This document shows positions 1 through 64,000 of a stretch of DNA of 64,000 nt, in pieces (the stretch's first letter is position 1; each line of letters begins with the position of its first letter). The translations under genes were made by a program, and so were the position numbers. Origin of the DNA: a virus. The stretch lies in the IMG/VR virus record IMGVR_UViG_3300022602_000038, positions 64,001-128,000 of that record. The stretch is one strand, 5' to 3'. The notes beneath the pieces are model-generated. The model did not search any database and had not been told where the DNA came from. It worked only from the letters and a program-made list of their open reading frames with translations.

Positions 1-1
1 A

Positions 2-1936
2 GCTTATACTTCAAGCTCTTCACCTGTAACAGCTGCATATCAATATAACGGTAGTTCGGTGTATTCAGCATTACGTACTCCAATCGGTCAAGGTGTAAGT
101 GGTACATCAGGTTATTCTGGTTATAGCGGTTTAGGATTATCAGGTTACTCAGGCATATCTGGTTATAGTGGTATTTCAGGGTACTCCGGTTACAGTGGTA
201 TAAGTGGTTACTCAGGTATTTCTGGTTACAGTGGTATAAGTGGGTATTCCGGTATATCAGGATATTCAGGTTATAGTGGTTGGTCCGGTATAAGTGGTTA
301 TTCTGGTATTTCTGGTTACAGCGGTTGGTCAGGTATATCAGGTTACTCTGGTATATCAGGCTATAGTGGCTACTCTGGTATTTCCGGCTACTCCGGTATA
401 AGCGGTTACTCCGGTTACTCTGGTATTTCAGGATACTCAGGCATATCAGGTTATAGCGGTTATTCTGGTTGGTCTGGCTTAAGTGGTTATTCTGGTACTT
501 CAGGTTACAGTGGCTACTCTGGTATATCAGGTTATAGCGGTATCAGTGGTTACTCTGGTATTTCTGGTTACTCTAGCTTCAGCGGTTACAGCGGTATTAG
601 CGGTTATTCAGGCTATAGCGGTTCTGGAGTATCTGGCTATAGTGGTTCTGGAGTATCTGGCTACTCTGGTTTTTCAGGCTATTCTGGTTATTCTGGTACT
701 AACGGTACAATTGGGTCAAATGGTGCGTCTGGTTACTCTGGTATAAGTGGCTACTCAGGTATTTCTGGATACAGCGGTTATTCAGGTCAATCAGGTTTTA
801 GTGGTGTTTCAGGTTGGTCTGGTTGGTCCGGTATATCAGGTTACTCCGGTGCTACTGGAGCAACCGGTTCAACTGGAGCAACTGGTACGTCTGGTTACTC
901 TGGTTATAGTGGTGCAACTGGTTCAAACGGTGCAACCGGTACATCAGGTTATTCCGGTTTCAGTGGCGCTAATGGTTCAACCGGGGCAACTGGTACGTCT
1001 GGTTACTCAGGTTTCAGTGGCGCTAATGGTTCAACCGGGGCAACTGGTACGTCTGGTTACTCAGGTTTTTCAGGTCAGACAGGTGCATCTGGTACTTCTG
1101 GTTGGTCAGGGTTTAGCGGTCCTGGAGCAAACCAATCATTAAACACATCAAATTCTGTCACGTTTGCTGGCATGACCCTTAATGGTAATTTGTATTTACC
1201 TGGTGTGTGGCAAACATTTGCAGACTCTAATAGAGATGCAGGTGCATCTATATATTACCCGAACTCTTATACAAACGCTGTTAGATGGGCTTTCGCAAAT
1301 GCTAGCACTACAGGTACAGGTGGTAATTATGCCGGGGTTTTAAACTTTCATCCGTGGGACGGTACTACAAGTAGTACCGGTGATGCATCATATCAAATGG
1401 TGTTTGGTAGTACCGCTTCAAACGGTAGTGGTTATCCAAAACTAAACGTAAGAAAAGGTATTGATACAACTTGGAACTCTTGGTATACAATTGCTTTATA
1501 TGGTGTACCTAACAGTGGTAATCTATATGCAGGTGTTTACTACGATAATAGTAATACAGGCTATTATGTACAACCAAGTAGTACTTCAAATATATATAAT
1601 TTAACTGTAAACGGTACAACTAACTTACCTGGCGGTTCATATGTAAATACCAGCGGTGACTTTTTAGCACGTCGTAGTAGTGGTAGTACTGGTGTATATT
1701 ACTTTGTAGATACTAGCCATTATCTATACTGGGATGGTTCTAATTATAATTTACAAGGAGGAAGTTATCTCAGTACATCAGGTGGTTTATATCCAGGTGG
1801 TGCAATATACGATCAAAACGGCTCTGCTGGATCTAATGGACAAGTACTAACTTCTACAGGTTCAAGGGTTTTATGGTCTGCCGGTGGTGGAAGCGCTACT
1901 AAATCCACAGGTATAGCTTTGATTTTTGGTCGTTAA
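2..1936 (+). CDS. Tail fibre-like protein with long (Ser-Gly-X) triplet repeat; 5'-truncated
   Basis: Frame is open from position 2, so the true start lies upstream of the window. About 340 aa of SGY/SGI/SGW/TGA triplets, then a Tyr/Asn/Gly-rich fibre-like domain ending in 'TGIALIFG', resembling a C-terminal motif seen in phage fibre proteins. Confidence 0.75.
   Translation, partial: AYTSSSSPVTAAYQYNGSSVYSALRTPIGQGVSGTSGYSGYSGLGLSGYSGISGYSGISGYSGYSGISGYSGISGYSGISGYSGISGYSGYSGWSGISGYSGISGYSGWSGISGYSGISGYSGYSGISGYSGISGYSGYSGISGYSGISGYSGYSGWSGLSGYSGTSGYSGYSGISGYSGISGYSGISGYSSFSGYSGISGYSGYSGSGVSGYSGSGVSGYSGFSGYSGYSGTNGTIGSNGASGYSGISGYSGISGYSGYSGQSGFSGVSGWSGWSGISGYSGATGATGSTGATGTSGYSGYSGATGSNGATGTSGYSGFSGANGSTGATGTSGYSGFSGANGSTGATGTSGYSGFSGQTGASGTSGWSGFSGPGANQSLNTSNSVTFAGMTLNGNLYLPGVWQTFADSNRDAGASIYYPNSYTNAVRWAFANASTTGTGGNYAGVLNFHPWDGTTSSTGDASYQMVFGSTASNGSGYPKLNVRKGIDTTWNSWYTIALYGVPNSGNLYAGVYYDNSNTGYYVQPSSTSNIYNLTVNGTTNLPGGSYVNTSGDFLARRSSGSTGVYYFVDTSHYLYWDGSNYNLQGGSYLSTSGGLYPGGAIYDQNGSAGSNGQVLTSTGSRVLWSAGGGSATKSTGIALIFGR
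956..1063 (+). repeat. Two exact 54-bp tandem copies within the fibre repeat (GFSGANGSTGATGTSGYS x2)
   Basis: ggtttcagtggcgctaatggttcaaccggggcaactggtacgtctggttactca at 956-1009 and 1010-1063. Confidence 0.9.
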
Positions 1937-1940
1937 ACCA

Positions 1941-1946
1941 TAAATA
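1941..1946 (+). promoter_or_regulatory. Putative late promoter TAAATA
   Basis: TAAATA 9 nt before ATG 1956; the motif recurs before many structural genes. Confidence 0.55.
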
Positions 1947-1955
1947 TAATCACAT

Positions 1956-2318
1956 ATGTCAAATCCAAATATTGCAGGCCTAACGTACATATACGGCAAT
2001 ACGGCAGTCACTTCAAGTATTTCAACTTCAGCTCCTGGTTCTAACGTTGCAGGTGCAGTTCCTTCTAACACTGTTTGGAAAGTAGCTTCTGTTACAGCGG
2101 CTAACAAAACAACCTCTACTGTAAATTGTAGCTTAATATTTTATAGATCAAGTACTTCCTACTACATTGCATATCAAATTGCAGTACCTGGTAATGCTTC
2201 TATCGTTCTAGTTGGTAAAGACTCAATGATATATATGAACGAAGGTGATTATTTATATGCTTATGCTTCAACCGGTACAGCAATTGACGTAACTGTATCT
2301 TACGAAGCGATTTCTTAA
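1956..2318 (+). CDS. Small beta-rich virion/tail-fibre-associated protein
   Basis: 'MSNPNI..LT.IYG' N-terminus, of the type that follows fibre genes; beta-strand-like composition. Confidence 0.55.
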   Translation: MSNPNIAGLTYIYGNTAVTSSISTSAPGSNVAGAVPSNTVWKVASVTAANKTTSTVNCSLIFYRSSTSYYIAYQIAVPGNASIVLVGKDSMIYMNEGDYLYAYASTGTAIDVTVSYEAIS

Positions 2319-2342
2319 TTATACTTAATAATTAATTAAAAA

Positions 2343-3287
2343 ATGATTATTAACGGTCAAATACGTGGTATATATAACATTCCTCAGAGCGGTGGCGGTG
2401 GTACTGCTAAAGGTATATGGGATAATATGGATGTGTATAGAGATAAGAGAAAGGGTATGTGGCCGACACCTTCAGTAACACAAACTGTTACACCTACTGT
2501 AACCCCTCCTCCATATGCTGCTATATATTATGATTCAGGTACATTTACTGTACCAAGTGGTGTTTATTCAATAACATCAGTGGCTGTTGGTGGTGGTGGT
2601 GGTGGTGGAGTTAGAGGTGGTGGTGGAGGTGCAGGCGCGTATAGTCTCGCATATGCTGGTTACTATGGTGTAAACCCTGGTCAAAATATTTCAATAGTAG
2701 TAGGTGGTGGTGGCGGAGGTGCTTTCGTTGCCGGAGATGGAGATAACCACGCTGGTCCAGGTGGTCAGTCTCATGTAAACAATTGGCACACTAGTGGTAA
2801 TGGTGGTGGTCATGGTTATGATGGTGCAAATGGATTTGGTTCAGGTAACGGTGGAGGCGGTGCACATGGCGGTGGAGGCGGTGCAGGTGGGTATTTCGGT
2901 CAAGGCGGACATGGCGGAGACGGTGGAGATGGAGACGGGGTAGGCAATACTGGCGCTGCTGGTTATGACGGAGCGGCTGGTGGCGGTGGCGGCGGTGGTT
3001 CTTCTTATCAAGGTGGTGGTGGTGGTGGTGGTGTAGGCTTAGATGGACATTTAACAGACAGTAATTACACCGGTGGAGCACCTGGCGGTCAAGGCAATGC
3101 TCAACAAGGCTTTGGCGGTGGTGGAGGTGGCAACGGTTCAGACTATGGTAAAGACTGCTGTCCAGGTGGTGGAGGTTCAGGCGGTACAAACGATAGTTTT
3201 ACCGGCGGTGGCGGTGGTGGAGGTGGCGGAGTAAGATTGTTATTTAACTCTTCCGGTAGACCAGCCTATCCAAACGCAAACCCTTAA
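2343..3287 (+). CDS. Glycine-rich tail adhesin-like protein, copy 1
   Basis: 'SGTFTVPSGVYSITSVAVGGGGGG...GGGGVRL' Gly-rich domain; short Pro/Thr linker. Confidence 0.7.
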   Translation: MIINGQIRGIYNIPQSGGGGTAKGIWDNMDVYRDKRKGMWPTPSVTQTVTPTVTPPPYAAIYYDSGTFTVPSGVYSITSVAVGGGGGGGVRGGGGGAGAYSLAYAGYYGVNPGQNISIVVGGGGGGAFVAGDGDNHAGPGGQSHVNNWHTSGNGGGHGYDGANGFGSGNGGGGAHGGGGGAGGYFGQGGHGGDGGDGDGVGNTGAAGYDGAAGGGGGGGSSYQGGGGGGGVGLDGHLTDSNYTGGAPGGQGNAQQGFGGGGGGNGSDYGKDCCPGGGGSGGTNDSFTGGGGGGGGGVRLLFNSSGRPAYPNANP

Positions 3288-3291
3288 ACAA
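2528..3291 (+). repeat. 764-bp direct repeat, copy 1 (copy 2 at 4300-5063)
   Basis: Colinear with offset 1772; near-identical. Confidence 0.95.
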
Positions 3292-3334
3292 TAAAATTTA
3301 ACAATAAAATTTAACAACAAATTAACAATAAATA
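3287..3334 (+). repeat. Short intergenic tandem repeat (aacaataaaattt-like, ~4 units) ending in TAAATA
   Basis: aaacaataaaatttaacaataaaatttaacaacaaattaacaataaata. Confidence 0.7.
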
Positions 3335-3341
3335 TTAAATT

Positions 3342-4067
3342 ATGGCAACATTTGCATTAGTAGATGATCACAATATAGTACGACAAGTGGTTAAAGTACC
3401 GGACCATCAACAACATAGAGGTCATGAATTTTTGTCTCAAGATCTAGGTATTGTTGGAGGTAAATGGATACAAACTAGTTTTAACACCCACGACGGTAAA
3501 CATTTCTCCTCAACAATTAAAGATCCAAGAACTGGTAATTTTATACCAGATGGTGGTACTCCGATACGGCATACATACGCTTCAATAGGTTTTCATTACG
3601 ATCCAGTTCTAGACATATTTTACCCACCTAAACCCTACCCCTCCTGGGTAAGAAGAGCAAATGGTACTGGTTGGGAACCACCAATACCTATGCCTACCCC
3701 GTCGATAAAGACAACAGGTATTGATCCAGGATGGCTTTGGTCTGAAACAGATCAAACATGGTATAGAGGTACATGGCAAGGTTACTTACATCCATCTCGT
3801 CATCCTATAAAGATGGCACCTACACCGTCTATTACTCCTTCTATAGGTTCCACACCAACTCCAACTTCTTCAAACAACGTAATACCAACACCGTCTCCAA
3901 GTCCTACTATATCTCTTACTCCATCATTCGGTACAACCCCTACTCCTACCCCAACACCATCTTTTACACCTTTTAGTACTCCAACTCCAACTACTACGAT
4001 TGGATTTACGCCAACCCCTAGTGTTACTTTTAGCCCAACACCAACCCCTAGCTTTCCATCGTCTTAA
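3342..4067 (+). CDS. Tail-fibre-associated conserved phage protein with C-terminal Pro/Thr/Ser mucin-like tail
   Basis: 'MATFALVD..NIV', 'WIQTSFN', 'YDP..D.FYPPKPYPSW' motifs typical of proteins next to Gly-rich tail genes; last ~80 aa are PTPS/PTPT repeats. Confidence 0.6.
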   Translation: MATFALVDDHNIVRQVVKVPDHQQHRGHEFLSQDLGIVGGKWIQTSFNTHDGKHFSSTIKDPRTGNFIPDGGTPIRHTYASIGFHYDPVLDIFYPPKPYPSWVRRANGTGWEPPIPMPTPSIKTTGIDPGWLWSETDQTWYRGTWQGYLHPSRHPIKMAPTPSITPSIGSTPTPTSSNNVIPTPSPSPTISLTPSFGTTPTPTPTPSFTPFSTPTPTTTIGFTPTPSVTFSPTPTPSFPSS

Positions 4068-4087
4068 AGTAAGTTTAATTTAATAAA

Positions 4088-5059
4088 ATGCTTAAATACG
4101 GTTCATTTATAGGCAGTACATTTACACCAGTTCTATCAACTGGTGCTGCTGCAGGGTTGTTTTCATTAACTGACGTTTTTTTAAACCGCTCTCAAGGTAT
4201 ATGGCCTAGCCCAACAAAAACAGGTACACCAACTCCAACTGTTACACCAACAACCACACCTTCACCTACTAAAACCCCGCCTGCTTTTTCACAAGTATTT
4301 TATGATTCAGGTACATTTACTGTACCAAGTGGTGTTTATTCAATAACATCAGTGGCTGTTGGTGGTGGTGGTGGTGGTGGAGTTAGAGGTGGTGGTGGAG
4401 GTGCAGGCGCGTATAGTCTCGCATATGCTGGTTACTATGGTGTAAACCCTGGTCAAAATATTTCAATAGTAGTAGGTGGTGGTGGCGGAGGTGCTTTCGT
4501 TGCCGGAGATGGAGATAACCACGCTGGTCCAGGTGGTCAGTCTCATGTAAACAATTGGCACACTAGTGGTAATGGTGGTGGTCATGGTTATGATGGTGCA
4601 AATGGATTTGGTTCAGGTAACGGTGGAGGCGGTGCACATGGCGGTGGAGGCGGTGCAGGTGGGTATTTCGGTCAAGGCGGACATGGCGGAGACGGTGGAG
4701 ATGGAGACGGGGTAGGCAATACTGGCGCTGCTGGTTATGACGGAGCGGCTGGTGGCGGCGGCGGTGGTGGTTCTCCTTATCAAGGCGGCGGCGGTGGTGG
4801 TGGTGTAGGCTTAGATGGACATTTAACAGACAGTAATTACACCGGTGGAGCACCTGGCGGTCAAGGCAATGCTCAACAAGGCTTTGGCGGTGGTGGAGGT
4901 GGCAACGGTTCAGACTACGGTAAAGACTGCTGTCCAGGTGGTGGAGGTTCAGGCGGTTCAAACGATAGTTTTACCGGCGGTGGCGGTGGTGGAGGTGGCG
5001 GAGTAAGATTGTTATTTAATACTACTGGTAGACCAGCCTATCCAAACGCAAACCCTTAA
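4088..5059 (+). CDS. Glycine-rich tail adhesin-like protein, copy 2
   Basis: Same Gly-rich domain as 2343-3287 with a different N-terminus and a PT linker. Confidence 0.7.
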   Translation: MLKYGSFIGSTFTPVLSTGAAAGLFSLTDVFLNRSQGIWPSPTKTGTPTPTVTPTTTPSPTKTPPAFSQVFYDSGTFTVPSGVYSITSVAVGGGGGGGVRGGGGGAGAYSLAYAGYYGVNPGQNISIVVGGGGGGAFVAGDGDNHAGPGGQSHVNNWHTSGNGGGHGYDGANGFGSGNGGGGAHGGGGGAGGYFGQGGHGGDGGDGDGVGNTGAAGYDGAAGGGGGGGSPYQGGGGGGGVGLDGHLTDSNYTGGAPGGQGNAQQGFGGGGGGNGSDYGKDCCPGGGGSGGSNDSFTGGGGGGGGGVRLLFNTTGRPAYPNANP

Positions 5060-5063
5060 ACAA
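4300..5063 (+). repeat. 764-bp direct repeat, copy 2
   Basis: See 2528-3291. Confidence 0.95.
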
Positions 5064-5065
5064 AA

Positions 5066-5428
5066 TTAATCTAATTTAGTCAAACCAAGTACTGACTTAG
5101 CTATGTATTGAGATAACTGTTCTCTAGAAACAGTATCTCCAGCACCAAGCTTAGTGTGTTTTTTCTGCCACGTTTCTAACTCTTTTTTAAATTTATTTAA
5201 CAGTTCGTTTATTTCTTTTAAAGCTGTTTCTGTTTGAGCTTTAATTTCAGGTGTTTCTGGTTCAAATAAACCAGCTAATTTCCAATCCAAAGCTGTTTTT
5301 GGTTGAGTAGGGTCAATATCACTTTCACTAGCTGTATCTCCTCCACCTGCTTCACTACCAACTCCCGCCCATGATTCGGCAATAACTTTATACTTTGCTT
5401 GTAGATCTTTAATTTGGTCGGTTTTCAT
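5066..5428 (-). CDS. Hypothetical protein, possible internal head protein
   Basis: ATG start, TAAATA at 5438-5443 (-), N-terminal 'L..KY..IAE' motif. Confidence 0.55.
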   Translation of the reverse strand: MKTDQIKDLQAKYKVIAESWAGVGSEAGGGDTASESDIDPTQPKTALDWKLAGLFEPETPEIKAQTETALKEINELLNKFKKELETWQKKHTKLGAGDTVSREQLSQYIAKSVLGLTKLD

Positions 5429-5470
5429 TTACTATATTATTTACCAGCTTACAGTAAATATTTACATTCT

Positions 5471-6526
5471 ATGGAGCAGTCTGCAAACAATCTAACATAC
5501 GAGTTTCATAAAGAGTTAAATCCTTTAGTATGGGAAAACAAAAAGCTTAAACCTCTAATAAAGGAAAAGCTATTGGAAATAGCAGAAGCCTTTTTAGAAA
5601 CATTAGATATAGATGTAGATGTAGAGGATATAACTCTTACAGGTTCATTAGCTAACTATAACTATACCAAGTATAGTGACTTTGATCTACATATTTTAAC
5701 TGATTATAATGAGTATGATGTAGAAGAGGAACTATTAAAAGATTACTTTAATGCTAAGAAAACTATATGGAACACTACTCGAGACATTACTATAAAAGGT
5801 TATGATGTAGAGGTTTATATACAAGATATGTCCGAACCACATCATTCTACTGGTGTGTATTCTATAAAAAACGATGAATGGATAACAGAACCTAGACCTA
5901 CGAAAGACAAGCAAGATATTGATAAAGACTTGGTTAACAAGAAGATCAAAGCTATGAAAGATCTTATAGATTATGCAATTAGCTCAGATTGTGATGTAGA
6001 ATGTGCTGAAAAAGCTAAAGAAAAGTTTATGGAATTACGCAAAGCAGGGTTAGAAAAAGCTGGTGAATTATCTCCAGAAAACCTTGCATTTAAAGAACTT
6101 AGAAGAACCGGTGATGTTGAAAGAATGGTACAAGGTATATTGGATAAAAAGAGTAAAAAGCTTTCTTTAGACAGCGCTATGCAAAAAGAAAACTTTAAAG
6201 AGTTTATGGGATTAGGAGGTAAAGGTAGTAGAGGCCCCCGTCATTTGAGTCCAACTGCTGGTATGAACAAATTAGGACAAGCAGAAAAGGGTATTGGTAT
6301 GGTAGCTGCTGTACATAAACGTAAAGACTCTATACCAGTACACAACTTAAAGAAAAAACAAACCGGTCAATCACCTATTAGTAATGATCAAGCAATGCAA
6401 CTTATTGCACAATATAATCTTGATATTAATAAGATTAAATCCGGTCACCCACGAGGCCTAAGCAATGGCGGTATGTATTTAGGTTTTAATCCACATACAA
6501 ACACCTTTTATTTGAGTAAGTATTAA
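5471..6526 (+). CDS. Pol-beta-superfamily nucleotidyltransferase
   Basis: 'LTGS.ANYNY..YSDFDLH' (GS...DxD) and downstream 'EVY'. Start moved to ATG 5471, just after TAAATA at 5455-5460. Confidence 0.75.
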   Translation: MEQSANNLTYEFHKELNPLVWENKKLKPLIKEKLLEIAEAFLETLDIDVDVEDITLTGSLANYNYTKYSDFDLHILTDYNEYDVEEELLKDYFNAKKTIWNTTRDITIKGYDVEVYIQDMSEPHHSTGVYSIKNDEWITEPRPTKDKQDIDKDLVNKKIKAMKDLIDYAISSDCDVECAEKAKEKFMELRKAGLEKAGELSPENLAFKELRRTGDVERMVQGILDKKSKKLSLDSAMQKENFKEFMGLGGKGSRGPRHLSPTAGMNKLGQAEKGIGMVAAVHKRKDSIPVHNLKKKQTGQSPISNDQAMQLIAQYNLDINKIKSGHPRGLSNGGMYLGFNPHTNTFYLSKY

Positions 6527-6537
6527 ATTAACATTTT

Positions 6538-8070
6538 ATGAAGAGCGTGAACGTTTTACAAATTAAGTACGAATTATCTTATATTACAGAATCTATCAAT
6601 GATTTGTACTTTAATGCATTTGCAGAAGCCTTAGTACCAGGTGTAACACCTGCTGCTCCAGCCCCTGCTGCTGCACCAGCCCCTGCAGCACCGGTTACAA
6701 CAACTCAAACCCCTGCAACAAGTGCTACAACTCAACCAACTGCACCTGCTGCTGGTACAGCTCCTCAACCAGCTCAAGCTACTCCTGCTCAACAACAACA
6801 GCAACAAACCCCTCAAACCCCTCAAGATTTAGAAAAAGCAGTAGAAAAGGATAAAACTCAATTACCTGGCTTAATACAAGCAATTGTTTCTAAACTCAAC
6901 CCTCAAGATAAAGTTGAATTACAGAAAATCGTAGCTCAAAATAACGTGCAAGCTTTAAATGCGTTTATTGCAAAACACGCCCCTGCTACAAAAACTCAAG
7001 AAGAAGCTTACTTAAGCGAACACGTAAAAACGATTCTTAAATATGTAGATACACTTTCTAATAAAGAAGAAGTACGTAAAGGTATACAAGAGTTTGTTGA
7101 ATCAAATGGCAATATAGAGGTACTTAAAAAATATGATCCAAACTTTGAAGAGAATCTTTTAGGTTTATACAGAGAAGGTTATATTAATGAAGGCATATTA
7201 GGAGCTATTGGTTCCGGTTTAAAGAGCGTATGGCAAGGTATTAAGAATTTAGGAAAAGAGGCTCTGCCAGTTTTAGGTAAATACGGTCCTTGGGCTGCAT
7301 TAGGTGCATTAGCTGGTGGACCACTTGGTGCTATGGCAATGCCATTAATTGCAAAAGCTCTCGGTGGTAGCGGTGGTACTGAAGCTAAACCAGGAGAAGA
7401 AAAAGAAAAACCTAAACCAATTGGTAAGATGACTACGGCTGATCTTTCTACTGTAAGTGATGAAAAGTATATTTCATTACCTTTAGTTGCAGCTAAAAAT
7501 AAATTTAAACTTATCGATCTTACTCCAGAGGAAGAAAAAGAAATTGAAAGCGGTGCAATACTTAACGTAACTGATAACAATCAAAATACAGTACAGTTTA
7601 CGTATAAAAACGGTTTATTGTCAGGTATTAAGGTTTCTGGTAATGACACTGCACCAACAGCACCAGCACCTAGCCTAACACCAGCAGTAGCAACTCCTAC
7701 TCCATCTCCTACACCTCCGGTTTTAAAGCCGAAACCATCAGTTAAACCAAAGCCTCGCGCTCCAAAAGTAGCGGTTAAACCAAAACCTACAGCACCAAAG
7801 CCAGTAGCACCAAAAGCTCCTAAAGCAAAACCTGGGGTTATAAATACACCAAGTAAACAATTTACCCCAGCACAAAAACAAAACGCTAAAAAAGAACTAA
7901 GACAGTTAACTCGTATACCAAAAGCAAGAAGAACAACTGATCAAGATAAAAGAATACAAGATTTAAATAAAATTGTAGTAGGGGAAACATTTGTAAGTCT
8001 AGCTGATAAAGTTTTAAACAATCTACGTAACAGTTCTAGTGCTACTCCAATTGAAAGAGCTAATGGATAA
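6538..8070 (+). CDS. Low-complexity Pro/Ala/Thr/Lys-rich protein, possible head-internal or ejected protein
   Basis: PAAPAP, TPTPSPT and KPKP tracts, a central hydrophobic Gly/Ala segment, several (I/L)xE sites. Confidence 0.5.
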   Translation: MKSVNVLQIKYELSYITESINDLYFNAFAEALVPGVTPAAPAPAAAPAPAAPVTTTQTPATSATTQPTAPAAGTAPQPAQATPAQQQQQQTPQTPQDLEKAVEKDKTQLPGLIQAIVSKLNPQDKVELQKIVAQNNVQALNAFIAKHAPATKTQEEAYLSEHVKTILKYVDTLSNKEEVRKGIQEFVESNGNIEVLKKYDPNFEENLLGLYREGYINEGILGAIGSGLKSVWQGIKNLGKEALPVLGKYGPWAALGALAGGPLGAMAMPLIAKALGGSGGTEAKPGEEKEKPKPIGKMTTADLSTVSDEKYISLPLVAAKNKFKLIDLTPEEEKEIESGAILNVTDNNQNTVQFTYKNGLLSGIKVSGNDTAPTAPAPSLTPAVATPTPSPTPPVLKPKPSVKPKPRAPKVAVKPKPTAPKPVAPKAPKAKPGVINTPSKQFTPAQKQNAKKELRQLTRIPKARRTTDQDKRIQDLNKIVVGETFVSLADKVLNNLRNSSSATPIERANG

Positions 8071-8073
8071 TGA

Positions 8074-8658
8074 ATGAGTACAGTTGTACAACAATCCATT
8101 CTTAATAAAAATAGGAAAGACAAGTTTTTACTTGTCTTGACGTTACCTTCTATTCTTAAAACAGCTAATAAACCAGATCAAGGTGATCGAGGCAGCAAGT
8201 ACATAAATTTAGATACGTTACAGTATTCAATTTACGGAACTGTAGTACCTGATACAACAGTTGCTGAAATAGATCTAGCTTACGGTGGACAAACAGCTAA
8301 GGTTACTAGTTACACTAGAAGTGCTTACAAAGCTATAACAGTAAACTTTACTGTTGATAATGAGTTTAATAATTGGTGGGTTTTATGGTATTGGTTGAAT
8401 ATTATAAACGACTCTTACACCAGTACATACAACAATGAAGGCTTAGCTGCAACGGATATGTTCACAAACATAGACGATTATCAAACGAACATTACAGTAT
8501 ACGGATTAGATGAGTATAATAACAAAAAAATACAATGGGATTACTCAAAAGCTTTTATTACAAGTTTAGGGGAAATTGGTTATAATTATCGGGAAGGAGA
8601 TCAAATCGAGTCTTCTTTCACTTTTGCATTTAATCAGTTAAGTGTTCAATTACTTTAA
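8074..8658 (+). CDS. Tail tube terminator / completion protein (T4 gp3-like)
   Basis: 'VNFTVDNEFNNWWVLWYWL' resembles gp3 'VRFIVDEE...W..MYEW'; immediately upstream of the sheath gene. Confidence 0.6.
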   Translation: MSTVVQQSILNKNRKDKFLLVLTLPSILKTANKPDQGDRGSKYINLDTLQYSIYGTVVPDTTVAEIDLAYGGQTAKVTSYTRSAYKAITVNFTVDNEFNNWWVLWYWLNIINDSYTSTYNNEGLAATDMFTNIDDYQTNITVYGLDEYNNKKIQWDYSKAFITSLGEIGYNYREGDQIESSFTFAFNQLSVQLL

Positions 8659-8688
8659 TAAAGTCTGCGTTTTGGGGGCAAAAACTCA

Positions 8689-8694
8689 TAAATA
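8689..8694 (+). promoter_or_regulatory. Putative late promoter TAAATA (sheath)
   Basis: T4 gp55-type late promoter core upstream of ATG 8716. Confidence 0.55.
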
Positions 8695-8715
8695 ATATTA
8701 GAAACTTTAAACCAT

Positions 8716-11097
8716 ATGGCATCACTACGTACAATTCAATCCCCAGGTGTAGAAATTCGTGAAATTGACCTTTCTACAAGAGCAGTAACACCAGCAGGTA
8801 CTAACGTTTTAGTAACTGGTTTCGCTCCACAAGGTCCAACTTACGAAGTTGTAACACTCGCTTCTTTAAGCGATTTCCAAACCGTATTCGGCACACCAAC
8901 AAACGCTGCAGAACGTTATTTCTACTATTCTGTAAATCAGCTTTTCACAGCTGGTGGTAATCCTACTATTCAAGCTGTTAGATTACCTTACGGTGCAGGT
9001 ACCGGTGCAGGTACGTCAAGCAATTATAGTGCATTAGCATTCCCAGTAGTTGCGGTTCCTTCTAATACTTCAACATATGGTGCAGCTGCTGCAGTCGCGG
9101 GTACAATTCCACTTAGCTCTGCTCAAGGTTATTATCTTGGTGCACCAGCTCTTGTTTCTTTAACAGAAGCTCAATACAATACAATTACTCAAGGCGGTAT
9201 TCCTTGGACAACAACAACCGGTAATGCTGGTTTAAGTAGCTTTATTCTTTCTGGTGCTGGTGTAGTTAACAGTCTTAGTGCTGCTGGTTTAGTTATTGTT
9301 AACTCTTCAAAAGCTACTATCGATGAAATGTTTAACGGTTATTATTTAAACATTGGTGACGGTTATAGCAATAACCCAACATCTGATTATGATGATGTAG
9401 TTCAAATAGAAACAATCACCAGCAACTACTTTGTTGATGGCCAGACAGCAAATCTTTCACCTTACACGACAGTACCTAATACTCGTTTAGGTTTTACATT
9501 AAGCGCAACTTACGTTCAAAACATTGGTAGTATTTCAAGAGATATTGAAAATATTCCAACATTTAACATTGCTGCATCAGGTTATAGCGATAATGTTATC
9601 ATTTCGCTCTTTAAAGTGCGTCCAAGTCCATTCTCACCTGGCGCTACAACGTTATCATACGTATTACAAGAATCTTATACAGGTTCCTTCTACTCTCAAC
9701 GTTTACAGCAAGATCCAAACGGTGGTGTTCCAACATCTCTTTACTTGCCAACATTAGCTGCAAATTCTGCTAACCTAGAAGTACTTGTTAACCCGAATAT
9801 CTCTAGCTTAACAAATTGGTTAGATGCTAATGGTAACTCTACTAAGAGAGTAAGAATTTATAAGCCAAATACGCTTAGCACGATGGCTGCTACTCTCTCA
9901 ACAGATCCAGATTACACTTATTATACAGCAGCCTCTGCTTACCTAAGTGTTGCAGCTGGTACATTCTTACCTGCTAACAGTCTGTTCCCACTTGGTGTAT
10001 TTGCTGATACATTACCATTAATTAGCTCTAAGGCTGTTGGTAACGTTTCTGCTAAATTAAATTACGTATTAGAAAACGTAGCAGCAAATCCAGATCTAGT
10101 ACCAATTGATATTACAGTTGATGCTGGTCTTTCAACGATTTATGCAGGTACTCAAGTACTTGGTACATCTCAATTCGATGATAACGCTATAAGTTCAACA
10201 TTAACTGCGCAAGTTAACGCTCTTACAGCTTCTAACGGTAACCCAGTAAGCAATACATTAATACAGAGCTGGAATACAATTACTTCTCAGTTCTTAAACT
10301 TTGCAACATCTGAACGTAAAGATCATATCTTTATTTCTGACCCATTACGTTATATTTTCGTAACAGGCTCAAGCTTTAAGACGCTTAATGATATTGTAAA
10401 CAATAACTTCTCGCAAAACATTTACTGGCCACTACGTAACTCGTATGCTGGGTTTAATTCAAGCTATGGTGTAGCATATGGTAACTGGGTACAAGCTCAG
10501 GACATCTTTACATCTCAATCAGTTTGGTTACCATTCTCGGGGTATGCAGCAGCAATGATAACAGCTAGCGATAGCAACAATTATCAATGGACAGCTCCTG
10601 CAGGTCTTAACCGCGGTATTATCAACGGTCTTTCAGATCTCGGTGTTAACCCACAACAGAAACAACGGGACTTACTTTACAAGTCCTCAATTAACCCTGT
10701 TGTATACTTCCCAAATCAAGGATATACAGTATTTGGTCAAAAGACTCTATTAACAAACCCAAGCGCATTCGATCGTATTAATGTACGTCGTTTATTCTTG
10801 TTCCTTGAAAAGACAGCTCAAGCAACGTTAAAGTATTTCGTATTTGAACCAAACACTACATTCACTCGTAGTAGAGTAGTTAATACATTAACACCTGTAT
10901 TTGAGTTAGCTAAGAATACACAAGGTCTATATGACTACTTAATCGTATGTAATGAAACTAACAACACTCCAGATGTTATCGATGATAATACACTTGTTGT
11001 TGACATTTACATTAAACCAGTTCGTACTGCAGAGTTTATCTTAGTTAACTTCTACGCTACTAAGACATCTCAAAACTTTACTGAACTACTACAGTAA
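8716..11097 (+). CDS. Tail sheath protein (T4 gp18-like)
   Basis: 'SPGVEIREIDLS', 'APAGLNRG', 'FGQKTL', 'FDRINVRRLF', 'FEPN', 'IYIKPVRTAEFI.VNF'. Confidence 0.97.
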   Translation: MASLRTIQSPGVEIREIDLSTRAVTPAGTNVLVTGFAPQGPTYEVVTLASLSDFQTVFGTPTNAAERYFYYSVNQLFTAGGNPTIQAVRLPYGAGTGAGTSSNYSALAFPVVAVPSNTSTYGAAAAVAGTIPLSSAQGYYLGAPALVSLTEAQYNTITQGGIPWTTTTGNAGLSSFILSGAGVVNSLSAAGLVIVNSSKATIDEMFNGYYLNIGDGYSNNPTSDYDDVVQIETITSNYFVDGQTANLSPYTTVPNTRLGFTLSATYVQNIGSISRDIENIPTFNIAASGYSDNVIISLFKVRPSPFSPGATTLSYVLQESYTGSFYSQRLQQDPNGGVPTSLYLPTLAANSANLEVLVNPNISSLTNWLDANGNSTKRVRIYKPNTLSTMAATLSTDPDYTYYTAASAYLSVAAGTFLPANSLFPLGVFADTLPLISSKAVGNVSAKLNYVLENVAANPDLVPIDITVDAGLSTIYAGTQVLGTSQFDDNAISSTLTAQVNALTASNGNPVSNTLIQSWNTITSQFLNFATSERKDHIFISDPLRYIFVTGSSFKTLNDIVNNNFSQNIYWPLRNSYAGFNSSYGVAYGNWVQAQDIFTSQSVWLPFSGYAAAMITASDSNNYQWTAPAGLNRGIINGLSDLGVNPQQKQRDLLYKSSINPVVYFPNQGYTVFGQKTLLTNPSAFDRINVRRLFLFLEKTAQATLKYFVFEPNTTFTRSRVVNTLTPVFELAKNTQGLYDYLIVCNETNNTPDVIDDNTLVVDIYIKPVRTAEFILVNFYATKTSQNFTELLQ

Positions 11098-11132
11098 CTC
11101 TTACAACTTTAATAGTAAATATTTAAAACATT

Positions 11133-11669
11133 ATGCCACAGACAATACAAGACTTCTACAGGGTAGCACAACAGCGCGGATTCGCACGTGATTTCATGAT
11201 GAGAGTTCGCTCTATTGGTGAGACATCATTTAACGAAGACGATTTTGTGTATGTTACCACCAAAACTCTTCCAGGGCGCGATATTACTAATCAGGCAGTA
11301 GCTTATATGGGGTTAAGTTTTAATGCTCCTGGTACAGTTAAGTACCCAGGTTCAGAAGGCTGGACTTTAAGATTCCGTGCTGATAGAAATGGTATTATTC
11401 GTCAAAAATTAGAAAACTGGCAAATTAATGAAGTGTTTGATGATTCAACAAGTACTGGAGATTTAAGTCTACGTGGTACTGATAAAGTCATTCAACTTGA
11501 CTTAATTGATGAAAGCCAAAACGTTCTTAATACATACAAGCTATTTGGTGTATACATTCAAAGCATTGCAGAAGTAACAGGTTATGATAATGCTGGTGAT
11601 GGTAAACCATTAGAATTTGATGTAAAATTAGCTTATCAGTATTGGAGACATGAAGCTCAAACATCATAA
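11133..11669 (+). CDS. Major tail tube protein (gp19-like)
   Basis: Follows the sheath gene; 'LPG...PG.V....W', 'F.V.LAYQYW'; TAAATA at 11116-11121 and a terminator after it. Confidence 0.85.
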   Translation: MPQTIQDFYRVAQQRGFARDFMMRVRSIGETSFNEDDFVYVTTKTLPGRDITNQAVAYMGLSFNAPGTVKYPGSEGWTLRFRADRNGIIRQKLENWQINEVFDDSTSTGDLSLRGTDKVIQLDLIDESQNVLNTYKLFGVYIQSIAEVTGYDNAGDGKPLEFDVKLAYQYWRHEAQTS

Positions 11670-11690
11670 TTAAAGTACTTTAATTATACT

Positions 11691-11718
11691 AAAAGCCCTG
11701 GTAAAACAGGGCTTTTTT
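11691..11718 (+). terminator. Rho-independent terminator
   Basis: aaaagccctg-gtaaaa-cagggctttttt. Confidence 0.85.
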
Positions 11719-11743
11719 ATTGTTCGTACATTAAGTATTAATA

Positions 11744-12457
11744 ATGGCCTTAGGTAATGGAATAATAGATTTTTATAAAACAGCAACATCTAAAGGATTT
11801 GCTAGAGCAAATCTATTTAGAGTTAAGCAAATCACCAATCAAGTATTTGATGAGGTTTCTAACGATACTACTGCTAATCTATATCTCTATGTACAGGAAG
11901 GAACAATACCTGCCCGTAATATATCCACTGCTACAGTAGACTTTAAATCGTTTAAGTTCAATATACCAATGGCAGCAAATTACCCAGATTCCGGTGGTGG
12001 TTGGACTGTAACGTTTTTCTGTGATAAAGAGTACATACTAAGAGAAGTTCTGGAAAATTGGTCGGTAGGAACCTTTGATGAGCATTCCGGTGTAGCAGCA
12101 TTACCGAATTGGTGGGACTGTGATGTAGTTTTATCAGTACTAGATAACTCAAGTACGTCTCAAAATAGTTTAGTAGGCTCTGTTTTAAATATATTAGGTA
12201 TTGGTGGAGCAACAAGTGCACCAGGTGGTCAAGACTACTTACAAGAAATAAGAACATACACTCTTAAAGGCGCTTTCCCAACCGCTATTTCAAGTATAGG
12301 TTATAAAATGGCAGATGGTGGTACTATTGCTACTGCGTCTGTTAATGTAGCATTTCAATATGTTATATCAGAAAATTTAAATAGTGGTGGTAGTAGCAAT
12401 ACTAATGAGTTAAATTTATTAACTAACGTAGTACAGCAAGTATTTAACATTCCGTAA
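11744..12457 (+). CDS. Tail tube protein paralog
   Basis: Shares 'I.DFY..A...GFAR' and 'Y.L.GAFP' with 11133-11669. Confidence 0.75.
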   Translation: MALGNGIIDFYKTATSKGFARANLFRVKQITNQVFDEVSNDTTANLYLYVQEGTIPARNISTATVDFKSFKFNIPMAANYPDSGGGWTVTFFCDKEYILREVLENWSVGTFDEHSGVAALPNWWDCDVVLSVLDNSSTSQNSLVGSVLNILGIGGATSAPGGQDYLQEIRTYTLKGAFPTAISSIGYKMADGGTIATASVNVAFQYVISENLNSGGSSNTNELNLLTNVVQQVFNIP

Positions 12458-12459
12458 TT

Positions 12460-13059
12460 ATGGGTCAAATAACAAATCAGACTATTGCAGATTTTTACAG
12501 GCAAGCGCAAAAGGTTGGTTTTGCGCGAGACTTTCAATTTAAAGTAGTGGCGTTTAGAGTAAATGGTATTGAGTTAGGACCAAGAGATTTAGTATTTTTA
12601 AAAACAGCTAGTTTACCTGGTAAAACAATTAATACTGTAACTGCTAACTTCATGGGAGTAGACTTTCAAATACCTGGTACGGTTAAATACGATAACAATA
12701 ATAACTGGCAAGTAACATTCTATTGTACACAAGATTATCATGTAAGAAAGCTTTTAGAGTCGTCAATGTCAGATACGTTTAATATAAGAACGTCTACTGG
12801 TAATATGGAGCCTAGAGATCCTACATTAAATGTTATAAAACTATCCTTAGTAGACGATCAATTAAATGAAATTAGAACATATATACTACACGGCGCTTTT
12901 GTTACTGGTGTAGGAGATATGGGGTTTGATGCTACTAAAGATGGCGGAGTACAAGAGGTTTCAGCTACAATAGCGTATCAGTATTGGACTACAGCTCCAA
13001 GCTCAGATATTTCAGAAATAGAAGATGTAATAAACATAGCAGAATCTTTATTAGGTTAA
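12460..13059 (+). CDS. Tail tube protein paralog
   Basis: 'IADFYRQAQKVGFARDF', 'LPGK', 'IPGTVKY', 'IAYQYW'. Confidence 0.8.
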   Translation: MGQITNQTIADFYRQAQKVGFARDFQFKVVAFRVNGIELGPRDLVFLKTASLPGKTINTVTANFMGVDFQIPGTVKYDNNNNWQVTFYCTQDYHVRKLLESSMSDTFNIRTSTGNMEPRDPTLNVIKLSLVDDQLNEIRTYILHGAFVTGVGDMGFDATKDGGVQEVSATIAYQYWTTAPSSDISEIEDVINIAESLLG

Positions 13060-13063
13060 CATT

Positions 13064-13819
13064 ATGGCATATATTATAGGTCCAAACGCTCAAATAGTAC
13101 CGTACGGTTCTTTACAAAATAGGAACGGTATAGGGTCTGACGTACAGTCGTTTTTAAGCTTTTTAAGTTCTCCAGACACTCAAATACCGTTACAGTCTAA
13201 CTTTCTCATAGTATTTGATAGATTACCTGGAGCGTTTCTTAACGGTAATACATTTCCGGCCTCTTTTGAAAATCAGTGGAATATACAAAACACACAAGAC
13301 GCTTTAATACAGGTAATTACATCTAATCAAAACTCACCGTTCGGTGGTTATGCTTGTTTATTTGCACAAGGGTTTTCCTCTCCTACTGAAAATGTAGATA
13401 TAGCTCGTCAAAACGTATTATCTGGACCTTCTGGTGGTTTAATAGGTGGTCTTACTAGTGCGGGTAGAGCGCCTTTTAATAGTTTAGATATAGACTTTTT
13501 AGAAACCAACAGTTCTTTTATAGACTTTGTTATTAGACCGTGGGTAGCGCTGATTGGACATTATGGGTTAATAAATAGAGATCCTAACTCAGCTCAAAAC
13601 GTAAAAGCAGATATTTCAGCAGTATTGTTTGATAAAAATAACAACAACAATATAAGAAAAATATTTTCGTTTAAAGGTTGTGCACCTACAGGAGTAGGTA
13701 CCATAGCACATGTATATGGAGACGATAGAGCATCTACAGCAAATAAAGTATCTTTCCAATACAACACGTACGGTATAAGCTACAGCTCTGGTACTGCTTC
13801 CGGTGGATTGTCTTATTAA
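13064..13819 (+). CDS. Baseplate-tail tube initiator (gp54-like, tube fold)
   Basis: 'L.IDFLET', 'F.GCAP', 'VSFQY' tube-fold motifs; position in the module. Confidence 0.5.
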   Translation: MAYIIGPNAQIVPYGSLQNRNGIGSDVQSFLSFLSSPDTQIPLQSNFLIVFDRLPGAFLNGNTFPASFENQWNIQNTQDALIQVITSNQNSPFGGYACLFAQGFSSPTENVDIARQNVLSGPSGGLIGGLTSAGRAPFNSLDIDFLETNSSFIDFVIRPWVALIGHYGLINRDPNSAQNVKADISAVLFDKNNNNNIRKIFSFKGCAPTGVGTIAHVYGDDRASTANKVSFQYNTYGISYSSGTASGGLSY

Positions 13820-13839
13820 GTAGATATTTTTACTGGTTA

Positions 13840-13847
13840 TATAAATA
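13840..13847 (+). promoter_or_regulatory. T4-type late promoter TATAAATA
   Basis: Exact T4 late consensus 10 nt before ATG 13858. Confidence 0.65.
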
Positions 13848-13857
13848 AAATATAACT

Positions 13858-14796
13858 ATGGGATTTGTTTATGGAGTTAAACTACCGGGCCTTGATAAAA
13901 AAATATGGGCAAAAGAACTTACATCTAAGTTGTATAGAGATTTAGTTAAATCCCTTTATAACACTGATAGTACAGCGTTTTTACAACATCTTAACTTTAT
14001 AATTGAACACGTTTCTCCCGGGATACTACAAGAAGACCTTAATGTTATAGATAAGGTTATTCTTTTACTTAATATGAGAGCAATTTCTATTAATCCGGAT
14101 CTTAAATTGAAAGCAACTTGCCCTATAACAAAGAAAGAATTTGAAAAAAATATAAAGATAGAAGAAGTATTGAGTAAATTTGAAAACTTTAAATATAATG
14201 GTAATGTTGAATGTGATGGAATAAAGATATCTCACAGCATTATTAAAGCAAAAGACGAATTTAATTTTATAGATATAGATCAAGAAAAGTTATTTTCCTA
14301 CCGTCTTGCGTCTAGTATTGATAGTATTTGTGTTGATAATAAAGATATACTATTTAAAGACCTTTCATTTGAGGAAAGAGTGCAGGTTGTAGAAACGTTA
14401 CCGTTAAACGTAACAACTAAAGTGCAGGAATCTTTAAGCAGTATTGAAGAAGAGTTATCCAAAACAAAGCTACTTTCAATACATTCTCCGTTTGCAAAGG
14501 TATATGTTGTAGATATACCAGTTTCAACTAATGTGGTTGTTTTACTTGAGTTTTGTAAATCAGTCTTTAATGACGATCTAGGCAACTTGTATAGGTTAAA
14601 TTTTAATTTAGTTAATAAAGCAGGTTTTACACCGGAATACGCTGATAGTATACCACCATCAGAACAATTACTTTATTGGATGTATTTTGTACAACAAGCA
14701 CAAAAAGAACAACAAGCGGCAGAAGGCACCTCTAGTAACAATCCGTCATTTAACGGTAGTAAGGTCGGGGTAGAAACACCAAGTGAATTCACTTGA
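13858..14796 (+). CDS. Baseplate hub assembly protein (gp26/gp51-like)
   Basis: 'LNVIDK..LLL.MRAISI', 'CP', and a C-terminal 'L......FTPEY.DS.PP.E..LY' gp51-like tail; upstream of the tape measure. Confidence 0.55.
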   Translation: MGFVYGVKLPGLDKKIWAKELTSKLYRDLVKSLYNTDSTAFLQHLNFIIEHVSPGILQEDLNVIDKVILLLNMRAISINPDLKLKATCPITKKEFEKNIKIEEVLSKFENFKYNGNVECDGIKISHSIIKAKDEFNFIDIDQEKLFSYRLASSIDSICVDNKDILFKDLSFEERVQVVETLPLNVTTKVQESLSSIEEELSKTKLLSIHSPFAKVYVVDIPVSTNVVVLLEFCKSVFNDDLGNLYRLNFNLVNKAGFTPEYADSIPPSEQLLYWMYFVQQAQKEQQAAEGTSSNNPSFNGSKVGVETPSEFT

Positions 14797-14826
14797 AAAC
14801 CAGATTCTTTTAGTAAATCTATATAA

Positions 14827-15636
14827 ATGAGCAGTAATTTTAATAACATTATTTCCGTACTGGATACAATTAATAAGAACGCAACTGTACCAGTATATAT
14901 ACCTAGTTTAAAAAGAGAAGTAAAGTTTAAAAATCTCAACACCGGTCAACAGAAGAACCTTTTAAAAGCAGCAGTTGATAACCCTGTATTTCAAACACGT
15001 TTTACTATTGCCTTGTATAATATTATTGTAGAGAATTGCACTGAGAAAGACATATTAATTTCTTTAACAACTATAGATAGTGCTGCAATTGCTGTACAGC
15101 TTAAGATAGCTGCAAGCGGTGCAACCTACACATTAAATCAAAATGATAAAAAATACAAGATTGACCTTCAATCTGTTGTAGACAAATTTAAGGCTTCTTC
15201 TACTCTTGATCCTGAAACTATTTCAGACACTCCTTTTACTGTACAGGTCGGTATGCCTTTATTTGTAGAACAATACAATCTAGAAAAACAACTTAGAGAA
15301 AAAGATTTAAATGATCAACAAGTTGTAAACACTCAATTAACAGAAACAATTGGTGATGCATTTATTGGGGAAGTATCAAAGTTTATTAAAGAAATTAGTG
15401 TATTTCATGATAATACAGATGAGTCTCTTGGTTATAAGTCTTTACCGTTTACCAAACGACACACTATATTAGAAAAAATTCCTACTACAGTTATTAAGAA
15501 CGTGTTAAATTATATGGAAAAATACGTTTCTATACAGAAGGATATATTAACTGTTACTGGAACGGATATAGATACTGAAGAAACTGTTAGTGATTTGTTA
15601 CTTTCTATTGATACTACCTTGTTTGTTGTTAACTAA
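14827..15636 (+). CDS. Baseplate hub subunit (gp26-like)
   Basis: 'IPSLKREVKFK.L..GQQK.LL.A', 'LTTID..AI.VQLK..SG'. Confidence 0.65.
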   Translation: MSSNFNNIISVLDTINKNATVPVYIPSLKREVKFKNLNTGQQKNLLKAAVDNPVFQTRFTIALYNIIVENCTEKDILISLTTIDSAAIAVQLKIAASGATYTLNQNDKKYKIDLQSVVDKFKASSTLDPETISDTPFTVQVGMPLFVEQYNLEKQLREKDLNDQQVVNTQLTETIGDAFIGEVSKFIKEISVFHDNTDESLGYKSLPFTKRHTILEKIPTTVIKNVLNYMEKYVSIQKDILTVTGTDIDTEETVSDLLLSIDTTLFVVN

Positions 15637-15675
15637 TAATACTTAAGAGGTACATCTGGTACCTAAGTATTTAAT

Positions 15676-18381
15676 ATGGCAGATACTAACAAGGATAAAG
15701 GAGTAGCACCAGCTAAGCCTGCAGCTACATCTAAAACAGCTGATGCTGGCCCTATACCTAAAAAGTGGTTAGATAGTATGCTCGCTCAATCTAAGGATTT
15801 ACCGAAAGGTTTAGAAGCAATACAAAAACAGTTATCTACAGGAGATACAAGAGTTGTTAATCAATTAGTGTTGCAAACTGCTGTTTTAAATGATATAGCT
15901 AAAGCTGTTGGTCCGGATCTTAGAAACACTTTACTTGATACTTTTAAATCGTTTAAAAAAGATACTCAAGATAAAGAAGAAGAGAAAACATACAAAGACC
16001 GTAAAAAACAAAAAGATAAAGAAAAAGCTGATGATGAAACTAAATTGGTGAAAGATTTAGGCAATGTTGTGTCTAAAGCTACAAAACAATCTACAGGAGA
16101 TGAAAGTGAAGCTGCTAATAAAGCAGCTTTAGAAGCAAAAATTGCTAATGCAGAAAGCGGTAAAGTTGAAGTAACGCCTACTACTATAGTTGGTATAAAA
16201 AAAGAAGTAGCAGAAGAATTAGGCAAGTCTATTGCTTTAGCTTTAAAAGGAATAAAAACAGATACTGGTGGAGTAGCAGGCTTCTTCACGACAATAGTAA
16301 ATGCAGTAAAATCTCTAGGACCTGCCTTAGCTTCTTTAGGTAAAGGTTTAGGGAACGGGTTTGCCGGTCTAGGTAAAGGTATTGGTGCAGGTATAGCAGG
16401 AGTAGGTAAAGGAATTGGTGGTTTCTTGGCAGGTATTGGGGAAGGATTTAAAATACTAGGACCTGGCTTAAAAGCTTTTGCAAACCCTCAAGCTGCTATA
16501 GGTTTAGGTTTAGTGGTGCTTGCTATAAACGGTTTAGCTTTAGCTTTAAGATTAGCTGCACCTGCAATAGCAGCAGCAATGCCGTTCTTCGTAAAATTAG
16601 CAGAAGTATTAGGTACAGTACTAATGCACGCAATAGATAAGATACCTGATATGATTAAAGCCGTAGGGGTCGCTATTGGAACTGTATTAACTATGGCCGG
16701 GCCTGTAATTATACAACTTACTAAGGTTATAGGTACGTATTTAATTAATGTTATAAAAAATATTGGTACTACTATTGAAAATTTAGTTAAAATAGCAGGT
16801 CCATTTATTGTACAAATTGTTAAAATAGTTAAAGAAGCAGTGGTACAATTAGCGCCTTACGTGGTACAGATAGTTAAAACTGTTAAAGATGCATTTGTAC
16901 AGTTGGCTCCTTTTGCAGTACAAATTATTAAACTGTTTAAAGAAACTGTTGCCATAGTAATGCCGTACATATTAGAATTAGGTAGAGCTATTAAAGATAT
17001 ACTCGTTACAGCTTTAGATCTTTTAAAACCAGTATTACTAGCATTAGTACCTATATTAGACAAAGTAGTAACGTTTTTAGGTACAAACTTAACTGAAGCT
17101 ATAAAATATGTCGGACCAGTACTAAAAGATTTGAGTGAAAGTATAAAGATTGCAGTTGCCGGTTTATCTGACATATTAACTGGAGTAATTACTCTTGCAA
17201 CTCATTTGGTTGACGATATAAAAGATATATTTGTTAAGGGGGTAGATGGTATAACGGATTTAGTACATACAATAGGAGATACAGTACAGGGCTCTATTAA
17301 AGCTATTGGAGATTCTATTGTTAATGTAATTAACACGGTTACTGATAGTATTGTTCGTTTAAGTACAGTAAGTGGAGATAAATTAAAAGAAACAGCAGGT
17401 GGTATAGCAGCAGTTGCTGGTGCTATGGCTTTATTTGCAGGTGGAGCAGTAGCAAGTGGTTTTGGAAACCTTATAGGTGGTTTAGCTTCTAAGATAGGTG
17501 GTCAAAAGCCTCCTTTAGAGCAACTAATAGCTATAGGAGAACAAGCAGATAATTTCACTAAGGTAGCTGATGGACTGAAGCAAGTAAAAGAAAGTATGAT
17601 CTCTTTTAGTGGTCTTAAAGTAGATTTAGATCCTATTAAAAAGTTTGCAGACGTAATAGGTGTACTTAAAGATAAATTATCAAATACGGTAGGTAGCGTA
17701 TTTAGCGGAATTACAAGTAAAGTAACTGGTACTAATCCGTTAGATTTAATAGTTAGTATAGCAGATCACGCTGATAGTATAGATGATGTGGCTGATAGTA
17801 TTAAATCTCTTATTGATAATTTTAACAAGGCAGATGTTGCAAAAATAACTGCTGTAATGGCAGCACTTGCAATGACTCCAACTCAAGCTGCTGTTTTAAC
17901 TCAAACAGCAGCTGCTCCAAGTACTCCTGCTACTCAAACAGCAGCTGCTCCAAGTACTCCTGCTACTCAAACAGCAGCTAGTGTAAGCGGAGCAAGCGAA
18001 AGCGCTACAACTACAACTAGCCAAACAACCAAAGTTAATACCGTAAATGAACAGGTAACTAATCTTAACAAATTATCTACTCAAGCAGCTACACCATCAG
18101 TAGAAGTACCGCAAATGAGAGAAGTTAATGAAAACCTTCAACTTGTAGCAGCTAAACTAGATAGTTTAATAAAATTAACTCAAGTTCAAATCGAAATTGA
18201 AACTAAAGATACAAGAAAAGGAGAAGCAAGTATAGCGTCTACTACAACTAGTACAAATCAAGTTATTTCTAATAGTAATCCTAACATTACTATAAACGGA
18301 GATTCCGGTAATAGAGACATTCCTTACCTAGAACGTAATAAGTATAGACAAACCTTAATGTACACAAGAGGATTATTATAA
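15676..18381 (+). CDS. Tape measure protein
   Basis: 901 aa, Ala/Gly/Leu-rich helical segments with ~11-residue periodicity and a hydrophobic segment; position after the hub genes. Confidence 0.8.
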   Translation: MADTNKDKGVAPAKPAATSKTADAGPIPKKWLDSMLAQSKDLPKGLEAIQKQLSTGDTRVVNQLVLQTAVLNDIAKAVGPDLRNTLLDTFKSFKKDTQDKEEEKTYKDRKKQKDKEKADDETKLVKDLGNVVSKATKQSTGDESEAANKAALEAKIANAESGKVEVTPTTIVGIKKEVAEELGKSIALALKGIKTDTGGVAGFFTTIVNAVKSLGPALASLGKGLGNGFAGLGKGIGAGIAGVGKGIGGFLAGIGEGFKILGPGLKAFANPQAAIGLGLVVLAINGLALALRLAAPAIAAAMPFFVKLAEVLGTVLMHAIDKIPDMIKAVGVAIGTVLTMAGPVIIQLTKVIGTYLINVIKNIGTTIENLVKIAGPFIVQIVKIVKEAVVQLAPYVVQIVKTVKDAFVQLAPFAVQIIKLFKETVAIVMPYILELGRAIKDILVTALDLLKPVLLALVPILDKVVTFLGTNLTEAIKYVGPVLKDLSESIKIAVAGLSDILTGVITLATHLVDDIKDIFVKGVDGITDLVHTIGDTVQGSIKAIGDSIVNVINTVTDSIVRLSTVSGDKLKETAGGIAAVAGAMALFAGGAVASGFGNLIGGLASKIGGQKPPLEQLIAIGEQADNFTKVADGLKQVKESMISFSGLKVDLDPIKKFADVIGVLKDKLSNTVGSVFSGITSKVTGTNPLDLIVSIADHADSIDDVADSIKSLIDNFNKADVAKITAVMAALAMTPTQAAVLTQTAAAPSTPATQTAAAPSTPATQTAASVSGASESATTTTSQTTKVNTVNEQVTNLNKLSTQAATPSVEVPQMREVNENLQLVAAKLDSLIKLTQVQIEIETKDTRKGEASIASTTTSTNQVISNSNPNITINGDSGNRDIPYLERNKYRQTLMYTRGLL
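17899..17979 (+). repeat. 33-bp tandem repeat (~2.5 copies; TQTAAAPSTPA)
   Basis: actcaaacagcagctgctccaagtactcctgct repeated. Confidence 0.9.
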
Positions 18382-18382
18382 C

Positions 18383-19621
18383 ATGGCCACTCCTTCTATA
18401 CCTAATTACAATCCTATACTATTTCAATGGAACTCTCCAACTAACGATTTAGGTTCTTTTGTATTAGGTCCTGTATCAAATGATAGTTATGATGAAAACG
18501 ATGTTAGCGGTGTAATAGATGTGTTTAACACTTTTGATTGGACTTTGACACCTCCAGATGGTCGCCAACATATACCTAAAGTTATATTAACTGAATATAG
18601 GCAGAATTTATCTAGTGAATTACAAGGTTATTTATATAGCGCGAGAGGTCAATTAACAAATGTACAAGTAGCAGCAGCTGTAGGTGCACCTGCTGGTCAA
18701 GCATTTACTAATAATGCTAGTACAGCTGTAAAAGATGTTACTAATAATAACGCATTAGGAGATATTGCACAAAAAGCTTTAAACACAGCCTCCCAACAGC
18801 TTCAAAAAATTAGTAATTCGGATGCAGTATCAAAGTTACCGGACTGGGCTACAGGACCTTTTTCTCCGTATGATGGTTTATATTCTATAGTACCAACAGG
18901 TTTTAGTTATGTTTTACCGTATTATTCAGACAATGGAACAGTGCAAGTTAGTAATCAATGGGGTGAAGCAGGTAGTGACTTTGTAAATGCAGCTGGTGGT
19001 GTTCTTGGTGGTTTAAAAACAATGTTAGGTGGTGGTAAAGGCGCAGAAGGCGGTACAGACGCAAAAACCTCGGGCGGACCTGGAGTAATAGGTAAATTAG
19101 TTCAAGGCGGTACTCAAGTGTTTAAAAACCTACCTGCTATGGGGTATGCTGCAACTGCTGGTGTATCTGTGGCAGAAAAACCTCAAGCGTATAAAGGTTC
19201 TTCAGCAATGGAAGATGCTGTTGTAGATTTTTATCTATATAATACAACAGATAGCGATGTTACAGCTATACAGAAAAACTGGGAGCTTTGTTACCTGTTA
19301 ACGTATCAAAATTTACCTAACAGAAAGGGTATTAATTTTCTCGATGCCCCTTGCTTGTATGAAGTAAAAATACCAGGTTATAAGTATCTACCTATAGCAA
19401 CTCTATCTAACATATCAGTTACAAATGTAGGTAATGTAAGGTTAATAGATATTACTACCGGCGAAGTTGTCAATAACGGTAATACAACTGGTCCTAAAAT
19501 TAAAATGATTCCTGAAGCGTATCATATAACTTTAACGTTTAAAGGTGTTTTAATTAATAGCCAAAACTTATTTTTGTTTAATGCTGATCCTGAACAATCA
19601 GTTAGTATAAGCGTATCATAA
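18383..19621 (+). CDS. Baseplate tail-tube cap (gp48-like)
   Basis: C-terminal tube-fold motifs 'F.LYNT', 'PCLYEV.IPG', 'IPEAY.ITLTF'; position. Confidence 0.5.
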   Translation: MATPSIPNYNPILFQWNSPTNDLGSFVLGPVSNDSYDENDVSGVIDVFNTFDWTLTPPDGRQHIPKVILTEYRQNLSSELQGYLYSARGQLTNVQVAAAVGAPAGQAFTNNASTAVKDVTNNNALGDIAQKALNTASQQLQKISNSDAVSKLPDWATGPFSPYDGLYSIVPTGFSYVLPYYSDNGTVQVSNQWGEAGSDFVNAAGGVLGGLKTMLGGGKGAEGGTDAKTSGGPGVIGKLVQGGTQVFKNLPAMGYAATAGVSVAEKPQAYKGSSAMEDAVVDFYLYNTTDSDVTAIQKNWELCYLLTYQNLPNRKGINFLDAPCLYEVKIPGYKYLPIATLSNISVTNVGNVRLIDITTGEVVNNGNTTGPKIKMIPEAYHITLTFKGVLINSQNLFLFNADPEQSVSISVS

Positions 19622-19622
19622 A

Positions 19623-19988
19623 ATGAATCAAACCCCTCAAAAACAAAACGATATTACAGCTTTAACTCCTTTAGAGAGTTTTAGATATGAAAACATTTTT
19701 AATGTATATAAAAATGATAATAACGATTATTTTTATAACATTTTAAGTAAAGTTAATTTTCCAGCTGTTATAGATGAAAGTTATTATGATACATATACTG
19801 TATCTACTAATTCTTCTCCGTATACATTTATATCCTACAGAATTTACGGTACTACATTATTATGGTGGTTAATTTGTGCAGTTAACAATATTAAGAACCC
19901 TGTATTTTTTCCACAACCAAATACTCAATTAAAGTACTTAAAACCAGAATATGTTCGGTTAGTACTTAATCAAATAATCAATTCTTAA
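19623..19988 (+). CDS. Baseplate wedge protein (gp53-like, LysM-like)
   Basis: 'ISYRIYGTTLLWWLI..VNNI.NP'. Confidence 0.8.
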   Translation: MNQTPQKQNDITALTPLESFRYENIFNVYKNDNNDYFYNILSKVNFPAVIDESYYDTYTVSTNSSPYTFISYRIYGTTLLWWLICAVNNIKNPVFFPQPNTQLKYLKPEYVRLVLNQIINS

Positions 19989-21520
19989 TGGCAGCAGAAA
20001 ACATTACAAGTCAGCTAAGAGTTAATGGTCAAACATATAACTTTAATCTATTCCTGTATAATGCACAGGGTATAATGTTTCCTATCAACACAGCTGCTTT
20101 AGTACAGCTTTCTATTGAAGAAGATTCTAGAGAGTGGTTTAAACGTGGCTCTATTATATTAGACAACAAAGAAAATATAATAGAACGTAGACCGAATGAA
20201 TTCGTAAGTGCAGATGCTAATTATAAGTTTCGTAATGATGGTAGAGATATGCTATTAGTATACATTAAACCAGTATATGATAGTCCTACAACAACTATAC
20301 AAGACGATCCATTCCCTTCTGATGGTTGGGAATTACATTACATATTTTCTGTATATGATGTAGAAGATTTACCAGGAGATACACTTTCAAATAAAAAAAT
20401 TAAATTGTATTTGTGGGAATATGATTACCAGCTTTTTGTAGAAACAACTACAAGTGGTTGGTGTACTAACAATGCATTATATAATTTATACCCTGAATTA
20501 AACGGTAAATCTAGTATACTACCAGACTCCCAACGTAAAATACCTACAGGTTTAGCTATAAAAGATCTTATTAGTACAGTTTTAGATGCTAGAAGTAGTA
20601 AGCAAATATTTAGTGATAATTGGGATCCAGGCGCAAGTAATATATTCTATACCCCACCTACTAATAATAACTCTATTGATGATTTAGATTATCTTTTTAA
20701 TAAACACGTAGCAAGTAAAAAATATGGTCAAATAGACGGAGACGTACCTCTATTATATAGAATGAGATACGATAAGAAATGGATACTAACATCTCTTTCA
20801 AGTCAACTTTCTTTAGCTGTAGATAATGGTCAAGCTGGTCCCCTACAATCAGAGCAGTTTTATATAACGTCTACTACACCTACTGGGGTTATTATACCAT
20901 CATTATTTAAAACACCACAATCAAACGGTAAAGATCGTAATTTAAATTTAGGTTATTTAAGTTCTATTAGCAACTATCAATTTGTTGATATGTCCGCTTT
21001 AGATAACACATTTACACTTATTAATCTACCTTGTTCAAGTAATAGTACTACTACAAAACAGTTTAATATAGATGTAGCTGATACTACTATACAAAGCACT
21101 AAAGATTACTTTCAGGCAAACTACGTAAACAAGTTTAGTAATAATAAATCTCCAACAGCCATGCTTTCTTTGAACAAAACTAAAACTCAAAGCTTAGCTT
21201 ATAAACAGCCATATTCTTATAGTTCTACAAAACTAGAAAGATATCCAGATGCTAGGAACAGAATATTAAAATCAGGATTCTTTTTAAATCAATGTATTAA
21301 TTTTACTGTACCTGGTAGTACAGTACGTATGGCAAATACGTTTATAGGGTTGGATCGACGTACAGGTTCAGTAGATGCTGATTTTGATGAGAAACTTCTC
21401 GGTCAATGGTATATAATAAAGGTTACCCATACTTTTACTCAAAATAGTTATACAAATACAATTACCGCTGTGAAACCACATGCGGATAAGAATATACAGA
21501 TACAAGATAATGTACTGTAA
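19988..21520 (+). CDS. Baseplate hub protein (gp27-like)
   Basis: C-terminal 'VPG', 'GQWYIIKVTHTF...YTNTI.AVK'. Confidence 0.65.
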   Translation: MAAENITSQLRVNGQTYNFNLFLYNAQGIMFPINTAALVQLSIEEDSREWFKRGSIILDNKENIIERRPNEFVSADANYKFRNDGRDMLLVYIKPVYDSPTTTIQDDPFPSDGWELHYIFSVYDVEDLPGDTLSNKKIKLYLWEYDYQLFVETTTSGWCTNNALYNLYPELNGKSSILPDSQRKIPTGLAIKDLISTVLDARSSKQIFSDNWDPGASNIFYTPPTNNNSIDDLDYLFNKHVASKKYGQIDGDVPLLYRMRYDKKWILTSLSSQLSLAVDNGQAGPLQSEQFYITSTTPTGVIIPSLFKTPQSNGKDRNLNLGYLSSISNYQFVDMSALDNTFTLINLPCSSNSTTTKQFNIDVADTTIQSTKDYFQANYVNKFSNNKSPTAMLSLNKTKTQSLAYKQPYSYSSTKLERYPDARNRILKSGFFLNQCINFTVPGSTVRMANTFIGLDRRTGSVDADFDEKLLGQWYIIKVTHTFTQNSYTNTITAVKPHADKNIQIQDNVL

Positions 21521-21549
21521 CAATAATGTTTACTAGGTAAGTATATATA

Positions 21550-22344
21550 ATGGCTAACACAGTAGTCAAAACGTTTGATCTATATAATTCCACTTTCTAT
21601 TGGAATGGATACACGTTAAGTAATGCACTGAGCACTCAATTAAGTGTTACGCAAGCGTATTACGCTACTCAATATAGTTCAAATGTTATAGGTTCTCAAA
21701 TTGACTTTTTTACAGAATTAGCAGGTGTAACAGCTAATAATATAGCGTTTAATTTAAGCGGTATCACTATAGGCAATCTACCCTATCTCTGGAGCAAATA
21801 TTGGTGGGATGAAGCAATGTATTACTCTAATAGTTATGTACTAAGCGCTATAACTACTAGTTTTCCAACTTATTACCAGTCTTTTTCAGAGTCTGTAGGT
21901 TGTTTGTATTATATACAAGACCCTGTAACGGTACCTTATAGTAGTTTAATTAGTTCGCTAATACCCCCGACGGTATCTAATAATATTCAAAGTTTTTATG
22001 CTACTGTAAACAATTTATTTGCTACTAATATAGCAGCTATTGGACCTAAGGGTACTGATACAGCCCCGAATAACAGTAGTCTTATAGCTCCTACATCTGA
22101 TCAATTACGTAGATTTAATTCAAGCGCTAGTTTAGCAAATACTATTAACGGTACATACCCAATATTAAGTATGTTTTTACCTTTTAATAACAATGTAGTG
22201 GGTAATCTTATTACCCCTTATAATTGGTATAGCTTTATGCCTTATGACGATAGTAGTTTAGAATTCGGTTTATTAGTAGACCAGACAAACTCTATTATTT
22301 CTTCTCAAATAACTCTTCCAGTAAGTGCTCTGCAAGTAACATAA
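21550..22344 (+). CDS. Hypothetical structural protein
   Basis: Ser/Thr/Asn/Tyr-rich, few charged residues; TAAGTA at 21538-21543. Confidence 0.5.
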   Translation: MANTVVKTFDLYNSTFYWNGYTLSNALSTQLSVTQAYYATQYSSNVIGSQIDFFTELAGVTANNIAFNLSGITIGNLPYLWSKYWWDEAMYYSNSYVLSAITTSFPTYYQSFSESVGCLYYIQDPVTVPYSSLISSLIPPTVSNNIQSFYATVNNLFATNIAAIGPKGTDTAPNNSSLIAPTSDQLRRFNSSASLANTINGTYPILSMFLPFNNNVVGNLITPYNWYSFMPYDDSSLEFGLLVDQTNSIISSQITLPVSALQVT

Positions 22345-22345
22345 T

Positions 22346-24346
22346 ATGCAAACTTTTAATTCAACTTATTTAGGTATAGTAGTACAGAACAACGACCCGG
22401 AGTATCGTGGTAGAGTAAAAGTATGGGTACCGCATATAAACGGGTCTGTATATAACAAATGGGCTCAATTAGGTGCAGATCGTAGTTTTAAATTTCCTGG
22501 TACTAATATAAGTTCAGATTTAAATTTAGTTTTAGATACAGTTAAAGATCAATTACCTTGGGCAGAACAATGTGCTCCAATAGTAGGTGAAAGTGCAACT
22601 GGTTACTATAACGCTTACACTACACAAGCTACTACATCAGATGCTGCTTTTTCATATAGTTTATCAGGTACAAATTTTTCAAATAATTACACTCAATTTA
22701 ATTTAAATAGTGAAGGTATAGGCGAAAAACCTGGTTTTGTATATGAAAAATACGGCACTAAATTAACCGATGCTTTTACAGATACTACTGCGAATAATAC
22801 AAGCATGGTTAATCAAAACGGTGCACAGTATAGGCCGTCTACGTATTCTAATGCTGCTAAAGGTATATTTGCTATACCTAAAGTAGGAGCTCATGTATGG
22901 GTGTTCTTTAGAGACGGCATGCCGGTATACCCTGTCTATATGGGCACTATTTCAAGTCAAGATGATTTTGCAAGTATATTTAACACTCAAGATGGCGCTT
23001 ATCAAGACTACCCTCAAACGTTTGAAAATGTAAACAAAAACCTTAGACAAACTGAAGATGTTAATACCCATACATATCGTAATAAAATGGTTATTAACCA
23101 AAGAGGTGCAGCTATAGAAATTATCAATACTACTGATAGAGAACAGTTTAAAGTGACTCACTTTGCGGGTGGTTTTCTGGAATTTAACAATAAATTTAAC
23201 TCTTTATTTAGTCCTAAAAATTTACAACTTCTTACTCTGAGAGACAAATTTGAAACGATAAGAGGTCATAATAATTTATTTGTAGATAGAAATTTCGATA
23301 ATACTGTACAGGGAGATTACTTGATTAAAACAGGTAATTTAAATACTACCGCGATGCAGAACTGGGTTACTGCTTATACAGCTATAGCCAACTTATTAGC
23401 ATTACCTGAAGGCTCTGCTGGTAAAGATAGTTTAGCCGCAACAATAACAGCTCAAGCTGCTGCCTTAGCTGCTGCTGAAGCAGAACTAGGATTCGGTGGT
23501 AATTATGTTGAAACAGTAACTAAGCATAAATTCCTTAATGTAGGTTTAGTGTTTAATACATTTGCAAGTACTAGGTATAACTTAACTAACAAAACTGTTT
23601 CTCAATACAGAAACGCTACAGGTTCTGGTACAACTTTAACTACAACTACAATACCGGCAATAGAGTATACATTTATAGATGATATGCCTGGTGGTAATCT
23701 AACTCAAACCATAGGTAATAAATACAGTTTATTAGTTGGTTCAGGTGGGGTTGATATTAAAACAACCGGCCCTGTGAACATTGGCGGCACTATAATGGCT
23801 GTAGCAGGTAAACAAGTTAATATAGCATCTACTGATGATACTAATATTGATGGTGGTACTAACTTATCTGTTATAGCAACTTTAATGACTATAAGAACTC
23901 GTAACAGACAACAAGTAGTTATTGATGATAATTTAGGTATTAGTAAAAATGTTATTATTGGAGGTGGTGCTTATGCAAACGGGGAAATGTTCGTACAACA
24001 TATAACAGCTCCTGTTGAATTTCAATTAACAGAAGCTACAAAAATAAGCGATACAACTTATACTATTACAGGGGCTACTATTACAGGTTCTGGTACAGGC
24101 CCTGGTGGATCTTACGTATCTGGAAATACTATTAATATCTCTGGTGGTACATTAGCAATTAATCAAACCCATCAACATTATTATAAGAATATACCATTAA
24201 CAATGCTTGCTAGTAATTCTGCAGTTAGTACAGCCGCAGAAGCTCTTAATGCGGGTAGTTCAGCTTCTACTGCTACAGCGGTATCTGATGGGTATAAATC
24301 CGATCCAAGCGGTCGTACTCCTCCTTCTGATCCACGTACAAATTAA
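22346..24346 (+). CDS. Baseplate central spike (gp5/VgrG-like)
   Basis: OB-fold 'GIVVQNNDPEYRGRVKV' and 'IPKVGAHVWVFF.DG....PV', beta-helix repeats, 'THQH' HxH tip motif; no lysozyme motif seen. Confidence 0.85.
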   Translation: MQTFNSTYLGIVVQNNDPEYRGRVKVWVPHINGSVYNKWAQLGADRSFKFPGTNISSDLNLVLDTVKDQLPWAEQCAPIVGESATGYYNAYTTQATTSDAAFSYSLSGTNFSNNYTQFNLNSEGIGEKPGFVYEKYGTKLTDAFTDTTANNTSMVNQNGAQYRPSTYSNAAKGIFAIPKVGAHVWVFFRDGMPVYPVYMGTISSQDDFASIFNTQDGAYQDYPQTFENVNKNLRQTEDVNTHTYRNKMVINQRGAAIEIINTTDREQFKVTHFAGGFLEFNNKFNSLFSPKNLQLLTLRDKFETIRGHNNLFVDRNFDNTVQGDYLIKTGNLNTTAMQNWVTAYTAIANLLALPEGSAGKDSLAATITAQAAALAAAEAELGFGGNYVETVTKHKFLNVGLVFNTFASTRYNLTNKTVSQYRNATGSGTTLTTTTIPAIEYTFIDDMPGGNLTQTIGNKYSLLVGSGGVDIKTTGPVNIGGTIMAVAGKQVNIASTDDTNIDGGTNLSVIATLMTIRTRNRQQVVIDDNLGISKNVIIGGGAYANGEMFVQHITAPVEFQLTEATKISDTTYTITGATITGSGTGPGGSYVSGNTINISGGTLAINQTHQHYYKNIPLTMLASNSAVSTAAEALNAGSSASTATAVSDGYKSDPSGRTPPSDPRTN

Positions 24347-24391
24347 GTGGAAAAATATTGACTTTTAAGTAAGTTCTTTTATTATATTTTT

Positions 24392-25660
24392 ATGGAAGAA
24401 ACTATATTTGTACAAATAGCAGCTTATAGGGATTCAGAATTAATACCTACAGTAAAAAATTGCTTAGCTCAAGCTGAGCACCCTGAACGTTTACATATAT
24501 CGATCGGGTGGCAACATAGTCCAGATGAAAATGTAGATGAAATTGCTAATCTTGAAAACGTAACTATTGTATCATACCCGCACACAGTTGCAAAAGGACC
24601 GTGCTGGATAAGAAGAGCAATACAAGAGGAATATAAGGACGAAACGTACACCCTACAATTAGATTCTCATCACCGTTTTATAAAAAATTGGGATACGGAA
24701 ATTATTGCAATGTATAAAGGTTTAATTGCAGATGGTGTTAAAAAACCTATTATATCTTCTTATTTGCCAAGTTATGAACCTAAAAATGACCCAGCAAACC
24801 GAACAATAGATATTTGGCAAGTTAATTATGATAGGTTTATACCTGAGGGTCCTATATTTCAACGTCCTTCAACTATTAAAAATTGGGAGACATTAACCAA
24901 ACCAGTACCAGCGCGTACTATTTCTGCTCACTTTTTATTTACACGCGGACAGTGGATTAAAGAAGTGCCATATGATAGTCAATTATATTTTCATGGAGAA
25001 GAAATTACATTAGCTGTAAGATCTTACACACACGGTTACGACTTGTTTCATCCTCATAAAATTATTGCATGGCATCAATATACTAGAGAAGGTCAAAGAA
25101 AGCATTGGGATGATAGTTCAATGTGGAACAATCTCAACATGTATAGTTATGCAAGAGTTAAAATGTTATTAGGTATTGACGGGGTAGATAATAAATTAGC
25201 AAAATTCGAAGAAACAAATACTGGTCTTGGTACGGAAAGAACACTCTCTCAATTTGAAAGATATGCTGGTGTAGAATTTAAAACCCGTAAATTACATAAA
25301 GATACAGTTGCTGAAATTTTACCTCCTATAAATTTTCAAGACGAAGAAACGTTTCAAAAAAACTTATGCTCTGTCTTTAAACATTGTTTAGATGTGTTTA
25401 AACCTGAAGTGCCTTTAAGAGATTATACTTTTTGGGCTATATCATTTCAAGACAGACTCGGTAATGATTTATACCGACAAGATGCTGATTTAGCTGAAAT
25501 TGAACGCGCTATGTTTGAAAATCCAAACGACAAGTTTGCACATATATGGAGAGAGTTCAGTACAAATGAAAGACCTTATAAATGGGTAGTATGGCCATAT
25601 AGTAAATCTAAAGATTGGTTAACTGACAGGATAGAAACAGTTATTAACTATGGTAATTAA
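24392..25660 (+). CDS. GT60-type (Skp1/polypeptide alpha-GlcNAc transferase-like) glycosyltransferase
   Basis: 'TIFVQIAAYRD', 'GPCW.R', 'LQLDSHHRF..NWD', 'FHGEEI...RSYTHGYD'. Confidence 0.85.
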   Translation: MEETIFVQIAAYRDSELIPTVKNCLAQAEHPERLHISIGWQHSPDENVDEIANLENVTIVSYPHTVAKGPCWIRRAIQEEYKDETYTLQLDSHHRFIKNWDTEIIAMYKGLIADGVKKPIISSYLPSYEPKNDPANRTIDIWQVNYDRFIPEGPIFQRPSTIKNWETLTKPVPARTISAHFLFTRGQWIKEVPYDSQLYFHGEEITLAVRSYTHGYDLFHPHKIIAWHQYTREGQRKHWDDSSMWNNLNMYSYARVKMLLGIDGVDNKLAKFEETNTGLGTERTLSQFERYAGVEFKTRKLHKDTVAEILPPINFQDEETFQKNLCSVFKHCLDVFKPEVPLRDYTFWAISFQDRLGNDLYRQDADLAEIERAMFENPNDKFAHIWREFSTNERPYKWVVWPYSKSKDWLTDRIETVINYGN

Positions 25661-25678
25661 TTTTAAAATCTATACATT

Positions 25679-26941
25679 ATGAACAATACAACTACAACTG
25701 ATAACACTATCTTTATACAGATAGCATCTTACAGAGATTCAGAATTAGTACCTACTATAAAGAATTGTATACAGAACTCAAACGCACCAGAAAACTTAAG
25801 GTTTTGTATAGCATGGCAACACGGTCCTGAAGAAAATATCGATGAATTAAAACAATATTCTAATATTAATATTATAGATTTAGATTACATTCACACCAAA
25901 GGTGTATGCTGGGCTCGTAACAAAATACAACAATTATATGCAGGTTACCCTACAAAATACACGCTACAATTAGATTCCCATCATCGCTTTGTAAAAGGTT
26001 GGGATACTCTTTTGATAGGTATGGTTGAACAATTACAGGCAAAAGGATATAAAAAACCTTTACTTACTGCCTATTTACCTAGCTATAACCCTTCAAATGA
26101 TCCTGCTGAAAGAGCAATGTACCCCACTAGAATGGATTTTGATAGGTTTATACCTGAAGGAGCTGTTTTTTTCAGGCCCGCTGTAATTGAAAATTGGGAA
26201 AATTTAACTGAACCTGTACCTGCACGTTGGTATTCTGCGCATTTTTGCTTTACATTGGGGGAATTTTGTACAGAAGTTCAACATGACCCAGAGTATTTGT
26301 TCCATGGAGAAGAAATTAGTATAGCAGCAAGAGCGTATACCCACGGTTACGACTTGTTTCACCCTCATAAAATTATTGCATGGCATGAGTATAGCCGTAG
26401 CTATAGACCTAAACAATGGGATGATAGTCCGACATGGTTTATAGAAAATAGAATTTCTCACTTACGTAACCGTAAGTTTTTTAGTATGGACGGAGAAGTA
26501 AGAGATATAAGCTTTGGTAATTATGATTTCGGTACTGTAAGAACATTACACGACTATGAACAATACGCAGGTATTGATTTTAAAAAGCGTGGGGTACAAG
26601 AATATACAATTAAAAATAAACCAGCCCCTAACCCTAAGGTAGAGGATTGGGATAAATCTATCATTTCTCTTTTTAGACATTGTATTGATATACCTTTTGA
26701 AGCTTTACCAGAACAAGACTATGATTTTTGGTGTATAGCCTTTTCAGATAAAAACGGTCAAGAGATTTATAGAGAAGATGCAGATATAGATGAAATTGAA
26801 AGTATGCGTAAAGATCCTGACATGTATTATAAAATATGGAGACAGTTCATTACCCCTAATCTTCCTGTAAAATGGATAGTCTGGCCTCACACAAAAAGTA
26901 AAGGGTGGGGAGATCCTATTATACAGAATTTAATTCCTTAA
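25679..26941 (+). CDS. Second GT60-type glycosyltransferase (paralog)
   Basis: Same motifs as 24392-25660, colinear over the full length. Confidence 0.85.
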   Translation: MNNTTTTDNTIFIQIASYRDSELVPTIKNCIQNSNAPENLRFCIAWQHGPEENIDELKQYSNINIIDLDYIHTKGVCWARNKIQQLYAGYPTKYTLQLDSHHRFVKGWDTLLIGMVEQLQAKGYKKPLLTAYLPSYNPSNDPAERAMYPTRMDFDRFIPEGAVFFRPAVIENWENLTEPVPARWYSAHFCFTLGEFCTEVQHDPEYLFHGEEISIAARAYTHGYDLFHPHKIIAWHEYSRSYRPKQWDDSPTWFIENRISHLRNRKFFSMDGEVRDISFGNYDFGTVRTLHDYEQYAGIDFKKRGVQEYTIKNKPAPNPKVEDWDKSIISLFRHCIDIPFEALPEQDYDFWCIAFSDKNGQEIYREDADIDEIESMRKDPDMYYKIWRQFITPNLPVKWIVWPHTKSKGWGDPIIQNLIP

Positions 26942-26944
26942 TAA

Positions 26945-27841
26945 ATGTCAAAAACATTATTTGTTACTAGCTATTACGGTAAACTATGGAGTACGAAATT
27001 CGGTGGTAGATCTGGTAGAGAAGAAAACTACTTAAGATCTTTTGTTTCTCTAGTAAGAATGCCTGCTGATTTTGTAATTTATACTTCTGAAGAAGAAAAA
27101 CCTATAATTGAAAAATTTATAAGTGAGCATATTGTAACTACTAATAGAATTACAATTATTGTTTATAATTTAGAAAATTTCATACATCACGTAAAGATAA
27201 ACAGTATACTTGGCGGGTTTAATAATCTTCAACCGGATAGATGCTTTGAGATACAGTACGGTAAATTGTATTGGTTGGAAAATCATTTAAATGAAGATTA
27301 CGAAACAATTTACTGGGTTGACATAGGACTCTCTCATATAGGTTTATGGCCACAAAAATATACATTCGGACATGACTGGTATACTAAGCAGTTTTATTTC
27401 AATATATTTAACGGAAACTTACTAAACAACCTTAACGATAGTGTAATAAAACAAGATAAAATCTTTACTATTGCTTTAGATCAGACTATAAATAAGGGAT
27501 ACGGCAACGCTGCTGCAAAATACTACACTCATAATAATTCTCATAATATAGGTAAAATACATGTTGTAGGTGGACTATTTGGCGGTACTAAAAGTAGAGT
27601 TAAAGATTTAATTACTAAATTTAAAGAGAAAACTATACAAGTATTATCTGATGATGCTTTATATACAGAAGAACAAATACTATCTATACTTGTTACTAAC
27701 GAGCCTGAACGTTATATAATAGAATTATTTGAAAACTGGTATCATGAAGACAGTAAAGGTTTTGAACACACTCTAACAAAATATAAAAAATCTTTTTATC
27801 AAATTTTTGAAAAATATAATAATGTTTCAAATGCAAAATAA
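26945..27841 (+). CDS. HtrL/WlaTC-like glycosyltransferase
   Basis: 'YWVDIG', 'GGLFGG', 'TEEQIL'. Confidence 0.7.
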   Translation: MSKTLFVTSYYGKLWSTKFGGRSGREENYLRSFVSLVRMPADFVIYTSEEEKPIIEKFISEHIVTTNRITIIVYNLENFIHHVKINSILGGFNNLQPDRCFEIQYGKLYWLENHLNEDYETIYWVDIGLSHIGLWPQKYTFGHDWYTKQFYFNIFNGNLLNNLNDSVIKQDKIFTIALDQTINKGYGNAAAKYYTHNNSHNIGKIHVVGGLFGGTKSRVKDLITKFKEKTIQVLSDDALYTEEQILSILVTNEPERYIIELFENWYHEDSKGFEHTLTKYKKSFYQIFEKYNNVSNAK

Positions 27842-29435
27842 AGAATTTATTGTTTCTATTTATGGCTCTCATAACGCTGCTATAGCTTTTTATTATAAGG
27901 GTAAGATCGACGTTTATGAAGTAGAAAGATATGTAGGGTATAAAAACTCCGGTCTTTCTCAGTACAAGTTTATTTGGCCTACGGATATTTTTATAGATTT
28001 AATTATTAAAGACTATAAACTAAGAAATAATATCAATCAAATACCAGATGTATTATTGTGGAGTAGAACAGACTGTAACCATAATAACACTAAATACATG
28101 TTTCATGAAAATATTGAAACAAAAGAGTGTATACCCGGAGCATTACATCATATGGCGCATGCGAGCGGAACCTTTTACCAATCTACATTTAATAAAGCTT
28201 TAGTTATTTCTTTTGATGGTGGTGGGGAAGATGGGTTTTTTAATATCTACTTTGCAGATAGAGAAACAGGTTGCAGTCTTATAAGCAAAATAGATATAGA
28301 TTTAGGTTTTGCATATATGATTTTAGCACATTACTTAAAAGATATAAACCGAGAAAATTCATTAAGCGATGGCAATTTAATTTACTCAGGAAAATTAATG
28401 GGCTTGACCGGATACGGCAAGTTAAATCCTGATTGGCTACCAGCGTTTAAACAATTTTATTACAGCAAACCTGACGGTAATAATTATACGGAAAAAATTA
28501 AAATCCTAAAGGATGCAATCGGTGTTGATTTTAATGATATATATAGACTGAGTGGTTATACAGCATACAACATAGCAGCTACACATCAACAAGCATTTGA
28601 AGATGTGTTTTTTGAAAAGGTAGATTCAATTATAAATGATTATCCAGATTTACCTATTTGTGTAACAGGTGGTTGTGCACTTAATGTATTGTTAAATACA
28701 AATATAAAGAAAAAATATAACAGGCAAATGTTTGTAGCTTCTAACTCAAATGATTGTGGACAAGCTGCAGGTATGTTATTAGAGTATTTAAAACCACCCA
28801 CCCAAATAGATTTATCTAGAACAGGTACCCCTATATTAGATTATGGTTCTATAGGAGAATACATGTATGAATGTAGTAATAAATGTAAAATTAGCAAAGT
28901 TACAAACAAGGAAGTAATTGAATTACTACAAAAAGGTAAAATAATTGGAGTACTAAGAGGTTTAAGTGAACATGGACCAAGAGCATTAGGTCACAGAAGT
29001 ATTATTTGCGATCCAGGTAAAGAAAACATGAAAGATGTACTGAATCAGAAAGTAAAAAATAGAGAATGGTATAGACCGTTTGCGCCTATTGCATTAGTAG
29101 AAACAGCAAACAATTATTTTGATATAACTGAATATTCACCATATATGTCTTTTGCTTTTGATGTAAGAGAAGAATGGAAAAGCAAATTAAAATCTGTTAC
29201 TCATATAGACGGAACAGCTCGAGTACAAACACTTAAGAGAGAAGATGATGCATGGCTGTATGATTTAATTAAAGATTTTGGTGCAAAATCCGGGTATGAA
29301 GTAATACTAAATACAAGCTTTAATGTAAACGGTAAACCTATATTAACAACTGTTAAAGACGCTTTTAAAGTATTTAATACTACTAAACTTGATTGTCTTA
29401 TTATTGAAGATAATTTAATTGTAAAGAACCAATGA
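27807..29435 (+). CDS. O-carbamoyltransferase (NodU/CmcH/TobZ family); real start probably a slightly downstream ATG
   Basis: 'HH.AHA', 'DGGGE', 'GKLMGL..YG', 'GGCALN', 'E.GPRALG.RS', 'K.REWYRPFAP', 'HIDGTARVQT', 'LNTSFN..GKP'. Confidence 0.95.
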   Translation: MKNIIMFQMQNKEFIVSIYGSHNAAIAFYYKGKIDVYEVERYVGYKNSGLSQYKFIWPTDIFIDLIIKDYKLRNNINQIPDVLLWSRTDCNHNNTKYMFHENIETKECIPGALHHMAHASGTFYQSTFNKALVISFDGGGEDGFFNIYFADRETGCSLISKIDIDLGFAYMILAHYLKDINRENSLSDGNLIYSGKLMGLTGYGKLNPDWLPAFKQFYYSKPDGNNYTEKIKILKDAIGVDFNDIYRLSGYTAYNIAATHQQAFEDVFFEKVDSIINDYPDLPICVTGGCALNVLLNTNIKKKYNRQMFVASNSNDCGQAAGMLLEYLKPPTQIDLSRTGTPILDYGSIGEYMYECSNKCKISKVTNKEVIELLQKGKIIGVLRGLSEHGPRALGHRSIICDPGKENMKDVLNQKVKNREWYRPFAPIALVETANNYFDITEYSPYMSFAFDVREEWKSKLKSVTHIDGTARVQTLKREDDAWLYDLIKDFGAKSGYEVILNTSFNVNGKPILTTVKDAFKVFNTTKLDCLIIEDNLIVKNQ

Positions 29436-31213
29436 ACAAAAGTCAAAGAATGTACACTAATGATCCAATAACGGTAAACACGCCTACCGTTGCGGGTACA
29501 AAAACTGTAAAAGTAGATGTTACTAATACTACCAGTGAAAATTTAACTGTAGTTACTGGTATTTGGGATCTTAAGAGAGACCAAGCTGGAGACGGATTTA
29601 AAAGACCATTTGAACATTATATAACTAATTTTATATCTCTTTTAAAGACAAATGTAAAAATGTATATTTACATTGAAAAGAAATACGAAAGTCTTGTATG
29701 GAAATATAGAACCCCGCATAATACTTCAGTTCGTATTAAAGAAGTAGAAGAATTTAAAACAAACTTTAGTTTTTATGAAGATGTACAAAAAATACGTCTA
29801 AGTGAAAAATGGAGAAAACAAGCAGATTGGTTAGGTCAAAGCACACAAGCTACATTAGAGTATTATAACCCTATGGTTATGTCAAAAATGTTTATGTTGC
29901 ATGACGCTGTTTGTGCAAATCCGTTTAATACTGATTACTATATATGGTTAGATGGGGGTATTACTAACACGGTACATGAAGGTTATTTTACACATGATAA
30001 AATACTAGATAAATTAGAACCTTGCTTAAGAAGTTTTTTATTCGTTTCTTTTCCTTACACTGGCAATACTGAGATACACGGGTTTGAAAGAACTGGTATG
30101 AACACTTTTGCTAAAGCAAAATCCGTTGATTATGTATGTAGAGGTGGCTTGTTTGGTGGCCATAAAGATATAATTCGAAAGGCTAATAATACATATTATC
30201 ATTTGCTTAATGCAACTTTGAAGCAAGGATACATGGGCACAGAAGAAAGTATTTTTACTATCATGGCTTATTTACAGCCAGATATATACAATCGTTTTGT
30301 AATACAAGATAACGGGTTGATAAATTATTTTGCAGAAGCACTTAAAAACAATGATGTACAATTGGTAGTATCTGCTAAACCTAAAGTTAAACCCGTATTT
30401 TTAGATAAAATAAAAACCGCATTATACGTTATTACATTTAACTCTCCAAAACAGTTTGAAACGTTAGTTGAGAGTTATCTTAAACAACCTAATTTTATTA
30501 GAGGTACTGTAAATTATCTACTAGATAACAGTACTGATGCTAGCACTACCCCTGCTTATGCAGCTCTATGTGAAAAGTACGGCTTTGAGCATATAAAGAA
30601 AGATAACTTAGGTATATGTGGAGGTAGACAGTTCATAGCAGAGCATTTTGATAAAACAGAATGGGATTATTACATTTTTCTTGAAGATGATATGCTTTTA
30701 AAGAACTCCGATGCAAAGCCTTGTGATAACGGTTTTGTAAGTTATGTACCAGATTTATATGTAAAAGCTATTAAAATAATTGCTGGTTATGATTATGATT
30801 TTTTAAAATTTAGTTATACTGAATTTTACGGAAACAATGGCACCCAATGGGCATGGTATAATGTACCTCAAGAAGTAAGAGAAAAAAACTGGCCAGATCA
30901 ATGTACATTACCACCTGAAGGTACAGATCCAAATTCGCCTCGTACACTATTTAAGAATATAAACAGTATGGAAGGGTTAGCTTGGGCAGATGGAGAAATC
31001 TATTACTGTAATTGGCCTCAGATTGTATCTAAAAAAGGTAATAAAAAAATGTTTTTAGAAACTAACTGGACGTATTACTATGAACAGACATGGATGTCTC
31101 ATATGTACCAACTTACATTAAAAAATGAATTAAAAGGTGCAGTATTATTAGCTTCCCTTATTAATCATGATAGGTTTGAACATTATGACGGCTCTTTAAG
31201 AAAAGAAACGTAA
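29432..31213 (+). CDS. Two-domain glycosyltransferase (HtrL-like plus GT-A/GT2-like)
   Basis: N-half 'WLDGG', 'GGLFGG', 'GTEES'; C-half 'DNS', 'N.GICGGR', 'FLEDD'. Confidence 0.75.
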   Translation: MNKSQRMYTNDPITVNTPTVAGTKTVKVDVTNTTSENLTVVTGIWDLKRDQAGDGFKRPFEHYITNFISLLKTNVKMYIYIEKKYESLVWKYRTPHNTSVRIKEVEEFKTNFSFYEDVQKIRLSEKWRKQADWLGQSTQATLEYYNPMVMSKMFMLHDAVCANPFNTDYYIWLDGGITNTVHEGYFTHDKILDKLEPCLRSFLFVSFPYTGNTEIHGFERTGMNTFAKAKSVDYVCRGGLFGGHKDIIRKANNTYYHLLNATLKQGYMGTEESIFTIMAYLQPDIYNRFVIQDNGLINYFAEALKNNDVQLVVSAKPKVKPVFLDKIKTALYVITFNSPKQFETLVESYLKQPNFIRGTVNYLLDNSTDASTTPAYAALCEKYGFEHIKKDNLGICGGRQFIAEHFDKTEWDYYIFLEDDMLLKNSDAKPCDNGFVSYVPDLYVKAIKIIAGYDYDFLKFSYTEFYGNNGTQWAWYNVPQEVREKNWPDQCTLPPEGTDPNSPRTLFKNINSMEGLAWADGEIYYCNWPQIVSKKGNKKMFLETNWTYYYEQTWMSHMYQLTLKNELKGAVLLASLINHDRFEHYDGSLRKET

Positions 31214-31214
31214 T

Positions 31215-31244
31215 AAAAAAAGCCTCGCATTAGCGAGGCTTTTT
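31215..31244. terminator. Bidirectional terminator at the convergence of the + and - gene blocks
   Basis: aaaaaaagcctcgc-atta-gcgaggcttttt. Confidence 0.9.
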
Positions 31245-31367
31245 AGTTTTATTATCTATTTTTACAACAGGTTGTGGTTTGTTCTTTTTGAAAATCTCAT
31301 CCCACCTATCACAGTACTCTGAGTACGGTACCGCTAGTGGTCTTGGTTTACTACCTTTACCAGACAT
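31230..31367 (-). CDS. 45-aa small protein MSGKGSKPRPLAVPYSEYCDRWDEIFKK...; missing from the ORF track
   Basis: Translated by hand. ATG 3 nt after the upstream gene's stop; 'GKGSKPRP...WD.IF' resembles a recurrent small phage peptide family. Confidence 0.65.
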   Translation of the reverse strand: MSGKGSKPRPLAVPYSEYCDRWDEIFKKNKPQPVVKIDNKTKKPR

Positions 31368-31370
31368 AAT

Positions 31371-31850
31371 TTAACTCCTTGGTAAATTGTTATTTGTTGT
31401 TACAACGTAAACAGGCTCTTTAGTTTTAATACTAACATTATACGGTTTAAAGAACTTATTGCCTACATTTGCAATTGCTTGCCCGATAGAAGATACAGGA
31501 TATTTTTGTCCTTTCTTAGAAGCATTAAAGTTGTATGCACCTTTCTTAATAGACTCTAATACTTCAGTAACATCATCATCTTCTGGTATTTGTACAACCC
31601 ACCCTACTAAGTCTTTAGTAATAATTCCCTCTTTATCAGATACAAGAATTACGTATTGTTTCTTTACTTTAGGAGCACCATCATCTTCTGTTTCTGGTGT
31701 TTCTTTAGTTGTTTCTGGGGATGTTTCATCTATTGTTAATGTAGCTTCATCTAAAGCTGCTAACACTTTTTTAACAATAGCTTCGTCTCGAACAATTTGT
31801 TCAAGAGCCTGTTTAACGGTATCAAGTTGGACGTACTCTTCTTTGCTCAT
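31371..31850 (-). CDS. Hypothetical protein
   Basis: 159 aa; preceded by TTGATT-N16-TATTAT. Confidence 0.7.
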   Translation of the reverse strand: MSKEEYVQLDTVKQALEQIVRDEAIVKKVLAALDEATLTIDETSPETTKETPETEDDGAPKVKKQYVILVSDKEGIITKDLVGWVVQIPEDDDVTEVLESIKKGAYNFNASKKGQKYPVSSIGQAIANVGNKFFKPYNVSIKTKEPVYVVTTNNNLPRS

Positions 31851-32048
31851 ATTGTTAATATAATATCACATTATTTTAAATAATCAAGTATAAGTTGGAT
31901 TTGTTAAAATGTATTAAAGACCCTAAGATAACCTAAAGTAATATTAAATACCCTTAAAAATCCCAATATAATCTTAGTTTGTTGTAGTAATACTATAGTA
32001 GCCTCTTTTTTATTATCCAACGTTGTGTAAGTATAATAAATCACTTTT

Positions 32049-32273
32049 ATGAAATTTCAACAATTAATGGAAAGCTATGGATTAATAAAACAAGAAAAAA
32101 GAATGTTTTATCCAAGAGACTTTAATTTAACTAAAGATTTTTTAAAAGCATTAACTAAAGAGCTTGAAGTGCAAGAAAAAGCAGGTATTACCCCTGAAAA
32201 ATTTGCTCATAAATTGAATAGAGCATTACAGTGGCACATTTCTGATTACAGCGAACGTAAAAAACAAAAGTAA
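32049..32273 (+). CDS. Small hypothetical protein, possible internal head protein
   Basis: 'MKFQQLMES' N-terminus; TAAGTA upstream. Confidence 0.55.
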   Translation: MKFQQLMESYGLIKQEKRMFYPRDFNLTKDFLKALTKELEVQEKAGITPEKFAHKLNRALQWHISDYSERKKQK

Positions 32274-32281
32274 TTAAACAT

Positions 32282-32311
32282 AAAAAAACCCCTACACCGA
32301 AGTGAGGGGTT
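32282..32311 (-). terminator. Rho-independent terminator with cUUCGg loop
   Basis: Minus strand AACCCCTCAC-TTCG-GTGTAGGGGTTTTTTT. Confidence 0.85.
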
Positions 32312-32332
32312 AATTTATATTGTTCTAACTAA

Positions 32333-33076
32333 TTAGAACTTGAATTTGTAACCAATATTATAACCAGTGATTTGGTTAGCTGAGCTTGTTAAGTCAGTGC
32401 GTTGTGCAAATAGATTTGCTGCAACACCGTGGAACTCAAGTCCAACCCCTGGTTGATAGTATTTCTTAACGCTCTTAAGAGCAGCAATAGTAGCAGCACC
32501 TGGATCATTGAAACCAACAACTAGTGCTGGAACAACCTTCAGTGCACCGAACGTATTAATTGGTGTATTGACACCGAATTCATAGTTGTTGCTACGATTA
32601 ATTGTATCGTTAAGGGCGCGTCCTTGCCAGTTAAGGTGACCACCGAACCAGCTACCACTTAATTTAACAAATGGTAAGAAGTTGTGATTAGCTTGACCAA
32701 CTGTTTCAGCTGCATTTACGTGTCTCAACTCAGCACCAAGCGTTAAGTCAGCGAGAGGAGACGTGAACTTGTAACCAGCATCAAGATAAACACGTTTTAA
32801 ACCAGAAGCATCGGTTGTTGCAGTTGTTACTGATTTACCAGCAACTACAGCAGTCGAATACGTGGTCGTTGAACTGACTTTATCAAATGCTGTTACAGCA
32901 AGATCAATGCCATATACATTTGTGCCAACACCAGCTGTTGCGTAGTTAGTACCGACTAATAGACCTTGTTGAATTAATTTCGAGGTAAATCCAACGTCTA
33001 AGTCGCCGCTAACAGGAGCAGCTTGTGCAACGATTGCGATTAAGGTTAATGCGAGGAATGTTAATAGTTTCTTCAT
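32333..33076 (-). CDS. Secreted outer-membrane beta-barrel protein (porin-like)
   Basis: Sec signal peptide 'MKKLLTFLALTLIAIVAQA', alternating beta-strands, terminal 'YNIGYKFKF' BAM signal; TATAAATA at 33083-33090. Confidence 0.75.
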   Translation of the reverse strand: MKKLLTFLALTLIAIVAQAAPVSGDLDVGFTSKLIQQGLLVGTNYATAGVGTNVYGIDLAVTAFDKVSSTTTYSTAVVAGKSVTTATTDASGLKRVYLDAGYKFTSPLADLTLGAELRHVNAAETVGQANHNFLPFVKLSGSWFGGHLNWQGRALNDTINRSNNYEFGVNTPINTFGALKVVPALVVGFNDPGAATIAALKSVKKYYQPGVGLEFHGVAANLFAQRTDLTSSANQITGYNIGYKFKF

Positions 33077-33149
33077 ACTATATATTTATATAGCCTTGCC
33101 AAAAAAACCTTAACTTTTTAATTTGTTTTTAAGTTAAGGATATATTAAA

Positions 33150-33224
33150 TGGTACCACCAAGGGGAATCGAACCCCTATTATCGAGATGAAAACCCGGTG
33201 TCCTAACCGTTAGACGATGGCGGC
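33150..33224 (-). tRNA. tRNA-Glu (UUC), CCA encoded
   Basis: GCCGCCATCGTCTAACGGTTAGGACACCGGGTTTTCATCTCGATAATAGGGGTTCGATTCCCCTTGGTGGTACCA. Confidence 0.92.
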
Positions 33225-33237
33225 ATAAATTTTATAA

Positions 33238-34458
33238 TTACACATTTACAAATTTAGTCAAATCTATTTGATAACCTTTTATATATTCATCAATTACAAA
33301 ATCATTCATTTTCCAAAAAGATGTGGTTGGTTTACCGTTTATAACAGTATTAACAGCCCAACTTTTAAATCTATTACAGTTATTTAGTCTGTTTAAAGCA
33401 GCTGGTTTAGCATATTCCCAAAAAGAACTTTTAATATTATTAGGACCTGCGTAGTTGATTGCTAATAACGATTGTATTGCTTCAATATTGTTTACATACC
33501 ATTCGTTTATTGCTAATGTAAGTCTACTATAATCTTCACTCCAATTTAATCTTAATATATAATCAGTCACGTTTTGCATTACATTTGTATAAAAATGTAA
33601 AGGTAAGGACATATGTGGCTCAAAAAAATGAAGTTTATTACCTAAATACAATATTCTATTATCCATTGCATTTTTTTTATAATATTGTTCCCAAGAAAAC
33701 CGTCTTAACTTAGAAGCATCAATATTTTTTATTTTTGAAAAATGTTCAATTGCTTCTTCTTCGCTTGTGATATTATTATTATAAAGATATCCCCAAGTTG
33801 TTCTATGTTGTAATGGTATACTAAACATCCACCCGTTTTTATGTACGTAAGCTCCTGTAAAGTTAAATTTATCTAAATTTTCTTTAATTTCAGGATAAAG
33901 AATTACAGAATTTACAACTTTAAAATCAGGAAACAGATATTCTTTAGAATTTAACTCTTCAGGGGTTGGAGTGCCCATACAATCTATTACAAAATCGTAG
34001 TTATATTTATCTTTAACACCAAAAACTGTCGCCGATCTTTCATCTTGCTTTATATCAATAACAGTGTCATGTATTTCTTTAAAATTATTATATAAAGCAG
34101 TTAATCTTTTTAAAGTAAATTTACTAAAAGTGTCGCTATTAAAATTTATACCAGGTGCACTACGTACAATAAAATTTTTGCCATTTGCTTCTTCCCAAAA
34201 ATATCTAACACTCCATTTAGTCGTACAATCTAATTCCGCACCTTCAGTTACTATATCAAAATTTAAAGCATGATAAAGCAGCTCGTAAATTAAAGATGTA
34301 CTTGTCTCTCCAACTTGTACTGGTGTAATGTTAGGATCGTGTATACAATGCACCTCTAAATTTTTTACTAATTTTTGTTTGGATTTTTTTAAAACTGCAA
34401 AAATTTGCAATAAAGCTATAGCACTTGCAGTGCCGTTACCGATTATACAAATTTTCAT
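33238..34458 (-). CDS. Flavin-dependent halogenase-like protein (short type)
   Basis: 'IIGNGTAS', 'VGETS', 'GWMFSIPL', 'GN...FFEP'. Confidence 0.75.
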   Translation of the reverse strand: MKICIIGNGTASAIALLQIFAVLKKSKQKLVKNLEVHCIHDPNITPVQVGETSTSLIYELLYHALNFDIVTEGAELDCTTKWSVRYFWEEANGKNFIVRSAPGINFNSDTFSKFTLKRLTALYNNFKEIHDTVIDIKQDERSATVFGVKDKYNYDFVIDCMGTPTPEELNSKEYLFPDFKVVNSVILYPEIKENLDKFNFTGAYVHKNGWMFSIPLQHRTTWGYLYNNNITSEEEAIEHFSKIKNIDASKLRRFSWEQYYKKNAMDNRILYLGNKLHFFEPHMSLPLHFYTNVMQNVTDYILRLNWSEDYSRLTLAINEWYVNNIEAIQSLLAINYAGPNNIKSSFWEYAKPAALNRLNNCNRFKSWAVNTVINGKPTTSFWKMNDFVIDEYIKGYQIDLTKFVNV

Positions 34459-34459
34459 T

Positions 34460-35644
34460 TTAACAAAAGTCTTTTGGTTCTAGTTTGTACCCATCAAAAT
34501 AATCTTTTAATATGCTTTCTGGGTGAGACCAATAAGAGCTTACTATACCGTCCTTATTTTCCAAACACCATAATTTAAAAATTATAGAGCTATTTAATCT
34601 TTTTCGAGATTTTTCTAATGCATAATCCCAAAAAGGGCTTTTGATATTGTTAAGACCTGCGTAATTAATAGCAACCATATCTTGTAATTCTTCTACACTA
34701 CGCATGTGAAATTGATTCACCTTTAAAGAAATAGACTTAGGGTCAGGGTTATTAAAAACCTCTCCAGTAAAAAACATTAACACGTTACCATAATAATGCA
34801 GTGGCATTGCCTGGTGCGGTTCAAAAAAATACAACCTATTACCCAAGTATAATATTCTATTATCCATTGCAAGCTTTTTATAGTATTGTTTCCAAGTGAG
34901 TTTTCTTAACTTAGAAGTATCAATATCTCTTATTTCTGAAAAATGTTTAATTGCTTCTTCTTCACTTGTAATGGTATTGTTATAAAGATACCCCCAAGTT
35001 TTTCTAGTAGTCAAAGGAATACCAAACATCCATCCGTTTTTATGTACATATGCGGAAGTGTATAGCTCGTCTGTTTTTATAGGCTCTGGGTATGCTATTA
35101 CTGAATTTACAGAAACCCAATCTGGTGCTTTATAATCTTTATTTGTTTCCACGTTAGGTGGTGTACCTCTACAATCTATTATATAATCATATTTATATGT
35201 ATTTTTTTCGCAAGATACATATACATTAGAACCATCTTGAGTAATATTTGTTACGTTATCTTTTATCTTTACAAAGTTATTGAATTTTTTTTCAACTTCA
35301 TCTATTACATAAAAACTGAATTTTTCACTATTTATATGAAATCCAGGCTCATTATGGCGTACTGTAAAATTATTACCATTTGCCTCTTCCCAGAAATACT
35401 TTGCACACCATTTAAGTGTACCATCAAACTTTGGTGCATCTCTTAATATGTCATAGTCTAAAACATTAAAGAGCGCTTTATTAACTAATCTTGAAGTGCT
35501 TTCTCCAACTTGAGTGGTAGAAATGTTAGGGTTATATATACAATGAATTTCAGCGTTTTTTAGTTTATTGAGTTTAATTTTTTCAAACAACCACAATAAA
35601 GAAAAAGCCCCTGCTGTACCTGCTCCTATTACACATATTCTCAT
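34460..35644 (-). CDS. Flavin-dependent halogenase-like protein (short type, paralog)
   Basis: 'GAGTAG', 'VGEST', 'GWMFGIPL', 'GNRLYFFEP'. Confidence 0.8.
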   Translation of the reverse strand: MRICVIGAGTAGAFSLLWLFEKIKLNKLKNAEIHCIYNPNISTTQVGESTSRLVNKALFNVLDYDILRDAPKFDGTLKWCAKYFWEEANGNNFTVRHNEPGFHINSEKFSFYVIDEVEKKFNNFVKIKDNVTNITQDGSNVYVSCEKNTYKYDYIIDCRGTPPNVETNKDYKAPDWVSVNSVIAYPEPIKTDELYTSAYVHKNGWMFGIPLTTRKTWGYLYNNTITSEEEAIKHFSEIRDIDTSKLRKLTWKQYYKKLAMDNRILYLGNRLYFFEPHQAMPLHYYGNVLMFFTGEVFNNPDPKSISLKVNQFHMRSVEELQDMVAINYAGLNNIKSPFWDYALEKSRKRLNSSIIFKLWCLENKDGIVSSYWSHPESILKDYFDGYKLEPKDFC

Positions 35645-35683
35645 AAAAACTATTTACTAAAGATTTATATTATTCAATAAAGA

Positions 35684-35710
35684 ACCCGGCTTGAAGAAAT
35701 CCAAGCCGGG
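35684..35710. terminator. GC-rich hairpin, probable terminator
   Basis: acccggcttg-aagaaatc-caagccgggt. Confidence 0.6.
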
Positions 35711-35732
35711 TGTAGTTTACTAGCTTATAATA

Positions 35733-35918
35733 TTAAAAGAGATGTTGATGAGGTGCTGAAATAGCTTCTTTCCAAACTATTACTGCTTTACCCCACATCT
35801 TTTTAATACTTTCAACGAACTTTAACTTTGTCTTACTGTTACCTATCTTATAGTCCTCGTATGCGAGTCTAACAAGACCACCAACAGCAAGATAACTTGT
35901 TATGATTATTGCTTGCAT
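35733..35918 (-). CDS. Small protein with N-terminal hydrophobic segment and structured 5' leader
   Basis: 61 aa; own TAAATA near 35992-35997 and a downstream hairpin. Confidence 0.55.
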   Translation of the reverse strand: MQAIIITSYLAVGGLVRLAYEDYKIGNSKTKLKFVESIKKMWGKAVIVWKEAISAPHQHLF

Positions 35919-36063
35919 ATGTGTTGTTTTGTTGAGAACCGCAGCCCGGAGGCTTTGGTTGTTGTGCTAGATGTTGTCACTAGCACAAATATTTACTCAA
36001 GATTTTCCTATAACAATAAAAATATCCATAGGAATAAACTATCACTTCTATTTGGATGATAAA

Positions 36064-36139
<76 letters not shown>

Positions 36140-36171
36140 TAAATTTGTAATACATTTACAAATATGCAAAA

Positions 36172-36256
36172 TGGTGGGTACACTTGGACTCGAACCAAGG
36201 AAGCTGTGAAGCAGCAGATTTACAGTCTGCCGTAATTGCCGCTATACGATATACCC
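36172..36256 (-). tRNA. tRNA-Tyr (GUA), long variable arm, CCA encoded
   Basis: GGGTATATCGTATAGCGGCAATTACGGCAGACTGTAAATCTGCTGCTTCACAGCTTCCTTGGTTCGAGTCCAAGTGTACCCACCA. Confidence 0.92.
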
Positions 36257-36268
36257 AAAAAAAATGTA

Positions 36269-36372
36269 ACGGCTATAGGTTGCAAGCTCGAGTGCCAATT
36301 CGTTGATACCGTAAACAGAAAGGTGAAAAAAGTTTACATCCTTGATCCCTATAGTGTCACCTTAACAGCCGT
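36269..36372. ncRNA. Candidate structured ncRNA between tmRNA and tRNA-Tyr
   Basis: Paired termini ACGGCTGT/ATAGCCGT, hairpin GTAAAC/GTTTAC, extra complementarities AAGGTGA/TCACCTT and CTATAGG/CCTATAG; bounded by T-runs like its neighbours. Confidence 0.5.
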
Positions 36373-36376
36373 AAAA

Positions 36377-36759
36377 TGGTGGACCTGAGGGGAGTTGCAC
36401 CCCTGTGTTCCGTAACGTTCTTACCAGTTTCTACAAGCTTAGCACTATTATTAAAGTGTATACCCATAGTGCTGATATACAAGTTGTTTGGTAGTGTTCC
36501 TGCTATTCTACTACCATTGAACAGTCAGTCTCGCTGAATGACGATTACAATATATAGCGAGAATCTATACTATAACCGATCGAGCTTAAGCAGCTGCGAG
36601 TGCGAAGCTTTCGCTGAATGAAAGAGATTCTTTCACAGAAGCGACTGCGTTCTTGAGGCTTTGAATAATGCCGGTTGTTTTTGTAGTAATTTATAAAGGA
36701 TTTACTAATCCTGCTTGCTTCTAATACATCTGCCACAGAGTCGAATCTGGTACAGGCCC
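36377..36759 (-). ncRNA. ssrA: tmRNA
   Basis: 5' GGGCCTGTACCAGATTCGAC; 3' GGGGTGCAACTCCCCTCAGGTCCACCA; G3-U70 pair; tag frame 36672-36586 ending FALAAA-stop. Confidence 0.95.
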
Positions 36760-36803
36760 ATTAAAATATGTTAAAGAACAGTAAGTAATATAATATATTT
36801 ACA

Positions 36804-37217
36804 ATGAATAGCAACTTAAAAGTACTATCAGAACAATATCAATTAATGATTGAAAAACGCGTTCAACCTGATCCAACTACAGAAGAATCTCTTATACAGT
36901 TTTTAGATAAAAGAGCTGCAGGAGCTGCTAAGATTGCACACAGTGCTAAGGAAAAAGGCGGTTTTAGTACATTAACCGCTATTCACTTTGCAGCAAAAGC
37001 TAAACCTTATGCAGAGTGTGAAAAAATGGAAAACGCTCCTAATAAAGATTGCGATAGAGCCAACGCTCATTATAAGAAAAAAGCTGAAGAGTTACACACA
37101 AAACTAGCAGATTTAGATAAACTAACTCAAAAAGAGTTTCAAGCTCTTATGGGTGAGTTAGAAGTTTACGGGGAAGTCTATATACGCGCTACAAAGCCAA
37201 ACAGCTTAAAGATTTAA
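36804..37217 (+). CDS. Hypothetical protein, possible internal head protein
   Basis: 'LSEQY.L.IE' N-terminus; TAAGTA upstream. Confidence 0.6.
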   Translation: MNSNLKVLSEQYQLMIEKRVQPDPTTEESLIQFLDKRAAGAAKIAHSAKEKGGFSTLTAIHFAAKAKPYAECEKMENAPNKDCDRANAHYKKKAEELHTKLADLDKLTQKEFQALMGELEVYGEVYIRATKPNSLKI

Positions 37218-37627
37218 AAAGTAAATTCGTAATCTTTAGCGTATTTTGTATTTTTAGTTTGCTTATTTTTTAGTTCTCTTACTCTTAAGCATAAGCTTTG
37301 TTTTGTATTTTTTAATACATTGAGCGGTATATTATAAAACATATCTGTATCTGGGCAATACACAATAAACAAATCAACGTTCTTGTCACTGTACACAATA
37401 CGGGTTTTACTTTTATTGTTTTGTTGTTTGATTTTACTAATGCCTTTTATTGTACCATCAACAAGTTTACGCGATTTAATCTGTACCCGTTTATAAGAAT
37501 TATTATATCTCACGAGGAGATCGTGTTGTAAGCCGCTGTTAATAACGTTACAAACTTCTATATTATTTTTAATACATAGAAGTATAAATTTTTGTTCAGC
37601 AATATCTCCAATAACTCTTCGATCCAT
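37214..37627 (-). CDS. PD-(D/E)XK endonuclease, group I intron/tRNA-associated type (free-standing homing-endonuclease-like)
   Basis: 'GDIAE', 'DLLV', 'RVQIKS', 'Y....VD.F.VY......Y.IP'. Confidence 0.8.
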   Translation of the reverse strand: MDRRVIGDIAEQKFILLCIKNNIEVCNVINSGLQHDLLVRYNNSYKRVQIKSRKLVDGTIKGISKIKQQNNKSKTRIVYSDKNVDLFIVYCPDTDMFYNIPLNVLKNTKQSLCLRVRELKNKQTKNTKYAKDYEFTF

Positions 37628-37632
37628 ACTAT

Positions 37633-39219
37633 TTAATATCTTTCAGAAAGATAAGAAAGAAGTGTTTTGTGATTGATTAAAGATGATCTTACAAGTTGAA
37701 TATTTTTTATATATTTTTGTAATTGAGCTTTATATCTTATTTTTCTAATACCTATATTAAATGAGTCAAAAGCTTCTTTTGCTTTTTGACAGTCATAAAA
37801 ATTAATACCTGTACCTACTTGCAACCAACTGTCTATAGTAAAGTATATATTATTTATACCACTCTCTGTTACGTTAGATAATATTAATGCGTCGTTATTA
37901 TCAAGAAGTTTTTGTACCATTTCAGGTGCTTTATTATTTGTATTAAAATTTGCCCAAAAAGGTGTATCCGTTCTTTCAGTTAAATAATGAAAATAGATGA
38001 AATTTAAAATCTCTTGATTTAGTTTTAATACAGAATCGTTGTAGGATTTCATTTGATACGGGTCAGAGAATATTAAACCTCTTATATGTTGAGAAAAATA
38101 TCTTAAAGACGATATGGTAACCCATATAGATGTAGCTTCAAGTGGTTCTATAAAACCAGCTGCAAGCCCAATAGCGACACAGTTTTTTATCCAGGGGGTT
38201 TCGTATTGACCAGCTTCAAATGTGAACTGCCTGTTTATAACCGTATCTGTTCCTGTATATTCATCAATTTCTTTTTTAATACTCTCGTCATCAATCTGAT
38301 TACTATCAAATACATACCCGCACCCATATCTATCCTGTAAAGGTATTTTCCACATCCAACCATATTTCATAGCTATAGCTTCTGTGTATGGTGGTATTTC
38401 ACCATTTTTAATTGGTGAAAAAAACGTCATACTTTTATTTACAGGTAAATATTCTTTATAACTTTTCCAGTTATTATTAAAAAAATCCCCTATAATTTTA
38501 CGTTTAAAACCTGAACAATCAAAGACAAAATCACACCTTATTGTAGGGTCTGCATTTATTAATGTTAAAGAAGTTATATTACCTTCTTTATCGGTATTTA
38601 TTTTACTTACCGTGCTTTCAATTACTTTAATATTTCTTGCTTTACCTACAAATTTTAAAAAATCTGCAAGCATAACTGCATTAAAATGTAATGCATATGG
38701 TCCTAAGATATCAAAATGATATGTATTATCTTGAGTTTTGTTTTCAATATTACTGCTTACTACGAATTTTGTTGTGTAATCTTCACAAGTAATATATGTA
38801 AGGTCTATTTTATTTAAAGGCTCTCTGTTTGCTATTCTTTCTAAAGCTTCTAATGATAATATACTTTGACCTATAGTTGTATTTTGATTATAATTTACAC
38901 TATAATTATCTGTACTGAATCCGTGATAGTAATATTTATTATCGCCGTTCCAGTTGGTAAATTTAATACCGTTTTTTATAGTACCACCAGCGTGCTTTAC
39001 AATATCACTTGCTGAAATGTTTAACTCTTGTAAAAAATTTACTAAATGTGGTGTTGAACCTTCTCCGGCTCCTAGAATTCCTATTTCAGAGCTTTCTATA
39101 AGCGTTATACTTACATTTGGGTATTCTTTACGTAAAAATAAAGCTGTCAACCAGCCTGATGTACCACCTCCAACTACTACAAATTTGTAATCTTTACTGT
39201 CAAGGTTATTAAAGGCCAT
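37633..39219 (-). CDS. Tryptophan halogenase-family flavin-dependent halogenase (full-length)
   Basis: 'GGGTSGW', 'GAGEGS', 'IKNGIKF.NW' (catalytic Lys position), 'FDCSGF', 'GWMWKIPL' (WxWxIP), 'GF.EPLEATSI'. Confidence 0.92.
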   Translation of the reverse strand: MAFNNLDSKDYKFVVVGGGTSGWLTALFLRKEYPNVSITLIESSEIGILGAGEGSTPHLVNFLQELNISASDIVKHAGGTIKNGIKFTNWNGDNKYYYHGFSTDNYSVNYNQNTTIGQSILSLEALERIANREPLNKIDLTYITCEDYTTKFVVSSNIENKTQDNTYHFDILGPYALHFNAVMLADFLKFVGKARNIKVIESTVSKINTDKEGNITSLTLINADPTIRCDFVFDCSGFKRKIIGDFFNNNWKSYKEYLPVNKSMTFFSPIKNGEIPPYTEAIAMKYGWMWKIPLQDRYGCGYVFDSNQIDDESIKKEIDEYTGTDTVINRQFTFEAGQYETPWIKNCVAIGLAAGFIEPLEATSIWVTISSLRYFSQHIRGLIFSDPYQMKSYNDSVLKLNQEILNFIYFHYLTERTDTPFWANFNTNNKAPEMVQKLLDNNDALILSNVTESGINNIYFTIDSWLQVGTGINFYDCQKAKEAFDSFNIGIRKIRYKAQLQKYIKNIQLVRSSLINHKTLLSYLSERY

Positions 39220-39225
39220 ACTAAT

Positions 39226-39253
39226 ATTTTAGTATGAACTCAATAAAAATCAA
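39226..39253 (-). promoter_or_regulatory. Sigma70-like promoter TTGATT-N16-TAAAAT
   Basis: -10 box ends 6 nt before the ATG; similar arrangement before several other genes. Confidence 0.5.
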
Positions 39254-39259
39254 TTACAA

Positions 39260-39574
39260 TTACATTCCTACCTCTTCGTCTTTAGCTAAAGCAGCTTCAA
39301 CATCTTGTAGCATGTCTGCTGCTTCAGTAATATGAGTTACCATCCAAGCATGTAAAGGAGCTTCTGGACTTAAATTTTTAAGCATTTCAGCTAATCTAGG
39401 CGCAACTTCAGCAGCTTGCATTGCTTTAGTTAAAGCCATGTCGACATTATGAGTACTTTTCGTTCCGTCATGATGTACAGGTACATCTGTAATTTCAATA
39501 GCTTCTTCTCCAACTGGAGTTTCATTAACTAAAGAATATTTTTCGGATAAAATTTTATAAGCATTACGTGACAT
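39260..39574 (-). CDS. Hypothetical protein, possible internal head protein
   Basis: Start moved to ATG 39574 (MSRNAYKILSEKY..VNE) after TATAAATA at 39583-39590. Confidence 0.6.
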   Translation of the reverse strand: MSRNAYKILSEKYSLVNETPVGEEAIEITDVPVHHDGTKSTHNVDMALTKAMQAAEVAPRLAEMLKNLSPEAPLHAWMVTHITEAADMLQDVEAALAKDEEVGM

Positions 39575-39642
39575 ATATATTATATTTATATAATCCGTGC
39601 AGGAAAATTGCATTTAGCTAAATATATGTTATATTATATGTT

Positions 39643-40212
39643 ATGGGAATGTACGATACAATAACAGTTAAAGATAAACTACCTTGGACTGATGAAATGT
39701 GGGAAGAGGGATTACCTAACAATTGTAATGAATTTCAAATTAAAGGATTAATAGAGGGATTAGCTAATTACAAGATTGAAAATGGTAAACTGTTATTACA
39801 AAAGTTTAAAGAAGTAAAACTAGTAGATACAGAAACCTGTAATGGTTGGAGTAGTGCATTACAACGTTCCGGGGAGTATTGGGAAGATCAAAACTACCAC
39901 GGTAAGCTTAGTTTTTATGATTATGTACCAAACGAAAAGATCGGCAATAATGATTGCTGGGTAGAATTTACAGCAACTTTCACTAACGGTCAGATTGATA
40001 AAATTGAAGTGTCTAAGTTTGAAAAAAACGATAACACTGAACGCATCGAAAAGTGGAATGAAATAACTAACGAATTACGTCGAAATAACAAACGGTGGAT
40101 TAACAAATACTTCAATCATACAAAACCTATACGTTGGTTTCGTAGATGGGTATGGTATGAGCTTTGGTATAGGGCTGGTCAGTTTTGCAATAAAATGCAA
40201 ATCTTATGGTAA
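39643..40212 (+). CDS. Conserved hypothetical protein ('MGMYD' type)
   Basis: 189-aa ORF; TTGCAT-N16-TATATT upstream. Confidence 0.65.
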   Translation: MGMYDTITVKDKLPWTDEMWEEGLPNNCNEFQIKGLIEGLANYKIENGKLLLQKFKEVKLVDTETCNGWSSALQRSGEYWEDQNYHGKLSFYDYVPNEKIGNNDCWVEFTATFTNGQIDKIEVSKFEKNDNTERIEKWNEITNELRRNNKRWINKYFNHTKPIRWFRRWVWYELWYRAGQFCNKMQILW

Positions 40213-40872
40213 TTAACCTTTAATGCAATGAGCTACTAATAGCCCGTTCCACCACCCTAGCTTATCACCGAATGTCATTGGTCCGCTTGGACCTTGAATA
40301 ACTGTAGTATCAGCTACTATTTGTTTATGATACTGTATAGATATATTGTTATCTCTTAAAGCATCCATAGTACCTCTTTGAACTTCCTCCCAGTTATAGT
40401 CATCTACTATCAATATAAACTCTTTAGCTAAACTATTGTAATAATGAGCAATAGCTTTGTATTGTGAATCATAGCTATGCTCTCCATCATAAAAATATGT
40501 ATTGATATCTTTAATACCGAAGTCTAACGGGTTAATTGCAAAGCAATCAGCATCCAAAAAATTAGCTCTATTGTCATAGTCTAATAATCGTCTAGTGTTT
40601 TTATGAAATTCTAATCGAGGACCGGTAAATTGAGTAAAGTTATCTATTGCGATATGATAAGCAGGAGTGTTTTTATATAACGCAGATATTAATGTAGATC
40701 CTTTCCATGTACCTATTTCCAGGTAAGAAGTTTCTTGATTAATAATATTATTAAAAAAATGCCTTGTTTTATTACCAGACATTCCTTCTAAAGTTAATAT
40801 TTCTGAAGTTAATTTGGATTCTTGAGCTTCAGCTTTTTTAACCGCTTGTATAATTGTTTCAGTAAAATTCAT
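40213..40872 (-). CDS. Class I SAM methyltransferase (Methyltransf_24-like)
   Basis: 'YLEIGTWKGST', 'FYDGEH', 'IVDD'. Confidence 0.85.
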   Translation of the reverse strand: MNFTETIIQAVKKAEAQESKLTSEILTLEGMSGNKTRHFFNNIINQETSYLEIGTWKGSTLISALYKNTPAYHIAIDNFTQFTGPRLEFHKNTRRLLDYDNRANFLDADCFAINPLDFGIKDINTYFYDGEHSYDSQYKAIAHYYNSLAKEFILIVDDYNWEEVQRGTMDALRDNNISIQYHKQIVADTTVIQGPSGPMTFGDKLGWWNGLLVAHCIKG

Positions 40873-41432
40873 ATATTAAAGTAACACCAACATTGTTCTC
40901 CACAAAACAAACTATCATCATCTTTATTAAAAAAATGTCTTACAGCTTGTCGTACTCCTTCATCATTATAATAATCATGACCTGCTATATGCCCACCTTT
41001 CTTTAATTTTGGAAACCAAGCTTTAAGGTCTTCTAATACCGCTTCATATGCATGATTAGCATCTATAAAAATAAACTCCAACGAACTGTCTGCAAATTGT
41101 TTAGCAGCTTCTACAGAATTTATACGTACAGGTTCTACAACATGTTCTACAGGTTTAATATTCTCTTTAAACAAATGCCACACTAAATCTTCGGGTACAC
41201 TACTTGGATCTTTAAGATTTAATCCGTCAACAGTAAATCTGTTCCATACATCTACCACGGTAAGTTTTATATCTTTCTTAGAATTAATAATCTCTACTGC
41301 CATATAAGCAGTGGAAGCGCCTTGAAACGCCCCTACTTCCACGAAATGTGCATTATCATACTGCTTAACCATATGAGCATATAGTTGCGGAAATGTAAAC
41401 CAACCGGGTATCTTATAATGAAAATGTTCCAC
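40869..41432 (-). CDS. Class I SAM methyltransferase (Methyltransf_24-like)
   Basis: 'VEVGAFQG.S', 'FIDANHAYE', 'GG.IAGHDY'. Confidence 0.88.
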   Translation of the reverse strand: MEHFHYKIPGWFTFPQLYAHMVKQYDNAHFVEVGAFQGASTAYMAVEIINSKKDIKLTVVDVWNRFTVDGLNLKDPSSVPEDLVWHLFKENIKPVEHVVEPVRINSVEAAKQFADSSLEFIFIDANHAYEAVLEDLKAWFPKLKKGGHIAGHDYYNDEGVRQAVRHFFNKDDDSLFCGEQCWCYFNI

Positions 41433-41511
41433 GTGTAATTACATTTATAAATCTATTAAAACAATTCAAGCTTAGTTGATTTATCTAATGACAAGTAGTT
41501 AATATTATATT

Positions 41512-42135
41512 ATGTATAAAGAACCTACACAAACAGAACAAGTACAAACTGGTATAAACGTAATGTTCGTAGAGCTACTATACAAAAAAAACATACTACA
41601 TTTGTTTAAAGATAAGAACGAACTATTCTATAAAAAATCCTTAGAACTTAAAGAATTTTCTCCTGTAATATCAAACTGGAATTGTGATACATTTAATACA
41701 ATGTATACATATGAATTAACGAGAGACCCACTGTTTAAAGATTTAATTGAAGAATGTAAACAACAAGTTGCTATGTTTGCTACAAAATTTGGAGTGGTAA
41801 ATAAGAGAATTGAATGTATTAATGCCTGGCTTAACGTAGCTTTACCTGGCAATTTTCAAGAGTATCATATACACAACAATAGTCATTTTAGTTTAGTATA
41901 TTATGTAAAAGCGCCTAAAAATGGCGGGGAACTTATTCTTAAAAGCCATGAAGCGGATTCAGATATGTTTGCATTGCCAGCAACTGAATACGCAAAAGCT
42001 TCTAATAAAGTATTTAGATTTTATCCTCAAGAAGGCGATTTAGTTGTTTTTAGGTCTAATATTTCTCATATGGTTAATAAAAATATGAGTAATGAAAATA
42101 GAGTTAGTATAGCAATGAATCTTAATGTTATTTAA
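41512..42135 (+). CDS. 2OG-Fe(II) oxygenase (phage TIGR02466-like)
   Basis: 'HIH..SHFSLVYY', 'H.V', 'RVSIAMN'. Confidence 0.8.
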   Translation: MYKEPTQTEQVQTGINVMFVELLYKKNILHLFKDKNELFYKKSLELKEFSPVISNWNCDTFNTMYTYELTRDPLFKDLIEECKQQVAMFATKFGVVNKRIECINAWLNVALPGNFQEYHIHNNSHFSLVYYVKAPKNGGELILKSHEADSDMFALPATEYAKASNKVFRFYPQEGDLVVFRSNISHMVNKNMSNENRVSIAMNLNVI

Positions 42136-42414
42136 TTAAAATTTAACTTCTCCGACTCCAATACGGCCGTTATCATTTTGTACTAAAAGTACCTTTACAG
42201 GTAATTCTTGTTTAAGAATTCTTGCTTCATTTATTGCTTCATTCGTATCTGGGTATTTTTTAGCCTTATTTAAGTCTTTACCCCAGTCATTATTACCATA
42301 AAACAATAAACCTTCTTGTAATATGTTACGTGCATTTACAAACGTAACAGATGCATCCATTATTATAAACTCTTGAGTCATTACCGTACTTTTTGACGTT
42401 TTGTTAAATTCCAA
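42136..42414 (-). CDS. Hypothetical protein (start probably near 42381)
   Basis: ORF in a tightly packed operon. Confidence 0.5.
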   Translation of the reverse strand: MEFNKTSKSTVMTQEFIIMDASVTFVNARNILQEGLLFYGNNDWGKDLNKAKKYPDTNEAINEARILKQELPVKVLLVQNDNGRIGVGEVKF

Positions 42415-42575
42415 ACCTCTGTAGTTCCTGATTTATATGTAACGGTTAATGTATTACCATTCATAAAAAACGAGCTTAATTCTCTTGAACCAAGATGTAT
42501 TGAAAAGTAAGGTGCACCGGTTAGTGCATCAAATACTTGTAAAAAATCTTTAACTGGTCTTGCTGAGTATGCCAT
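42381..42575 (-). CDS. Hypothetical protein
   Basis: ATG 1 nt after the upstream stop. Confidence 0.6.
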   Translation of the reverse strand: MAYSARPVKDFLQVFDALTGAPYFSIHLGSRELSSFFMNGNTLTVTYKSGTTEVWNLTKRQKVR

Positions 42576-42576
42576 A

Positions 42577-43113
42577 TTATCTGTATTGTTTTTTTAATAA
42601 ACGCCATGTCGGGCTATCAATAACGACTTTACCATCATCGATGTTTTCAATCATACTGAGAGCTTGATCAATAGTGTTGTATATATATTTATGTTTAAGT
42701 TGCCCCATAAGCCATAAAGGCGTATTTTCTTTACCACCTTCAATAACGACAAATATAGGTTTTCGTGAAGCTACAGCGGTAGATAGTTCTTCAGCTGTAC
42801 CCCAACTAGCAGTGCTCGGTATAATATAAGCAATAATAAAATCCGATCTATCTACTAAGTTAAGATCAAATCTACGAATAGTCTTAGCCCATTCAGTTAC
42901 TTTATCGTATTCTCCGTTTTTCATATGTTGACGCATACGAATACGTACATCTGGTGATTCGTCGCTATCACTAATAAACGGTTTTTTGTACGGGTTAAAA
43001 ACTGTAATGTTGCGTGGTAATAAAGAGCTTTCTACTTTTTCTCTCCAGTTACTACCATCAGCATACTCCATTGCTCCAATAGTATAACATTTAGTACGAT
43101 ATAATGTATTCAT
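42577..43113 (-). CDS. Nucleoside 2-deoxyribosyltransferase / dNMP N-glycosidase-like protein
   Basis: 'Y..GAM', 'WRE', 'VFNP', 'DL..VD.SD', 'SWGTAEE' (nucleophile Glu), 'KP'. Confidence 0.8.
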   Translation of the reverse strand: MNTLYRTKCYTIGAMEYADGSNWREKVESSLLPRNITVFNPYKKPFISDSDESPDVRIRMRQHMKNGEYDKVTEWAKTIRRFDLNLVDRSDFIIAYIIPSTASWGTAEELSTAVASRKPIFVVIEGGKENTPLWLMGQLKHKYIYNTIDQALSMIENIDDGKVVIDSPTWRLLKKQYR

Positions 43114-43116
43114 ATA

Positions 43117-43680
43117 TTAAATGTTAATTATTTTATGTAATTCTTCAAGAGAATTAATCATTATATCTGCTAAACCTACATTTATAATTTCAATACCTAC
43201 GTAATGATGGTATTCTGAAGTAAGGCTATGTTCTTTATGTTTATAACCACAATCTGCTAATCTTTGAGCAATATAGTTTTCCCGACCTTCTTGAAAGTCT
43301 ACATCGCTTTTTTGTACTTTATGTGGTAATTCAGACATAGAATAAATTGAACCATGCATCATTGCAACAGCACCTGGCATTACAATACGCTTACCTTTCG
43401 TACCTGATGCAAGTAAAAAGGTACCGGTACTTTGAGCATTAGATGGTACTAGTATAGCTACATCACTTTTTAAAAGCTTAAACACGTTCGCTAAAAAAAT
43501 ACCATCTTCAATATTACCACCATCAGAATTAATAATTAAAAGTATATCTTTATTAGACTTTTTATCTAACAGAAACAACTGTCTTACTATTTCTGCAGCG
43601 CTAGATTCGGTAATTTCTCCGCTGAGAATTATTACTCGCTCACTTCCAAGCGTTTTAATTGTTTTTCTATTTGTAGGCAT
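43117..43680 (-). CDS. clpP: ClpP-like protease
   Basis: 'I.L.GEI', 'INSDGG', 'AQSTG.FLLASG.KGKR', 'MMH', 'GLAD'. Confidence 0.85.
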   Translation of the reverse strand: MPTNRKTIKTLGSERVIILSGEITESSAAEIVRQLFLLDKKSNKDILLIINSDGGNIEDGIFLANVFKLLKSDVAILVPSNAQSTGTFLLASGTKGKRIVMPGAVAMMHGSIYSMSELPHKVQKSDVDFQEGRENYIAQRLADCGYKHKEHSLTSEYHHYVGIEIINVGLADIMINSLEELHKIINI

Positions 43681-43970
43681 TTTATGCTGTATAAGTTATG
43701 TTCAATGTCTTTAGCGGTTTTAAATTTCATAATAAGCGTATCAGTACGTCTATTAACATAATCTTGTATATCTAAAGGTTTAATAAATTTCATACCTTCT
43801 GGGCTATCAAAGTTAATACCTTTATCTTCACATTTATCAGCAATTATATCAACTGCTTCAAGTAGTGCTGCCCACCGAGCAAATTCATAAAGAGTAATCT
43901 TATTTGTCGTAGCTTCTACGGTATTATAATCCATTTGTTGATGTTGTGTTAGGGATCGGAGCTGGTTCAT
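43632..43970 (-). CDS. Hypothetical protein (start probably near 43934)
   Basis: Operonic ORF. Confidence 0.6.
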   Translation of the reverse strand: MNQLRSLTQHQQMDYNTVEATTNKITLYEFARWAALLEAVDIIADKCEDKGINFDSPEGMKFIKPLDIQDYVNRRTDTLIMKFKTAKDIEHNLYSIKCLQIEKQLKRLEVSE

Positions 43971-44349
43971 ACATTGGTTCTGTTACTATTGCTGTTTCTG
44001 CCGTTAAATAAACTGAATTTTTAACATTACAGTGGCCGCAAACAAAACGATTTTCTTCAGAAGTACGAATTAGTACTTCATTTTCTTTATGACATGCAGC
44101 ACATTCTACTTTCATAGTGTTTTGTGCTATAATTTCAACCTCTCTTAACTGAAACACTCTTTTGTCACGAGCAGCTTTATATTCTATATATGTATTAAAT
44201 AGGTAAAAACCTATGAATTGTGTTAAAAATATAGCTATAAACCATAGACCGAACGAATGGCCTGTAAACTGTGCAATTCCACCAGCAACTGATGAAATTA
44301 TTATGGTTATAACTATAGACTTTAATAAGGCTAATAAGTTATTATTCAT
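43924..44349 (-). CDS. Membrane protein (2 TM) with zinc ribbon
   Basis: Two hydrophobic helices then CAAC...CGHC. Confidence 0.7.
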   Translation of the reverse strand: MNNNLLALLKSIVITIIISSVAGGIAQFTGHSFGLWFIAIFLTQFIGFYLFNTYIEYKAARDKRVFQLREVEIIAQNTMKVECAACHKENEVLIRTSEENRFVCGHCNVKNSVYLTAETAIVTEPMYEPAPIPNTTSTNGL

Positions 44350-44372
44350 TAGACCGTATTAAACGGTCTTTT

Positions 44373-44777
44373 TTACTTTGGTGCAAGAGAAAACTTGTCT
44401 AAATCAGCAGCTAATTTACGACAAGCTACCATAATTCCGTTTAACTTACGACGAAACTTGTTGAGTTCTTTTTCTTTACCTTTAAAAAGCGGTAAACTCT
44501 CTGCTTGGCGTGCTTTATTTCTTAAATCTTGAGTTTTTAAGTAAAGATTTGCTAAATCTTTTAAAGAATCTTGAAGAGGGAATGGTAAATCTTCTGCTAA
44601 ACCTAACTGTCTATCTCTATCCTTTACAGAGGACATTTTGCTTAGCGTAGGAACTGAATCTTTGCTAAATTCATACGCAGAAGTAGTCTCTGGCGCTTGA
44701 GAACCAGTTTGTGCTCCTGTATAATAGGAGGATTCGTCTAATAGTTTTTTAGTTTTTCTTGTTTTCACCAGGTTCAA
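44373..44777 (-). CDS. Hypothetical protein
   Basis: ORF; start uncertain. Confidence 0.55.
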   Translation of the reverse strand: MNLVKTRKTKKLLDESSYYTGAQTGSQAPETTSAYEFSKDSVPTLSKMSSVKDRDRQLGLAEDLPFPLQDSLKDLANLYLKTQDLRNKARQAESLPLFKGKEKELNKFRRKLNGIMVACRKLAADLDKFSLAPK

Positions 44778-44940
44778 TACTTATTGTTCCAACCATAAAT
44801 CTATTAGAACATTTTGGACAAATCCAGTGAGCTTCATTAACAATATTTTTACCGTTATTAACTCGCATAACACGAGGATGTACATGAGGTTGACCACAAG
44901 TGGTGCAAGTAACTGGTCTAGGCTCTACTTTAGGATACAT
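44749..44940 (-). CDS. Small zinc-ribbon protein
   Basis: CTTC...CPKC; TAAATA upstream. Confidence 0.7.
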   Translation of the reverse strand: MYPKVEPRPVTCTTCGQPHVHPRVMRVNNGKNIVNEAHWICPKCSNRFMVGTISIEPGENKKN

Positions 44941-44987
44941 ATATGTGTATATTTACTATAAACCCCTAAAAATACCCGGTAAAATTG

Positions 44988-45314
44988 TTATTTTTTTGGT
45001 ATAGATGTAGTTAAAGAGTTATAATACTCAGCTAAACATACATCATACACCGATTTAGGTAGTACATCTACAGGTTCTAATACTTTATTAGCAATACCCC
45101 AGTTAAACTCTGTTTTAGGTATAATTCGTGTATGTTTATCAGGTAAAGAAAAAAATGTACATTCCTCCTCACTTTCTTTTATCTTTACCAGCCACTCACC
45201 CTTAAATTTACCTTGTAAAACTACGTAAATGTAACGGTTTTTATTTAAAAGCCGTAATTTTATTTTTTTAATTAGGATTGAAACCATACGGATCACTACC
45301 GTTAGAATTAGCAA
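44988..45314 (-). CDS. Hypothetical protein
   Basis: Operonic ORF; start uncertain. Confidence 0.55.
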   Translation of the reverse strand: MLILTVVIRMVSILIKKIKLRLLNKNRYIYVVLQGKFKGEWLVKIKESEEECTFFSLPDKHTRIIPKTEFNWGIANKVLEPVDVLPKSVYDVCLAEYYNSLTTSIPKK

Positions 45315-45717
45315 TGTTTTGATTAATTTTATACATTACCCGTCTTAAACGTTCAAGTATTGCATCTTGATCAGCAGAAGAATCTGCAGAAACCATTTCA
45401 ATTGGATTATTATTAAGGTCGTAACCAATAATCATAAACGGACCCATGAACTCTTTGATCATTTGTTCAAGGTTCTCGATTTCTCTCTTTTTTTCTTTTA
45501 CTACTTTACTCTTAATACTTGCATATTCAAGTTGAGCTAACAGAAGCATATCTTGTATTTTTTTCTGTTCAGGATCAACTATAGTTTTTGCTACGTCTAG
45601 AGGTGTGGGTGGTAGTTTATCTGTAACTACCACCGTTGGTGTAGGAGAAGGTGAAGAAGTTTTTTTAGTTTTACTAGTTGTAGTAGTTTTTGAATTTTTA
45701 ATGTTCTTTTTCACCAT
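45268..45717 (-). CDS. Hypothetical protein
   Basis: Basic/Thr-rich N-terminus; TAAATA directly upstream. Confidence 0.6.
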   Translation of the reverse strand: MVKKNIKNSKTTTTSKTKKTSSPSPTPTVVVTDKLPPTPLDVAKTIVDPEQKKIQDMLLLAQLEYASIKSKVVKEKKREIENLEQMIKEFMGPFMIIGYDLNNNPIEMVSADSSADQDAILERLRRVMYKINQNIANSNGSDPYGFNPN

Positions 45718-45731
45718 ATATATTTACAGAA

Positions 45732-46790
45732 TTATCGCACTAAACTACGTAATTCTGCCTCTGATACAGTAGCTGTAAAGCCGTCAGGGATACCTTTAAC
45801 AATACATCCAATAGCATCATGAGAATGTAAGCTTTCTAAATGACTGCATACAATTTTAAAGTCTACTACTCGCTTTTCTTTATTGAACTCCTCGTACAAT
45901 AAACGAGATGCATCTTCAACAAACTTAAGATATGCGCCGTTTAATTCAGCAAAAGCTTGTTCATCTTCTCTCTTAACCATTACTTGTGTTTCTGTTTTAA
46001 GAGCATTTAAGCACATTTGCTGTATTTCTTCAAACCAAATATGGTCGTTGTATTTTAACGATATACGGGCTGTAGAACGTTGTGAATGAGACACGACTGC
46101 TTTATTACGATGCTTACGAGCGTGTTCACCTAATTCAAAAGAACAAGGACAAGCAGAGGAATAAACAAAATCAAAATGTACAATTTTATCAAATACACCT
46201 TGTTGGTTTAAGTTACACTCAATAGCAATATTATAGTATTGATAACCTGCATTGCCGGAACGCAAACTCTGTTGAATGATAGGATAAGATATTTTAAGAA
46301 TAATCTTTGCGTCAAATGTTTGTAAGTTCTTTTTGTAAAGTTTTAAAACATCTTCAATATAGTTAGCATCAAATACGTTATCTTTATGCTCATAAAAAGA
46401 ACGAATAATACGCGACATATTAATACCTTTCTTTTCAGCAGCTAAAGAAACTGTACCTGTAACAGCAGTTTCTAATTCAATAACTGATCCATCTGCTTTT
46501 GTCCATTTAAGTGGTAATTTAAAATTATGAATACCTACTTGTTGAATAGCTACCTTTGCACCTTGTATTAGAGATGAAGGTCCGTTCTGTAAATCAGGTA
46601 AAGTAGCAATATAATTAGAGTCTACTTTAAGATTAGTATCGTAGTTACGATCAGGTTCCTTGTAACCTAAATTTGCTTTACTAAAATCTATAGTATTAGT
46701 ATTTTCTTTATCTTCGCCAAGCCAATCGTATGTTTGAGTATTTGTGTTTTTCACGTGTATAAAATTTTCTCCTGTTGTATATGTTTTCAT
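45732..46790 (-). CDS. folE2: GTP cyclohydrolase I type 2 (FolE2)
   Basis: 'KGINMSR', 'SACPCS', 'HSQRS', 'VKREDE', 'FVED..R', 'ESLHSHDA'. Confidence 0.93.
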   Translation of the reverse strand: MKTYTTGENFIHVKNTNTQTYDWLGEDKENTNTIDFSKANLGYKEPDRNYDTNLKVDSNYIATLPDLQNGPSSLIQGAKVAIQQVGIHNFKLPLKWTKADGSVIELETAVTGTVSLAAEKKGINMSRIIRSFYEHKDNVFDANYIEDVLKLYKKNLQTFDAKIILKISYPIIQQSLRSGNAGYQYYNIAIECNLNQQGVFDKIVHFDFVYSSACPCSFELGEHARKHRNKAVVSHSQRSTARISLKYNDHIWFEEIQQMCLNALKTETQVMVKREDEQAFAELNGAYLKFVEDASRLLYEEFNKEKRVVDFKIVCSHLESLHSHDAIGCIVKGIPDGFTATVSEAELRSLVR

Positions 46791-47392
46791 GAAACAGTTG
46801 AGTGTCGACTAAAAAGTAAATTAAAAGAAATACTAATTCTTTCATTATCAGTAGTATTAGGTTCAGTATTGTGTAATAACCAAGAAGGAAATAAAATCAA
46901 CATACCTTCCTCCGGGGTTATATACTCTAACTCAAGTATTGAATTATAACACCAGGAAGCATTTAACATAAAATTAGGGTTTCTAAAAATAATTTTTCCA
47001 TCTTTACTATTTGTTTTAAAATAATAAACCCCACATAAGTCGACTGGACCATGAGTGTGGGCATAAGCATAGTCATTTTTATTTGAAATGGTCATCCAGG
47101 ACTCTGAAATGTTATAATTTGTTGTTTTATTATAATTGAGATGAGTAAGGTATGTAATTACGTGCTTAAGTAACTCTCCTTTAAATATATTAATCTTGTA
47201 ATCTGTAATTAAATTACTATTAAAAGTAGGATCATTTATTAAGTGAGTACCTCTCCAGCCTTTTTGTCTGTCAAATGTATTTTTTTGTTTAAGGTCTTGA
47301 TATACTTGTTCAAAACTTTCCTGTACTAAGCTAAATACAGGCTCTTCAAACTTAGCAATATATAAAGGGGTAGAGAAAAGATTTTTAATCAT
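46787..47392 (-). CDS. 2OG-Fe(II) oxygenase (phage TIGR02466-like)
   Basis: 'LF.TP', 'HTH....CGVYY', 'FPSWL.H', 'RISISFN'. Confidence 0.85.
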   Translation of the reverse strand: MIKNLFSTPLYIAKFEEPVFSLVQESFEQVYQDLKQKNTFDRQKGWRGTHLINDPTFNSNLITDYKINIFKGELLKHVITYLTHLNYNKTTNYNISESWMTISNKNDYAYAHTHGPVDLCGVYYFKTNSKDGKIIFRNPNFMLNASWCYNSILELEYITPEEGMLILFPSWLLHNTEPNTTDNERISISFNLLFSRHSTVS

Positions 47393-47717
47393 GTTTGTTT
47401 TTAATATATGTTTCAGATTTATTATTAATACCGTATTTTACAAGATAACTTATTATAACCTCAATTGAGTCGGTTTTCAACTTAAATTTTTCAGGTATAA
47501 ATTGACCTCCATCATATATTTCAAAATATGTGTCTCCAAACATAGATTGATCGTTTACATAGCAAGTGCAAAGAATCGATGCATTGCCTGGATCAATCAT
47601 TACTGTCCAGTTACGAGGATCTGTTTCACTGTACTCGTCAAAGAGTTTATACACTACATAACCTGAGTCTTTGAGTCTCTTAATAAAGTAGCTTTGAGTT
47701 GTAATTTTATTAGCCAT
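47385..47717 (-). CDS. Hypothetical protein
   Basis: Overlapping start/stop with neighbours. Confidence 0.65.
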   Translation of the reverse strand: MANKITTQSYFIKRLKDSGYVVYKLFDEYSETDPRNWTVMIDPGNASILCTCYVNDQSMFGDTYFEIYDGGQFIPEKFKLKTDSIEVIISYLVKYGINNKSETYIKNKHD

Positions 47718-48451
47718 TATTTTACTAATCCTGAGATAATAAATTTAAATTCAGACTCTTCTGTAGGTTTAACGTAAAACACCATTACTTTAGTTTTAAG
47801 ATTAATACCTACTCTAGCTTTATTAAAACGTATACCTGATAGAGTTCTAAAAACATCTAACGTAAAAGGTAATACTTGAGGTAATGGTTGACCTTCTATT
47901 TTATTAGATATTTTAAGGTTAATACTGTCGGTATTACTCTTTTCTTTATCTCCTAGCTCACAATATACTCCGTCTGTTTGACCGTAAATGTAAATCTTAT
48001 TAGTGTCCGTAGTAAATGAACTTACTTTAAAGATTTCTTGTAATTTCTTATGTTCTATATCAAAATAGGAATCCAACACTAAAGCATCGATTTTTTCTTG
48101 TTTTACGGATGTCTTAGGTACTATAGCATCATCAATAAAGTGAAATTTAAACTGAATAGAAGATGACCTATAAACAAGATTATTACTGTTAATAGTAAAA
48201 GTTACATCTTCTTCTTCAATACAATCAATAACTCGTAGTAACTTCTTAATATCCCCAATATTAAGGGATTGCTCGGTATCTACGTTAAAAGGGTAACTGT
48301 ATTTACCTAAAACAAGTACTCCTGTTTCTGGTTTATTACATATTACACTTAAACCGTTTTTATTTACTTTTACAGAAGCTACATCTACTACTTTACCTAT
48401 TACACTTAAGAAGTTGTCCGTAAAATCTTTTTTAGCCAGCTTGAGTTCCAT
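47717..48451 (-). CDS. DNA sliding clamp (gp45/PCNA-like)
   Basis: 244 aa, two repeated alpha/beta domains typical of a clamp; located in the replisome block. Confidence 0.6.
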   Translation of the reverse strand: MELKLAKKDFTDNFLSVIGKVVDVASVKVNKNGLSVICNKPETGVLVLGKYSYPFNVDTEQSLNIGDIKKLLRVIDCIEEEDVTFTINSNNLVYRSSSIQFKFHFIDDAIVPKTSVKQEKIDALVLDSYFDIEHKKLQEIFKVSSFTTDTNKIYIYGQTDGVYCELGDKEKSNTDSINLKISNKIEGQPLPQVLPFTLDVFRTLSGIRFNKARVGINLKTKVMVFYVKPTEESEFKFIISGLVK

Positions 48452-49067
48452 TTGTTACTTTCGGTTTTTTTTTATTATTGTTATCAGCTAAAGCGTTAAC
48501 TTTATCTGTTAATATGTTAACCGAGTTTTGTAATTTATCAATAGCATTTATAATATCTTCATAACGAGTTTGTTTATTTAAATCAAACTCCATTTGATTA
48601 GGGTCATTATATGGTTGAGGAGTAGTAGTAAAAAGTTCAGGTTGCACTTCTGGAGCAACTACAAAAGGTGCTGGTTGTTGAGGTGCAGATGGTACAAAAA
48701 GTTGTGGGCTCGGTTGAGCGTATTGTTGAGGTATAGGTTGTGCTTGTACTGGAGCAGGTCTAGGTGGCTGGCTTTGTTGAGGTACCATACCAGCAGCTTT
48801 AGCGAGTTGAGATGGCATTAATTGAGCCATATTAACATCGGTTATATTTAAATTACCTCCAACAGCTGCTTTCTTAATATCTGTTATATTGTTCTGTACA
48901 AGCTTACCTAACATAGCTGCAGCAATCATTTGTTCTTGGGTAAGACCATTAGGTGCAGTAGCTATTCTAGCTGCTTCTTCATTAGACATAGCAGGAACAG
49001 CAGACCGCTGTTGAGCGGCCTGCTGACGTGCTTGTAATATTTGCTGTCTTCTTTGTTCTTCAGTCAT
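48432..49067 (-). CDS. Gln/Pro-rich hypothetical protein with coiled coil
   Basis: Low-complexity; contains 'QMEFDL', a clamp-binding-like motif. Confidence 0.6.
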   Translation of the reverse strand: MTEEQRRQQILQARQQAAQQRSAVPAMSNEEAARIATAPNGLTQEQMIAAAMLGKLVQNNITDIKKAAVGGNLNITDVNMAQLMPSQLAKAAGMVPQQSQPPRPAPVQAQPIPQQYAQPSPQLFVPSAPQQPAPFVVAPEVQPELFTTTPQPYNDPNQMEFDLNKQTRYEDIINAIDKLQNSVNILTDKVNALADNNNKKKPKVTNGTQAG

Positions 49068-49072
49068 TAGGA

Positions 49073-49993
49073 TTATAGATCATCAAGTCCGTCTAGAATT
49101 GATTTCACTTTATCATCATTTACAGAAACTTCATCAGAAGCAACTTCTACAGCTTGCTTAACTACAGGCTTTACTGAAGAGGATTTTGGTGTATCGTATG
49201 GTACATCGTCATCATTATCAACAGGTGCCGTTTGCTTAGGAGCTGCTGCATCTTTACCGAAGTAATTGATATTTAAGAATTCTTCGATTTCTGCTGCTGT
49301 ATTATGAGTTAAGAAGGAGTTTAAATCATGTACACTGTTTAGAACTTCTTCAGCCTTACTGTCATCTAAACCTTCAATAGGGCTAGGGTTTAAGAACTTT
49401 GATGCTACATATGTTGGGTATTTAACAGGCGCACCTGGCTTATCAGAAACTAGTTCTGCTTTAATACGTAAGTTACAACCGTTAGGGCTTAAATCAAAGA
49501 TTTTAGCTCCAAATTCAGCAGAATCATCTCCATTAATTGCTGATTCAATAATCTTGTTAAGTTGACGACCGTAACGTAAGATTTTAACTGTGCCGTTATT
49601 TTCAGGATTCTTAGGATCTTGAATAACATATACATTAACATACCAGTTTTCTTTGATACGGATATTAGCTTTTGCGCGAGCAATATCTTCTTCACTGCCG
49701 TCTCTTAAAGTCTTAAAATATAACTCACTAATCGGGCAACGTTCACCCCATGTTTTTGGTGAAATGATATTTACATACTTACCATTAACTACATTATTCC
49801 AACCGTGATGGTAGTAGTGTAAAAATGTTTCTGCAGGTTTATTCTTATTAGGTAAAAGCCTTACTAAAACAGTAGAAGGAGCATCAATAGAAAGAATTTC
49901 CTTATAGCTAGGACCACCATTAGTTTTTGTCTTCGAGTTTTCTAAAGCACTTTTAATGCTTTCAAACATACTTGCGTTGAATGTAGTTTTCAT
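49073..49993 (-). CDS. Single-stranded DNA-binding protein (gp32-like)
   Basis: 'VRLLP', 'CPI', 'YVNVYVI.DP.NPENNG.VKI..YG', 'FDL...G.N', acidic tail 'ILDGLDDL'. Confidence 0.9.
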   Translation of the reverse strand: MKTTFNASMFESIKSALENSKTKTNGGPSYKEILSIDAPSTVLVRLLPNKNKPAETFLHYYHHGWNNVVNGKYVNIISPKTWGERCPISELYFKTLRDGSEEDIARAKANIRIKENWYVNVYVIQDPKNPENNGTVKILRYGRQLNKIIESAINGDDSAEFGAKIFDLSPNGCNLRIKAELVSDKPGAPVKYPTYVASKFLNPSPIEGLDDSKAEEVLNSVHDLNSFLTHNTAAEIEEFLNINYFGKDAAAPKQTAPVDNDDDVPYDTPKSSSVKPVVKQAVEVASDEVSVNDDKVKSILDGLDDL

Positions 49994-49994
49994 A

Positions 49995-50645
49995 TTAATT
50001 AATTTTATTAGTTTTGGTTATTTTAGTTATTAGTTGTATGCCCTTATCAATAATGTCTTTTGCTTTAACAGATGCGTTTAATCTCATTTTATATTTTGCA
50101 ATGTTATTAACAGCACCTTTTAAATAAATTTCTTTATCTTGAAGGGTAAATAAGTTTAGGTTAGTTTCAAAGAAAGGCAACTTGATCAATACATAAATGT
50201 TGATTAAACCGTTAGCATAATCAACAAACGGAGTAGATACATATCCGCTATTACTTTGACAGTATTGTTCTAATGTTATTTTATTGTTCACACAGTACGT
50301 GCCTATATATTTTAAAGTCTTTTTAATATCGTTTATTTGATCTTCTGTATCCGGGGATTCTTCTTTTCTTTGTTTTAAAAGATTATTGTATACTGCAATT
50401 GCTTTTTGAGTGGTGTAAAAATTTAAAGGGAAGTACGTTTCATCTTTATATATAATGTAAGGAGCTTGAAAGAAATCGTAAGGAGATATCTGCGGTAGTT
50501 TTTTAAAAAACAGTTCCAATCTCTTACAAATTACTCCTTCCGGTGTACTTTCAAAAGTACTAAAATCCTTTCGAGGCCTCCACGGAGCATTTTGCGCTCG
50601 TTTAGCAGTACCCAACCAAGCATTATATATTTCTGGTACGTTCAT
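49995..50645 (-). CDS. Hypothetical protein, gp59 helicase-loader candidate by position and size
   Basis: 216 aa directly upstream of gp32-like gene; no motif confirmed. Confidence 0.4.
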   Translation of the reverse strand: MNVPEIYNAWLGTAKRAQNAPWRPRKDFSTFESTPEGVICKRLELFFKKLPQISPYDFFQAPYIIYKDETYFPLNFYTTQKAIAVYNNLLKQRKEESPDTEDQINDIKKTLKYIGTYCVNNKITLEQYCQSNSGYVSTPFVDYANGLINIYVLIKLPFFETNLNLFTLQDKEIYLKGAVNNIAKYKMRLNASVKAKDIIDKGIQLITKITKTNKIN

Positions 50646-50654
50646 TTAGGTGTC

Positions 50655-50951
50655 TCATGATTTTAACACCTCTCTCACAACTTTGCTACGGCATAAGTTA
50701 GGATTATACCGTAAAAATAGCAATAACGCTTCTCTTTCACTATCTAATTGTACCATTCTCATAAAGATCTTTTTATAGACCTTATTTTTAACAATCAATG
50801 AAAAAATTGTAACACTATTAAGTTTTTTATTATGTATAATAGAACAGAAAGAACTAAACTTAATCAATTCAAACTCTATCTCTTCATCCGTTAAAGAACT
50901 TAGCGGGTTATTAATAACTGCATCTTGTAAGGCACCAATTACACCGGACAT
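50655..50951 (-). CDS. Hypothetical protein
   Basis: 98 aa, translationally coupled to the DHH gene. Confidence 0.55.
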   Translation of the reverse strand: MSGVIGALQDAVINNPLSSLTDEEIEFELIKFSSFCSIIHNKKLNSVTIFSLIVKNKVYKKIFMRMVQLDSEREALLLFLRYNPNLCRSKVVREVLKS

Positions 50952-51862
50952 TACACTACTGAGGTTAATTGTTTAGTGAATTCCATGAATGCGTCGGTAA
51001 CCTTACCGCCTGCAGCATATTCATGTCCACCGCCTTCACAAAGCTTAGCTGATAGCTTTGAAAGATCTATTGTACAGTTCTTATTTTTTCTAAAAGAAAC
51101 GTGAGAATTGTTAGGGTTAATAAAAAATACTATATCTGAACTATGTTCTTTAATCAAATAATCACAAATTTCGTTAACAAACTTGCTTCCCATTGTACCG
51201 GTAACTTTCCAGGGTGTTTTGTTGAGATTTACAGTACCTGAAAATATTTGTAAGTTTTTTATGGTTAAATCTCTATTTGTTATATGATCTTTAATTAGAT
51301 TTTTTTCCATTTGGGTAAACTGATCAAAACCATTATAAAATCTCTCTAAAAACTTATGTGAACGAGTCTTGTCTAATGTACGCTGCGTGTTAGTATACAA
51401 ACAATTTAAGTTGTAAGTTTCTTTATGCTTAAATTGATAACTGTCATAATCATCTGCTAACACTATAAACTGCCTTTGCTCAGGGGTTAATGTTAATTTA
51501 TCTTTAAAATGATTATATACTAGCTTTGCACATGAACTCGTTACAGTAATATTTGTTTTTGCGTTTTTATACTGACTCTTTACTTTTTCATGAGTAGAAT
51601 GATGATCAATTATAATTGATTTCGGGTTATCAATTAAGTCAATACAGTTGCCAGTATCTAAATCTAAAAAATAAACAGCATCGTAATTATTGATACTATC
51701 AGTTTCAGCCCATTTTAAAAACTCTTTTCTAAAATTAGTAACAGTTACGCCTTTGAAAGGTATAGTGCCTGGTTTTGCATTTAACGCCCAATGCAGAGCA
51801 ATTAGACTTGCAGTTCCGTCTAAATCTATATCTGTAAAAACGTATATATTGTTACTACTCAC
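50951..51862 (-). CDS. DHH/DHHA1 phosphoesterase
   Basis: 'D.DLDG', 'LD', 'IIDHH', 'SFR', 'GGGH.YAAG'. Confidence 0.9.
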   Translation of the reverse strand: MSSNNIYVFTDIDLDGTASLIALHWALNAKPGTIPFKGVTVTNFRKEFLKWAETDSINNYDAVYFLDLDTGNCIDLIDNPKSIIIDHHSTHEKVKSQYKNAKTNITVTSSCAKLVYNHFKDKLTLTPEQRQFIVLADDYDSYQFKHKETYNLNCLYTNTQRTLDKTRSHKFLERFYNGFDQFTQMEKNLIKDHITNRDLTIKNLQIFSGTVNLNKTPWKVTGTMGSKFVNEICDYLIKEHSSDIVFFINPNNSHVSFRKNKNCTIDLSKLSAKLCEGGGHEYAAGGKVTDAFMEFTKQLTSVV

Positions 51863-51875
51863 TATTCTATTTAAC

Positions 51876-53240
51876 TTATTTGCTTATATTTTCCAGTTTT
51901 TTTTCCAAATCATAAGCTATATCGGCATTTTTATCTTTTTTATATGATGTTAATCCGATATAATCACTTTCTTCTGTGAGTGTCAAGGTGTTATAATCAA
52001 TTTTCATTGAAGTTGCACCGTGTTTAGGTCCTAAACGGTTTTTTATACCACCTACCTTAATATATCCTAATTCCCTGTCCTCTTCTTCTTGATGTATAGA
52101 CCAAACTACATCTGCAGTCATTGCAACACCAAAGGATTCAGATATTGTATCTAAACTAGGCGATTCCATACCTTCTCTATTAGTTTGAATTGCACTTACA
52201 ATAGGTATATTAAAAAAATATGTTAATGCTCTTAATTCTTCTGAATTTGCTTTGCCTTGTTCATAAGAATTTTCACCCACACTTGGTTTAAGTAGTCCAA
52301 GATAGTCTATCACGAGTATATCCGGTTTTATCCCCTTTTTAATGAGAGACTCAATATAGCTCTTAATACCAGATACTGTAGTACTTTTAGGCGGAAATTC
52401 CTTAATGATTAACTTGTGTTTTCTTTGTTCTACTACTCCCTTTAAATACGTTTCCAACGAATCAATATTAGTTTGAAGATCTTTCATTGGAATTTTAGAA
52501 AGGTGGCTACTAATTCTCTTAGCATACATAATTTCAGGCATTTCTAAAGTAATAAGAACTGTTGTAAGTCCTTTTTCAGCCATATTACTTGCAACATTAC
52601 CTAAAAATATACTTTTACCGACGTTAGTAGGTCCAAGAAATAAATAAAGTGCTCTTCCGTTTTTAGATAAACCACCGCCAATATTTGAATCAATAAAATC
52701 CCAACCGGTAGGTATTACTTCATTGTGTGCACCTAGCTCTTTAATAACCCTCTGGTAATCTCCATAAAAGTCTAAACCTATATCACTTACTAAACTAATA
52801 TTACAAGCTTTTTCAAATATAGTTAAAAACTTACTATAATCGGCTTTATCATTTGTAACGTCATCTACAATTTTAAGAACTGCAGAGTGTACAGCTCTTT
52901 CTTTAAAGAATACTTCTGTGTTACTAATAAGTTCATTTATGTCTCCAGTTTCTATTTGTTTATAGAAACTAAACGTTTCCTTTATTAGTTTTATGTCTTC
53001 TTCTTTGTTAAGATATGTTCTTATTTCAGTAGTAGTCGGTAACGTGTTTCTCTTTGCGTAGAAATCCTTTATTATACTGATTACTAACTTATTACCAGGT
53101 TGCTTGAAGTTTTCTGGTGTTAAATAATTGAACACTAAAGAAGTATAGTAAGAGTTTGTAAGTGCATTACATGCTACTATACTTTCAAAGTATTCAGTAT
53201 TAACTTGAAGTTTGTTCTTCATATCTTTATTATAACTCAT
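51876..53240 (-). CDS. Replicative helicase (gp41/DnaB-like)
   Basis: 'GPTNVGKS', 'ITLEM', 'IKEFPP', 'VIDYL', 'SAIQTNR', 'KNR.G'. Confidence 0.95.
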   Translation of the reverse strand: MSYNKDMKNKLQVNTEYFESIVACNALTNSYYTSLVFNYLTPENFKQPGNKLVISIIKDFYAKRNTLPTTTEIRTYLNKEEDIKLIKETFSFYKQIETGDINELISNTEVFFKERAVHSAVLKIVDDVTNDKADYSKFLTIFEKACNISLVSDIGLDFYGDYQRVIKELGAHNEVIPTGWDFIDSNIGGGLSKNGRALYLFLGPTNVGKSIFLGNVASNMAEKGLTTVLITLEMPEIMYAKRISSHLSKIPMKDLQTNIDSLETYLKGVVEQRKHKLIIKEFPPKSTTVSGIKSYIESLIKKGIKPDILVIDYLGLLKPSVGENSYEQGKANSEELRALTYFFNIPIVSAIQTNREGMESPSLDTISESFGVAMTADVVWSIHQEEEDRELGYIKVGGIKNRLGPKHGATSMKIDYNTLTLTEESDYIGLTSYKKDKNADIAYDLEKKLENISK

Positions 53241-53245
53241 ATTAT

Positions 53246-53277
53246 AAAAAAAGCTAAGGTTGCCCTTAGCTTTTTTT
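53246..53277. terminator. Bidirectional terminator
   Basis: aaaaaaagctaagg-ttgc-ccttagcttttttt. Confidence 0.88.
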
Positions 53278-53280
53278 GTT

Positions 53281-54420
53281 TTATTCTGTAGTTTCTTCTA
53301 ACGGTTCGTCAGGCACTACATCTAACGCCCCACCATACCGTACCTTTTCTTTAAGAGTTTCTTCTAAAGCTGGTATAACCTTCTTTTCCCAAAACTCTGT
53401 ATCGTTTTCCCAAGTTTTAGCATAACCGATCTTTTCACCGTTAAATTGAAAAGTAGAACCGGTTTGCTGAATTACACCGAATGCAACTGCCATATCTTTA
53501 AGACCTGCATAACGACTTAATCCTGTACGGAAATTGTTATACAGTTCTGCCTTTAAGAAAGGAGGTGCAAAACGGTTTTTTACAGTCATAGCCGAAAGTG
53601 TAACACCACTTACATTATGAGCTACCGCGATTGCTTCTTCACCTTCGTTTTTATCAATCTTCTCGTTTCGAGTCGCAAGCTGTACCAACAAAGAAGCAAG
53701 ATAAATAGGGCCACTACCACCGGATTGTTTTTTAACCAATTCAGGATATAAGGATGTCGGGTTGTCATAAATGTGATTAGTGAACAAAATAGGCACACGA
53801 GCTTTAGCTGCTTTAAACGTAAGTGCACGCATCATGGACTTCATAGCTTTAGCTTTTGTACCCATATCTGCTGCATCCTTACCTTCAGTAACATCTCGAA
53901 GCTCTTTAGCACTTGCTAAATTACCAAGACTATCAATAGCAATGATAACCTTTAGATCAGGATCATTAGCTGCAATAATTTTATCTAAGAATGTAGCGAT
54001 TTGATTACGACAATCTTCTACTGTTTCAACAGGATAATACTTAAGACGTTTAGGGTCAACGCCTACTCCTTCTGCAGATTGCCTATCTACAGCTGCTTCT
54101 GTGTCCCATACAGCTGCAAAATAACCTTTCTTTTGTGCATTAGCAATGATCTTATTAACAATGAGTGTCTTACCTGCACCGGAAGGACCGGAGAAACCAG
54201 TAACCCTACCAACAGGAATACCCTTATATAAAGATCCAGAAAAAATAGCATTAAGCGCATAAGAACCTGTATCAATCCAGTCACCTACAATAGATAATGA
54301 ATTATCCTCAGAAAGCATAGATGCATCTGTATTAAGTGCATCTACTGCTTCAAAGATATCTTTTAACGAAGAAACCTTAGTCTCTTCGTTATTGTTTTCT
54401 GTACGTGGTTTACGTGCCAT
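53281..54420 (-). CDS. uvsX: RecA/UvsX recombinase
   Basis: 'IDTGSYALN', 'GPSGAGKT', 'DTE', 'IDSLGNL', 'TNH.Y', 'KNRFAPPF'. Confidence 0.93.
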   Translation of the reverse strand: MARKPRTENNNEETKVSSLKDIFEAVDALNTDASMLSEDNSLSIVGDWIDTGSYALNAIFSGSLYKGIPVGRVTGFSGPSGAGKTLIVNKIIANAQKKGYFAAVWDTEAAVDRQSAEGVGVDPKRLKYYPVETVEDCRNQIATFLDKIIAANDPDLKVIIAIDSLGNLASAKELRDVTEGKDAADMGTKAKAMKSMMRALTFKAAKARVPILFTNHIYDNPTSLYPELVKKQSGGSGPIYLASLLVQLATRNEKIDKNEGEEAIAVAHNVSGVTLSAMTVKNRFAPPFLKAELYNNFRTGLSRYAGLKDMAVAFGVIQQTGSTFQFNGEKIGYAKTWENDTEFWEKKVIPALEETLKEKVRYGGALDVVPDEPLEETTE

Positions 54421-54425
54421 ATAGA

Positions 54426-54770
54426 TTAGCTTTTGTCGTCAGCGTCAAAAAGCTTAATAGTAGGAGCTGCTGTATCAGCAGGCTTAAACATTTCTATGTA
54501 TTGTGCAACAAGATTTGCTTCTAGTTCAATATTTGAAGCAATAGCTACATTTTCTAAACTATAAGTCCAGTTTGGTGCAACGTCTCTGTTCTTTAAGAAT
54601 TCCCTAAAAAGTAGAGGGTAGAGCTGTACTTGTAATTTCTTTTCATTAGTAGGAGCTACGTTTAAGATAGCTGGCTTAGTAATGGTTAAGGTAGTATCAG
54701 TCTGTTCTACTAAGGTAGCAACAATAGTGCGTTGAATATTATCAAGAAAAACAATAATTTTTGGTTCCAT
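54426..54770 (-). CDS. Hypothetical protein (Sm-like small beta protein)
   Basis: 114 aa; own promoter-like upstream sequence. Confidence 0.6.
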   Translation of the reverse strand: MEPKIIVFLDNIQRTIVATLVEQTDTTLTITKPAILNVAPTNEKKLQVQLYPLLFREFLKNRDVAPNWTYSLENVAIASNIELEANLVAQYIEMFKPADTAAPTIKLFDADDKS

Positions 54771-54806
54771 AAAGTTATATTATATGATATTTTAATTTAA
54801 TCAAGG

Positions 54807-55733
54807 TTATTGACGAGGAAATTTATGATAAAGAGCTTTAGGATTAACTAAATTACTATCCAATAAATCTTTGTGAGATGCTCTAGTAGGTACAATATCC
54901 CAACCGCCACGACGAGCGTAAAAACATGTTACTAAAAGCTCTTGTGGTTCTAGTAAGTCCCAAAGACGCTTATAAGCGGCTTCGCAAATTTCTTCATGAA
55001 AATGGCACTCATTACGTAATGAAACAACCCATTCAAGTAAAGAATTTTCGTTGACTGCTTTATTCCCTTTATAATAGATATAAATGTCTCCGGAATCTGG
55101 CTGCTTGGTGATCTTACAATTAGAACGTAAAAGAGAGCTCATATAATGACCCTCTACAGTACCTACTGATTTATTATTAATTTTTAATAAATCTGGTGTT
55201 TCGTTAAACACTGTAAATTTAAGCTTTTCTGCTTTAGGTATATTTTCAAGTACGGTCCAACCATAAGGTTCTTCAGTATTATATACATCAAAGAGTCTAT
55301 TATCAAAATGTTCTTTACTCAGTAATTGAGAGAACAGTTCTACCTTTACATTCGTTTCAAGTAATAAAGAAAGGTCCTTCTCTGCTGTCTTTTTAATGTT
55401 CTTAAGTACTTGAGCACTGGTTTTACCCATATGCTGCATATTAAATGAATTCCAGTAAAGTTTCATTGATTTAGATTCTACAATGAAATCATTTGTACAA
55501 GGATATACTACTTTTGCAACACAAGTAACAGGCAAGCCTTTATCTGTTAATGCACTACATTCATAGCCGTTCCAAATATCATAACCTACAAACGGTAGGT
55601 CTTTATTCTTAAGATCGAGGTACGTACGATTGCGTTGACGTTCTTCTCGAACCAATATTTCAGGTGTATAAGTAGTTGGAGAATCTACTCTTTGTCCAAG
55701 TACTTTGTCAATATTATTAGTGTTATAGCTCAT
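54807..55733 (-). CDS. queF: NADPH-dependent preQ0 reductase QueF (bimodular)
   Basis: 'D.WNGYECS.L', 'ESKSMKLY' QueF motif, 'LRSNC.IT.QPD', 'FHEE..E', 'Y.RRGG.DI'. Confidence 0.93.
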   Translation of the reverse strand: MSYNTNNIDKVLGQRVDSPTTYTPEILVREERQRNRTYLDLKNKDLPFVGYDIWNGYECSALTDKGLPVTCVAKVVYPCTNDFIVESKSMKLYWNSFNMQHMGKTSAQVLKNIKKTAEKDLSLLLETNVKVELFSQLLSKEHFDNRLFDVYNTEEPYGWTVLENIPKAEKLKFTVFNETPDLLKINNKSVGTVEGHYMSSLLRSNCKITKQPDSGDIYIYYKGNKAVNENSLLEWVVSLRNECHFHEEICEAAYKRLWDLLEPQELLVTCFYARRGGWDIVPTRASHKDLLDSNLVNPKALYHKFPRQ

Positions 55734-56298
55734 TTGTAAAATCTTTTTGTATTTCAGTAATTACTTTGTTAACTCTTTCTTCAACAGTACCCATCACATA
55801 AACAAGTTTATCTGTAGGCATTGAGTGATGTTTGATATAAAAATCAAATTGTTTTACCACTCCATCAAAAAACTCTCTACCTGTACTTCTTTCCCCATCG
55901 TCTTTTAAATCAAGTTCAGGTACAATATAGAAAATCTTATCATAGGTCTTTATTAATTGTTCATAGATGCTTAGGGCAGCTTGATATATCTCCTTGTTAA
56001 TTTGACCCTTTTCATAAAAATATGAAGTGTAGGATATACCATCTAAAGCACCTCTATCTAATACCCAGTTACCTGGAGTTAAAGCAAATTCTAAGTGTCT
56101 AGCCATCACCAAGTATTGCGTTAAAGATGTACCTCCTTCATTAATAGGTACATTTAAATCTTTTAAACCTCTAGTTAAATTAGTTCTAAATGAAAAATGA
56201 TTGTCGTCTAAAAACAATTCATTCTTTAGAGCTTTTACTAAAGTAGTTTTACCTTGTGAATGAGCGCCACATATAGCAGCTTTATAATTAGTTCTCAT
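55723..56298 (-). CDS. P-loop nucleotide kinase (AAA_28/dNMP-kinase-like)
   Basis: 'GAHSQGKTT', 'LDRG..D', 'YD.IFY', 'DDGER'. Confidence 0.8.
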   Translation of the reverse strand: MRTNYKAAICGAHSQGKTTLVKALKNELFLDDNHFSFRTNLTRGLKDLNVPINEGGTSLTQYLVMARHLEFALTPGNWVLDRGALDGISYTSYFYEKGQINKEIYQAALSIYEQLIKTYDKIFYIVPELDLKDDGERSTGREFFDGVVKQFDFYIKHHSMPTDKLVYVMGTVEERVNKVITEIQKDFTNEL

Positions 56299-56879
56299 AG
56301 TTTATTATTTAATATTTTATTCTTCATAAACGCAACCCAATTATTAATTGCAAGTTTATGTAAATCCTCAATAAATAAATCCAAACTTTTAAAATCCGTA
56401 TACAAATCTTCTGTTTTAAAACTTGTCTCTGAAACGACCCTACCAGCATCTACTTCTGGTATAACTTCATGAATAACATGTCCATGTACATTATACTTTT
56501 TTGTGGGGTATGTTTGCCACACTTTAGCTTGTGGATCTTTACCTTTTAATTCAGGAAATTTAGTAATAAGACCAGGGTGACCGTTATATATTTTAAATTT
56601 ACTGCATATCTCTGGTGGTACAATACGAAGAAACCCGTGTAATGTAATTATATCAGTAAATTTAATAGCTTCTCTATATTCTTGTACAGTTGGCTTTTTA
56701 GGTATAAAAATAAAACGATCAAAACATCTTTCAAGAAATTTTGGGTTAATTTTATCTAAATCTTCAAAGCTTTTATTAGTAATAATTGCATCTGGAAATC
56801 GCCCTATCTTTGTAGATAGTTCATATATCTCAGAACCACTCTGAGAAAAAAATGCTTTCCAGATTATATTGCGTTTCAT
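56295..56879 (-). CDS. PurN-like formyltransferase (DpdN candidate)
   Basis: 'FSQSGS', 'LHGFLRI', 'YNGHPGL', 'H.V..EVDAG' (catalytic Asn-His-Asp). Confidence 0.85.
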   Translation of the reverse strand: MKRNIIWKAFFSQSGSEIYELSTKIGRFPDAIITNKSFEDLDKINPKFLERCFDRFIFIPKKPTVQEYREAIKFTDIITLHGFLRIVPPEICSKFKIYNGHPGLITKFPELKGKDPQAKVWQTYPTKKYNVHGHVIHEVIPEVDAGRVVSETSFKTEDLYTDFKSLDLFIEDLHKLAINNWVAFMKNKILNNKL

Positions 56880-57106
56880 ATATTTAAGCGAAACCCTATT
56901 GTATTATCACTAAAAAAAATTACAAGGGTAAAATCAACAATACCGTGTTTTATTAGGTAAGGTTTAACATCAGATAGTTCTTTTACTGGGAGTTCACAAT
57001 TACGAATACAATCCCAAAAATAATAATTCCGAACAGAAACATTATCTGCCAAGAGGTGGGGGTAATTTGCATGAACAGAATTAGTTATAGCTTCTAAAGT
57101 TGTCAT
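56876..57106 (-). CDS. Hypothetical protein within the modification cassette
   Basis: ATGA overlaps on both sides. Confidence 0.65.
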   Translation of the reverse strand: MTTLEAITNSVHANYPHLLADNVSVRNYYFWDCIRNCELPVKELSDVKPYLIKHGIVDFTLVIFFSDNTIGFRLNI

Positions 57107-57909
57107 CCATTAACGTAATTTCTAAACTCAATTAAATTACTTGCAATGATTCTTTCTTGTATTGTGTCTGGTACTACATCTAACAGATCTACAAGCTTAG
57201 TAGACTCTTTTTTCCAGTTACCTATTGCGTCAGTGTATCTTATTCTTTTAATACCATGAACAATAGGAGATGATGTATCTAATGTTTCGATCCAATTATA
57301 TTCAGGACCTTGATAGAAACTAAACTCTCTCGGGTGAGCACAACCTAGTAAGTGATGAGGTTTGTCTTTATTAATAATACCATCGTTCATTAATTGGGTG
57401 AGTGTTATTACTCTACCCATCATATAAGATACCCACTTGTTAGGGTGCGGAAATAGTTTAAGATAATAAGAGTAATCGAACGATATAGCTAATTTATCTA
57501 CATCAATTTCTTGATCTAAAGTTACATAACATTTAACTAACTCTGCATAAGTTTTACCTTGTACAACACCGATAGTTTTAGAGTTATTAAGAAAATCCCA
57601 CTCTCTCCATAGACATTTCTTAGCAGATTCAATTGTACCGTTACAATCTTCTAATACATCTGGTATAATATATTCAGTGGGATTAAGCTTTTCTATCCAG
57701 TAAGCATAACGTTTAGAATCAAAAGCTGTACCTAATTCAAATATAGAGTTATCTAATAGAACATGTCTACCTTGTTCTAAACTATCTACAAAGAAGGAAT
57801 AATAATCAGCATGATGTTCAAATAAATGCACTAATGCATAATCATAATCGTTGTATGTACGAGACATCTCGAGCATACTTAAAGGAGATTCGTGAGAAAT
57901 TTTAATCAT
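57103..57909 (-). CDS. TGT/DpdA-like TIM-barrel (DpdA3-type candidate)
   Basis: 'LLDNS.FELG', 'IPDV', 'GVVQG', 'HHLLG', 'LDTSSP'; adjacent to queF, formyltransferase and polB. Confidence 0.75.
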   Translation of the reverse strand: MIKISHESPLSMLEMSRTYNDYDYALVHLFEHHADYYSFFVDSLEQGRHVLLDNSIFELGTAFDSKRYAYWIEKLNPTEYIIPDVLEDCNGTIESAKKCLWREWDFLNNSKTIGVVQGKTYAELVKCYVTLDQEIDVDKLAISFDYSYYLKLFPHPNKWVSYMMGRVITLTQLMNDGIINKDKPHHLLGCAHPREFSFYQGPEYNWIETLDTSSPIVHGIKRIRYTDAIGNWKKESTKLVDLLDVVPDTIQERIIASNLIEFRNYVNG

Positions 57910-60470
57910 GAGAATAAATTAAATAAGTCTGTTTGTACTTCGCTATTAGTTTGTGGTAATTGCCAGTTAAGAGCGTCATATACAGCTTTAACTGGTGGTG
58001 TTATAATAGTATCGAACATTTCTTGATAATCAACTTGAAAATCGTTTAATTCCGGTGGAAAAGTACCTGTATAACATAGAGTATCAATATTATACTTGTT
58101 ACCTGCAATGTAAATTTTCTTTACTTTACCGCCAGATGTAATTCTTTCGTACTTGTTTTCAAGATTTCTATGTTTTAATAGCTGATTATACCAAATAGCA
58201 CCTTTTACGTGATTTGGAGTACCTTTTGATATTTTAAATCCTTCAGCCTTGACTTCATGCTTTTCAATATCACTTAAACCGCCTCTAATAGCGATATCAT
58301 CAGTAGAAAGCTTCTTAAACGTATCGTAAACCTCTCTATATAGAGTATTAGCTTTATTATGATCTTGACCTAACAAACTATTTTCAATGACTCGCTTAAT
58401 AAGTTCTTTAGCTTTTTTAGGTGTAGTAGAACGTGCAATTTCAACTCCAACGTATTTAAACTTATTAACATCAGCACCTTCATCGTTTAATACGTGTATA
58501 ATATAACGTTTCTTTTGTAGGTAAACACCTACATCACAAATAGATTCTCTCTTAAAAAAGTAACGAGGGTCAATAGATTTAAACTCAGATGCAGACCATT
58601 TCTTAATCTCACTATTTAAATATGTACCTATTTCTTTATCTATCAGGTTTAATCCCTCTGGGGTTACTTTACCCTCAGCAAATAGCTTTATCTTAAGCTT
58701 ATCAACAATTGGTTGAATAGTAACATGAGTACTGTCAGTGTCACCATATATATTAAGAGAAACGTCAACTCCGTATTGCTCTTTAGCATATGTATCAAGG
58801 ATAACACCTGCTTGTTTAACCACCGACTGACCAGTAAGAGTAATGCTACCGGCGTGATCACTATCACAAATAGGGCTAAACTTATTAGCAAAAACACCGT
58901 AGATAGAATTAAGAAGAATCTTAATGACGTGCTGTATGGTGTCAGCTCGTTCCATATTAGACTTACACGTTTTGTACTCATCTGTATTTGGGGTTAATTT
59001 ACTTAGCTTCTTTTTATAGTCTATATACTCATTTTTGTTTTTTACACGTTCACTGTAAAGACCATCAATTAAAGATGGTACAACACCTTTTTTCTTTTGA
59101 GTATACAGTACACCTGCTTTAGATATAGCTAGCTTTTCAACTTCTAAAAACCTATCAAACTTACTAGCAGTTATTTCATGAGTATTACCGCTAGCTGTAA
59201 GCAACGTAACTGTTTCATCTGTACGCTTTAATATCTTACCCATTTTAGTTTCAGGTGATATATTAAGAGTAATAATGGTATTAGGATATAGAGAGTTAGC
59301 ATCATAACTAACAATAGAAGTTTTTAAACCTCTTTCTGGTTCTCTTACATAACCGCCGTCAATTTCATCTCTTAGTGGTCCGCCCACGAAAGTTGGTATA
59401 ATCATGCCGTGTTTATAAGCTTCTAACGCAACACAACCAGTAACAATAGATACCTTACCTAAAGCAGCTTCAAAACTTGTTAGTCCTTTTGTCGCTAACA
59501 TGCGAATGATTTTAAAGAGCTGTAATTTACGCTCCATTCTGACAAGCAGTTCAACATCTTGAATATTATAATTAACAAAGTTATTCCAATCGCTTTGAGA
59601 TAAAGTAGCTAGGTTTGTAGCATTAATAGCTAGTTTACCTTCTCCGAGCTCGTGTTCTGCAACAAAGTTAAGAGAGTATGATTCAAGTAATTGACGTGAG
59701 AATCCCTTATACACTTCAAGATAATCCATAGCTGCAATGCCATGTATGTACCACTTATCTAATTTCTGTCCTTTAACAAATATCCCCTCTCTACACCATA
59801 CGCTATTTACAGGTGATAATCTCTTAGCTGCACCATCTCCGAAGATACTTGTAAGACGATTAATAATGTAAGGAAAGTCGAAAAAGTCTGTATTCCAACC
59901 AGTAAGAATATCTGGGTAATTATCGTCTTTTTCAAAGAATTCGATAAACTTACTGAGCATATCTACTTCGTTTTTACATAATGTGTAAATTACATTCTTT
60001 CTGTCAGTACTGTACGGACTACATCCCCAAGTATAAAAATTTTCAGATAGATTATCGTAAACTGTTATAAGATTAATAGGGTGCTTAGCGTCTTTAGCTT
60101 CCGGAAATTCATCTGGAGAATAAACTTCAATATCTAAGAAAAATATCTTAAGTGGAAACTTAGTAAACTCAGGTTTATCGTATTCGTCTTTAAACGTATC
60201 TATAAGAAACTGCTGTTCTACTTGAATGTTGTGGTATAGTCGCTTAATAGCGCCATCTTGAGACGCTCTATTACGTTCGTAGCTATTTTTATAAACCTTC
60301 TTTTTAAGTTTAGTATTAAAAATAGATAAAGCGTCAGCCGTATCAAGATTAGTTTCTATGTAGAAATAAGGTAAATGTGGTTGTTTTTTTACAACACGAT
60401 TACCATTTTCATCCCATGTAAAAAGATGACAGATACTATCTTTTGAACTATAATAAACGTTTCGGTACAC
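57906..60470 (-). CDS. Family B DNA polymerase (gp43-like)
   Basis: Exo 'DIE', 'GWN...FD', 'YNIQD'; pol 'YDANSLYP', 'K..LNSIYG', 'YGDTDS', 'KKRY'; C-terminal 'QTDLFNLF' clamp motif. Confidence 0.97.
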   Translation of the reverse strand: MYRNVYYSSKDSICHLFTWDENGNRVVKKQPHLPYFYIETNLDTADALSIFNTKLKKKVYKNSYERNRASQDGAIKRLYHNIQVEQQFLIDTFKDEYDKPEFTKFPLKIFFLDIEVYSPDEFPEAKDAKHPINLITVYDNLSENFYTWGCSPYSTDRKNVIYTLCKNEVDMLSKFIEFFEKDDNYPDILTGWNTDFFDFPYIINRLTSIFGDGAAKRLSPVNSVWCREGIFVKGQKLDKWYIHGIAAMDYLEVYKGFSRQLLESYSLNFVAEHELGEGKLAINATNLATLSQSDWNNFVNYNIQDVELLVRMERKLQLFKIIRMLATKGLTSFEAALGKVSIVTGCVALEAYKHGMIIPTFVGGPLRDEIDGGYVREPERGLKTSIVSYDANSLYPNTIITLNISPETKMGKILKRTDETVTLLTASGNTHEITASKFDRFLEVEKLAISKAGVLYTQKKKGVVPSLIDGLYSERVKNKNEYIDYKKKLSKLTPNTDEYKTCKSNMERADTIQHVIKILLNSIYGVFANKFSPICDSDHAGSITLTGQSVVKQAGVILDTYAKEQYGVDVSLNIYGDTDSTHVTIQPIVDKLKIKLFAEGKVTPEGLNLIDKEIGTYLNSEIKKWSASEFKSIDPRYFFKRESICDVGVYLQKKRYIIHVLNDEGADVNKFKYVGVEIARSTTPKKAKELIKRVIENSLLGQDHNKANTLYREVYDTFKKLSTDDIAIRGGLSDIEKHEVKAEGFKISKGTPNHVKGAIWYNQLLKHRNLENKYERITSGGKVKKIYIAGNKYNIDTLCYTGTFPPELNDFQVDYQEMFDTIITPPVKAVYDALNWQLPQTNSEVQTDLFNLFS

Positions 60471-60478
60471 AGCTTAAT

Positions 60479-60506
60479 ATTGTGGTACCATTTACCAAAA
60501 TATCAA
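60479..60506 (-). promoter_or_regulatory. Sigma70-like promoter TTGATA-N16-CACAAT for polB
   Basis: -10 box 8 nt before the GTG start. Confidence 0.4.
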
Positions 60507-61684
60507 GAAAAATATAGTCTCGTGAACTCATCAATATGATCTTCTAACCAGTATTTAGATGCAACTTTACGAGCACTATCAGATTCTGTAAGGTAAATAC
60601 GGCGATCCGATAAGACCTTTTTAAGTTTATCAATCATTTCATCTGCTGTATTGAAACGTAAAGGTGCTACCGGAGATGTATTATACGGTGTTAAATCTTG
60701 ACATATACATGGTAAGCCTAGTGCACCAGCTTCTAAATACTTAATTGGTGCTTTAGCTAAATTAAATTTGTTATTTTGTAGTGGAGCGATAGCCGCGTTT
60801 AAGTTTAAACTACTAAATGCAGCAGGGTAGTTCCAAATAGTAGCCCATGGTGTATACTCAATGTCACCGCTTCTTACTAAGTGATGCAGTTCTTGAGGTA
60901 CACCACCCATTAAAACCCACTTAAAGTACTTAGATGTTTTAATAATAACATCTGCAATATCACCGAAGTCGTCTTTTATACCTGGTACATTGGCAACATT
61001 AAAGTGTGTGGGGCTGCCAATATAACCTACCCTTGGACGTTTCTTATTTGCTTCGTAATTTTCTGTAATTTTTACTTTACTATAAAATCTGTCCATCCAG
61101 AACTTAGGCATGTAATTAGGTAATGTTATACCTTTTACCCCAGTTTTTTCTTGATAATATTTTGACATGTAGTCTGTAGGGGTTGTAATACCGTCACATA
61201 ACTGCATAATCTTTTCAGCTGTTTGAGTTATAGTCGGATCTACAAACGCTTCTCTAGCTTTATTGTACAGTGGTATATCATCTGGATATATTACATCGTC
61301 AATATCATAGTAAATCTTAAACTTGTTTGTTTTGTTAGAAACTGCCCTTAAATACTGTACAAATTGTAATTGGGTAGGAGTAACCTGTCTTTGTATTCTT
61401 ACAGAACTAATTCCATCATAAAAATTATCCTGTAAAATCATAAAATTATTATTGTTAATAATTCCTAATTGATTGCCGTTTATTACTGTTTCTGGCCAAT
61501 GAATTCTCCAGAAACCACAACCTTGATGATCTGCAGCATAACTTACAGCTCTTTTAGTACCGCCTGGTAATCCTGTAACTGGAGCAGAAGGTTGTACTGT
61601 TTCATTTACTAATGGACTACCAAAAGCAGGAGCTCCTAAAGGTAGTTGTGGAGCACCAAATACTCCGTTATTAAGATTTATCAT
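60503..61684 (-). CDS. GT-B fold glycosyltransferase
   Basis: 'GCGFWRI.WP', 'IQRQ', 'YDIDD', 'GYIGS.TH', 'APL..N.FN..K..IKYLEAG'. Confidence 0.8.
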   Translation of the reverse strand: MINLNNGVFGAPQLPLGAPAFGSPLVNETVQPSAPVTGLPGGTKRAVSYAADHQGCGFWRIHWPETVINGNQLGIINNNNFMILQDNFYDGISSVRIQRQVTPTQLQFVQYLRAVSNKTNKFKIYYDIDDVIYPDDIPLYNKAREAFVDPTITQTAEKIMQLCDGITTPTDYMSKYYQEKTGVKGITLPNYMPKFWMDRFYSKVKITENYEANKKRPRVGYIGSPTHFNVANVPGIKDDFGDIADVIIKTSKYFKWVLMGGVPQELHHLVRSGDIEYTPWATIWNYPAAFSSLNLNAAIAPLQNNKFNLAKAPIKYLEAGALGLPCICQDLTPYNTSPVAPLRFNTADEMIDKLKKVLSDRRIYLTESDSARKVASKYWLEDHIDEFTRLYFS

Positions 61685-63491
61685 AGTTTGTAGTTCTAGT
61701 TGTTATGCCGTTTTTCTTTTCAAGATAAACAATTTCTCCTCCGATACAGTATTTTTTACTTTCTTTACGATGAGAAATGATGTAAATTGATTCATTATAA
61801 TTATCTACTCGATCTTTAAGAATATCAAGTACTAACTCAATACCTTTCTCGTCTAAAGATGAGTCAAATAGTTCATCAAACATACTTAAATTCAACCACA
61901 CATCTGCTTGCGCTCTTCGTATATCCTGAAATGTAAAAAGCATTGCAAGGTCTATAGCTTTTCGTTCAGCACCTGAAAAATTGAAATAACTACATTCTAC
62001 ACCACGCTCATTAGTAATAATTTCTTCGAAAAACTCATTAAATACAACAGTACTATTACTTTCTAATTTACGTAGATACACACTCAATCGAGTATTAAGA
62101 ACTTGTAGTATCTTTTTAACGATAAACGATTTTACGCCTTCTTCAGATGTAATAAGTTTAGCATTTTCAATAATATCTAGCTTTTCTTGTAAATTGACTG
62201 TACTGTTTTTAATATCTAACTGTCTTCTTAATATCTTATCAATACTAACCTGTAAATCATTGGAGTCATTATTGAGTTGATCTATATCAACTACTAACGA
62301 CTGCAACCAAGATTCAAGTTGTTTAACTCGTTGTTCGACGTTCTTTACCTCTTGTTTACGTAAAGTAAATTCATTTAATTTACGCTCCATAGCTGGTATA
62401 GCTGTATCAAGTTTATCTAATCCTTTTTGAGCAGCAACTAACCGTTCTTTTTCTTTATCTCTTATTTCAGTATATTTGACTATTTCTACTTCACAGTCAG
62501 CTTTATCCTTTTCGTATTGGGTGTTAGCAGCTTCAGCTAAATCCTTACCGCAATAAGGACATTTACTATCGACTTTTTTAATTTTTTTAATACGGTCAGT
62601 ATTAAATTTAATATGCGCTTCTGCTTCTGTTACGACTTTATTAATACCGGCTACTTTTTTATTATAACTCTTCTCAGCTTCTTTTAAAAGCTTTAGATCT
62701 GTTTCGATTTTTTCTTGTGCTTGAGAGTTTACAGGTTCAAATTTACTTAACTTTACATTTAAATCCTCAAGTTCTTTTTTGTTGTTTGACTGCCGATCCT
62801 GCAATACTTTTAATCTCTTTTTCTTGTTTTCTTCGTAAATGTCTTTCTGTTTAGTAGCATCTAATAAAGACCTTTCAGTTTCTTCAAACTTAGTAGTTTC
62901 AATATCTAAAGCTTTTTTAGTATCGTTATAATCAGATCTTACCTGTAATAACATTTCTCCAAACACTTCAAGACCAAGTATACCTTCAATAAACTTTCGC
63001 TTTTCTACTTTCTTTTGTGCCATGAACGGTATAGTATTATTAATAGACATAATAATACTATTTTGAAGTACTTCAGAAGAGGTCTTAATTGTATCTACGA
63101 TTAATTCTGTGGTTTGTGGTACACCAGAACGAGTAACATCTTCTCCGTTTACATAGAATAAACATCTAGTAGGATTAATTGTTCTTATGATTTTACATTC
63201 GTTTATTTTATCACTCTGATAACTAAACTCTAATTCAACTTCACACAATTGATCCGGTGCTTGGTTATTAACTATGTTTTCCTTTTTAAGGTCTCGTATA
63301 GTACTACCATATAGAGCAAAGTGCACTGCATCTGCTATAGTAGATTTACCAACACCGTTTGCTCTATCAGATTTGTCGTAATTACGACCGGTAATAATAT
63401 TAAGACCTGGTTTAAACGTAATTTCTACAGGTTTCTTACCAACAGATAAGAAATTAGACAGTTTTATACGCTTAAAATAAACATAACGCAT
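61671..63491 (-). CDS. Rad50/SbcC-like recombination ATPase (gp46-like)
   Basis: 'NFLS', 'NGVGKS', 'CPYC' hook, 'FSGAE', 'FDELFDSSLD', 'ISH'. Confidence 0.95.
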   Translation of the reverse strand: MRYVYFKRIKLSNFLSVGKKPVEITFKPGLNIITGRNYDKSDRANGVGKSTIADAVHFALYGSTIRDLKKENIVNNQAPDQLCEVELEFSYQSDKINECKIIRTINPTRCLFYVNGEDVTRSGVPQTTELIVDTIKTSSEVLQNSIIMSINNTIPFMAQKKVEKRKFIEGILGLEVFGEMLLQVRSDYNDTKKALDIETTKFEETERSLLDATKQKDIYEENKKKRLKVLQDRQSNNKKELEDLNVKLSKFEPVNSQAQEKIETDLKLLKEAEKSYNKKVAGINKVVTEAEAHIKFNTDRIKKIKKVDSKCPYCGKDLAEAANTQYEKDKADCEVEIVKYTEIRDKEKERLVAAQKGLDKLDTAIPAMERKLNEFTLRKQEVKNVEQRVKQLESWLQSLVVDIDQLNNDSNDLQVSIDKILRRQLDIKNSTVNLQEKLDIIENAKLITSEEGVKSFIVKKILQVLNTRLSVYLRKLESNSTVVFNEFFEEIITNERGVECSYFNFSGAERKAIDLAMLFTFQDIRRAQADVWLNLSMFDELFDSSLDEKGIELVLDILKDRVDNYNESIYIISHRKESKKYCIGGEIVYLEKKNGITTRTTNYDKS

Positions 63492-63548
63492 TAGTTATAA
63501 TATAGCTTATAATCCATTAAAATCTACTTGCTTAATTCAGACTCCCTG

Positions 63549-63556
63549 TATAAATA
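63549..63556 (+). promoter_or_regulatory. T4-type late promoter TATAAATA
   Basis: Exact consensus 10 nt before ATG 63567. Confidence 0.65.
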
Positions 63557-63566
63557 CAGTCACAGT

Positions 63567-64000
63567 ATGACTGACTTAAAAGATTTAACTTTTTTAATAG
63601 CATTAAAAATCGATAGTGAGGATCGTCTTAATAATTTAGATACTACTATCAATTATTTGCAGTATCACTTTAACACAAATATTGTAATTTGTGAACAAGA
63701 TGTACAGCCGAAAATAAAAAACCGGTATAATTGTGAATACGTTTTTAGTGAAACTAAAGAGTTTTTCAATAGACAAAGAGGTGTTAATTTAGCTGCTAGA
63801 AAAGCCAAAACCCCTGTTATTGTACATTATGATGCGGATATTTTATTAACCCCTAATCAAATTAAAAAGTCAGTTGAAATAATTTCAACAAAACAAGCGC
63901 AAATCGTTTACCCGTATGATGGAAAGTTTTACGATGTACCTAAGAAATACCACTCGCAAATAAAGCAAACTAATAGTTTAGATGATATTAATTTAGCTGA
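63567..64000 (+). CDS. GT-A (GT2/GT7-like) glycosyltransferase, 3'-truncated; missing from the ORF track
   Basis: Translated by hand: MTDLKDLTFLIALKIDSEDRLNNL...ICEQD...FNRQRGVNLA...HYDADIL (DxD); open to the window end. Confidence 0.75.
   Translation, partial: MTDLKDLTFLIALKIDSEDRLNNLDTTINYLQYHFNTNIVICEQDVQPKIKNRYNCEYVFSETKEFFNRQRGVNLAARKAKTPVIVHYDADILLTPNQIKKSVEIISTKQAQIVYPYDGKFYDVPKKYHSQIKQTNSLDDINLA

Follow-up and report, generated by a model that had tools for sequence, protein, structure and literature searches.

A phage gene block led by two GT60 glycosyltransferases and its possible role in the O-glycosylation of Pro/Thr-rich virion proteins

The characterised members of the glycosyltransferase family GT60 are polypeptide GlcNAc-transferases that form alpha-GlcNAc linkages. 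In Dictyostelium and Toxoplasma, Gnt1 acts on a hydroxyproline of Skp1; Dictyostelium Gnt2 and the OGNT of Trypanosoma cruzi act on Thr/Ser of mucin-like repeats. In the serine-rich-repeat adhesins of Gram-positive bacteria, GtfA and GtfB initiate O-GlcNAc addition in the cytoplasm, and the chain is then extended by strain-variable transferases encoded in the same locus. HtrL and NodU-type enzymes, on the other hand, are best known from the chemistry of lipopolysaccharides and lipo-oligosaccharides. Among phages, mycobacteriophages are reported to have glycosyltransferases of their own, accompanied in some cases by methyltransferases, that modify terminal extensions of the structural proteins (Freeman et al. 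2023, Cell Host Microbe), and in a relative from cluster F1 an HtrL/YibB protein is annotated among the glycosyltransferase genes.

The window considered here is a stretch of 64,000 nucleotides from a large, uncultured tailed phage (positions 64,001 to 128,000 of the IMG/VR virus record IMGVR_UViG_3300022602_000038), in which positions 24392-31213 form a single block of five genes, all on the + strand. We give a probability of roughly 0.6 to the reading that this block is expressed late and O-glycosylates, in the cytoplasm, Pro/Thr tracts of virion proteins, with chains started by GT60, extended by variable transferases and decorated by a carbamoyltransferase. The central idea of a first-pass annotation, a GT60-initiated O-glycosylation of the phage's own Pro/Thr-rich late proteins, is retained as the best-supported reading, and the collagen-like fibre finds no support among its proposed substrates.

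The gene block and its enzymes

As the first-pass annotation had placed it and the gene map bears out, the block directly follows the gene for the tail spike or baseplate hub (22346-24346, + strand), which is the last structural gene ahead of the island and whose product matches PF04717 (Phage_base_V, E 7e-11) and the baseplate hub family phrog_430. The 45-base gap ahead of the first GT60 gene holds a promoter-like site (24358-24385, + strand; TTGACT-16-TATTAT) that agrees with 10 of 12 consensus positions; this is weak evidence, and sites of this kind are no more numerous here than the shuffled expectation for the region. At the other end, a strong intrinsic-terminator-like hairpin (31217-31244, + strand), with a 12-pair stem that includes six G-C pairs followed by a T-run, starts 4 bases past the last stop codon and closes a long + strand late block, beyond which the genes lie mainly on the opposite strand. 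The block is co-oriented with the late structural genes and comes last in the series of tail genes. A signal peptide or a membrane segment was found in none of its five proteins; all are predicted to be soluble, with at most 12 hydrophobic residues in every 19-residue window.

The first gene (24392-25660, + strand) encodes GT60-A, a soluble protein of 422 residues proposed to be an initiating polypeptide transferase. It matches PF11397 ('GlcNAc', which corresponds to CAZy GT60) with an E value of 7e-71 and 240 bits, and phrog_24687 with an E value of 1e-138. GT60-A keeps the D-S-H and HPHKIIAWH motifs, has no hydrophobic segment, and clusters with the first GT60 of the relatives G130 and G137. 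The second gene (25679-26941, + strand) encodes a paralogous enzyme of 420 residues, GT60-B, which is 48% identical to GT60-A and also matches PF11397 (E 2e-70, 238.4 bits; the curated cut-off is 21 bits); the family match was reproduced on the genome. The structure model of GT60-B (pLDDT 92.7) has an extra beta-rich C-terminal domain of approx. 115 residues, and the 29 best-scoring PDB entries are without exception catalytic domains of polypeptide GalNAc-transferases (Z 19.4-22.7, rmsd of approx. 3.5 A over some 275 residues), with a gap down to all other GT-A enzymes at Z 16.7 or less. Across 32 GT60 homologues D99-S-H101 (the DxH motif) and H236 are invariant, as are E211 and E212, and H236 is a predicted metal ligand. 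Judged by the profile matches and the model, the pair belongs to CAZy GT60 / PF11397 and has a GT-A fold nearest to GT27. The description of the pathway as eukaryote-like is fair for this GT27-like fold, but the family itself is found widely among bacteria as well.

The third gene (26945-27841, + strand) encodes a single-domain HtrL-like protein of 298 residues with a GT-A fold, proposed to be a chain-extending transferase. This protein has no Pfam and no PHROG match, and it is tied to HtrL_YibB through profile-profile comparison alone (hhalign probability 100%, E 3e-40, against the family of the HtrL-like domain of the 593-residue protein described next); both share the WxDxG and GGxFGG motifs. 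The last gene (29432-31213, + strand) encodes a two-domain glycosyltransferase of 593 residues, with an HtrL-like domain at approx. residues 22-302 and a GT-A domain at approx. 319-590. The first domain matches PF09612 (HtrL_YibB; E 3e-11, 43.8 bits with a cut-off of 24.1, residues 37-287), a family for which we know of no established activity, and the second carries an EDD motif in which E418-D419-D420 are invariant. In the structure model (pLDDT 88), the N-terminal domain has a fold like that of the retaining GT6 transferases, with a middling score of Z about 13.5 against ABO/alpha-3-GalT, the C-terminal domain resembles B4GALNT1, POMGNT1 and GnT-I (Z 14-15.6), and the whole protein resembles the dual-GT-A enzymes LH3, K4CP, LARGE1 and Mimivirus R699.

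Between these two genes lies that of a NodU/TobZ-type O-carbamoyltransferase of 542 residues (27807-29435, + strand), which is proposed to decorate a sugar hydroxyl and whose true start codon may be a few codons within the listed TTG. It matches Carbam_trans_C (PF16861, E 2e-64, 217 bits), Carbam_trans_N (PF02543, E 1e-19, 71 bits) and phrog_1601 (E 3e-117), and is similar to the solved O-carbamoyltransferases TobZ, GdmN and NovN in the PDB (E 1e-39 to 2e-45). Like the NodU/CmcH/TobZ enzymes, it has a Kae1-like N-terminal and a YrdC-like C-terminal domain, and the HxxxH metal-binding motif of the former is present (GALHHMAHASG); going by TobZ, we take HHMAHA to be the iron site. Its co-location with the transferases suggests that it may carbamoylate a sugar hydroxyl on the glycan that they assemble. 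Since the Pfam matches and the hhalign homology of the 298-residue protein agree, the list of two GT60 enzymes, two HtrL-like domains, one GT-A domain and one carbamoyltransferase given by the first-pass annotation is correct, with its coordinates; the order of the genes is different.

GT60 islands in related phages, other phages and bacteria

Through the spike/baseplate hub protein, 36 relatives were retrieved from IMG/VR. The island is present in ten closer relatives (spike 62-76% identical) and absent from twelve distant ones (spike 43-47%), where PF11397 is not found anywhere on the record and the next conserved gene lies directly behind the spike. Even between the closer relatives the downstream genes of the island differ. 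Across 80 unrelated IMG/VR loci, the same-strand island behind tail or fibre genes nearly always opens with GT60, which is constant while the genes downstream vary between loci. These include HtrL-like, GT2, GT25, GT10-like, PLOD-type GT and DUF5672 families, as well as carbamoyltransferase and the FkbM and CmcI methyltransferases. Sugar O-methyltransferase families are present in the islands of other phages. The two-domain transferase adjoins GT60 in 53 of the 80 loci; a carbamoyltransferase gene accompanies GT60 in 9-10 of them, in the two cultured phages described below, and in several loci of Bacteroidota.

A different use for such islands would be the remodelling of a surface glycan of the host (the core or O-antigen of lipopolysaccharide, the capsule or a surface glycoprotein) during infection, which would block the adsorption of competing phages or prevent the progeny from being trapped on debris. 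HtrL is named after a gene in the lipopolysaccharide core cluster of E. coli and is also found in outer-core loci of Acinetobacter, NodU-type carbamoyltransferases act on oligosaccharides, and GT60 has its chromosomal bacterial members; interpretations published for the glycosyltransferase clusters of cyanophages and jumbo phages lean towards the modification of surface polysaccharides (PMC7824862; PMC12801897). Nevertheless, we consider this explanation improbable. The five proteins are soluble and none is a membrane-embedded or lipid-carrier enzyme, and among the island genes sampled there is no Gtr-type or O-antigen seroconversion component (flippase, bactoprenol- or polyprenyl-phosphate-linked transferase, or polymerase). 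The constant lead enzyme has the family and fold of a polypeptide transferase, the block shares the orientation of the late structural genes, and the association with Pro/Thr repeats described below would be left unexplained.

The four gene families of the block recur, at 27-47% identity, in two phages that have been cultured, the Xanthomonas jumbo phage XacN1 and RAS14, a phage of Stenotrophomonas. In XacN1 (ORF334-ORF330) the identities to the block are 47% for GT60, 45% for the carbamoyltransferase, 29% for the HtrL-like protein and 44% for the two-domain transferase; the homologues of the 298-residue protein in the two phages are 27-29% identical to it. Both modules lie near genes for giant proteins with TP tracts, of 3313 residues in XacN1. 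Unlike the block, XacN1 has a single GT60 and a longer carbamoyltransferase (765 residues), and its module is convergent to the baseplate genes. It has been reported that XacN1 virions contain at least two bands stained by periodic acid-Schiff, tied to no protein or gene, and the authors proposed the phage transferases as their source (Yoshikawa et al. 2018, PMC5852040); that work recognised neither the GT60 family nor the module nor the link to Pro/Thr repeats. A trio of GT60, carbamoyltransferase and HtrL/GT genes is also found in Bacteroidota, in the genomes of Jiulongibacter sediminis, Arcticibacterium and Saprospiraceae, next to genes for mucin-like proteins with an Arg-Arg signal and approx. 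150 residues of (TPTPTPS)n.

The XacN1 module is located where the baseplate block ends, with replication genes bordering its other side, and in both cultured phages the module adjoins DNA polymerase and RNase H genes. This position could be taken to mean that the glycan is built on modified bases of the phage DNA as an escape from restriction, and it is established that phage glycosyltransferase clusters place mono- to tri-saccharides on 5hmC or 5-hydroxycytosine (bioRxiv 10.1101/2023.12.21.572611; PMC13326640). However, the known DNA transferases are either JGT-like GT-A enzymes (with R..DDD..EDY/F motifs) or GT-B enzymes, and their genes adjoin that of a thymidylate-synthase-like or TET-like enzyme (bioRxiv 10.1101/2023.12.21.572611), whereas the lead enzyme here is a GT60 with a DxH motif. 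Neither PF00303 nor PF12851 has a match in the 140-kb record, which is about 65% complete, although the TET profile was silent in control genomes too. In its own lineage the block lies within the tail module, and DNA as the acceptor is very unlikely.

Pro/Thr tracts and other candidate acceptors

The check that had been proposed for the glycosylation of virion proteins, i.e., the co-occurrence of GT60 with Pro/Thr-repeat proteins across phages, was carried out and gave a positive result. The gene just upstream of GT60 encodes a Pro/Thr-repeat protein in 13 of 56 de-duplicated loci (23%), and the second gene upstream in 7 of 53, compared with 19 of 763 elsewhere (2.5%); several GT60 loci have no Pro/Thr protein nearby. 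Since Pro/Thr linkers are generally common in fibre proteins, and the island sits where the fibre genes end, this enrichment may be partly a by-product of location. In the reverse direction, PF11397 was detected in 10 of 68 IMG/VR records picked solely by a (Thr-Pro)6-coding DNA pattern and in none of 49 picked by a random 14-mer (Fisher p = 0.005), or in 10 of 55 versus 0 of 49 when matched for length (at least 12 kb; p = 0.0014), a comparison confounded by the fact that the GT60-positive records are mainly fragments of phages of 200-300 kb. Within the lineage, 4 of 9 records that carry GT60 have long TP tracts, compared with 0 of 12 that do not carry it, a contrast that represents one or two evolutionary events; several of the GT60-carrying records have no TP tract, and the relative G125 has a short one without a GT60 on its 21-kb record.

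In the window, the Pro/Thr tracts noted earlier in four late proteins (2343-3287, 3342-4067, 4088-5059 and 6538-8070) are real, though short, and they lie 16-22 kb upstream of the enzymes, at other loci the pairs being adjacent. The best candidate acceptor is the 83-residue C-terminal tail of 3342-4067 (3816-4064, + strand), with 24 Thr, 16 Ser and 23 Pro. This protein belongs to phrog_7759, whose 125-residue family profile covers residues 1-143 only; its homologues in phages without GT60 have 92-110 residues and no tail, and all the others in a set of 5.8 billion proteins have 136-167 residues. Two paralogous Gly-rich proteins also carry Thr/Pro linkers, of 31 residues in the N-terminal part of 4088-5059 (4202-4294, + strand) and of 17 residues in 2343-3287 (2463-2513, + strand). 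The fourth candidate is the Pro/Ala/Thr/Gln-rich protein encoded just ahead of the tail tube gene (6538-8070, + strand), which contains a 24-residue TP tract (7669-7740) followed by a PxK-rich stretch, in addition to Pro/Ala/Thr-rich stretches; this slot is occupied by a gene in 8 of 8 relatives with GT60 and empty in 6 of 7 without it, figures that are confounded by lineage.

The fibre (2-1936), which had been described as bearing about 100 Ser-Gly units, contains instead a collagen-like triple-helix repeat (PF01391, E 3e-45) of 111 G-X-Y triplets, 91 of them with Ser at Y. Because collagen-like fibres are equally frequent in relatives with and without GT60, the earlier view of this fibre as a glycan substrate finds no support. 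As for the hydroxylation that had been attributed to the 2OG oxygenases, the genome encodes five of prolyl-hydroxylase type, and their occurrence speaks for such a role weakly and in a manner confounded by lineage.

The same oxygenases are compatible with a target outside the virion, such as a cytoplasmic protein of the phage or the host, or a glycoconjugate that is secreted or built on a small molecule, which would be glycosylated and carbamoylated. It is well established that the GT60 enzyme Gnt1 modifies one regulatory cytoplasmic protein, Skp1; those relatives of the carbamoyltransferase whose structures are solved have antibiotics as substrates, the bacterial partner proteins appear to be exported rather than parts of a virion, and there are the GT60 loci where a Pro/Thr protein is missing from the vicinity. 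We regard a target of this kind as unlikely, given that five transferase domains and a fast turnover of the extenders fit a regulatory switch less well than a product that diversifies at an exposed surface, that in most loci the block closes the tail module, and that stained bands were detected in XacN1 virions (PMC5852040).

Proposed pathway and relation to known systems

The preference for O-glycosylation of virion proteins comes from the family and fold of GT60, the solubility of the enzymes, the position in the tail block, the combination of a constant GT60 with variable extenders, the association with Pro/Thr repeats, the distribution of the island in its own lineage, the stained virion bands of XacN1 and the bacterial trio next to mucin-like proteins. 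The shortness of the tracts in the window and their distance from the enzymes, the replication genes beside the XacN1 module and the lipopolysaccharide and lipo-oligosaccharide background of HtrL and NodU-type enzymes weigh against it. Which residues accept the glycan, which sugar is donated, in what sequence the enzymes work, where the carbamoyl group goes and what the phage gains are inferences. In the proposed pathway, one or both soluble GT60 enzymes would move a first sugar from a UDP-sugar to hydroxyls of the Pro/Thr tracts, probably those of Thr or Ser and less likely those of hydroxyproline; by analogy with all the characterised GT60 enzymes, this sugar would be alpha-GlcNAc. The tracts would sit in virion or virion-associated proteins, with the tail of 3342-4067 ranked first, followed by the linkers of the Gly-rich proteins and by 6538-8070. 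The HtrL-like protein and the two-domain transferase, which together provide three further GT-A catalytic domains, would then extend the chain, and the TobZ/NodU-type enzyme would place a carbamoyl group on a sugar hydroxyl at the expense of carbamoyl phosphate and ATP. As a result, structural proteins of the phage itself would bear a short O-linked glycan with a decoration. The likely payoff is that the linkers of fibre-like parts of the particle become resistant to proteases, hydrated and antigenically variable, which agrees with how quickly close relatives exchange their extending enzymes.

More tentatively, and with slightly less than an even chance in our estimation, large aquatic phages together with Bacteroidota and other bacteria may possess a prokaryotic counterpart of mucin-type O-glycosylation, in which a soluble GT60 starts glycans on (Thr-Pro)n in the cytoplasm and is accompanied by fast-evolving extenders, methyltransferases and carbamoyltransferases. 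If this is true, the phages would gain a variable glycan coat on their fibre linkers and further parts of the virion, the bacteria would make exported mucin-like proteins, and the GT60 initiators of protists and the GT27 initiators of animals would gain a large, previously unrecognised sister group in prokaryotes and viruses.

In gene position, with phage-encoded transferases that adjoin structural genes, the block resembles the mycobacteriophage type. That type differs in that it belongs to actinobacterial siphoviruses and is reported to modify the C-termini of capsid and tail-tube subunits; in the papers that cite it, no mention was found of an initiating GT60, of acceptors with Pro/Thr repeats or of carbamoyltransferases. 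Giant viruses likewise encode soluble machinery of their own, as seen for the capsid glycans of chlorovirus PBCV-1 and the collagen-type glycosylation by R699 and L230 of Mimivirus, and the dual GT-A layout of the 593-residue transferase resembles those of LH3 and R699. However, these systems use other enzyme families in eukaryotic hosts, and their acceptors are Asn in PBCV-1 and hydroxylysine in collagen-like proteins. The serine-rich-repeat adhesin system would be analogous to the proposed one in its cytoplasmic initiation on a low-complexity Ser/Thr-rich repeat and in its variable extenders; it differs in that a GT-B pair initiates, an accessory Sec system exports the substrate, and the genes are not carried by a phage. 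Finally, the GT60 enzymes of the block have in common with those of protists a strong profile match, a GT-A fold nearest to GT27 and the DxH metal motif; they are soluble, as is Gnt1, and the Thr/Pro-repeat proteins that accompany phage and bacterial GT60 genes resemble the substrates of Gnt2 and OGNT. Unlike the protist enzymes, they are encoded by phages and bacteria, have the added beta-rich C-terminal domain, and head operons with HtrL-like, GT2/GT25-type and carbamoyl- or methyl-transferases.

The island downstream of the spike gene

The + strand of the window from 2 to 31213 is occupied by a single long late-gene block; the window itself corresponds to bases 64001-128000 of an IMG/VR virus record of 140,720 bases with a CheckV completeness of ~65% and a G+C content of ~34%. 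This block encodes a collagen-like fibre (2-1936; PF01391 and tail-fibre PHROGs), the tube (8074-8658), the sheath (8716-11097), T4-type baseplate proteins (13858-15636), a tape-measure-like protein (15676-18381) and a spike or hub protein (22346-24346). A nucleotide search of cultured phages with the whole block of five genes described below matched only short pieces at 66-78% identity; the phage, uncultured and contractile-tailed, has no close cultured relative. Inside the tail genes, 5414-6526 (+) encodes a protein with a nucleotidyltransferase domain (PF01909, phrog_36119), and relatives keep this gene just 5' of the tube gene whether or not they have GT60.

Five genes follow directly after the spike on the same strand (24392-31213), and their identities, as listed in the first-pass annotation, were correct. 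The first two encode GT60-A (24392-25660, +, 422 residues) and GT60-B (25679-26941, +, 420 residues), which are 48% identical to each other and match PF11397, the Pfam model for the CAZy family GT60, with 240 and 238 bits, respectively, against a cut-off of 21. The third product is an HtrL-like protein of 298 residues (26945-27841, +) with no match in Pfam or PHROG, whose family was aligned by hhalign with the HtrL-like domain family of the last gene (probability 100%, E 3e-40). The remaining two are a two-domain O-carbamoyltransferase (27807-29435, +), whose relatives of solved structure include enzymes of the TobZ, GdmN and NovN type, and a two-domain transferase of 593 residues (29432-31213, +) with an HtrL_YibB domain and a second GT-A domain that carries an invariant EDD motif. 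Four bases 3' of the last stop codon there is a hairpin of 12 pairs with a T-run (31217-31244), beyond which the genes are mostly on the opposite strand. A promoter scan noted a sigma-70-like site before GT60-A, although such sites are no more numerous in the region than expected from shuffled sequence. Further along, two tandem genes (33238-35644, -) encode proteins of 406 and 394 residues that fall in the family of flavin-dependent tryptophan halogenases (PF04820, each with E 3e-25); they are adjoined by a tRNA-Glu gene (TTC, 33150-33224, -), and genes for tRNA-Met (CAT, 36064-36139, -) and tRNA-Tyr (GTA, 36172-36256, -) are also present.

Searched by sequence against the PDB, GT60-B and the 593-residue protein gave no meaningful match, and for this reason both were studied by fold comparison. 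For the GT60-B model, built on 32 homologues (pLDDT 92.7), the best 29 PDB matches are all catalytic domains of polypeptide GalNAc-transferases (Z 19.4-22.7, with ~275 residues aligned at ~3.5 Å), and the next GT-A enzymes reach a Z of 16.7 at most. Polypeptide GalNAc-transferases are the starters of mucin-type O-glycans. The residues D99-x-H101, E211-E212 and H236 are invariant and the same motifs are kept in GT60-A; GT60-B also has a beta-rich domain of ~115 residues, C-terminal to the catalytic domain. The model of the 593-residue protein (pLDDT 88) consists of two GT-A domains; its HtrL-like half is similar to GT6 retaining transferases (Z ~13.5), the second half is closest to B4GALNT1, POMGNT1 and GnT-I (Z 14-15.6), and the whole protein resembles dual-domain enzymes, for example LH3, chondroitin polymerase, LARGE1 and Mimivirus R699. 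None of the five island proteins has a hydrophobic segment fit for a signal peptide or a membrane anchor. Taken together, these assignments give the block five sugar-transferase domains, all soluble, and one enzyme that adds carbamoyl groups.

Candidate acceptors and the hydroxyproline question

The Pro/Thr tracts that had been named as substrates in the late proteins are all real, although modest in length. They comprise an 83-residue Pro/Thr tail on 3342-4067, a 31-residue Thr/Pro linker in the Gly-rich protein 4088-5059 and one of 17 residues in its paralogue 2343-3287, and a 24-residue tract accompanied by Pro/Ala-rich stretches in 6538-8070 (+), whose C-terminal part, KPKPSVKPKPRAPKVAVKPKPTAPKPVAPKAPKAKP, may resemble the Pro-Ala-Pro-Lys repeats that are substrates of the chlorovirus prolyl 4-hydroxylase. 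The two Gly-rich paralogues (both +) flank the Pro/Thr-tailed protein; their very Gly-rich bodies, each preceded by its linker, are near-identical over most of their length and have only a weak match, to the uncharacterised family phrog_4474, and the long ORFs on the antisense strand of their genes are probably an artefact of composition. No relatives of 4088-5059 were found in IMG/VR, and the N-terminal domain of 3342-4067 was found at five IMG/VR loci, with four other homologues in a set of 5.8 billion proteins, so that a family test of the tail against GT60 has very few data points. This tailed protein belongs to the phrog_7759 family; its homologue in a relative lacking GT60 has 92 residues, another in a 39.5-kb, 98%-complete phage without GT60 has 110, and its other homologues in the protein set have 136-167; judged by these shorter lengths, the 83-residue tail is an addition in this phage.

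The first-pass annotation also counted about 100 Ser-Gly units in the fibre, a possible substrate. These are in fact a G-X-Y collagen repeat, with Ser at position Y in 91 of 111 triplets, and the fibre was rejected as an unsupported acceptor because long collagen-like proteins occur alike in relatives with and without GT60.

Another aspect is the possible hydroxylation of the acceptor. The 140-kb record has five genes for 2OG-Fe(II) oxygenases of the prolyl-hydroxylase (P4H) type (PF13640/PF13759), located at 41512-42135 (+) of the window and at 2841-3887, 15072-15659, 45862-46443 and 46462-47073 of the whole record (G000:C1); they are not linked to the island. BLAST relatives of these oxygenases are present in three of nine GT60-carrying relatives and in none of 12 that lack GT60, a comparison that is confounded by lineage. 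The five genes and, weakly, this distribution make a hydroxyproline acceptor, as for Gnt1, possible. In two relatives (G132 and G137) an oxygenase homologue adjoins collagen-like genes with GPP triplets, which suggests that collagen-like fibres may be hydroxylated at proline.

GT60 islands in relatives, other phages and bacteria

A search with the spike protein retrieved 36 related IMG/VR loci. In all ten closer relatives searched (spike 62-76% identical), a GT60-led island is located between the spike and a conserved opposite-strand gene matching 31371-31850; its content differs from one to another, e.g., two GT60 with a carbamoyltransferase and an HtrL-like protein, GT60 with GT2 and an HtrL-like protein, or GT60 with GT25-type genes. 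In twelve more distant relatives (spike 43-47%) the spike is followed directly by the counterpart of 31371-31850, and PF11397 found no match anywhere in their records. In every relative, whether or not it has GT60, the insertion site is bounded on its far side by this gene (31371-31850, -), which encodes a conserved protein of 159-165 residues. In a quick GT60 tree the two copies of this phage fall in different sub-lineages and the second copies of other relatives form a separate divergent clade; on this tree, the islands are mosaics.

Co-occurrence of GT60 with PT-linker genes in related phages had been suggested as a check. Long TP tracts (score of at least 20) are present in 4/9 GT60-carrying records versus 0/12 without GT60, and the Pro/Ala/Thr/Gln-rich gene before the tube gene (here 6538-8070) is present in all eight relatives with GT60 and absent from six of seven without it; these contrasts all go in the same direction, but they reflect one or two evolutionary events and come from records that are incomplete.

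For the lead enzyme, public protein data yielded over 7,500 homologues, and IMG/VR contains at least 118 GT60 loci, of which 80 were fetched for comparison. In nearly all of these, GT60 heads a same-strand island located behind tail, baseplate or fibre genes. The genes 3' of it encode HtrL-like proteins (53/80 loci), a conserved pair of uncharacterised proteins (18/80), carbamoyltransferases (~10/80) and, variably, GT2, GT25, GT10-like and PLOD-type transferases, DUF5672, and FkbM and CmcI-type methyltransferases. A constant first enzyme with changing extenders and decorators is the pattern expected of an enzyme that initiates chains on one class of acceptor. Neither lipid-carrier transferases nor flippases were found among the families of the island genes sampled.

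Pro/Thr-repeat proteins, defined as having a 25-residue window with 17 or more P/T/S and 5 or more P, are encoded one gene 5' of GT60 in 13 of 56 de-duplicated loci (23%) and two genes 5' in 7 of 53 (13%), versus 19 of 763 (2.5%) at all positions outside -3 to 0, an enrichment to be read with the caveat that fibre genes, where Pro/Thr linkers are common, are also the location of the island. Many of these neighbours are 300-2000 residues in length and have long (TPTxTP)n tracts. In the reverse direction, IMG/VR records were selected solely by DNA coding for (Thr-Pro)6, and PF11397 was detected in 10 of the 68 that were searchable, versus none of 49 control records of 12 kb or more that were picked with an arbitrary 14-mer (Fisher's exact test, p = 0.005; with the Thr-Pro records likewise restricted to 12 kb or more, 10/55 versus 0/49, p = 0.0014); since the positives are mostly fragments of ~200-300 kb phages, genome size is a confound here. 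In the literature, phage transferase clusters are usually taken to remodel a host surface glycan (PMC7824862, PMC12801897), and this reading agrees with the lipopolysaccharide and oligosaccharide pedigrees of the HtrL and NodU-type enzymes; however, it seems unlikely for this island, given that it leaves unexplained the polypeptide-type initiator, the absence of membrane components and the Pro/Thr association.

The cultured jumbo phages XacN1 (Xanthomonas) and RAS14 (Stenotrophomonas) encode, in a single block, homologues (27-47% identical) of GT60, the carbamoyltransferase, the HtrL-like protein and the two-domain transferase. The XacN1 block is convergent with baseplate wedge genes and with the gene for a TP-tract protein of 3313 residues. 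It also borders replication genes, in agreement with a role in the glycosylation of phage DNA, a process well documented in other phages (bioRxiv 10.1101/2023.12.21.572611, PMC13326640). Nevertheless, this role is highly improbable, as the known DNA systems have JGT-like GT-A or GT-B enzymes beside a thymidylate-synthase-like or TET-like gene (bioRxiv 10.1101/2023.12.21.572611, PMC13326640), and neither gene was found in the ~65% complete 140-kb record (the TET profile matched no control genome).

Among prokaryotes, the GT60 family is encoded in at least 274 stretches (one genome per species). The nearest cellular homologues (~57%) belong to Bacteroidota, which together with the low G+C content of the phage hints at a host from this group. 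A trio of GT60, carbamoyltransferase and HtrL/GT genes lies back-to-back with a gene for a mucin-like protein in Jiulongibacter sediminis JN14-9 (L431:6968-13172, chromosomal), in an Arcticibacterium MAG (L465:6675-12501, chromosomal) and in Saprospiraceae genomes; the partner protein has an Arg-Arg (Tat-like) signal-like N-terminus followed by ~150 residues of (TPTPTPS)n. A Pro/Thr-repeat protein is encoded within three genes of GT60 in 20/57 bacterial loci, with a peak just upstream; for high-G+C genomes, this count from simple ORF calls may be inflated by false positives. In bacteria the partners are exported proteins rather than parts of virions, an observation that favours a non-virion protein or a small molecule as the target of the phage enzymes, which we consider doubtful.

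Proposed role and comparison with known systems

The claim of a phage-encoded O-glycosylation system is thus partly supported, by the gene block and the Pro/Thr association, but not with the collagen fibre as acceptor. We favour, with a probability of roughly 0.6, a late, cytoplasmic O-glycosylation of Pro/Thr tracts of virion proteins, in which GT60 would start the glycan, the three further GT-A domains would extend the chain and the carbamoyltransferase would decorate it. The turnover of the chain-building genes between close relatives points to selection on the particle surface, which may act on resistance to proteases, on adhesion or on escape from recognition by hosts or grazers. If the module works as suggested, virion glycosylation would be common in environmental phages. 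The interest of the module lies in its wide distribution and in the cultured systems available for testing it: the same gene set is found in XacN1 and in J. sediminis JN14-9, whose trio beside the (TPTPTPS)n protein offers a model of this chemistry in a cultured bacterium. The soluble enzymes could also serve for glyco-engineering of Pro/Thr linkers.

In XacN1 virions at least two bands were stained by periodic acid-Schiff, and the authors proposed that phage transferases are responsible; however, their paper names neither the proteins of these bands, the GT60 family nor the module (PMC5852040). In the literature searched, no account of GT60/PF11397 in phages, of the module or of its link with Pro/Thr repeats was found, and this brief XacN1 remark is the nearest. 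To our knowledge, glycosylation of phage-particle proteins has been demonstrated so far only in a few mycobacteriophages, for which modification of the virion by phage enzymes is established. GT60 is likewise an established family, which starts mucin-type chains in protists; the proposed role of the module also bears on the origin of the eukaryotic enzymes that initiate O-GlcNAc and GalNAc glycans.

Follow-up and report, generated by a model that had tools for sequence, protein, structure and literature searches.

A small RNA downstream of a phage tmRNA gene assigned to the Rfam family RF02496 (Atu_At1)

Gene order at the tmRNA locus and family assignment

We analysed a stretch of 64,000 nt (hereafter the window) from a 140.7-kb IMG/VR record with an estimated completeness of 65%. 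The record derives from a myovirus with genes for tail sheath, tape measure, a DnaB-like helicase, and SbcC, whose DNA polymerase shares about 30% identity with the enzymes of cyanophages, pelagiphages, and T4-like phages of Sinorhizobium. A tmRNA, a small structured RNA, tRNA-Tyr, and tRNA-Met follow one another on the minus strand (Table 1). Read on this strand, the tmRNA ends with ...GGUCCACCA (...UCCACCA) at 36377, and its CCA end lies 4 nt ahead of helix P1 of the small RNA, with the spacer UUUU at 36376-36373. This short distance and the U8 run downstream of the RNA had both been recognized in the first-pass annotation. The G+C content of the RNA element is 43% compared with 34% for the window. 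No terminator-like hairpin was found between 35900 and 37300, and the candidate sigma-70-type promoter upstream of the tmRNA is weak, as the region contains 4 such sites and shuffled sequence 3.8.

The most likely origin of the phage RNA is a transcript shared with the tmRNA and the tRNAs, from which it is cut out by processing, as had been proposed from the sequence of this locus. The reading is based on the 4-nt spacer after the CCA end, the lack of a terminator, and the position of the only promoter-like site upstream of the tmRNA. The short spacers on both sides of the RNA (4 nt on the tmRNA side, 12 nt on the tRNA-Tyr side) and the recurrence of the tmRNA-RNA junction in sister phages were also counted in its favour.

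Table 1. Positions in the window of the small RNA, its structural elements, and flanking features.
Feature	Position	Strand	Evidence or remark
Candidate sigma-70-type promoter TTGCTA-16-TATATT	36787..36814	minus	consensus scan; about 25 nt upstream of tmRNA
tmRNA directly upstream of the RNA	36377..36759	minus	Rfam RF00023, 68.8 bits
Whole RF02496 (Atu_At1-family) RNA, Rfam extent	36269..36376	minus	cmscan
Structured core of the RNA	36269-36372	minus	104 nt, from ACGGCUGUUAAGGUGAC... to ...CCUAUAGCCGU
P1, 5' strand ACGGC	36368..36372	minus	pairs with 36269-36273 (GCCGU); double-sided changes at 5/5 pairs
Pseudoknot, 5' strand AAGGUGA	36357..36363	minus	P1-P3 junction; pairs with 36320-36326
P3a, 5' strand UAUAGG	36348..36353	minus	pairs with 36274-36279 (CCUAUA); double-sided changes at 6/6 pairs
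P3b, 5' strand CAAG	36341..36344	minus	pairs with 36283-36286 (CUUG)
P4 hairpin UGUAAAC ... GUUUACG with pseudoknot loop	36310..36338	minus	double-sided changes at 7/7 pairs
Pseudoknot, 3' strand UCACCUU	36320..36326	minus	in the 15-nt P4 loop; flanked by conserved U5 and UCU
Near-invariant core CAACGAAUUGGCACUCGAGC	36286..36305	minus	P5 hairpin loop, J5/3, and first base of the P3b 3' strand
3' spacer UACA + U8, RNA to tRNA-Tyr	36257..36268	minus	sequence
tRNA-Tyr (GTA)	36172..36256	minus	ARAGORN and Rfam
tRNA-Met (CAT)	36064..36139	minus	ARAGORN and Rfam

In a scan of the whole window, the RNA matched Rfam family RF02496 (Atu_At1, 'Rhizobiales sRNA') with 63.3 bits against a gathering score of 60 (E 3.7e-08), and the match is full-length, covering model positions 1-108 of 108. 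The window sequence and the Rfam consensus have GGGAU, the U-rich P4 loop, and CAACGAAnUGGCAnnCGAGC in common, and the conserved family core CAACGaAauGGcAggCGagC and the U-rich P4 loop are present in the window as the aligned segments CAACGAAUUGGCACUCGAGC and UUUUUUCACCUUUCU. The family helices P1, P3a, P3b, and P4 are each paired in 82-98% among 68 homologous sequences, with double-sided changes at nearly every pair. A covariance model built from these 68 homologues (R1) found the RNA as a single copy in the window (91.5 bits, E 6.5e-27). We are thus highly confident that the RNA is a phage-borne member of RF02496 with the fold predicted below. As judged from these matches, it belongs to a catalogued family and is no new RNA class. 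The first-pass annotation had called the element unannotated, which holds insofar as the window had no annotation, but RF02496 matches the element from end to end; a match to a known Rfam family was also what that annotation had named as removing the novelty of the element as a class.

Atu_At1 is the sRNA pAT_55271R on plasmid pAt of Agrobacterium fabrum C58 (Wilms et al. 2012; Lee et al. 2013, PMC3738593). It has the same helices and the same invariant core as the phage RNA and falls into the same size class. The window copy differs in being phage-encoded and AT-rich, in being part of a tmRNA/tRNA unit whereas the bacterial copies lie behind an EcfG promoter, and in having a P1 of 5 bp, compared with about 12-14 bp in bacterial copies. 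The name suggests an RNA of Rhizobiales only, but the family also occurs in Sphingomonadales, Rhodobacterales, and many uncultured phages. No literature was found under the name 'Atu_At1'.

Conserved fold and pseudoknot

Homologues were recovered from phages and bacteria, and base pairs were counted on 68 non-redundant sequences of both origins. Collection of homologues and a covariation analysis had been recommended in the first-pass annotation, and both yielded clear results, with strong covariation backing the helices P1, P3a, P3b, and P4 as well as the pseudoknot, and with them the view that 36269-36372 encodes a discrete structured small RNA. Across the 68 sequences, 91.3% of the cells in the fold comprising P1, P3a, P3b, P4, P5, and the pseudoknot are paired, with a covariation score of 0.664; shuffles give 67% and 0.21, respectively. 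Both sides have changed at 28 of the 32 pairs. As a control, the 3' partners were slid by 1-3 columns, upon which pairing dropped from 91% to 35-51%. The minimum free energy of the window sequence (-22.6 kcal/mol, z-score -0.59) is reached by 56 of 200 shuffles. Folding energy is thus unremarkable, and the structural support comes from the comparison of homologues.

The alignment shows a compact RNA of about 105-120 nt, with a predicted closing helix P1 and a bipartite helix P3a/P3b leading to a three-way junction with the hairpins P4 and P5. An internal loop, GAU/CAA, separates P3a from P3b, the latter being 97.8% paired with double-sided changes at 3 of 4 pairs. The main run of six pairs in P4 is 94% paired. 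P4 contains the GUAAAC/GUUUAC hairpin with UCACCUU in its loop that had been spotted in the window sequence and that turned out to be conserved. In a predicted pseudoknot, the P4 loop pairs with the segment that links P1 to P3, again in line with the earlier proposal (AAGGUGA with UCACCUU); the 7 bp of the pseudoknot are 98.7% paired in the 68 sequences, with compensatory changes at 7 of 7 pairs. The pseudoknot strands of homologues read AACCGGA/UCCGGUU, AAGCCAC/GUGGCUU, or AGUACAG/CUGUACU, among others. The Rfam consensus has AAcCGGa and UCCGgUU at the positions at which the window has AAGGUGA and UCACCUU, a difference that is the first sign of covariation in the pseudoknot. The consensus lacks the pseudoknot and instead draws a hairpin P2 on the same 5' nucleotides, which is weak, mostly formed by G.U pairs, and 78% paired.

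Other parts of the earlier structural reading have to be revised. The proposed terminal helix, ACGGCUGU/AUAGCCGU extended by AGGU/ACCU, can form in the window sequence, and the minimum free energy structure uses it, but it is not conserved beyond P1, its AGGU/ACCU part being unpaired in 48-65 of the 68 sequences. The CUAUAGG/CCUAUAG pairing, thought to be an alternative to this helix, is present and corresponds to the conserved helix P3a. The rival terminal helix is peculiar to the window sequence. Comparative analysis therefore points to a single conserved fold and provides no support for a switch. The strand, about which the first-pass annotation was in doubt, is settled as minus by the abundant G-U pairs (A-C mismatches on the other strand), the orientation of promoters, and RACE in strain C58.

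From Rhizobium to AT-rich phages, there is hardly any variation in the P5 loop and the junction next to it (CAACGAAnUGGCAGnCGAGC). The positions of the core CAACGAAUUGGCACUCGAGC were fixed by the search pattern, an ascertainment bias, but the core is nearly unchanged also in covariance model matches that are independent of the pattern, and its positions are in upper case (highly conserved) in the Rfam consensus.

Occurrence and genomic context in phages and bacteria

A search of IMG/VR contigs with the core pattern CAACGAANTGGCANNCGAGC returned 71 contigs, of which 61 carry clear homologues (43 distinct sequences) and 10 are accidental matches in coding regions. The 61 viral homologues can be divided by sequence into about seven groups, which differ in their gene neighbourhoods. 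Of 16 phage homologues tested, six do not reach the Rfam gathering score. A blastn search with the window copy and a GC-rich copy found nothing at E ≤ 1 in 50,697 GenBank phage records, where the 20-nt exact core should score and diverged copies may escape. Preceded by TTTC, the core pattern matched at least 120 genome contigs, with about 111 true copies among the matches listed. These listed copies are nearly all from Alphaproteobacteria (Rhizobiaceae, Phyllobacteriaceae, Devosia, Sphingomonas/Sphingopyxis, Cereibacter, Frigidibacter, Roseinatronobacter), and one is encoded on a Gracilibacteria MAG. Matches were also obtained for 95 plasmid records, including pAt of A. fabrum C58 at 55166-55269(-). 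The distribution is patchy within the Rhizobiaceae, where 13 of 41 genomes encode the RNA in one to four copies, some of them decayed. The RNA was detected in none of 150 genomes evenly sampled across Alphaproteobacteria (24 candidates scored per genome, limited sensitivity), and a housekeeping RNA of the class was rejected on the basis of these two surveys.

The tmRNA-RNA arrangement of the window recurs in its own clade. The RNA directly follows a tmRNA also in the phage loci L004 and L008, and L002 has the same ...ACCAUUUU junction (CCA-UUUU) with no tmRNA at the gathering score. Only the window and L004 have tRNAs 3' of the RNA. In an ARAGORN analysis of 52 homologous loci, the window-like clade was the only one with tRNAs close to the RNA, and an association with tRNA clusters as a general rule, to which the first-pass annotation had pointed, was rejected on this basis. 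In group A (about 20 phage contigs), the RNA has its own sigma-70 -10 element (TATACT or TACAAT) 6-8 nt before P1 and is followed immediately by a TTGACA-N17-TAACAT promoter, a small KGKE-rich ORF, terS, and terL. In further phage groups, a gene for an endolysin or DNA-binding protein precedes the RNA, or the RNA is located in antisense orientation between genes for small HTH regulators and for DUF6321 proteins. Flank clustering recovered no neighbouring protein shared across the phages but only lineage-specific ones (terS/terL, endolysin, RNR, small HTH regulators, DUF6321).

Bacterial copies have a different upstream region. GGAAC-N15-18-(C/G)GTT is found at a fixed distance upstream of the RNA in 54 of the 111 listed loci (0.26 expected by chance), and a relaxed form of the pattern in 79 of them (1.7 expected). 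GGAAC starts 44-46 nt before the reference point, which puts the end of the -10 element about 8-10 nt ahead of the extended P1. The GGAAC...GTT motif is the known consensus of alphaproteobacterial EcfG/RpoE2 general-stress promoters. No EcfG promoter was found at the window copy, which follows the tmRNA and has a sigma-70-type site as the sole promoter-like element upstream. The LexA box GTTC-N7-GTTC is absent from all 110 upstream regions searched, and LexA/SOS control was rejected for this reason. In strain C58, the sRNA extends from 55271 to 55154 and was validated by Northern blot and RACE, with a size of 118 nt in RNA-seq data and about 140 nt on the blot; the RPKM rises from 45 in log phase to 866 in stationary phase and 3597 in AB medium, and the signal withstands TEX treatment (PMC3738593). 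TEX resistance and the RPKM values of stationary phase and AB medium identify the C58 RNA as a primary transcript that accumulates under stress. Based on promoter motifs and on expression in this one species, the bacterial RNA appears to be part of the EcfG general-stress regulon.

The RNA and the gene downstream of it share a strand in 40 of the listed loci and lie on opposite strands in 46, which fits a stand-alone gene and not a leader. These data show the RNA of Alphaproteobacteria to be a stand-alone gene behind a predicted general-stress (EcfG/RpoE2) promoter. Its immediate neighbours are diverse, with 95 clusters among the listed bacterial loci, 75 of them singletons. In the commonest Rhizobium context, the RNA lies between a divergent gltX and a convergent CitMHS transporter gene. 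ligD follows directly on the same strand on pAt of C58, on pTi of R. rhizogenes, in R. lusitanum, and in Neorhizobium; in C58, a small hairpin and a short U-tract separate the RNA from the ligD start 44 nt further on. Downstream genes are ku-ligD in Cereibacter and xth in Sinorhizobium sp. B11, and the order in Shinella is rsr (opposite strand), rtcR, the RNA, and a PNPOx-like gene, with UdgX nearby. An MPG glycosylase gene lies upstream in seven and RecQ downstream in three of the listed loci. Further neighbours are DJ-1/PfpI, SDR, GFA, TerC, Hsp20, and imuAB-dnaE2.

Many of these neighbours (ligD, ku, xth, Hsp20, PNPOx-like, DJ-1/PfpI, MPG, RecQ) are typical general-stress or repair genes, and ku3-ku4 and ligD4 of S. 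meliloti are controlled by RpoE2 (PMC6379672). The enrichment of repair genes near the RNA is suggestive, with related genomes counted separately. We read the adjacency as common membership in the general-stress regulon, with a shared promoter in some loci. An obligatory Ku/LigD partner was rejected, as Ku is absent from the RNA-bearing genome G002 and from the phage record, and ku or ligD lies within an 8-kb stretch at only about 3 of the 111 listed chromosomal loci.

Putative function and alternative explanations

In the phage, transcription from the promoter upstream of the tmRNA would yield a tmRNA-RNA-tRNA-Tyr-tRNA-Met precursor, from which host nucleases that process tRNA and tmRNA ends may release the RNA. 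The RNA would then act in trans, its rigid, pseudoknotted scaffold displaying the invariant hairpin and junction for a conserved host factor, which is most likely a protein. Ro60 (absent from 5 of 5 RNA-bearing genomes) and Ku are ruled out as constant companions. Expression of phage copies from a sigma-70-type promoter or within a stable-RNA operon would supply or block a branch of the host's general stress response without EcfG activation. Because the DNA polymerase of this phage is only about 30% identical to those of the relatives named above, the presence of the cognate pathway in its host is an assumption. Factor binding as the mechanism, taken by itself, is a tentative proposal to which we give somewhat less than even chances. 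The statement as a whole, joining RF02496 membership, the fold, a bacterial stress gene, tmRNA-linked transcription, binding of a trans-acting factor, and use by phages, seems to us slightly more probable than its negation.

Likeness to described RNAs offered several starting points. GsrN and GsrN-like sRNAs are also alphaproteobacterial, about 100 nt long, and transcribed from EcfG-type general-stress promoters (Tien et al. 2018, PMC5869019; ReC64 of R. etli, PMC3892343). GsrN depends on sigma-T/EcfG, acts via a C-rich loop, and is usually located beside ecfG-nepR-phyR, whereas RF02496 has no sequence or structure similarity to it, is pseudoknotted, and occurs in phages; identity with GsrN was rejected on location and the missing C-rich loop. 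The rnaC/rnaD RNAs of T4 (species 1 and 2) are likewise small stable RNAs of unassigned function that lie within, and are co-transcribed with, a myovirus tRNA cluster. With filters off, model R1 gave a best match of 10.9 bits (E 0.12) in T4 68000-76000, away from rnaC/rnaD, and homology was rejected for lack of a match at that locus. Y RNAs (YrlA/YrlB, Yrn1), which are bound by Ro60/Rsr, are stress-linked RNAs of about 100-130 nt with paired ends that occur in bacteria and phages (Chen et al. 2014, PMC4201824); they share a CGAA motif with RF02496, and the Shinella copy lies 1.9 kb from the rsr-rtcR pair, a locus that prompted a reading as Y RNA. RF02496 differs in lacking the tRNA-like T-arm/D-arm domain, its P5 loop AACGAAUU differs from the T-loop GUUCGAAUC, and the rsr-linked copy is on the opposite strand. 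Rfam Y-RNA families had no match at E ≤ 1 in 36000-36800, and Ro60/TROVE (PF05731) was not found in any of five RNA-bearing genomes with Deinococcus as positive control. The reading was rejected because of the absence of TROVE from these genomes and the lack of a tRNA-like domain.

The invariant segments that are single-stranded are also compatible with a seed for base pairing or with a ligand pocket. An antisense function is the substantial rival, while there is little or contrary evidence for a ribozyme, a riboswitch, or a pRNA-like oligomer. As an antisense sRNA, the RNA would use the P5 loop and junction (AACGAAnU, AGnCGAG) as seed for a conserved mRNA or stable RNA, with the body stabilizing and presenting the seed. 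Its conserved unpaired stretches and its nature as a stand-alone, stress-induced gene, like GsrN and other EcfG- or RpoS-dependent sRNAs, agree with this. However, about 30 near-invariant nucleotides in junctions, together with the presence of a pseudoknot, are unusual for Hfq-type sRNAs, the conserved unit is without intrinsic terminator or U-tail, and a seed that is identical in GC-rich rhizobia and in AT-rich phages would require a target just as universal, of which none emerged from the analysis. The invariant junctions, the pseudoknot, and the missing terminator tail favour an RNA with tertiary structure over a classic seed-pairing sRNA, and we consider base pairing unlikely. A new ribozyme, as suggested in the first-pass annotation, or another catalytic RNA would aid processing of the tmRNA-tRNA precursor in analogy to HDV-like theta ribozymes. 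Like these and other self-cleaving ribozymes, the RNA is compact and pseudoknotted and lies beside tRNA-type genes in a phage; it abuts the tmRNA 3' end, has many invariant junction nucleotides, and is scattered among phages in varied contexts, as are twister, hammerhead, and hatchet. A cmscan with all 4227 Rfam families (E ≤ 1) nevertheless placed no hammerhead, twister, twister-sister, pistol, hatchet, HDV-like, or other ribozyme family over the element, most homologues are away from tRNAs, and the tmRNA/tRNA adjacency is confined to one phage clade. In addition, the C58 RNA was detected as an intact, full-length primary transcript (118-140 nt) with a TEX-resistant 5' end and no sign of internal cleavage (PMC3738593), and bacterial P1 is long and fully paired, without a conserved cleavage-site feature. 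We therefore regard catalysis as quite improbable.

Equally slim is the chance of a cis-acting leader or riboswitch that would sense a stress ligand and control downstream ligD, ku, and xth, or packaging genes in phages. It would draw on an aptamer-like architecture, on at least five independent contexts in which co-oriented ligD, ku-ligD, or xth genes follow the RNA at a distance of 23-90 nt, and on the hairpin and short U-tract before ligD in C58. A constant same-strand 5' UTR position was not found in the listed loci, given the orientation counts above; moreover, the commonest Rhizobium site lies between divergent and convergent genes, a separate promoter stands between the RNA and the next gene in group A phages, a tRNA follows the RNA in the window, and a conserved expression platform is absent. 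The link to preQ1 considered in the first-pass annotation found no support. Covariation is blind to intra- versus intermolecular pairing, and loop and junction may instead pair between molecules, as in phi29 pRNA, with dimers or rings serving as a scaffold. The topology is alike (a helix of 5' and 3' ends, with a junction strand complementary to a hairpin loop), and in one phage group the RNA is located shortly before terS/terL. The terminases of these phages are ordinary, though, the chromosomal copies are under stress promoters with no packaging link, and the intramolecular pseudoknot looks sterically plausible as estimated from helix lengths, which leaves such oligomers very improbable. Returning to a trans-acting structured RNA, a broader proposal is that RF02496 represents an unrecognised class of tertiary-structured effector RNAs (protein-binding, ligand-binding, or catalytic) of the alphaproteobacterial general stress response, which would be linked physically and by regulation to DNA-end and base repair (ligD, ku, xth, MPG, RecQ) and have been captured by several unrelated phage lineages that express it constitutively to manipulate the pathway. 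We consider this possible but, in its full extent, rather doubtful.

New for RF02496 are the covarying pseudoknot that is absent from the Rfam consensus, the apparent membership in the EcfG general-stress regulon, the frequent location beside genes for NHEJ or other repair functions, and the broad distribution among uncultured phages. Routine Rfam annotation at the cut-off misses those phage homologues that score below it. The carriers include the model organisms Agrobacterium C58, Rhizobium, and Cereibacter, in which the function of the RNA is directly testable. The carriage of a host stress RNA by many phage lineages would, if true, provide a clear example of a regulatory RNA gene borne by phages.

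The RNA model and its setting in the window

The consensus structure of the Rfam family RF02496 (Atu_At1) places a weak 4-bp hairpin at helix P2, where the homologue alignments A1 and A2 instead support a 7-bp pseudoknot, and six of the 16 phage homologues tested score below the gathering score of the family. The tmRNA upstream of the RNA was detected with Rfam and, unlike there, was not reported by ARAGORN. Three tryptophan-halogenase-family ORFs flank the cluster of tmRNA, RNA and tRNA in the window, which also encodes a PD-(D/E)XK endonuclease.

Features at the RF02496 loci
Feature	Location	Strand	Remark
Tryptophan-halogenase-family ORF 1	window 33238-34458	-	
Tryptophan-halogenase-family ORF 2	window 34460-35644	-	
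Phage tmRNA	window 36377-36759	-	Rfam, 68.8 bits
PD-(D/E)XK endonuclease ORF	window 37214-37627		
Tryptophan-halogenase-family ORF 3	window 37633-39219	-	
RF02496 copy	L169:5650-5769	-	MAG labelled Candidatus Gracilibacteria
ligD remnant	L213:7163-7252		pAtCFBP6626b
Ro60-like gene	L215:64-1620	-	Shinella plasmid
rtcR, divergent	L215:1831-3438	+	Shinella plasmid

A repeated motif at phage loci

In the group-A phages, whose RNA has its own -10 element, a TTGACA-N17-TAACAT promoter adjoins the 3' end of the RNA. The motif ACATACACACG(T) is repeated approximately 60-80 nt 5' of the RNA (contigs L007, L012, L013, L016, L019, L024 and others) and occurs again immediately past this promoter. One possible reading of this motif is a promoter or operator specific to the phages.

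Bacterial copies, their neighbours and their decay

Among the matches listed, the sole non-alphaproteobacterial genome match is an AT-rich, well-formed copy in the Gracilibacteria-labelled MAG, which may represent either a mis-binned phage or a genuine extension of the host range. On the Shinella plasmid, the RNA directly follows rtcR; the Ro60-like gene, annotated as hypothetical, is of the vWA_Ro60/TROVE type. Farther along come UdgX and a radical-SAM gene of DNA repair. On pAtCFBP6626b, the RNA is retained and the neighbouring ligD is gone: 3' of the RNA only its first 30 codons are left, 96.7% identical to LigD of Agrobacterium fabrum C58. Genome G194 has three diverged copies (L208, L210, L211) within approximately 100 kb, a Cereibacter genome (L201) also has several, and part of the copies in both have decayed, with P1 or P3 broken. 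These multiple diverged or decayed copies suggest that the RNA undergoes duplication and loss in the manner of accessory or mobile genes.

Follow-up and report, generated by a model that had tools for sequence, protein, structure and literature searches.

A nucleoside/nucleotide-kinase-like gene is the constant neighbour of DpdA3 in a predicted formyl-preQ1 DNA cassette of an uncultured freshwater T4-like phage

A T4-like myovirus from fresh water, not yet cultured, carries a gene cassette that, judged by its orthologues, is very probably the core of a DNA modification giving formyl-preQ1 (fdPreQ1) in place of G; the replacement would probably be complete and shield the DNA from restriction. 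The gene set is already known, and what the sequence chiefly contributes is one more lineage of fdPreQ1 phages, T4-like and from fresh water. Of more use is a comparative result. A P-loop kinase gene is the one constant neighbour of the transglycosylase gene DpdA3, more constant than DpdN or QueF: it lies at most 2.5 kb downstream of DpdA3 in all 53 loci and all 33 sequence clusters compared, counts that were drawn from the 80 loci most similar to the DpdA3 studied here and are therefore biased to one subfamily.

The window is the stretch of 64,000 nucleotides analysed from the IMG/VR record IMGVR_UViG_3300022602_000038, whose whole contig is 140,720 bp long (about 65% complete) and has a T4-like backbone of gp32, UvsX, a DnaB-like protein and SbcC. 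On the minus strand, the genes for a family B DNA polymerase, a TGT-fold barrel, a 76-aa protein, a PurN-like formyltransferase, a P-loop kinase and QueF follow one another with successive overlaps of 4, 4, 4, 4 and 11 nt. The first-pass annotation had described six genes overlapping at their start and stop codons; the open reading frames lie where it placed them, and Pfam and PHROGs support their names. A ten-gene arrangement was found again in 52 related IMG/VR contigs, and the cassette is thus not a chance pattern of open reading frames. The polymerase gene polB (57906..60470, minus strand, 854 aa), T4 gp43-like, is the first of the overlapping run. It matches Pfam DNA_pol_B and DNA_pol_B_exo1 and, over its full length, phrog_262 (631 bits), and its identity across the 52 relatives is 76–85%. 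A palindromic hairpin at 53244..53279 has a 16-pair stem and a T run, with A and T runs on either side, and is likely a two-way terminator that closes the transcription unit behind uvsX. The scanned region has no more terminator-like sites than shuffled sequence does, and two weak sites of 6–7 pairs lie inside the overlapping genes. The phage lineage also has two methyltransferases, a conserved glycosyltransferase whose gene lies between sbcC and polB, and a 2OG-Fe(II) oxygenase encoded next to folE2, none of which co-varies with DpdA3 across lineages. A gene for tRNA-Tyr(GTA), a tRNA class that bears queuosine in bacteria, is found in the window as well.

The barrel gene (57103..57909, minus strand, 268 aa) encodes a DpdA3-type guanine/7-deazaguanine transglycosylase. 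Its product is 50.7% identical over 100% of its length to DpdA3 of Flavobacterium phage immuto (8e-78) and 42% identical to gp056 of CP220 and to CP220-type phages. It has no Pfam match and matches phrog_19058 at 9e-52; sequence similarity to the DpdA type of phage 9g and bacteria was not detectable. The AlphaFold model (pLDDT 96; Foldseek E of 1e-8 to TGT) has the fold of a TGT-superfamily TIM barrel. Using VIA-align, the best single structural match was ArcTGT (Z 18.0, rmsd 3.0, 231 aligned residues), while the DNA preQ0 insertase DpdA and bacterial TGT both scored Z 16.6 and unrelated barrels at most 15.0. Comparison of the barrel with DpdA and TGT, which the first-pass annotation had proposed, places it in the TGT superfamily and does not split DNA-acting from tRNA-acting enzymes, since modelled Z values of 18.0 and 16.6 cannot tell a tRNA, DNA or other substrate. 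D53, D84 and D211, candidate equivalents of the nucleophile and the general acid/base aspartate in TGT, do not vary among 49 sequences and in the model are located at the C-terminal ends of strands 50–53, 79–81 and 207–212.

That these genes serve queuosine/tRNA metabolism or purine synthesis, as a tRNA TGT with a PurN, and not DNA, is very improbable. The archaeal tRNA transglycosylase is the best structural match and the tRNA-Tyr(GTA) gene is nearby, but no sequence-level TGT match to the barrel was found in Pfam or PDB, and its closest relatives are DpdA3 proteins from phages whose DNA is fully modified. TGT has a zinc-binding C-terminal part that contacts tRNA, whereas the 268-aa protein has no region outside the TIM barrel. 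The formyltransferase also argues against this explanation: it reaches 33 bits on the PurN equivalog model, whose cut-off is 150 bits, and is naturally fused to DpdA3 in two independent lineages (P0149 and P0274).

This formyltransferase, DpdN (56295..56879, minus strand, 194 aa), matches Formyl_trans_N (PF00551, 27.5 bits) and is 43% identical to immuto DpdN (5e-48). In a set of 50,697 phage records no phage but immuto gave strong matches; two purN genes of Acinetobacter phages matched weakly (28% identity, 8e-5). Its N99, H101 and D144 align with the catalytic Asn-His-Asp of PurN structures, and its predicted reaction is formylation of preQ1 at the aminomethyl group. DpdN accompanies DpdA3 in 29 of the 33 clusters from the best 80 DpdA3 relatives sampled. 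It falls together with immuto DpdN, and DpdA and the FolE-to-QueF genes are encoded alongside it, these being the features by which group 1 DpdN is defined (Cui et al. 2023, PMC10516641). The same paper bears out the statement in the first-pass annotation that a PurN paralog had been linked with DpdA3 in a Flavobacterium phage.

Bimodular QueF (54807..55733, minus strand, 308 aa; QueF_N and QueF), the nitrile reductase converting preQ0 to preQ1, is 41% identical to its immuto counterpart. The ESKSxKLY motif, earlier read as intact, is present as E-S-K-S-M-K-L-Y at residues 86–93, together with Cys206 (thioimide) and His246-Glu247; the TIGR03138 score is 221 bits, under the equivalog cut-off of 293. 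FolE2 (45732..46790, minus strand; PF02649, 223 bits), the GTP cyclohydrolase IB of the first step of 7-deazaguanine synthesis, is encoded 8.0 kb from the end of queF, in agreement with the distance of about 8 kb given before; its slot holds a type I FolE in four of five long relatives. None of queC, queD and queE lies within the 64,000 nt, also as stated before. Search of the rest of the contig recovered queD (C1:140062-140544) and the first 51 codons of queE (C1:140566-140720), which is cut by the contig end, and did not find queC on the 140,720 bp, which end inside queE. All five long relatives carry queC about 5 kb past queD, and the gene is expected just past the end of the contig. FolE2, QueD, the QueE 5' end and QueF are therefore co-encoded with DpdA3 on the contig.

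The 76-aa gene (orf76; 56876..57106, minus strand) is a real gene by its sequence conservation: dN/dS is 0.175 over 227 pairs, and its 13 homologue clusters, all 76 aa long, all come from the clade of the window phage, with more distant copies at 43–54% identity. It had been named along with the kinase as a candidate uncharacterised component. It is not a general one, since the 50-aa ORF that immuto has at this place is no relative of orf76; orf76 occurs in 4 of the 33 clusters (best 80 DpdA3 relatives sampled) and was not found in L070, L071 or immuto. It is retained in L098, which has neither DpdN nor QueF. Thus orf76 is a lineage-specific add-on and not a core part.

At the gene level, the expectation that the cassette predicts formyl-preQ1 DNA is supported, its DpdA3/DpdN/QueF module being orthologous to that of immuto. 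FolE2, QueD, QueE and QueC would convert GTP to preQ0, and QueF would reduce preQ0 to preQ1. DpdA3 would swap guanine for the 7-deazaguanine base, and DpdN would formylate the aminomethyl group with a formyl-folate as donor. The DNA would then contain fdPreQ1 instead of G, probably throughout, and be protected from restriction. It is unlikely that the DNA is modified with a final base other than plain fdPreQ1, such as partly formylated preQ1 or a further derivative. DpdN activity is without biochemical proof even in immuto, and the glycosyltransferase, the oxygenase, the two methyltransferases and orf76 of the lineage could suit such a base. However, each of the four core genes has its one counterpart in the immuto block, the catalytic residues of PurN are kept in DpdN, and the lack of co-variation of any extra enzyme with DpdA3 also speaks against it.

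The kinase (55723..56298, minus strand, 191 aa; Pfam AAA_28) is 33% identical to the immuto kinase and 34% identical to CP220 gp057, both encoded in a DpdA3 block. It adjoins DpdA3 in CP220 and is one gene off, after DpdN, in immuto. Its model (pLDDT 90.7) has the fold of nucleoside and nucleotide kinases, with thymidylate kinase, deoxyadenosine kinase, dCK and the ribosylnicotinamide kinase domain of NadR as the best Foldseek matches (E from 6e-7 to 1e-5). G11, G16, K17, T19, D81-R82, R137 and R175, which include the P-loop, the Asp-Arg motif and the lid arginine, are invariant. The kinase is kept with DpdA3 where DpdN or QueF is missing (L072, L098, L130), and also in L146, which has the reversed order. 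Among the 50,697 phage records, matches above 33% identity occurred only in the 18 DpdA3-bearing ones, and the only homologues from other phages in the collection were distant ones of Streptomyces phages. A DpdA3-kinase fusion was not found among the best 150 relatives. A small Walker-A protein is encoded immediately upstream of each of the distant DpdA3-like genes in Bacillus, Weizmannia and Chryseobacterium phages. The kinase goes unmentioned in the paper by which the family was defined (Cui et al. 2023, PMC10516641). The first-pass annotation had named the kinase as a candidate uncharacterised component, and both its position after DpdA3 in all 53 loci and its fold agree with this; constant co-occurrence with DpdA3 was found for the kinase and not for the 76-aa gene.

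Orthology, folds, conserved catalytic residues and gene linkage were computed here; the enzymatic steps, what DpdA3 and the kinase act on, and how far G is replaced are what we infer. The chances that the modified base enters through nucleotides before replication appear evenly balanced. By this route, a free deoxynucleoside or deoxynucleotide would have its base exchanged by DpdA3, and the linked kinase would phosphorylate this product on the way to the triphosphate, for incorporation by PolB of the phage. Slightly short of an even chance is given to the more specific proposal that DpdA3 is not a DNA transglycosylase at all but a base-exchanger of free deoxynucleosides or deoxynucleotides, with the kinase feeding a 7-deazaguanine dNTP to the polymerase. 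Among the best 80 DpdA3 relatives sampled, MazG-like genes flank DpdA3 in 7 of 33 clusters and PRTase genes in 6, and a protein with HD and P-loop domains flanks it in CP220. The nucleotide route is favoured because of the constancy and fold of the kinase and because of these Walker-A, MazG-like, PRTase and HD neighbours. It is also favoured because 100% replacement of G is known only in DpdA3 phages, the ADG nucleoside was reported in CP220-infected cells, and DpdA3 alone failed in E. coli (Cui et al. 2023, PMC10516641).

The nucleotide route runs counter to the published proposal, in which post-replicative insertion is put forward for all DpdA groups (Cui et al. 2023, PMC10516641), and most characterised TGT-superfamily enzymes act on polynucleotides. 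It is possible, though distinctly less probable, that the same fdPreQ1 module follows the published route: PolB makes G-DNA, into which DpdA3 then swaps preQ1 or formyl-preQ1, and the kinase is an accessory for dNMP supply like T4 gp1, for salvage, or as a DpdB-like ATP-using helper. This is consistent with DpdA3 being structurally as near to the DNA preQ0 insertase as to the bacterial tRNA enzyme, and with the DpdA3-DpdN fusions, which suit an enzyme pair on one substrate that could be DNA. A dGTP-clearing enzyme (MazG, HD or immuto-like pyrophosphohydrolase) was likewise not found on the 140.7-kb, ~65%-complete contig. However, insertion into the polymer leaves the kinase after DpdA3 in 33 of 33 clusters and in CP220 without a reason. 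Its near-confinement to DpdA3 phages among the 50,697 records sets it apart from a generic T4-like dNMP kinase, its fold differs from that of a ParB-like ATPase such as DpdB, and both the failure of DpdA3 alone and the restriction of full replacement to DpdA3 phages are hard to fit. Adjacency of the polymerase, in which the first-pass annotation saw a sign of the pre-replicative route, does not decide the matter: PolB adjoins DpdA3 in just 7 of 33 clusters (best 80 DpdA3 relatives sampled), and DpdA1 of phage 9g is also near a polymerase, so this position is no evidence for either route.

Cui et al. 2023 did not settle what lets DpdA3 phages attain 100% replacement, the other DpdA groups attaining no more than 30%, and the kinase linkage makes this question directly testable by experiment. 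If DpdA3 exchanges bases on nucleotides, this would be the first pre-replicative purine hypermodification by base swapping. A route through nucleotides would also provide an enzymatic way to 7-substituted 7-deaza-dGTPs.

T4-type pre-replicative hypermodification uses a dCMP hydroxymethylase, the dNMP kinase gp1 and the dCTPase gp56, and the Z-genome set consists of PurZ, MazZ and DatZ. The DpdA3 system shares with them full replacement of one base, a dedicated nucleotide kinase (here predicted) beside the modifying enzyme and, in some lineages, NTP pyrophosphohydrolase neighbours. It differs in that the modifying enzyme would be a base-exchange barrel and not a synthase acting on the base in place, and in that no enzyme clearing the canonical dNTP was found on the ~65%-complete contig of the window phage. 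Enterobacteria phage 9g DpdA1 and the bacterial DpdA (PDB 7ui4) share the TGT-superfamily barrel (Z 16.6), and in 9g the gene lies in the replication module, adjoining clamp and polymerase genes, but has no kinase nearby. These enzymes replace 0.1–30% of G or less, and 9g DpdA1 is treated as a post-replication enzyme (Cui et al. 2023, PMC10516641). Campylobacter phage CP220 and other Firehammerviruses share DpdA3 (42%) followed by the same kinase family (34%). Unlike that of the window phage, the CP220 locus lacks DpdN and QueF, an HD and AAA_33 protein is encoded upstream of DpdA3, and dADG, not fdPreQ1, replaces all G. Closest is immuto, whose DNA has fdPreQ1 in place of every G (Cui et al. 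2023), LC-MS detecting no dG, only fdPreQ1 (PMC10516641). The polymerase of immuto is of family A and lies two genes beyond the block, whereas the block of the window phage overlaps a family B polymerase; immuto has type I FolE in place of FolE2, its small ORF is unrelated to orf76, and no MazG-like or PRTase neighbour was found in the window phage. Both phages encode the preQ0 pathway elsewhere in the genome, and both have a four-gene block in the order DpdA3, small ORF, DpdN, AAA_28 kinase and QueF, with 33–51% identity. Since the four genes are orthologous and in the same order, the cassette in the window is a further member of this known system.

The source is a single linear IMG/VR virus contig of 140,720 bp, estimated to be ~65% complete, and the window covers its bases 64001-128000. 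Tail genes (collagen-like fibres, sheath, tape measure and baseplate) are encoded in the plus-strand half of the window. In the minus-strand half, SbcC, PolB, UvsX, a DnaB-like helicase and gp32 make up a T4-like replication module. The DNA runs listed as containing near-identical DNA are lake and freshwater metagenomes, in two of which at least half of the sampled words are present; no RNA sequencing runs with matching words are listed. A megablast of the operon against phage genomes gave 0 matches. On the minus strand at 54807-60470, six successive ORFs overlap by 4, 4, 4, 4 and 11 nt, and both these overlaps and the coordinates given in the first-pass annotation were verified. Domain searches identified a family B polymerase, a formyltransferase (Formyl_trans_N), a P-loop kinase (AAA_28) and QueF (QueF_N and QueF), and the barrel ORF had no match in Pfam. 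Terminator-like sites were no more frequent in the scanned region than in shuffled sequence, and two weak ones of 6-7 pairs lie inside the overlapping genes. 3' of uvsX (53244-53279) there is a strong palindromic hairpin. The promoter scan was at chance level.

Several other genes of this phage were recorded. Three tRNA genes, Glu(TTC), Met(CAT) and Tyr(GTA), lie at 33150-36256 (minus strand). In bacteria, tRNA-Tyr with the GUA anticodon is among the classes that carry queuosine, so the tRNA-Tyr gene is of note in a phage that diverts preQ1. A glycosyltransferase of 393 aa (60503-61684, minus strand; phrog_7162, weak Glyco_trans_1_4 match) is placed between sbcC and polB, overlapping by 14 nt, and is kept in all relatives and in the outgroup loci L070 and L071. 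The auxiliary enzymes encoded at 37633-41432 (minus) and 27807-29435 (plus) comprise a flavoprotein resembling tryptophan halogenase (528 aa, 333 bits), two Methyltransf_24 proteins and a carbamoyltransferase of the NodU/Nol-like type. The PolB query had a second, short match outside the window, in a 487-aa ORF (contig positions 135089-136552, minus strand), where it is 33% identical along 96 residues (E 9e-5).

The 7-deazaguanine synthesis genes are dispersed. FolE2 (45732-46790) lies 8.0 kb from queF, as had been described; in this region (45732-47392) it follows a 110-aa ORF and a 2OG-Fe(II) oxygenase. The queC, queD and queE genes had been reported as lying outside the window. The rest of the contig contains queD (140062-140544) and, in its final 155 bases, the first 51 residues of QueE, which share 96% identity over 48 aligned residues with the QueE of a relative; queC was not found on the 140,720-bp contig. 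In all five long relatives queC lies ~5 kb past queD. One of them has the order QueD, QueE, a second AAA_28 paralogue, a 211-aa ORF, a primase, several further ORFs, QueC and a glutamine amidotransferase. Since QueE is cut at the contig end and queC is found past queD in these relatives, the gap in the predicted pathway is explained by contig truncation. The first pathway enzyme has undergone a non-orthologous swap: four of the five long relatives (G001, G002, G003 and G005) have a type I FolE (PF01227) and none has FolE2, which is also present at the more distant locus L071. After queC in G001 (L069:648-3281, minus strand) come a free-standing class II glutamine amidotransferase of 218 aa and, further on, a DUF366 protein. 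The gp06 protein of phage 9g, annotated as an aminotransferase, is a Gat-QueC fusion.

We compared the cassette among relatives. The order SbcC, glycosyltransferase, PolB, DpdA3 (the barrel), orf76, DpdN (the formyltransferase), kinase, QueF, orf114, UvsX is kept in 52 IMG/VR contigs whose DpdA3 is 83-93% identical to that of the window. Median dN/dS values range from 0.05 to 0.17 among the enzymes. At 0.175, orf76 is a real gene under purifying selection, and its conserved residues hold in copies down to 43% identity. The 76-aa product had been proposed as a further component of the system, and as a general one it did not hold up. Homologues were confined to the PolB-linked T4-like lineage (4 of 33 clusters in the survey described below), with none in the nearest outgroups L070 and L071, no similarity to the 50-aa ORF in the same slot of Flavobacterium phage immuto, and no usable match in the Atlas search. 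At L098:6001-7603 (IMGVR_UViG_3300022602_003929) the SbcC, glycosyltransferase and PolB backbone is as in the window and the kinase is present, and both DpdN and QueF are missing from the block. There orf76 still adjoins DpdA3, so its link, if any, is to DpdA3 or the kinase and not to formylation. The L098 phage probably makes another 7-deazaguanine base, and the mismatch in identity between its DpdA3 (59%) and orf76 (79%) suggests recombination within the block.

The AlphaFold model of the DpdA3 barrel (pLDDT 96) was compared with known structures, as had been recommended, and the closest belong to the TGT superfamily: ArcTGT (Z 18.0), the DNA preQ0 insertase DpdA (Z 16.6) and bacterial TGT (Z 16.6), with unrelated barrels at 15.0 or below. 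From the modelled structure one cannot tell the substrate class. No TGT link was found at the sequence level by Pfam, by phmmer or by a 49-sequence profile against the PDB, and the sole trace is a weak match to NCBIfam tgt_general (E 0.003). Net charge was dropped as a proxy for DNA binding, as pI does not discriminate (5.4 for the window DpdA3 versus 5.6 for phage 9g DpdA1). DpdN retains the PurN catalytic residues N99, H101 and D144 and scores far under the PurN equivalog cut-off. QueF has the motif E-S-K-S-M-K-L-Y at 86-93, Cys206 and His246-Glu247. The DpdA3 family comprises 1,634 clusters at 50% identity (E <= 0.001). DpdA3-DpdN fusions occur as two proteins of 447 aa, which come from separate samples and have 48% and 38% identity to the window DpdA3. 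They support a functional link between insertion and formylation, and an AAA_28 gene adjoins each of them.

The kinase had been put forward as a candidate component, and the locus survey supports it as one. Profiles were scanned over the best 80 loci retrieved with the 49-sequence DpdA3 alignment (49-93% identity), so that the counts are biased toward relatives of the window DpdA3. The kinase is found downstream of DpdA3, no more than 2.5 kb away, in all 53 loci that had sufficient sequence, and in 33 of 33 clusters at ~80% identity. Among the same clusters DpdN is found in 29, QueF in 31, a MazG-like gene in 7, a PRTase in 6 and PolB in 7. The DpdA3-kinase pair survives the absence of both DpdN and QueF (L072, L098), the absence of DpdN (L130) and reversal of the order (L146). 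Of 50,697 phage records, the 18 that carry DpdA3 are the only ones in which the kinase has matches above 33% identity. A distant homologue (~27% identity) occurs in 62 Streptomyces phages, and we rejected it as DpdA-linked: in Yaboi (L057:8214-9612) and ~60 relatives it adjoins an unrelated methyltransferase of the FkbM type, DpdA is absent and a MazG-like gene lies nearby. This locus may be another nucleotide-level modification module. Immediately upstream of each of the distant DpdA3-like genes in Bacillus, Weizmannia and Chryseobacterium phages lies a small Walker-A protein. No DpdA3-kinase fusions were found among the long forms of the best 150 relatives. Structures that match the model of the kinase (pLDDT 90.7) are thymidylate kinase, the deoxyadenosine and deoxycytidine kinases and the ribosylnicotinamide kinase domain of NadR. 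In G001 (L069:6969-7679, minus strand) the second AAA_28 paralogue, of 236 aa, lies between queE and the primase and is 23% identical (E 3e-11) to the kinase linked to DpdA3; in the window's phage it is expected past the contig end. Each kinase could catalyse one of two successive phosphorylations. The word "kinase" is absent from Cui, Hutinet et al. 2023 (PMC10516641), and none of the later papers in the literature collection searched deals with a DpdA3-linked kinase. The lead is sound and testable.

How the base enters DNA is a separate question. DpdA3 might exchange the base on a free deoxynucleoside or deoxynucleotide, which the kinase would phosphorylate and PolB incorporate. The strict linkage and the fold of the kinase count for this, as do the NTP pyrophosphohydrolase, PRTase and HD genes that occur nearby in other lineages. 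Published data point the same way: complete replacement is reported in DpdA3 phages only, the ADG nucleoside was detected in cells infected with Campylobacter phage CP220, and DpdA3 by itself failed in E. coli (PMC10516641). The following count against the nucleotide-level route: the authors of that work propose insertion after replication (PMC10516641), the characterised relatives of the fold act mostly on polynucleotides, and no MazG or HD enzyme was found on this ~65%-complete contig. Adjacency to the polymerase, used in the first-pass annotation to argue for incorporation, is uninformative on the route, because DpdA1 of phage 9g, treated by those authors as a post-replication enzyme, also adjoins clamp and polymerase genes. 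We judge the nucleotide-level route to have roughly an even chance, and the published route, insertion after replication, to be possible and less likely.

The window also encodes a 178-aa protein of the nucleoside 2-deoxyribosyltransferase family (PF05014; 42577-43113, minus strand). The family includes base-exchange enzymes and also dNMP N-hydrolases. Immuto, CP220, BSP7 and two relatives lack this gene. It is therefore no conserved partner of DpdA3, and we rejected it as a pathway member.

Cui, Hutinet et al. 2023 (PMC10516641) named the relatives of the window barrel in immuto and the CP220-type phages DpdA3; their DpdN is the PurN-like gene adjoining DpdA3 and a predicted formyltransferase. 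In the CP220-type Campylobacter phages, a hypothetical protein is 42% identical to the window DpdA3. CP220, which makes dADG, has the kinase (34% identity) directly after DpdA3, and directly before it gp055 (L056:6862-7893), a fusion of an HD phosphohydrolase domain with a P-loop kinase domain of the AAA_33 family. Its DpdA3 thus stands between two P-loop proteins. In immuto the order is DpdA3, a 50-aa ORF, the formyltransferase, a "thymidylate kinase" and QueF, which matches the window. DpdN, the kinase and QueF share 43% (5e-48), 33% (6e-27) and 41% (3e-74) identity, respectively, with their immuto counterparts. LC-MS of immuto DNA showed fdPreQ1 and no dG (Cui, Hutinet et al. 2023, PMC10516641). 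The first-pass annotation had correctly recognized a system of this type, and the window extends the known DpdA3/DpdN fdPreQ1 system by one new member, from a T4-like phage of fresh water.
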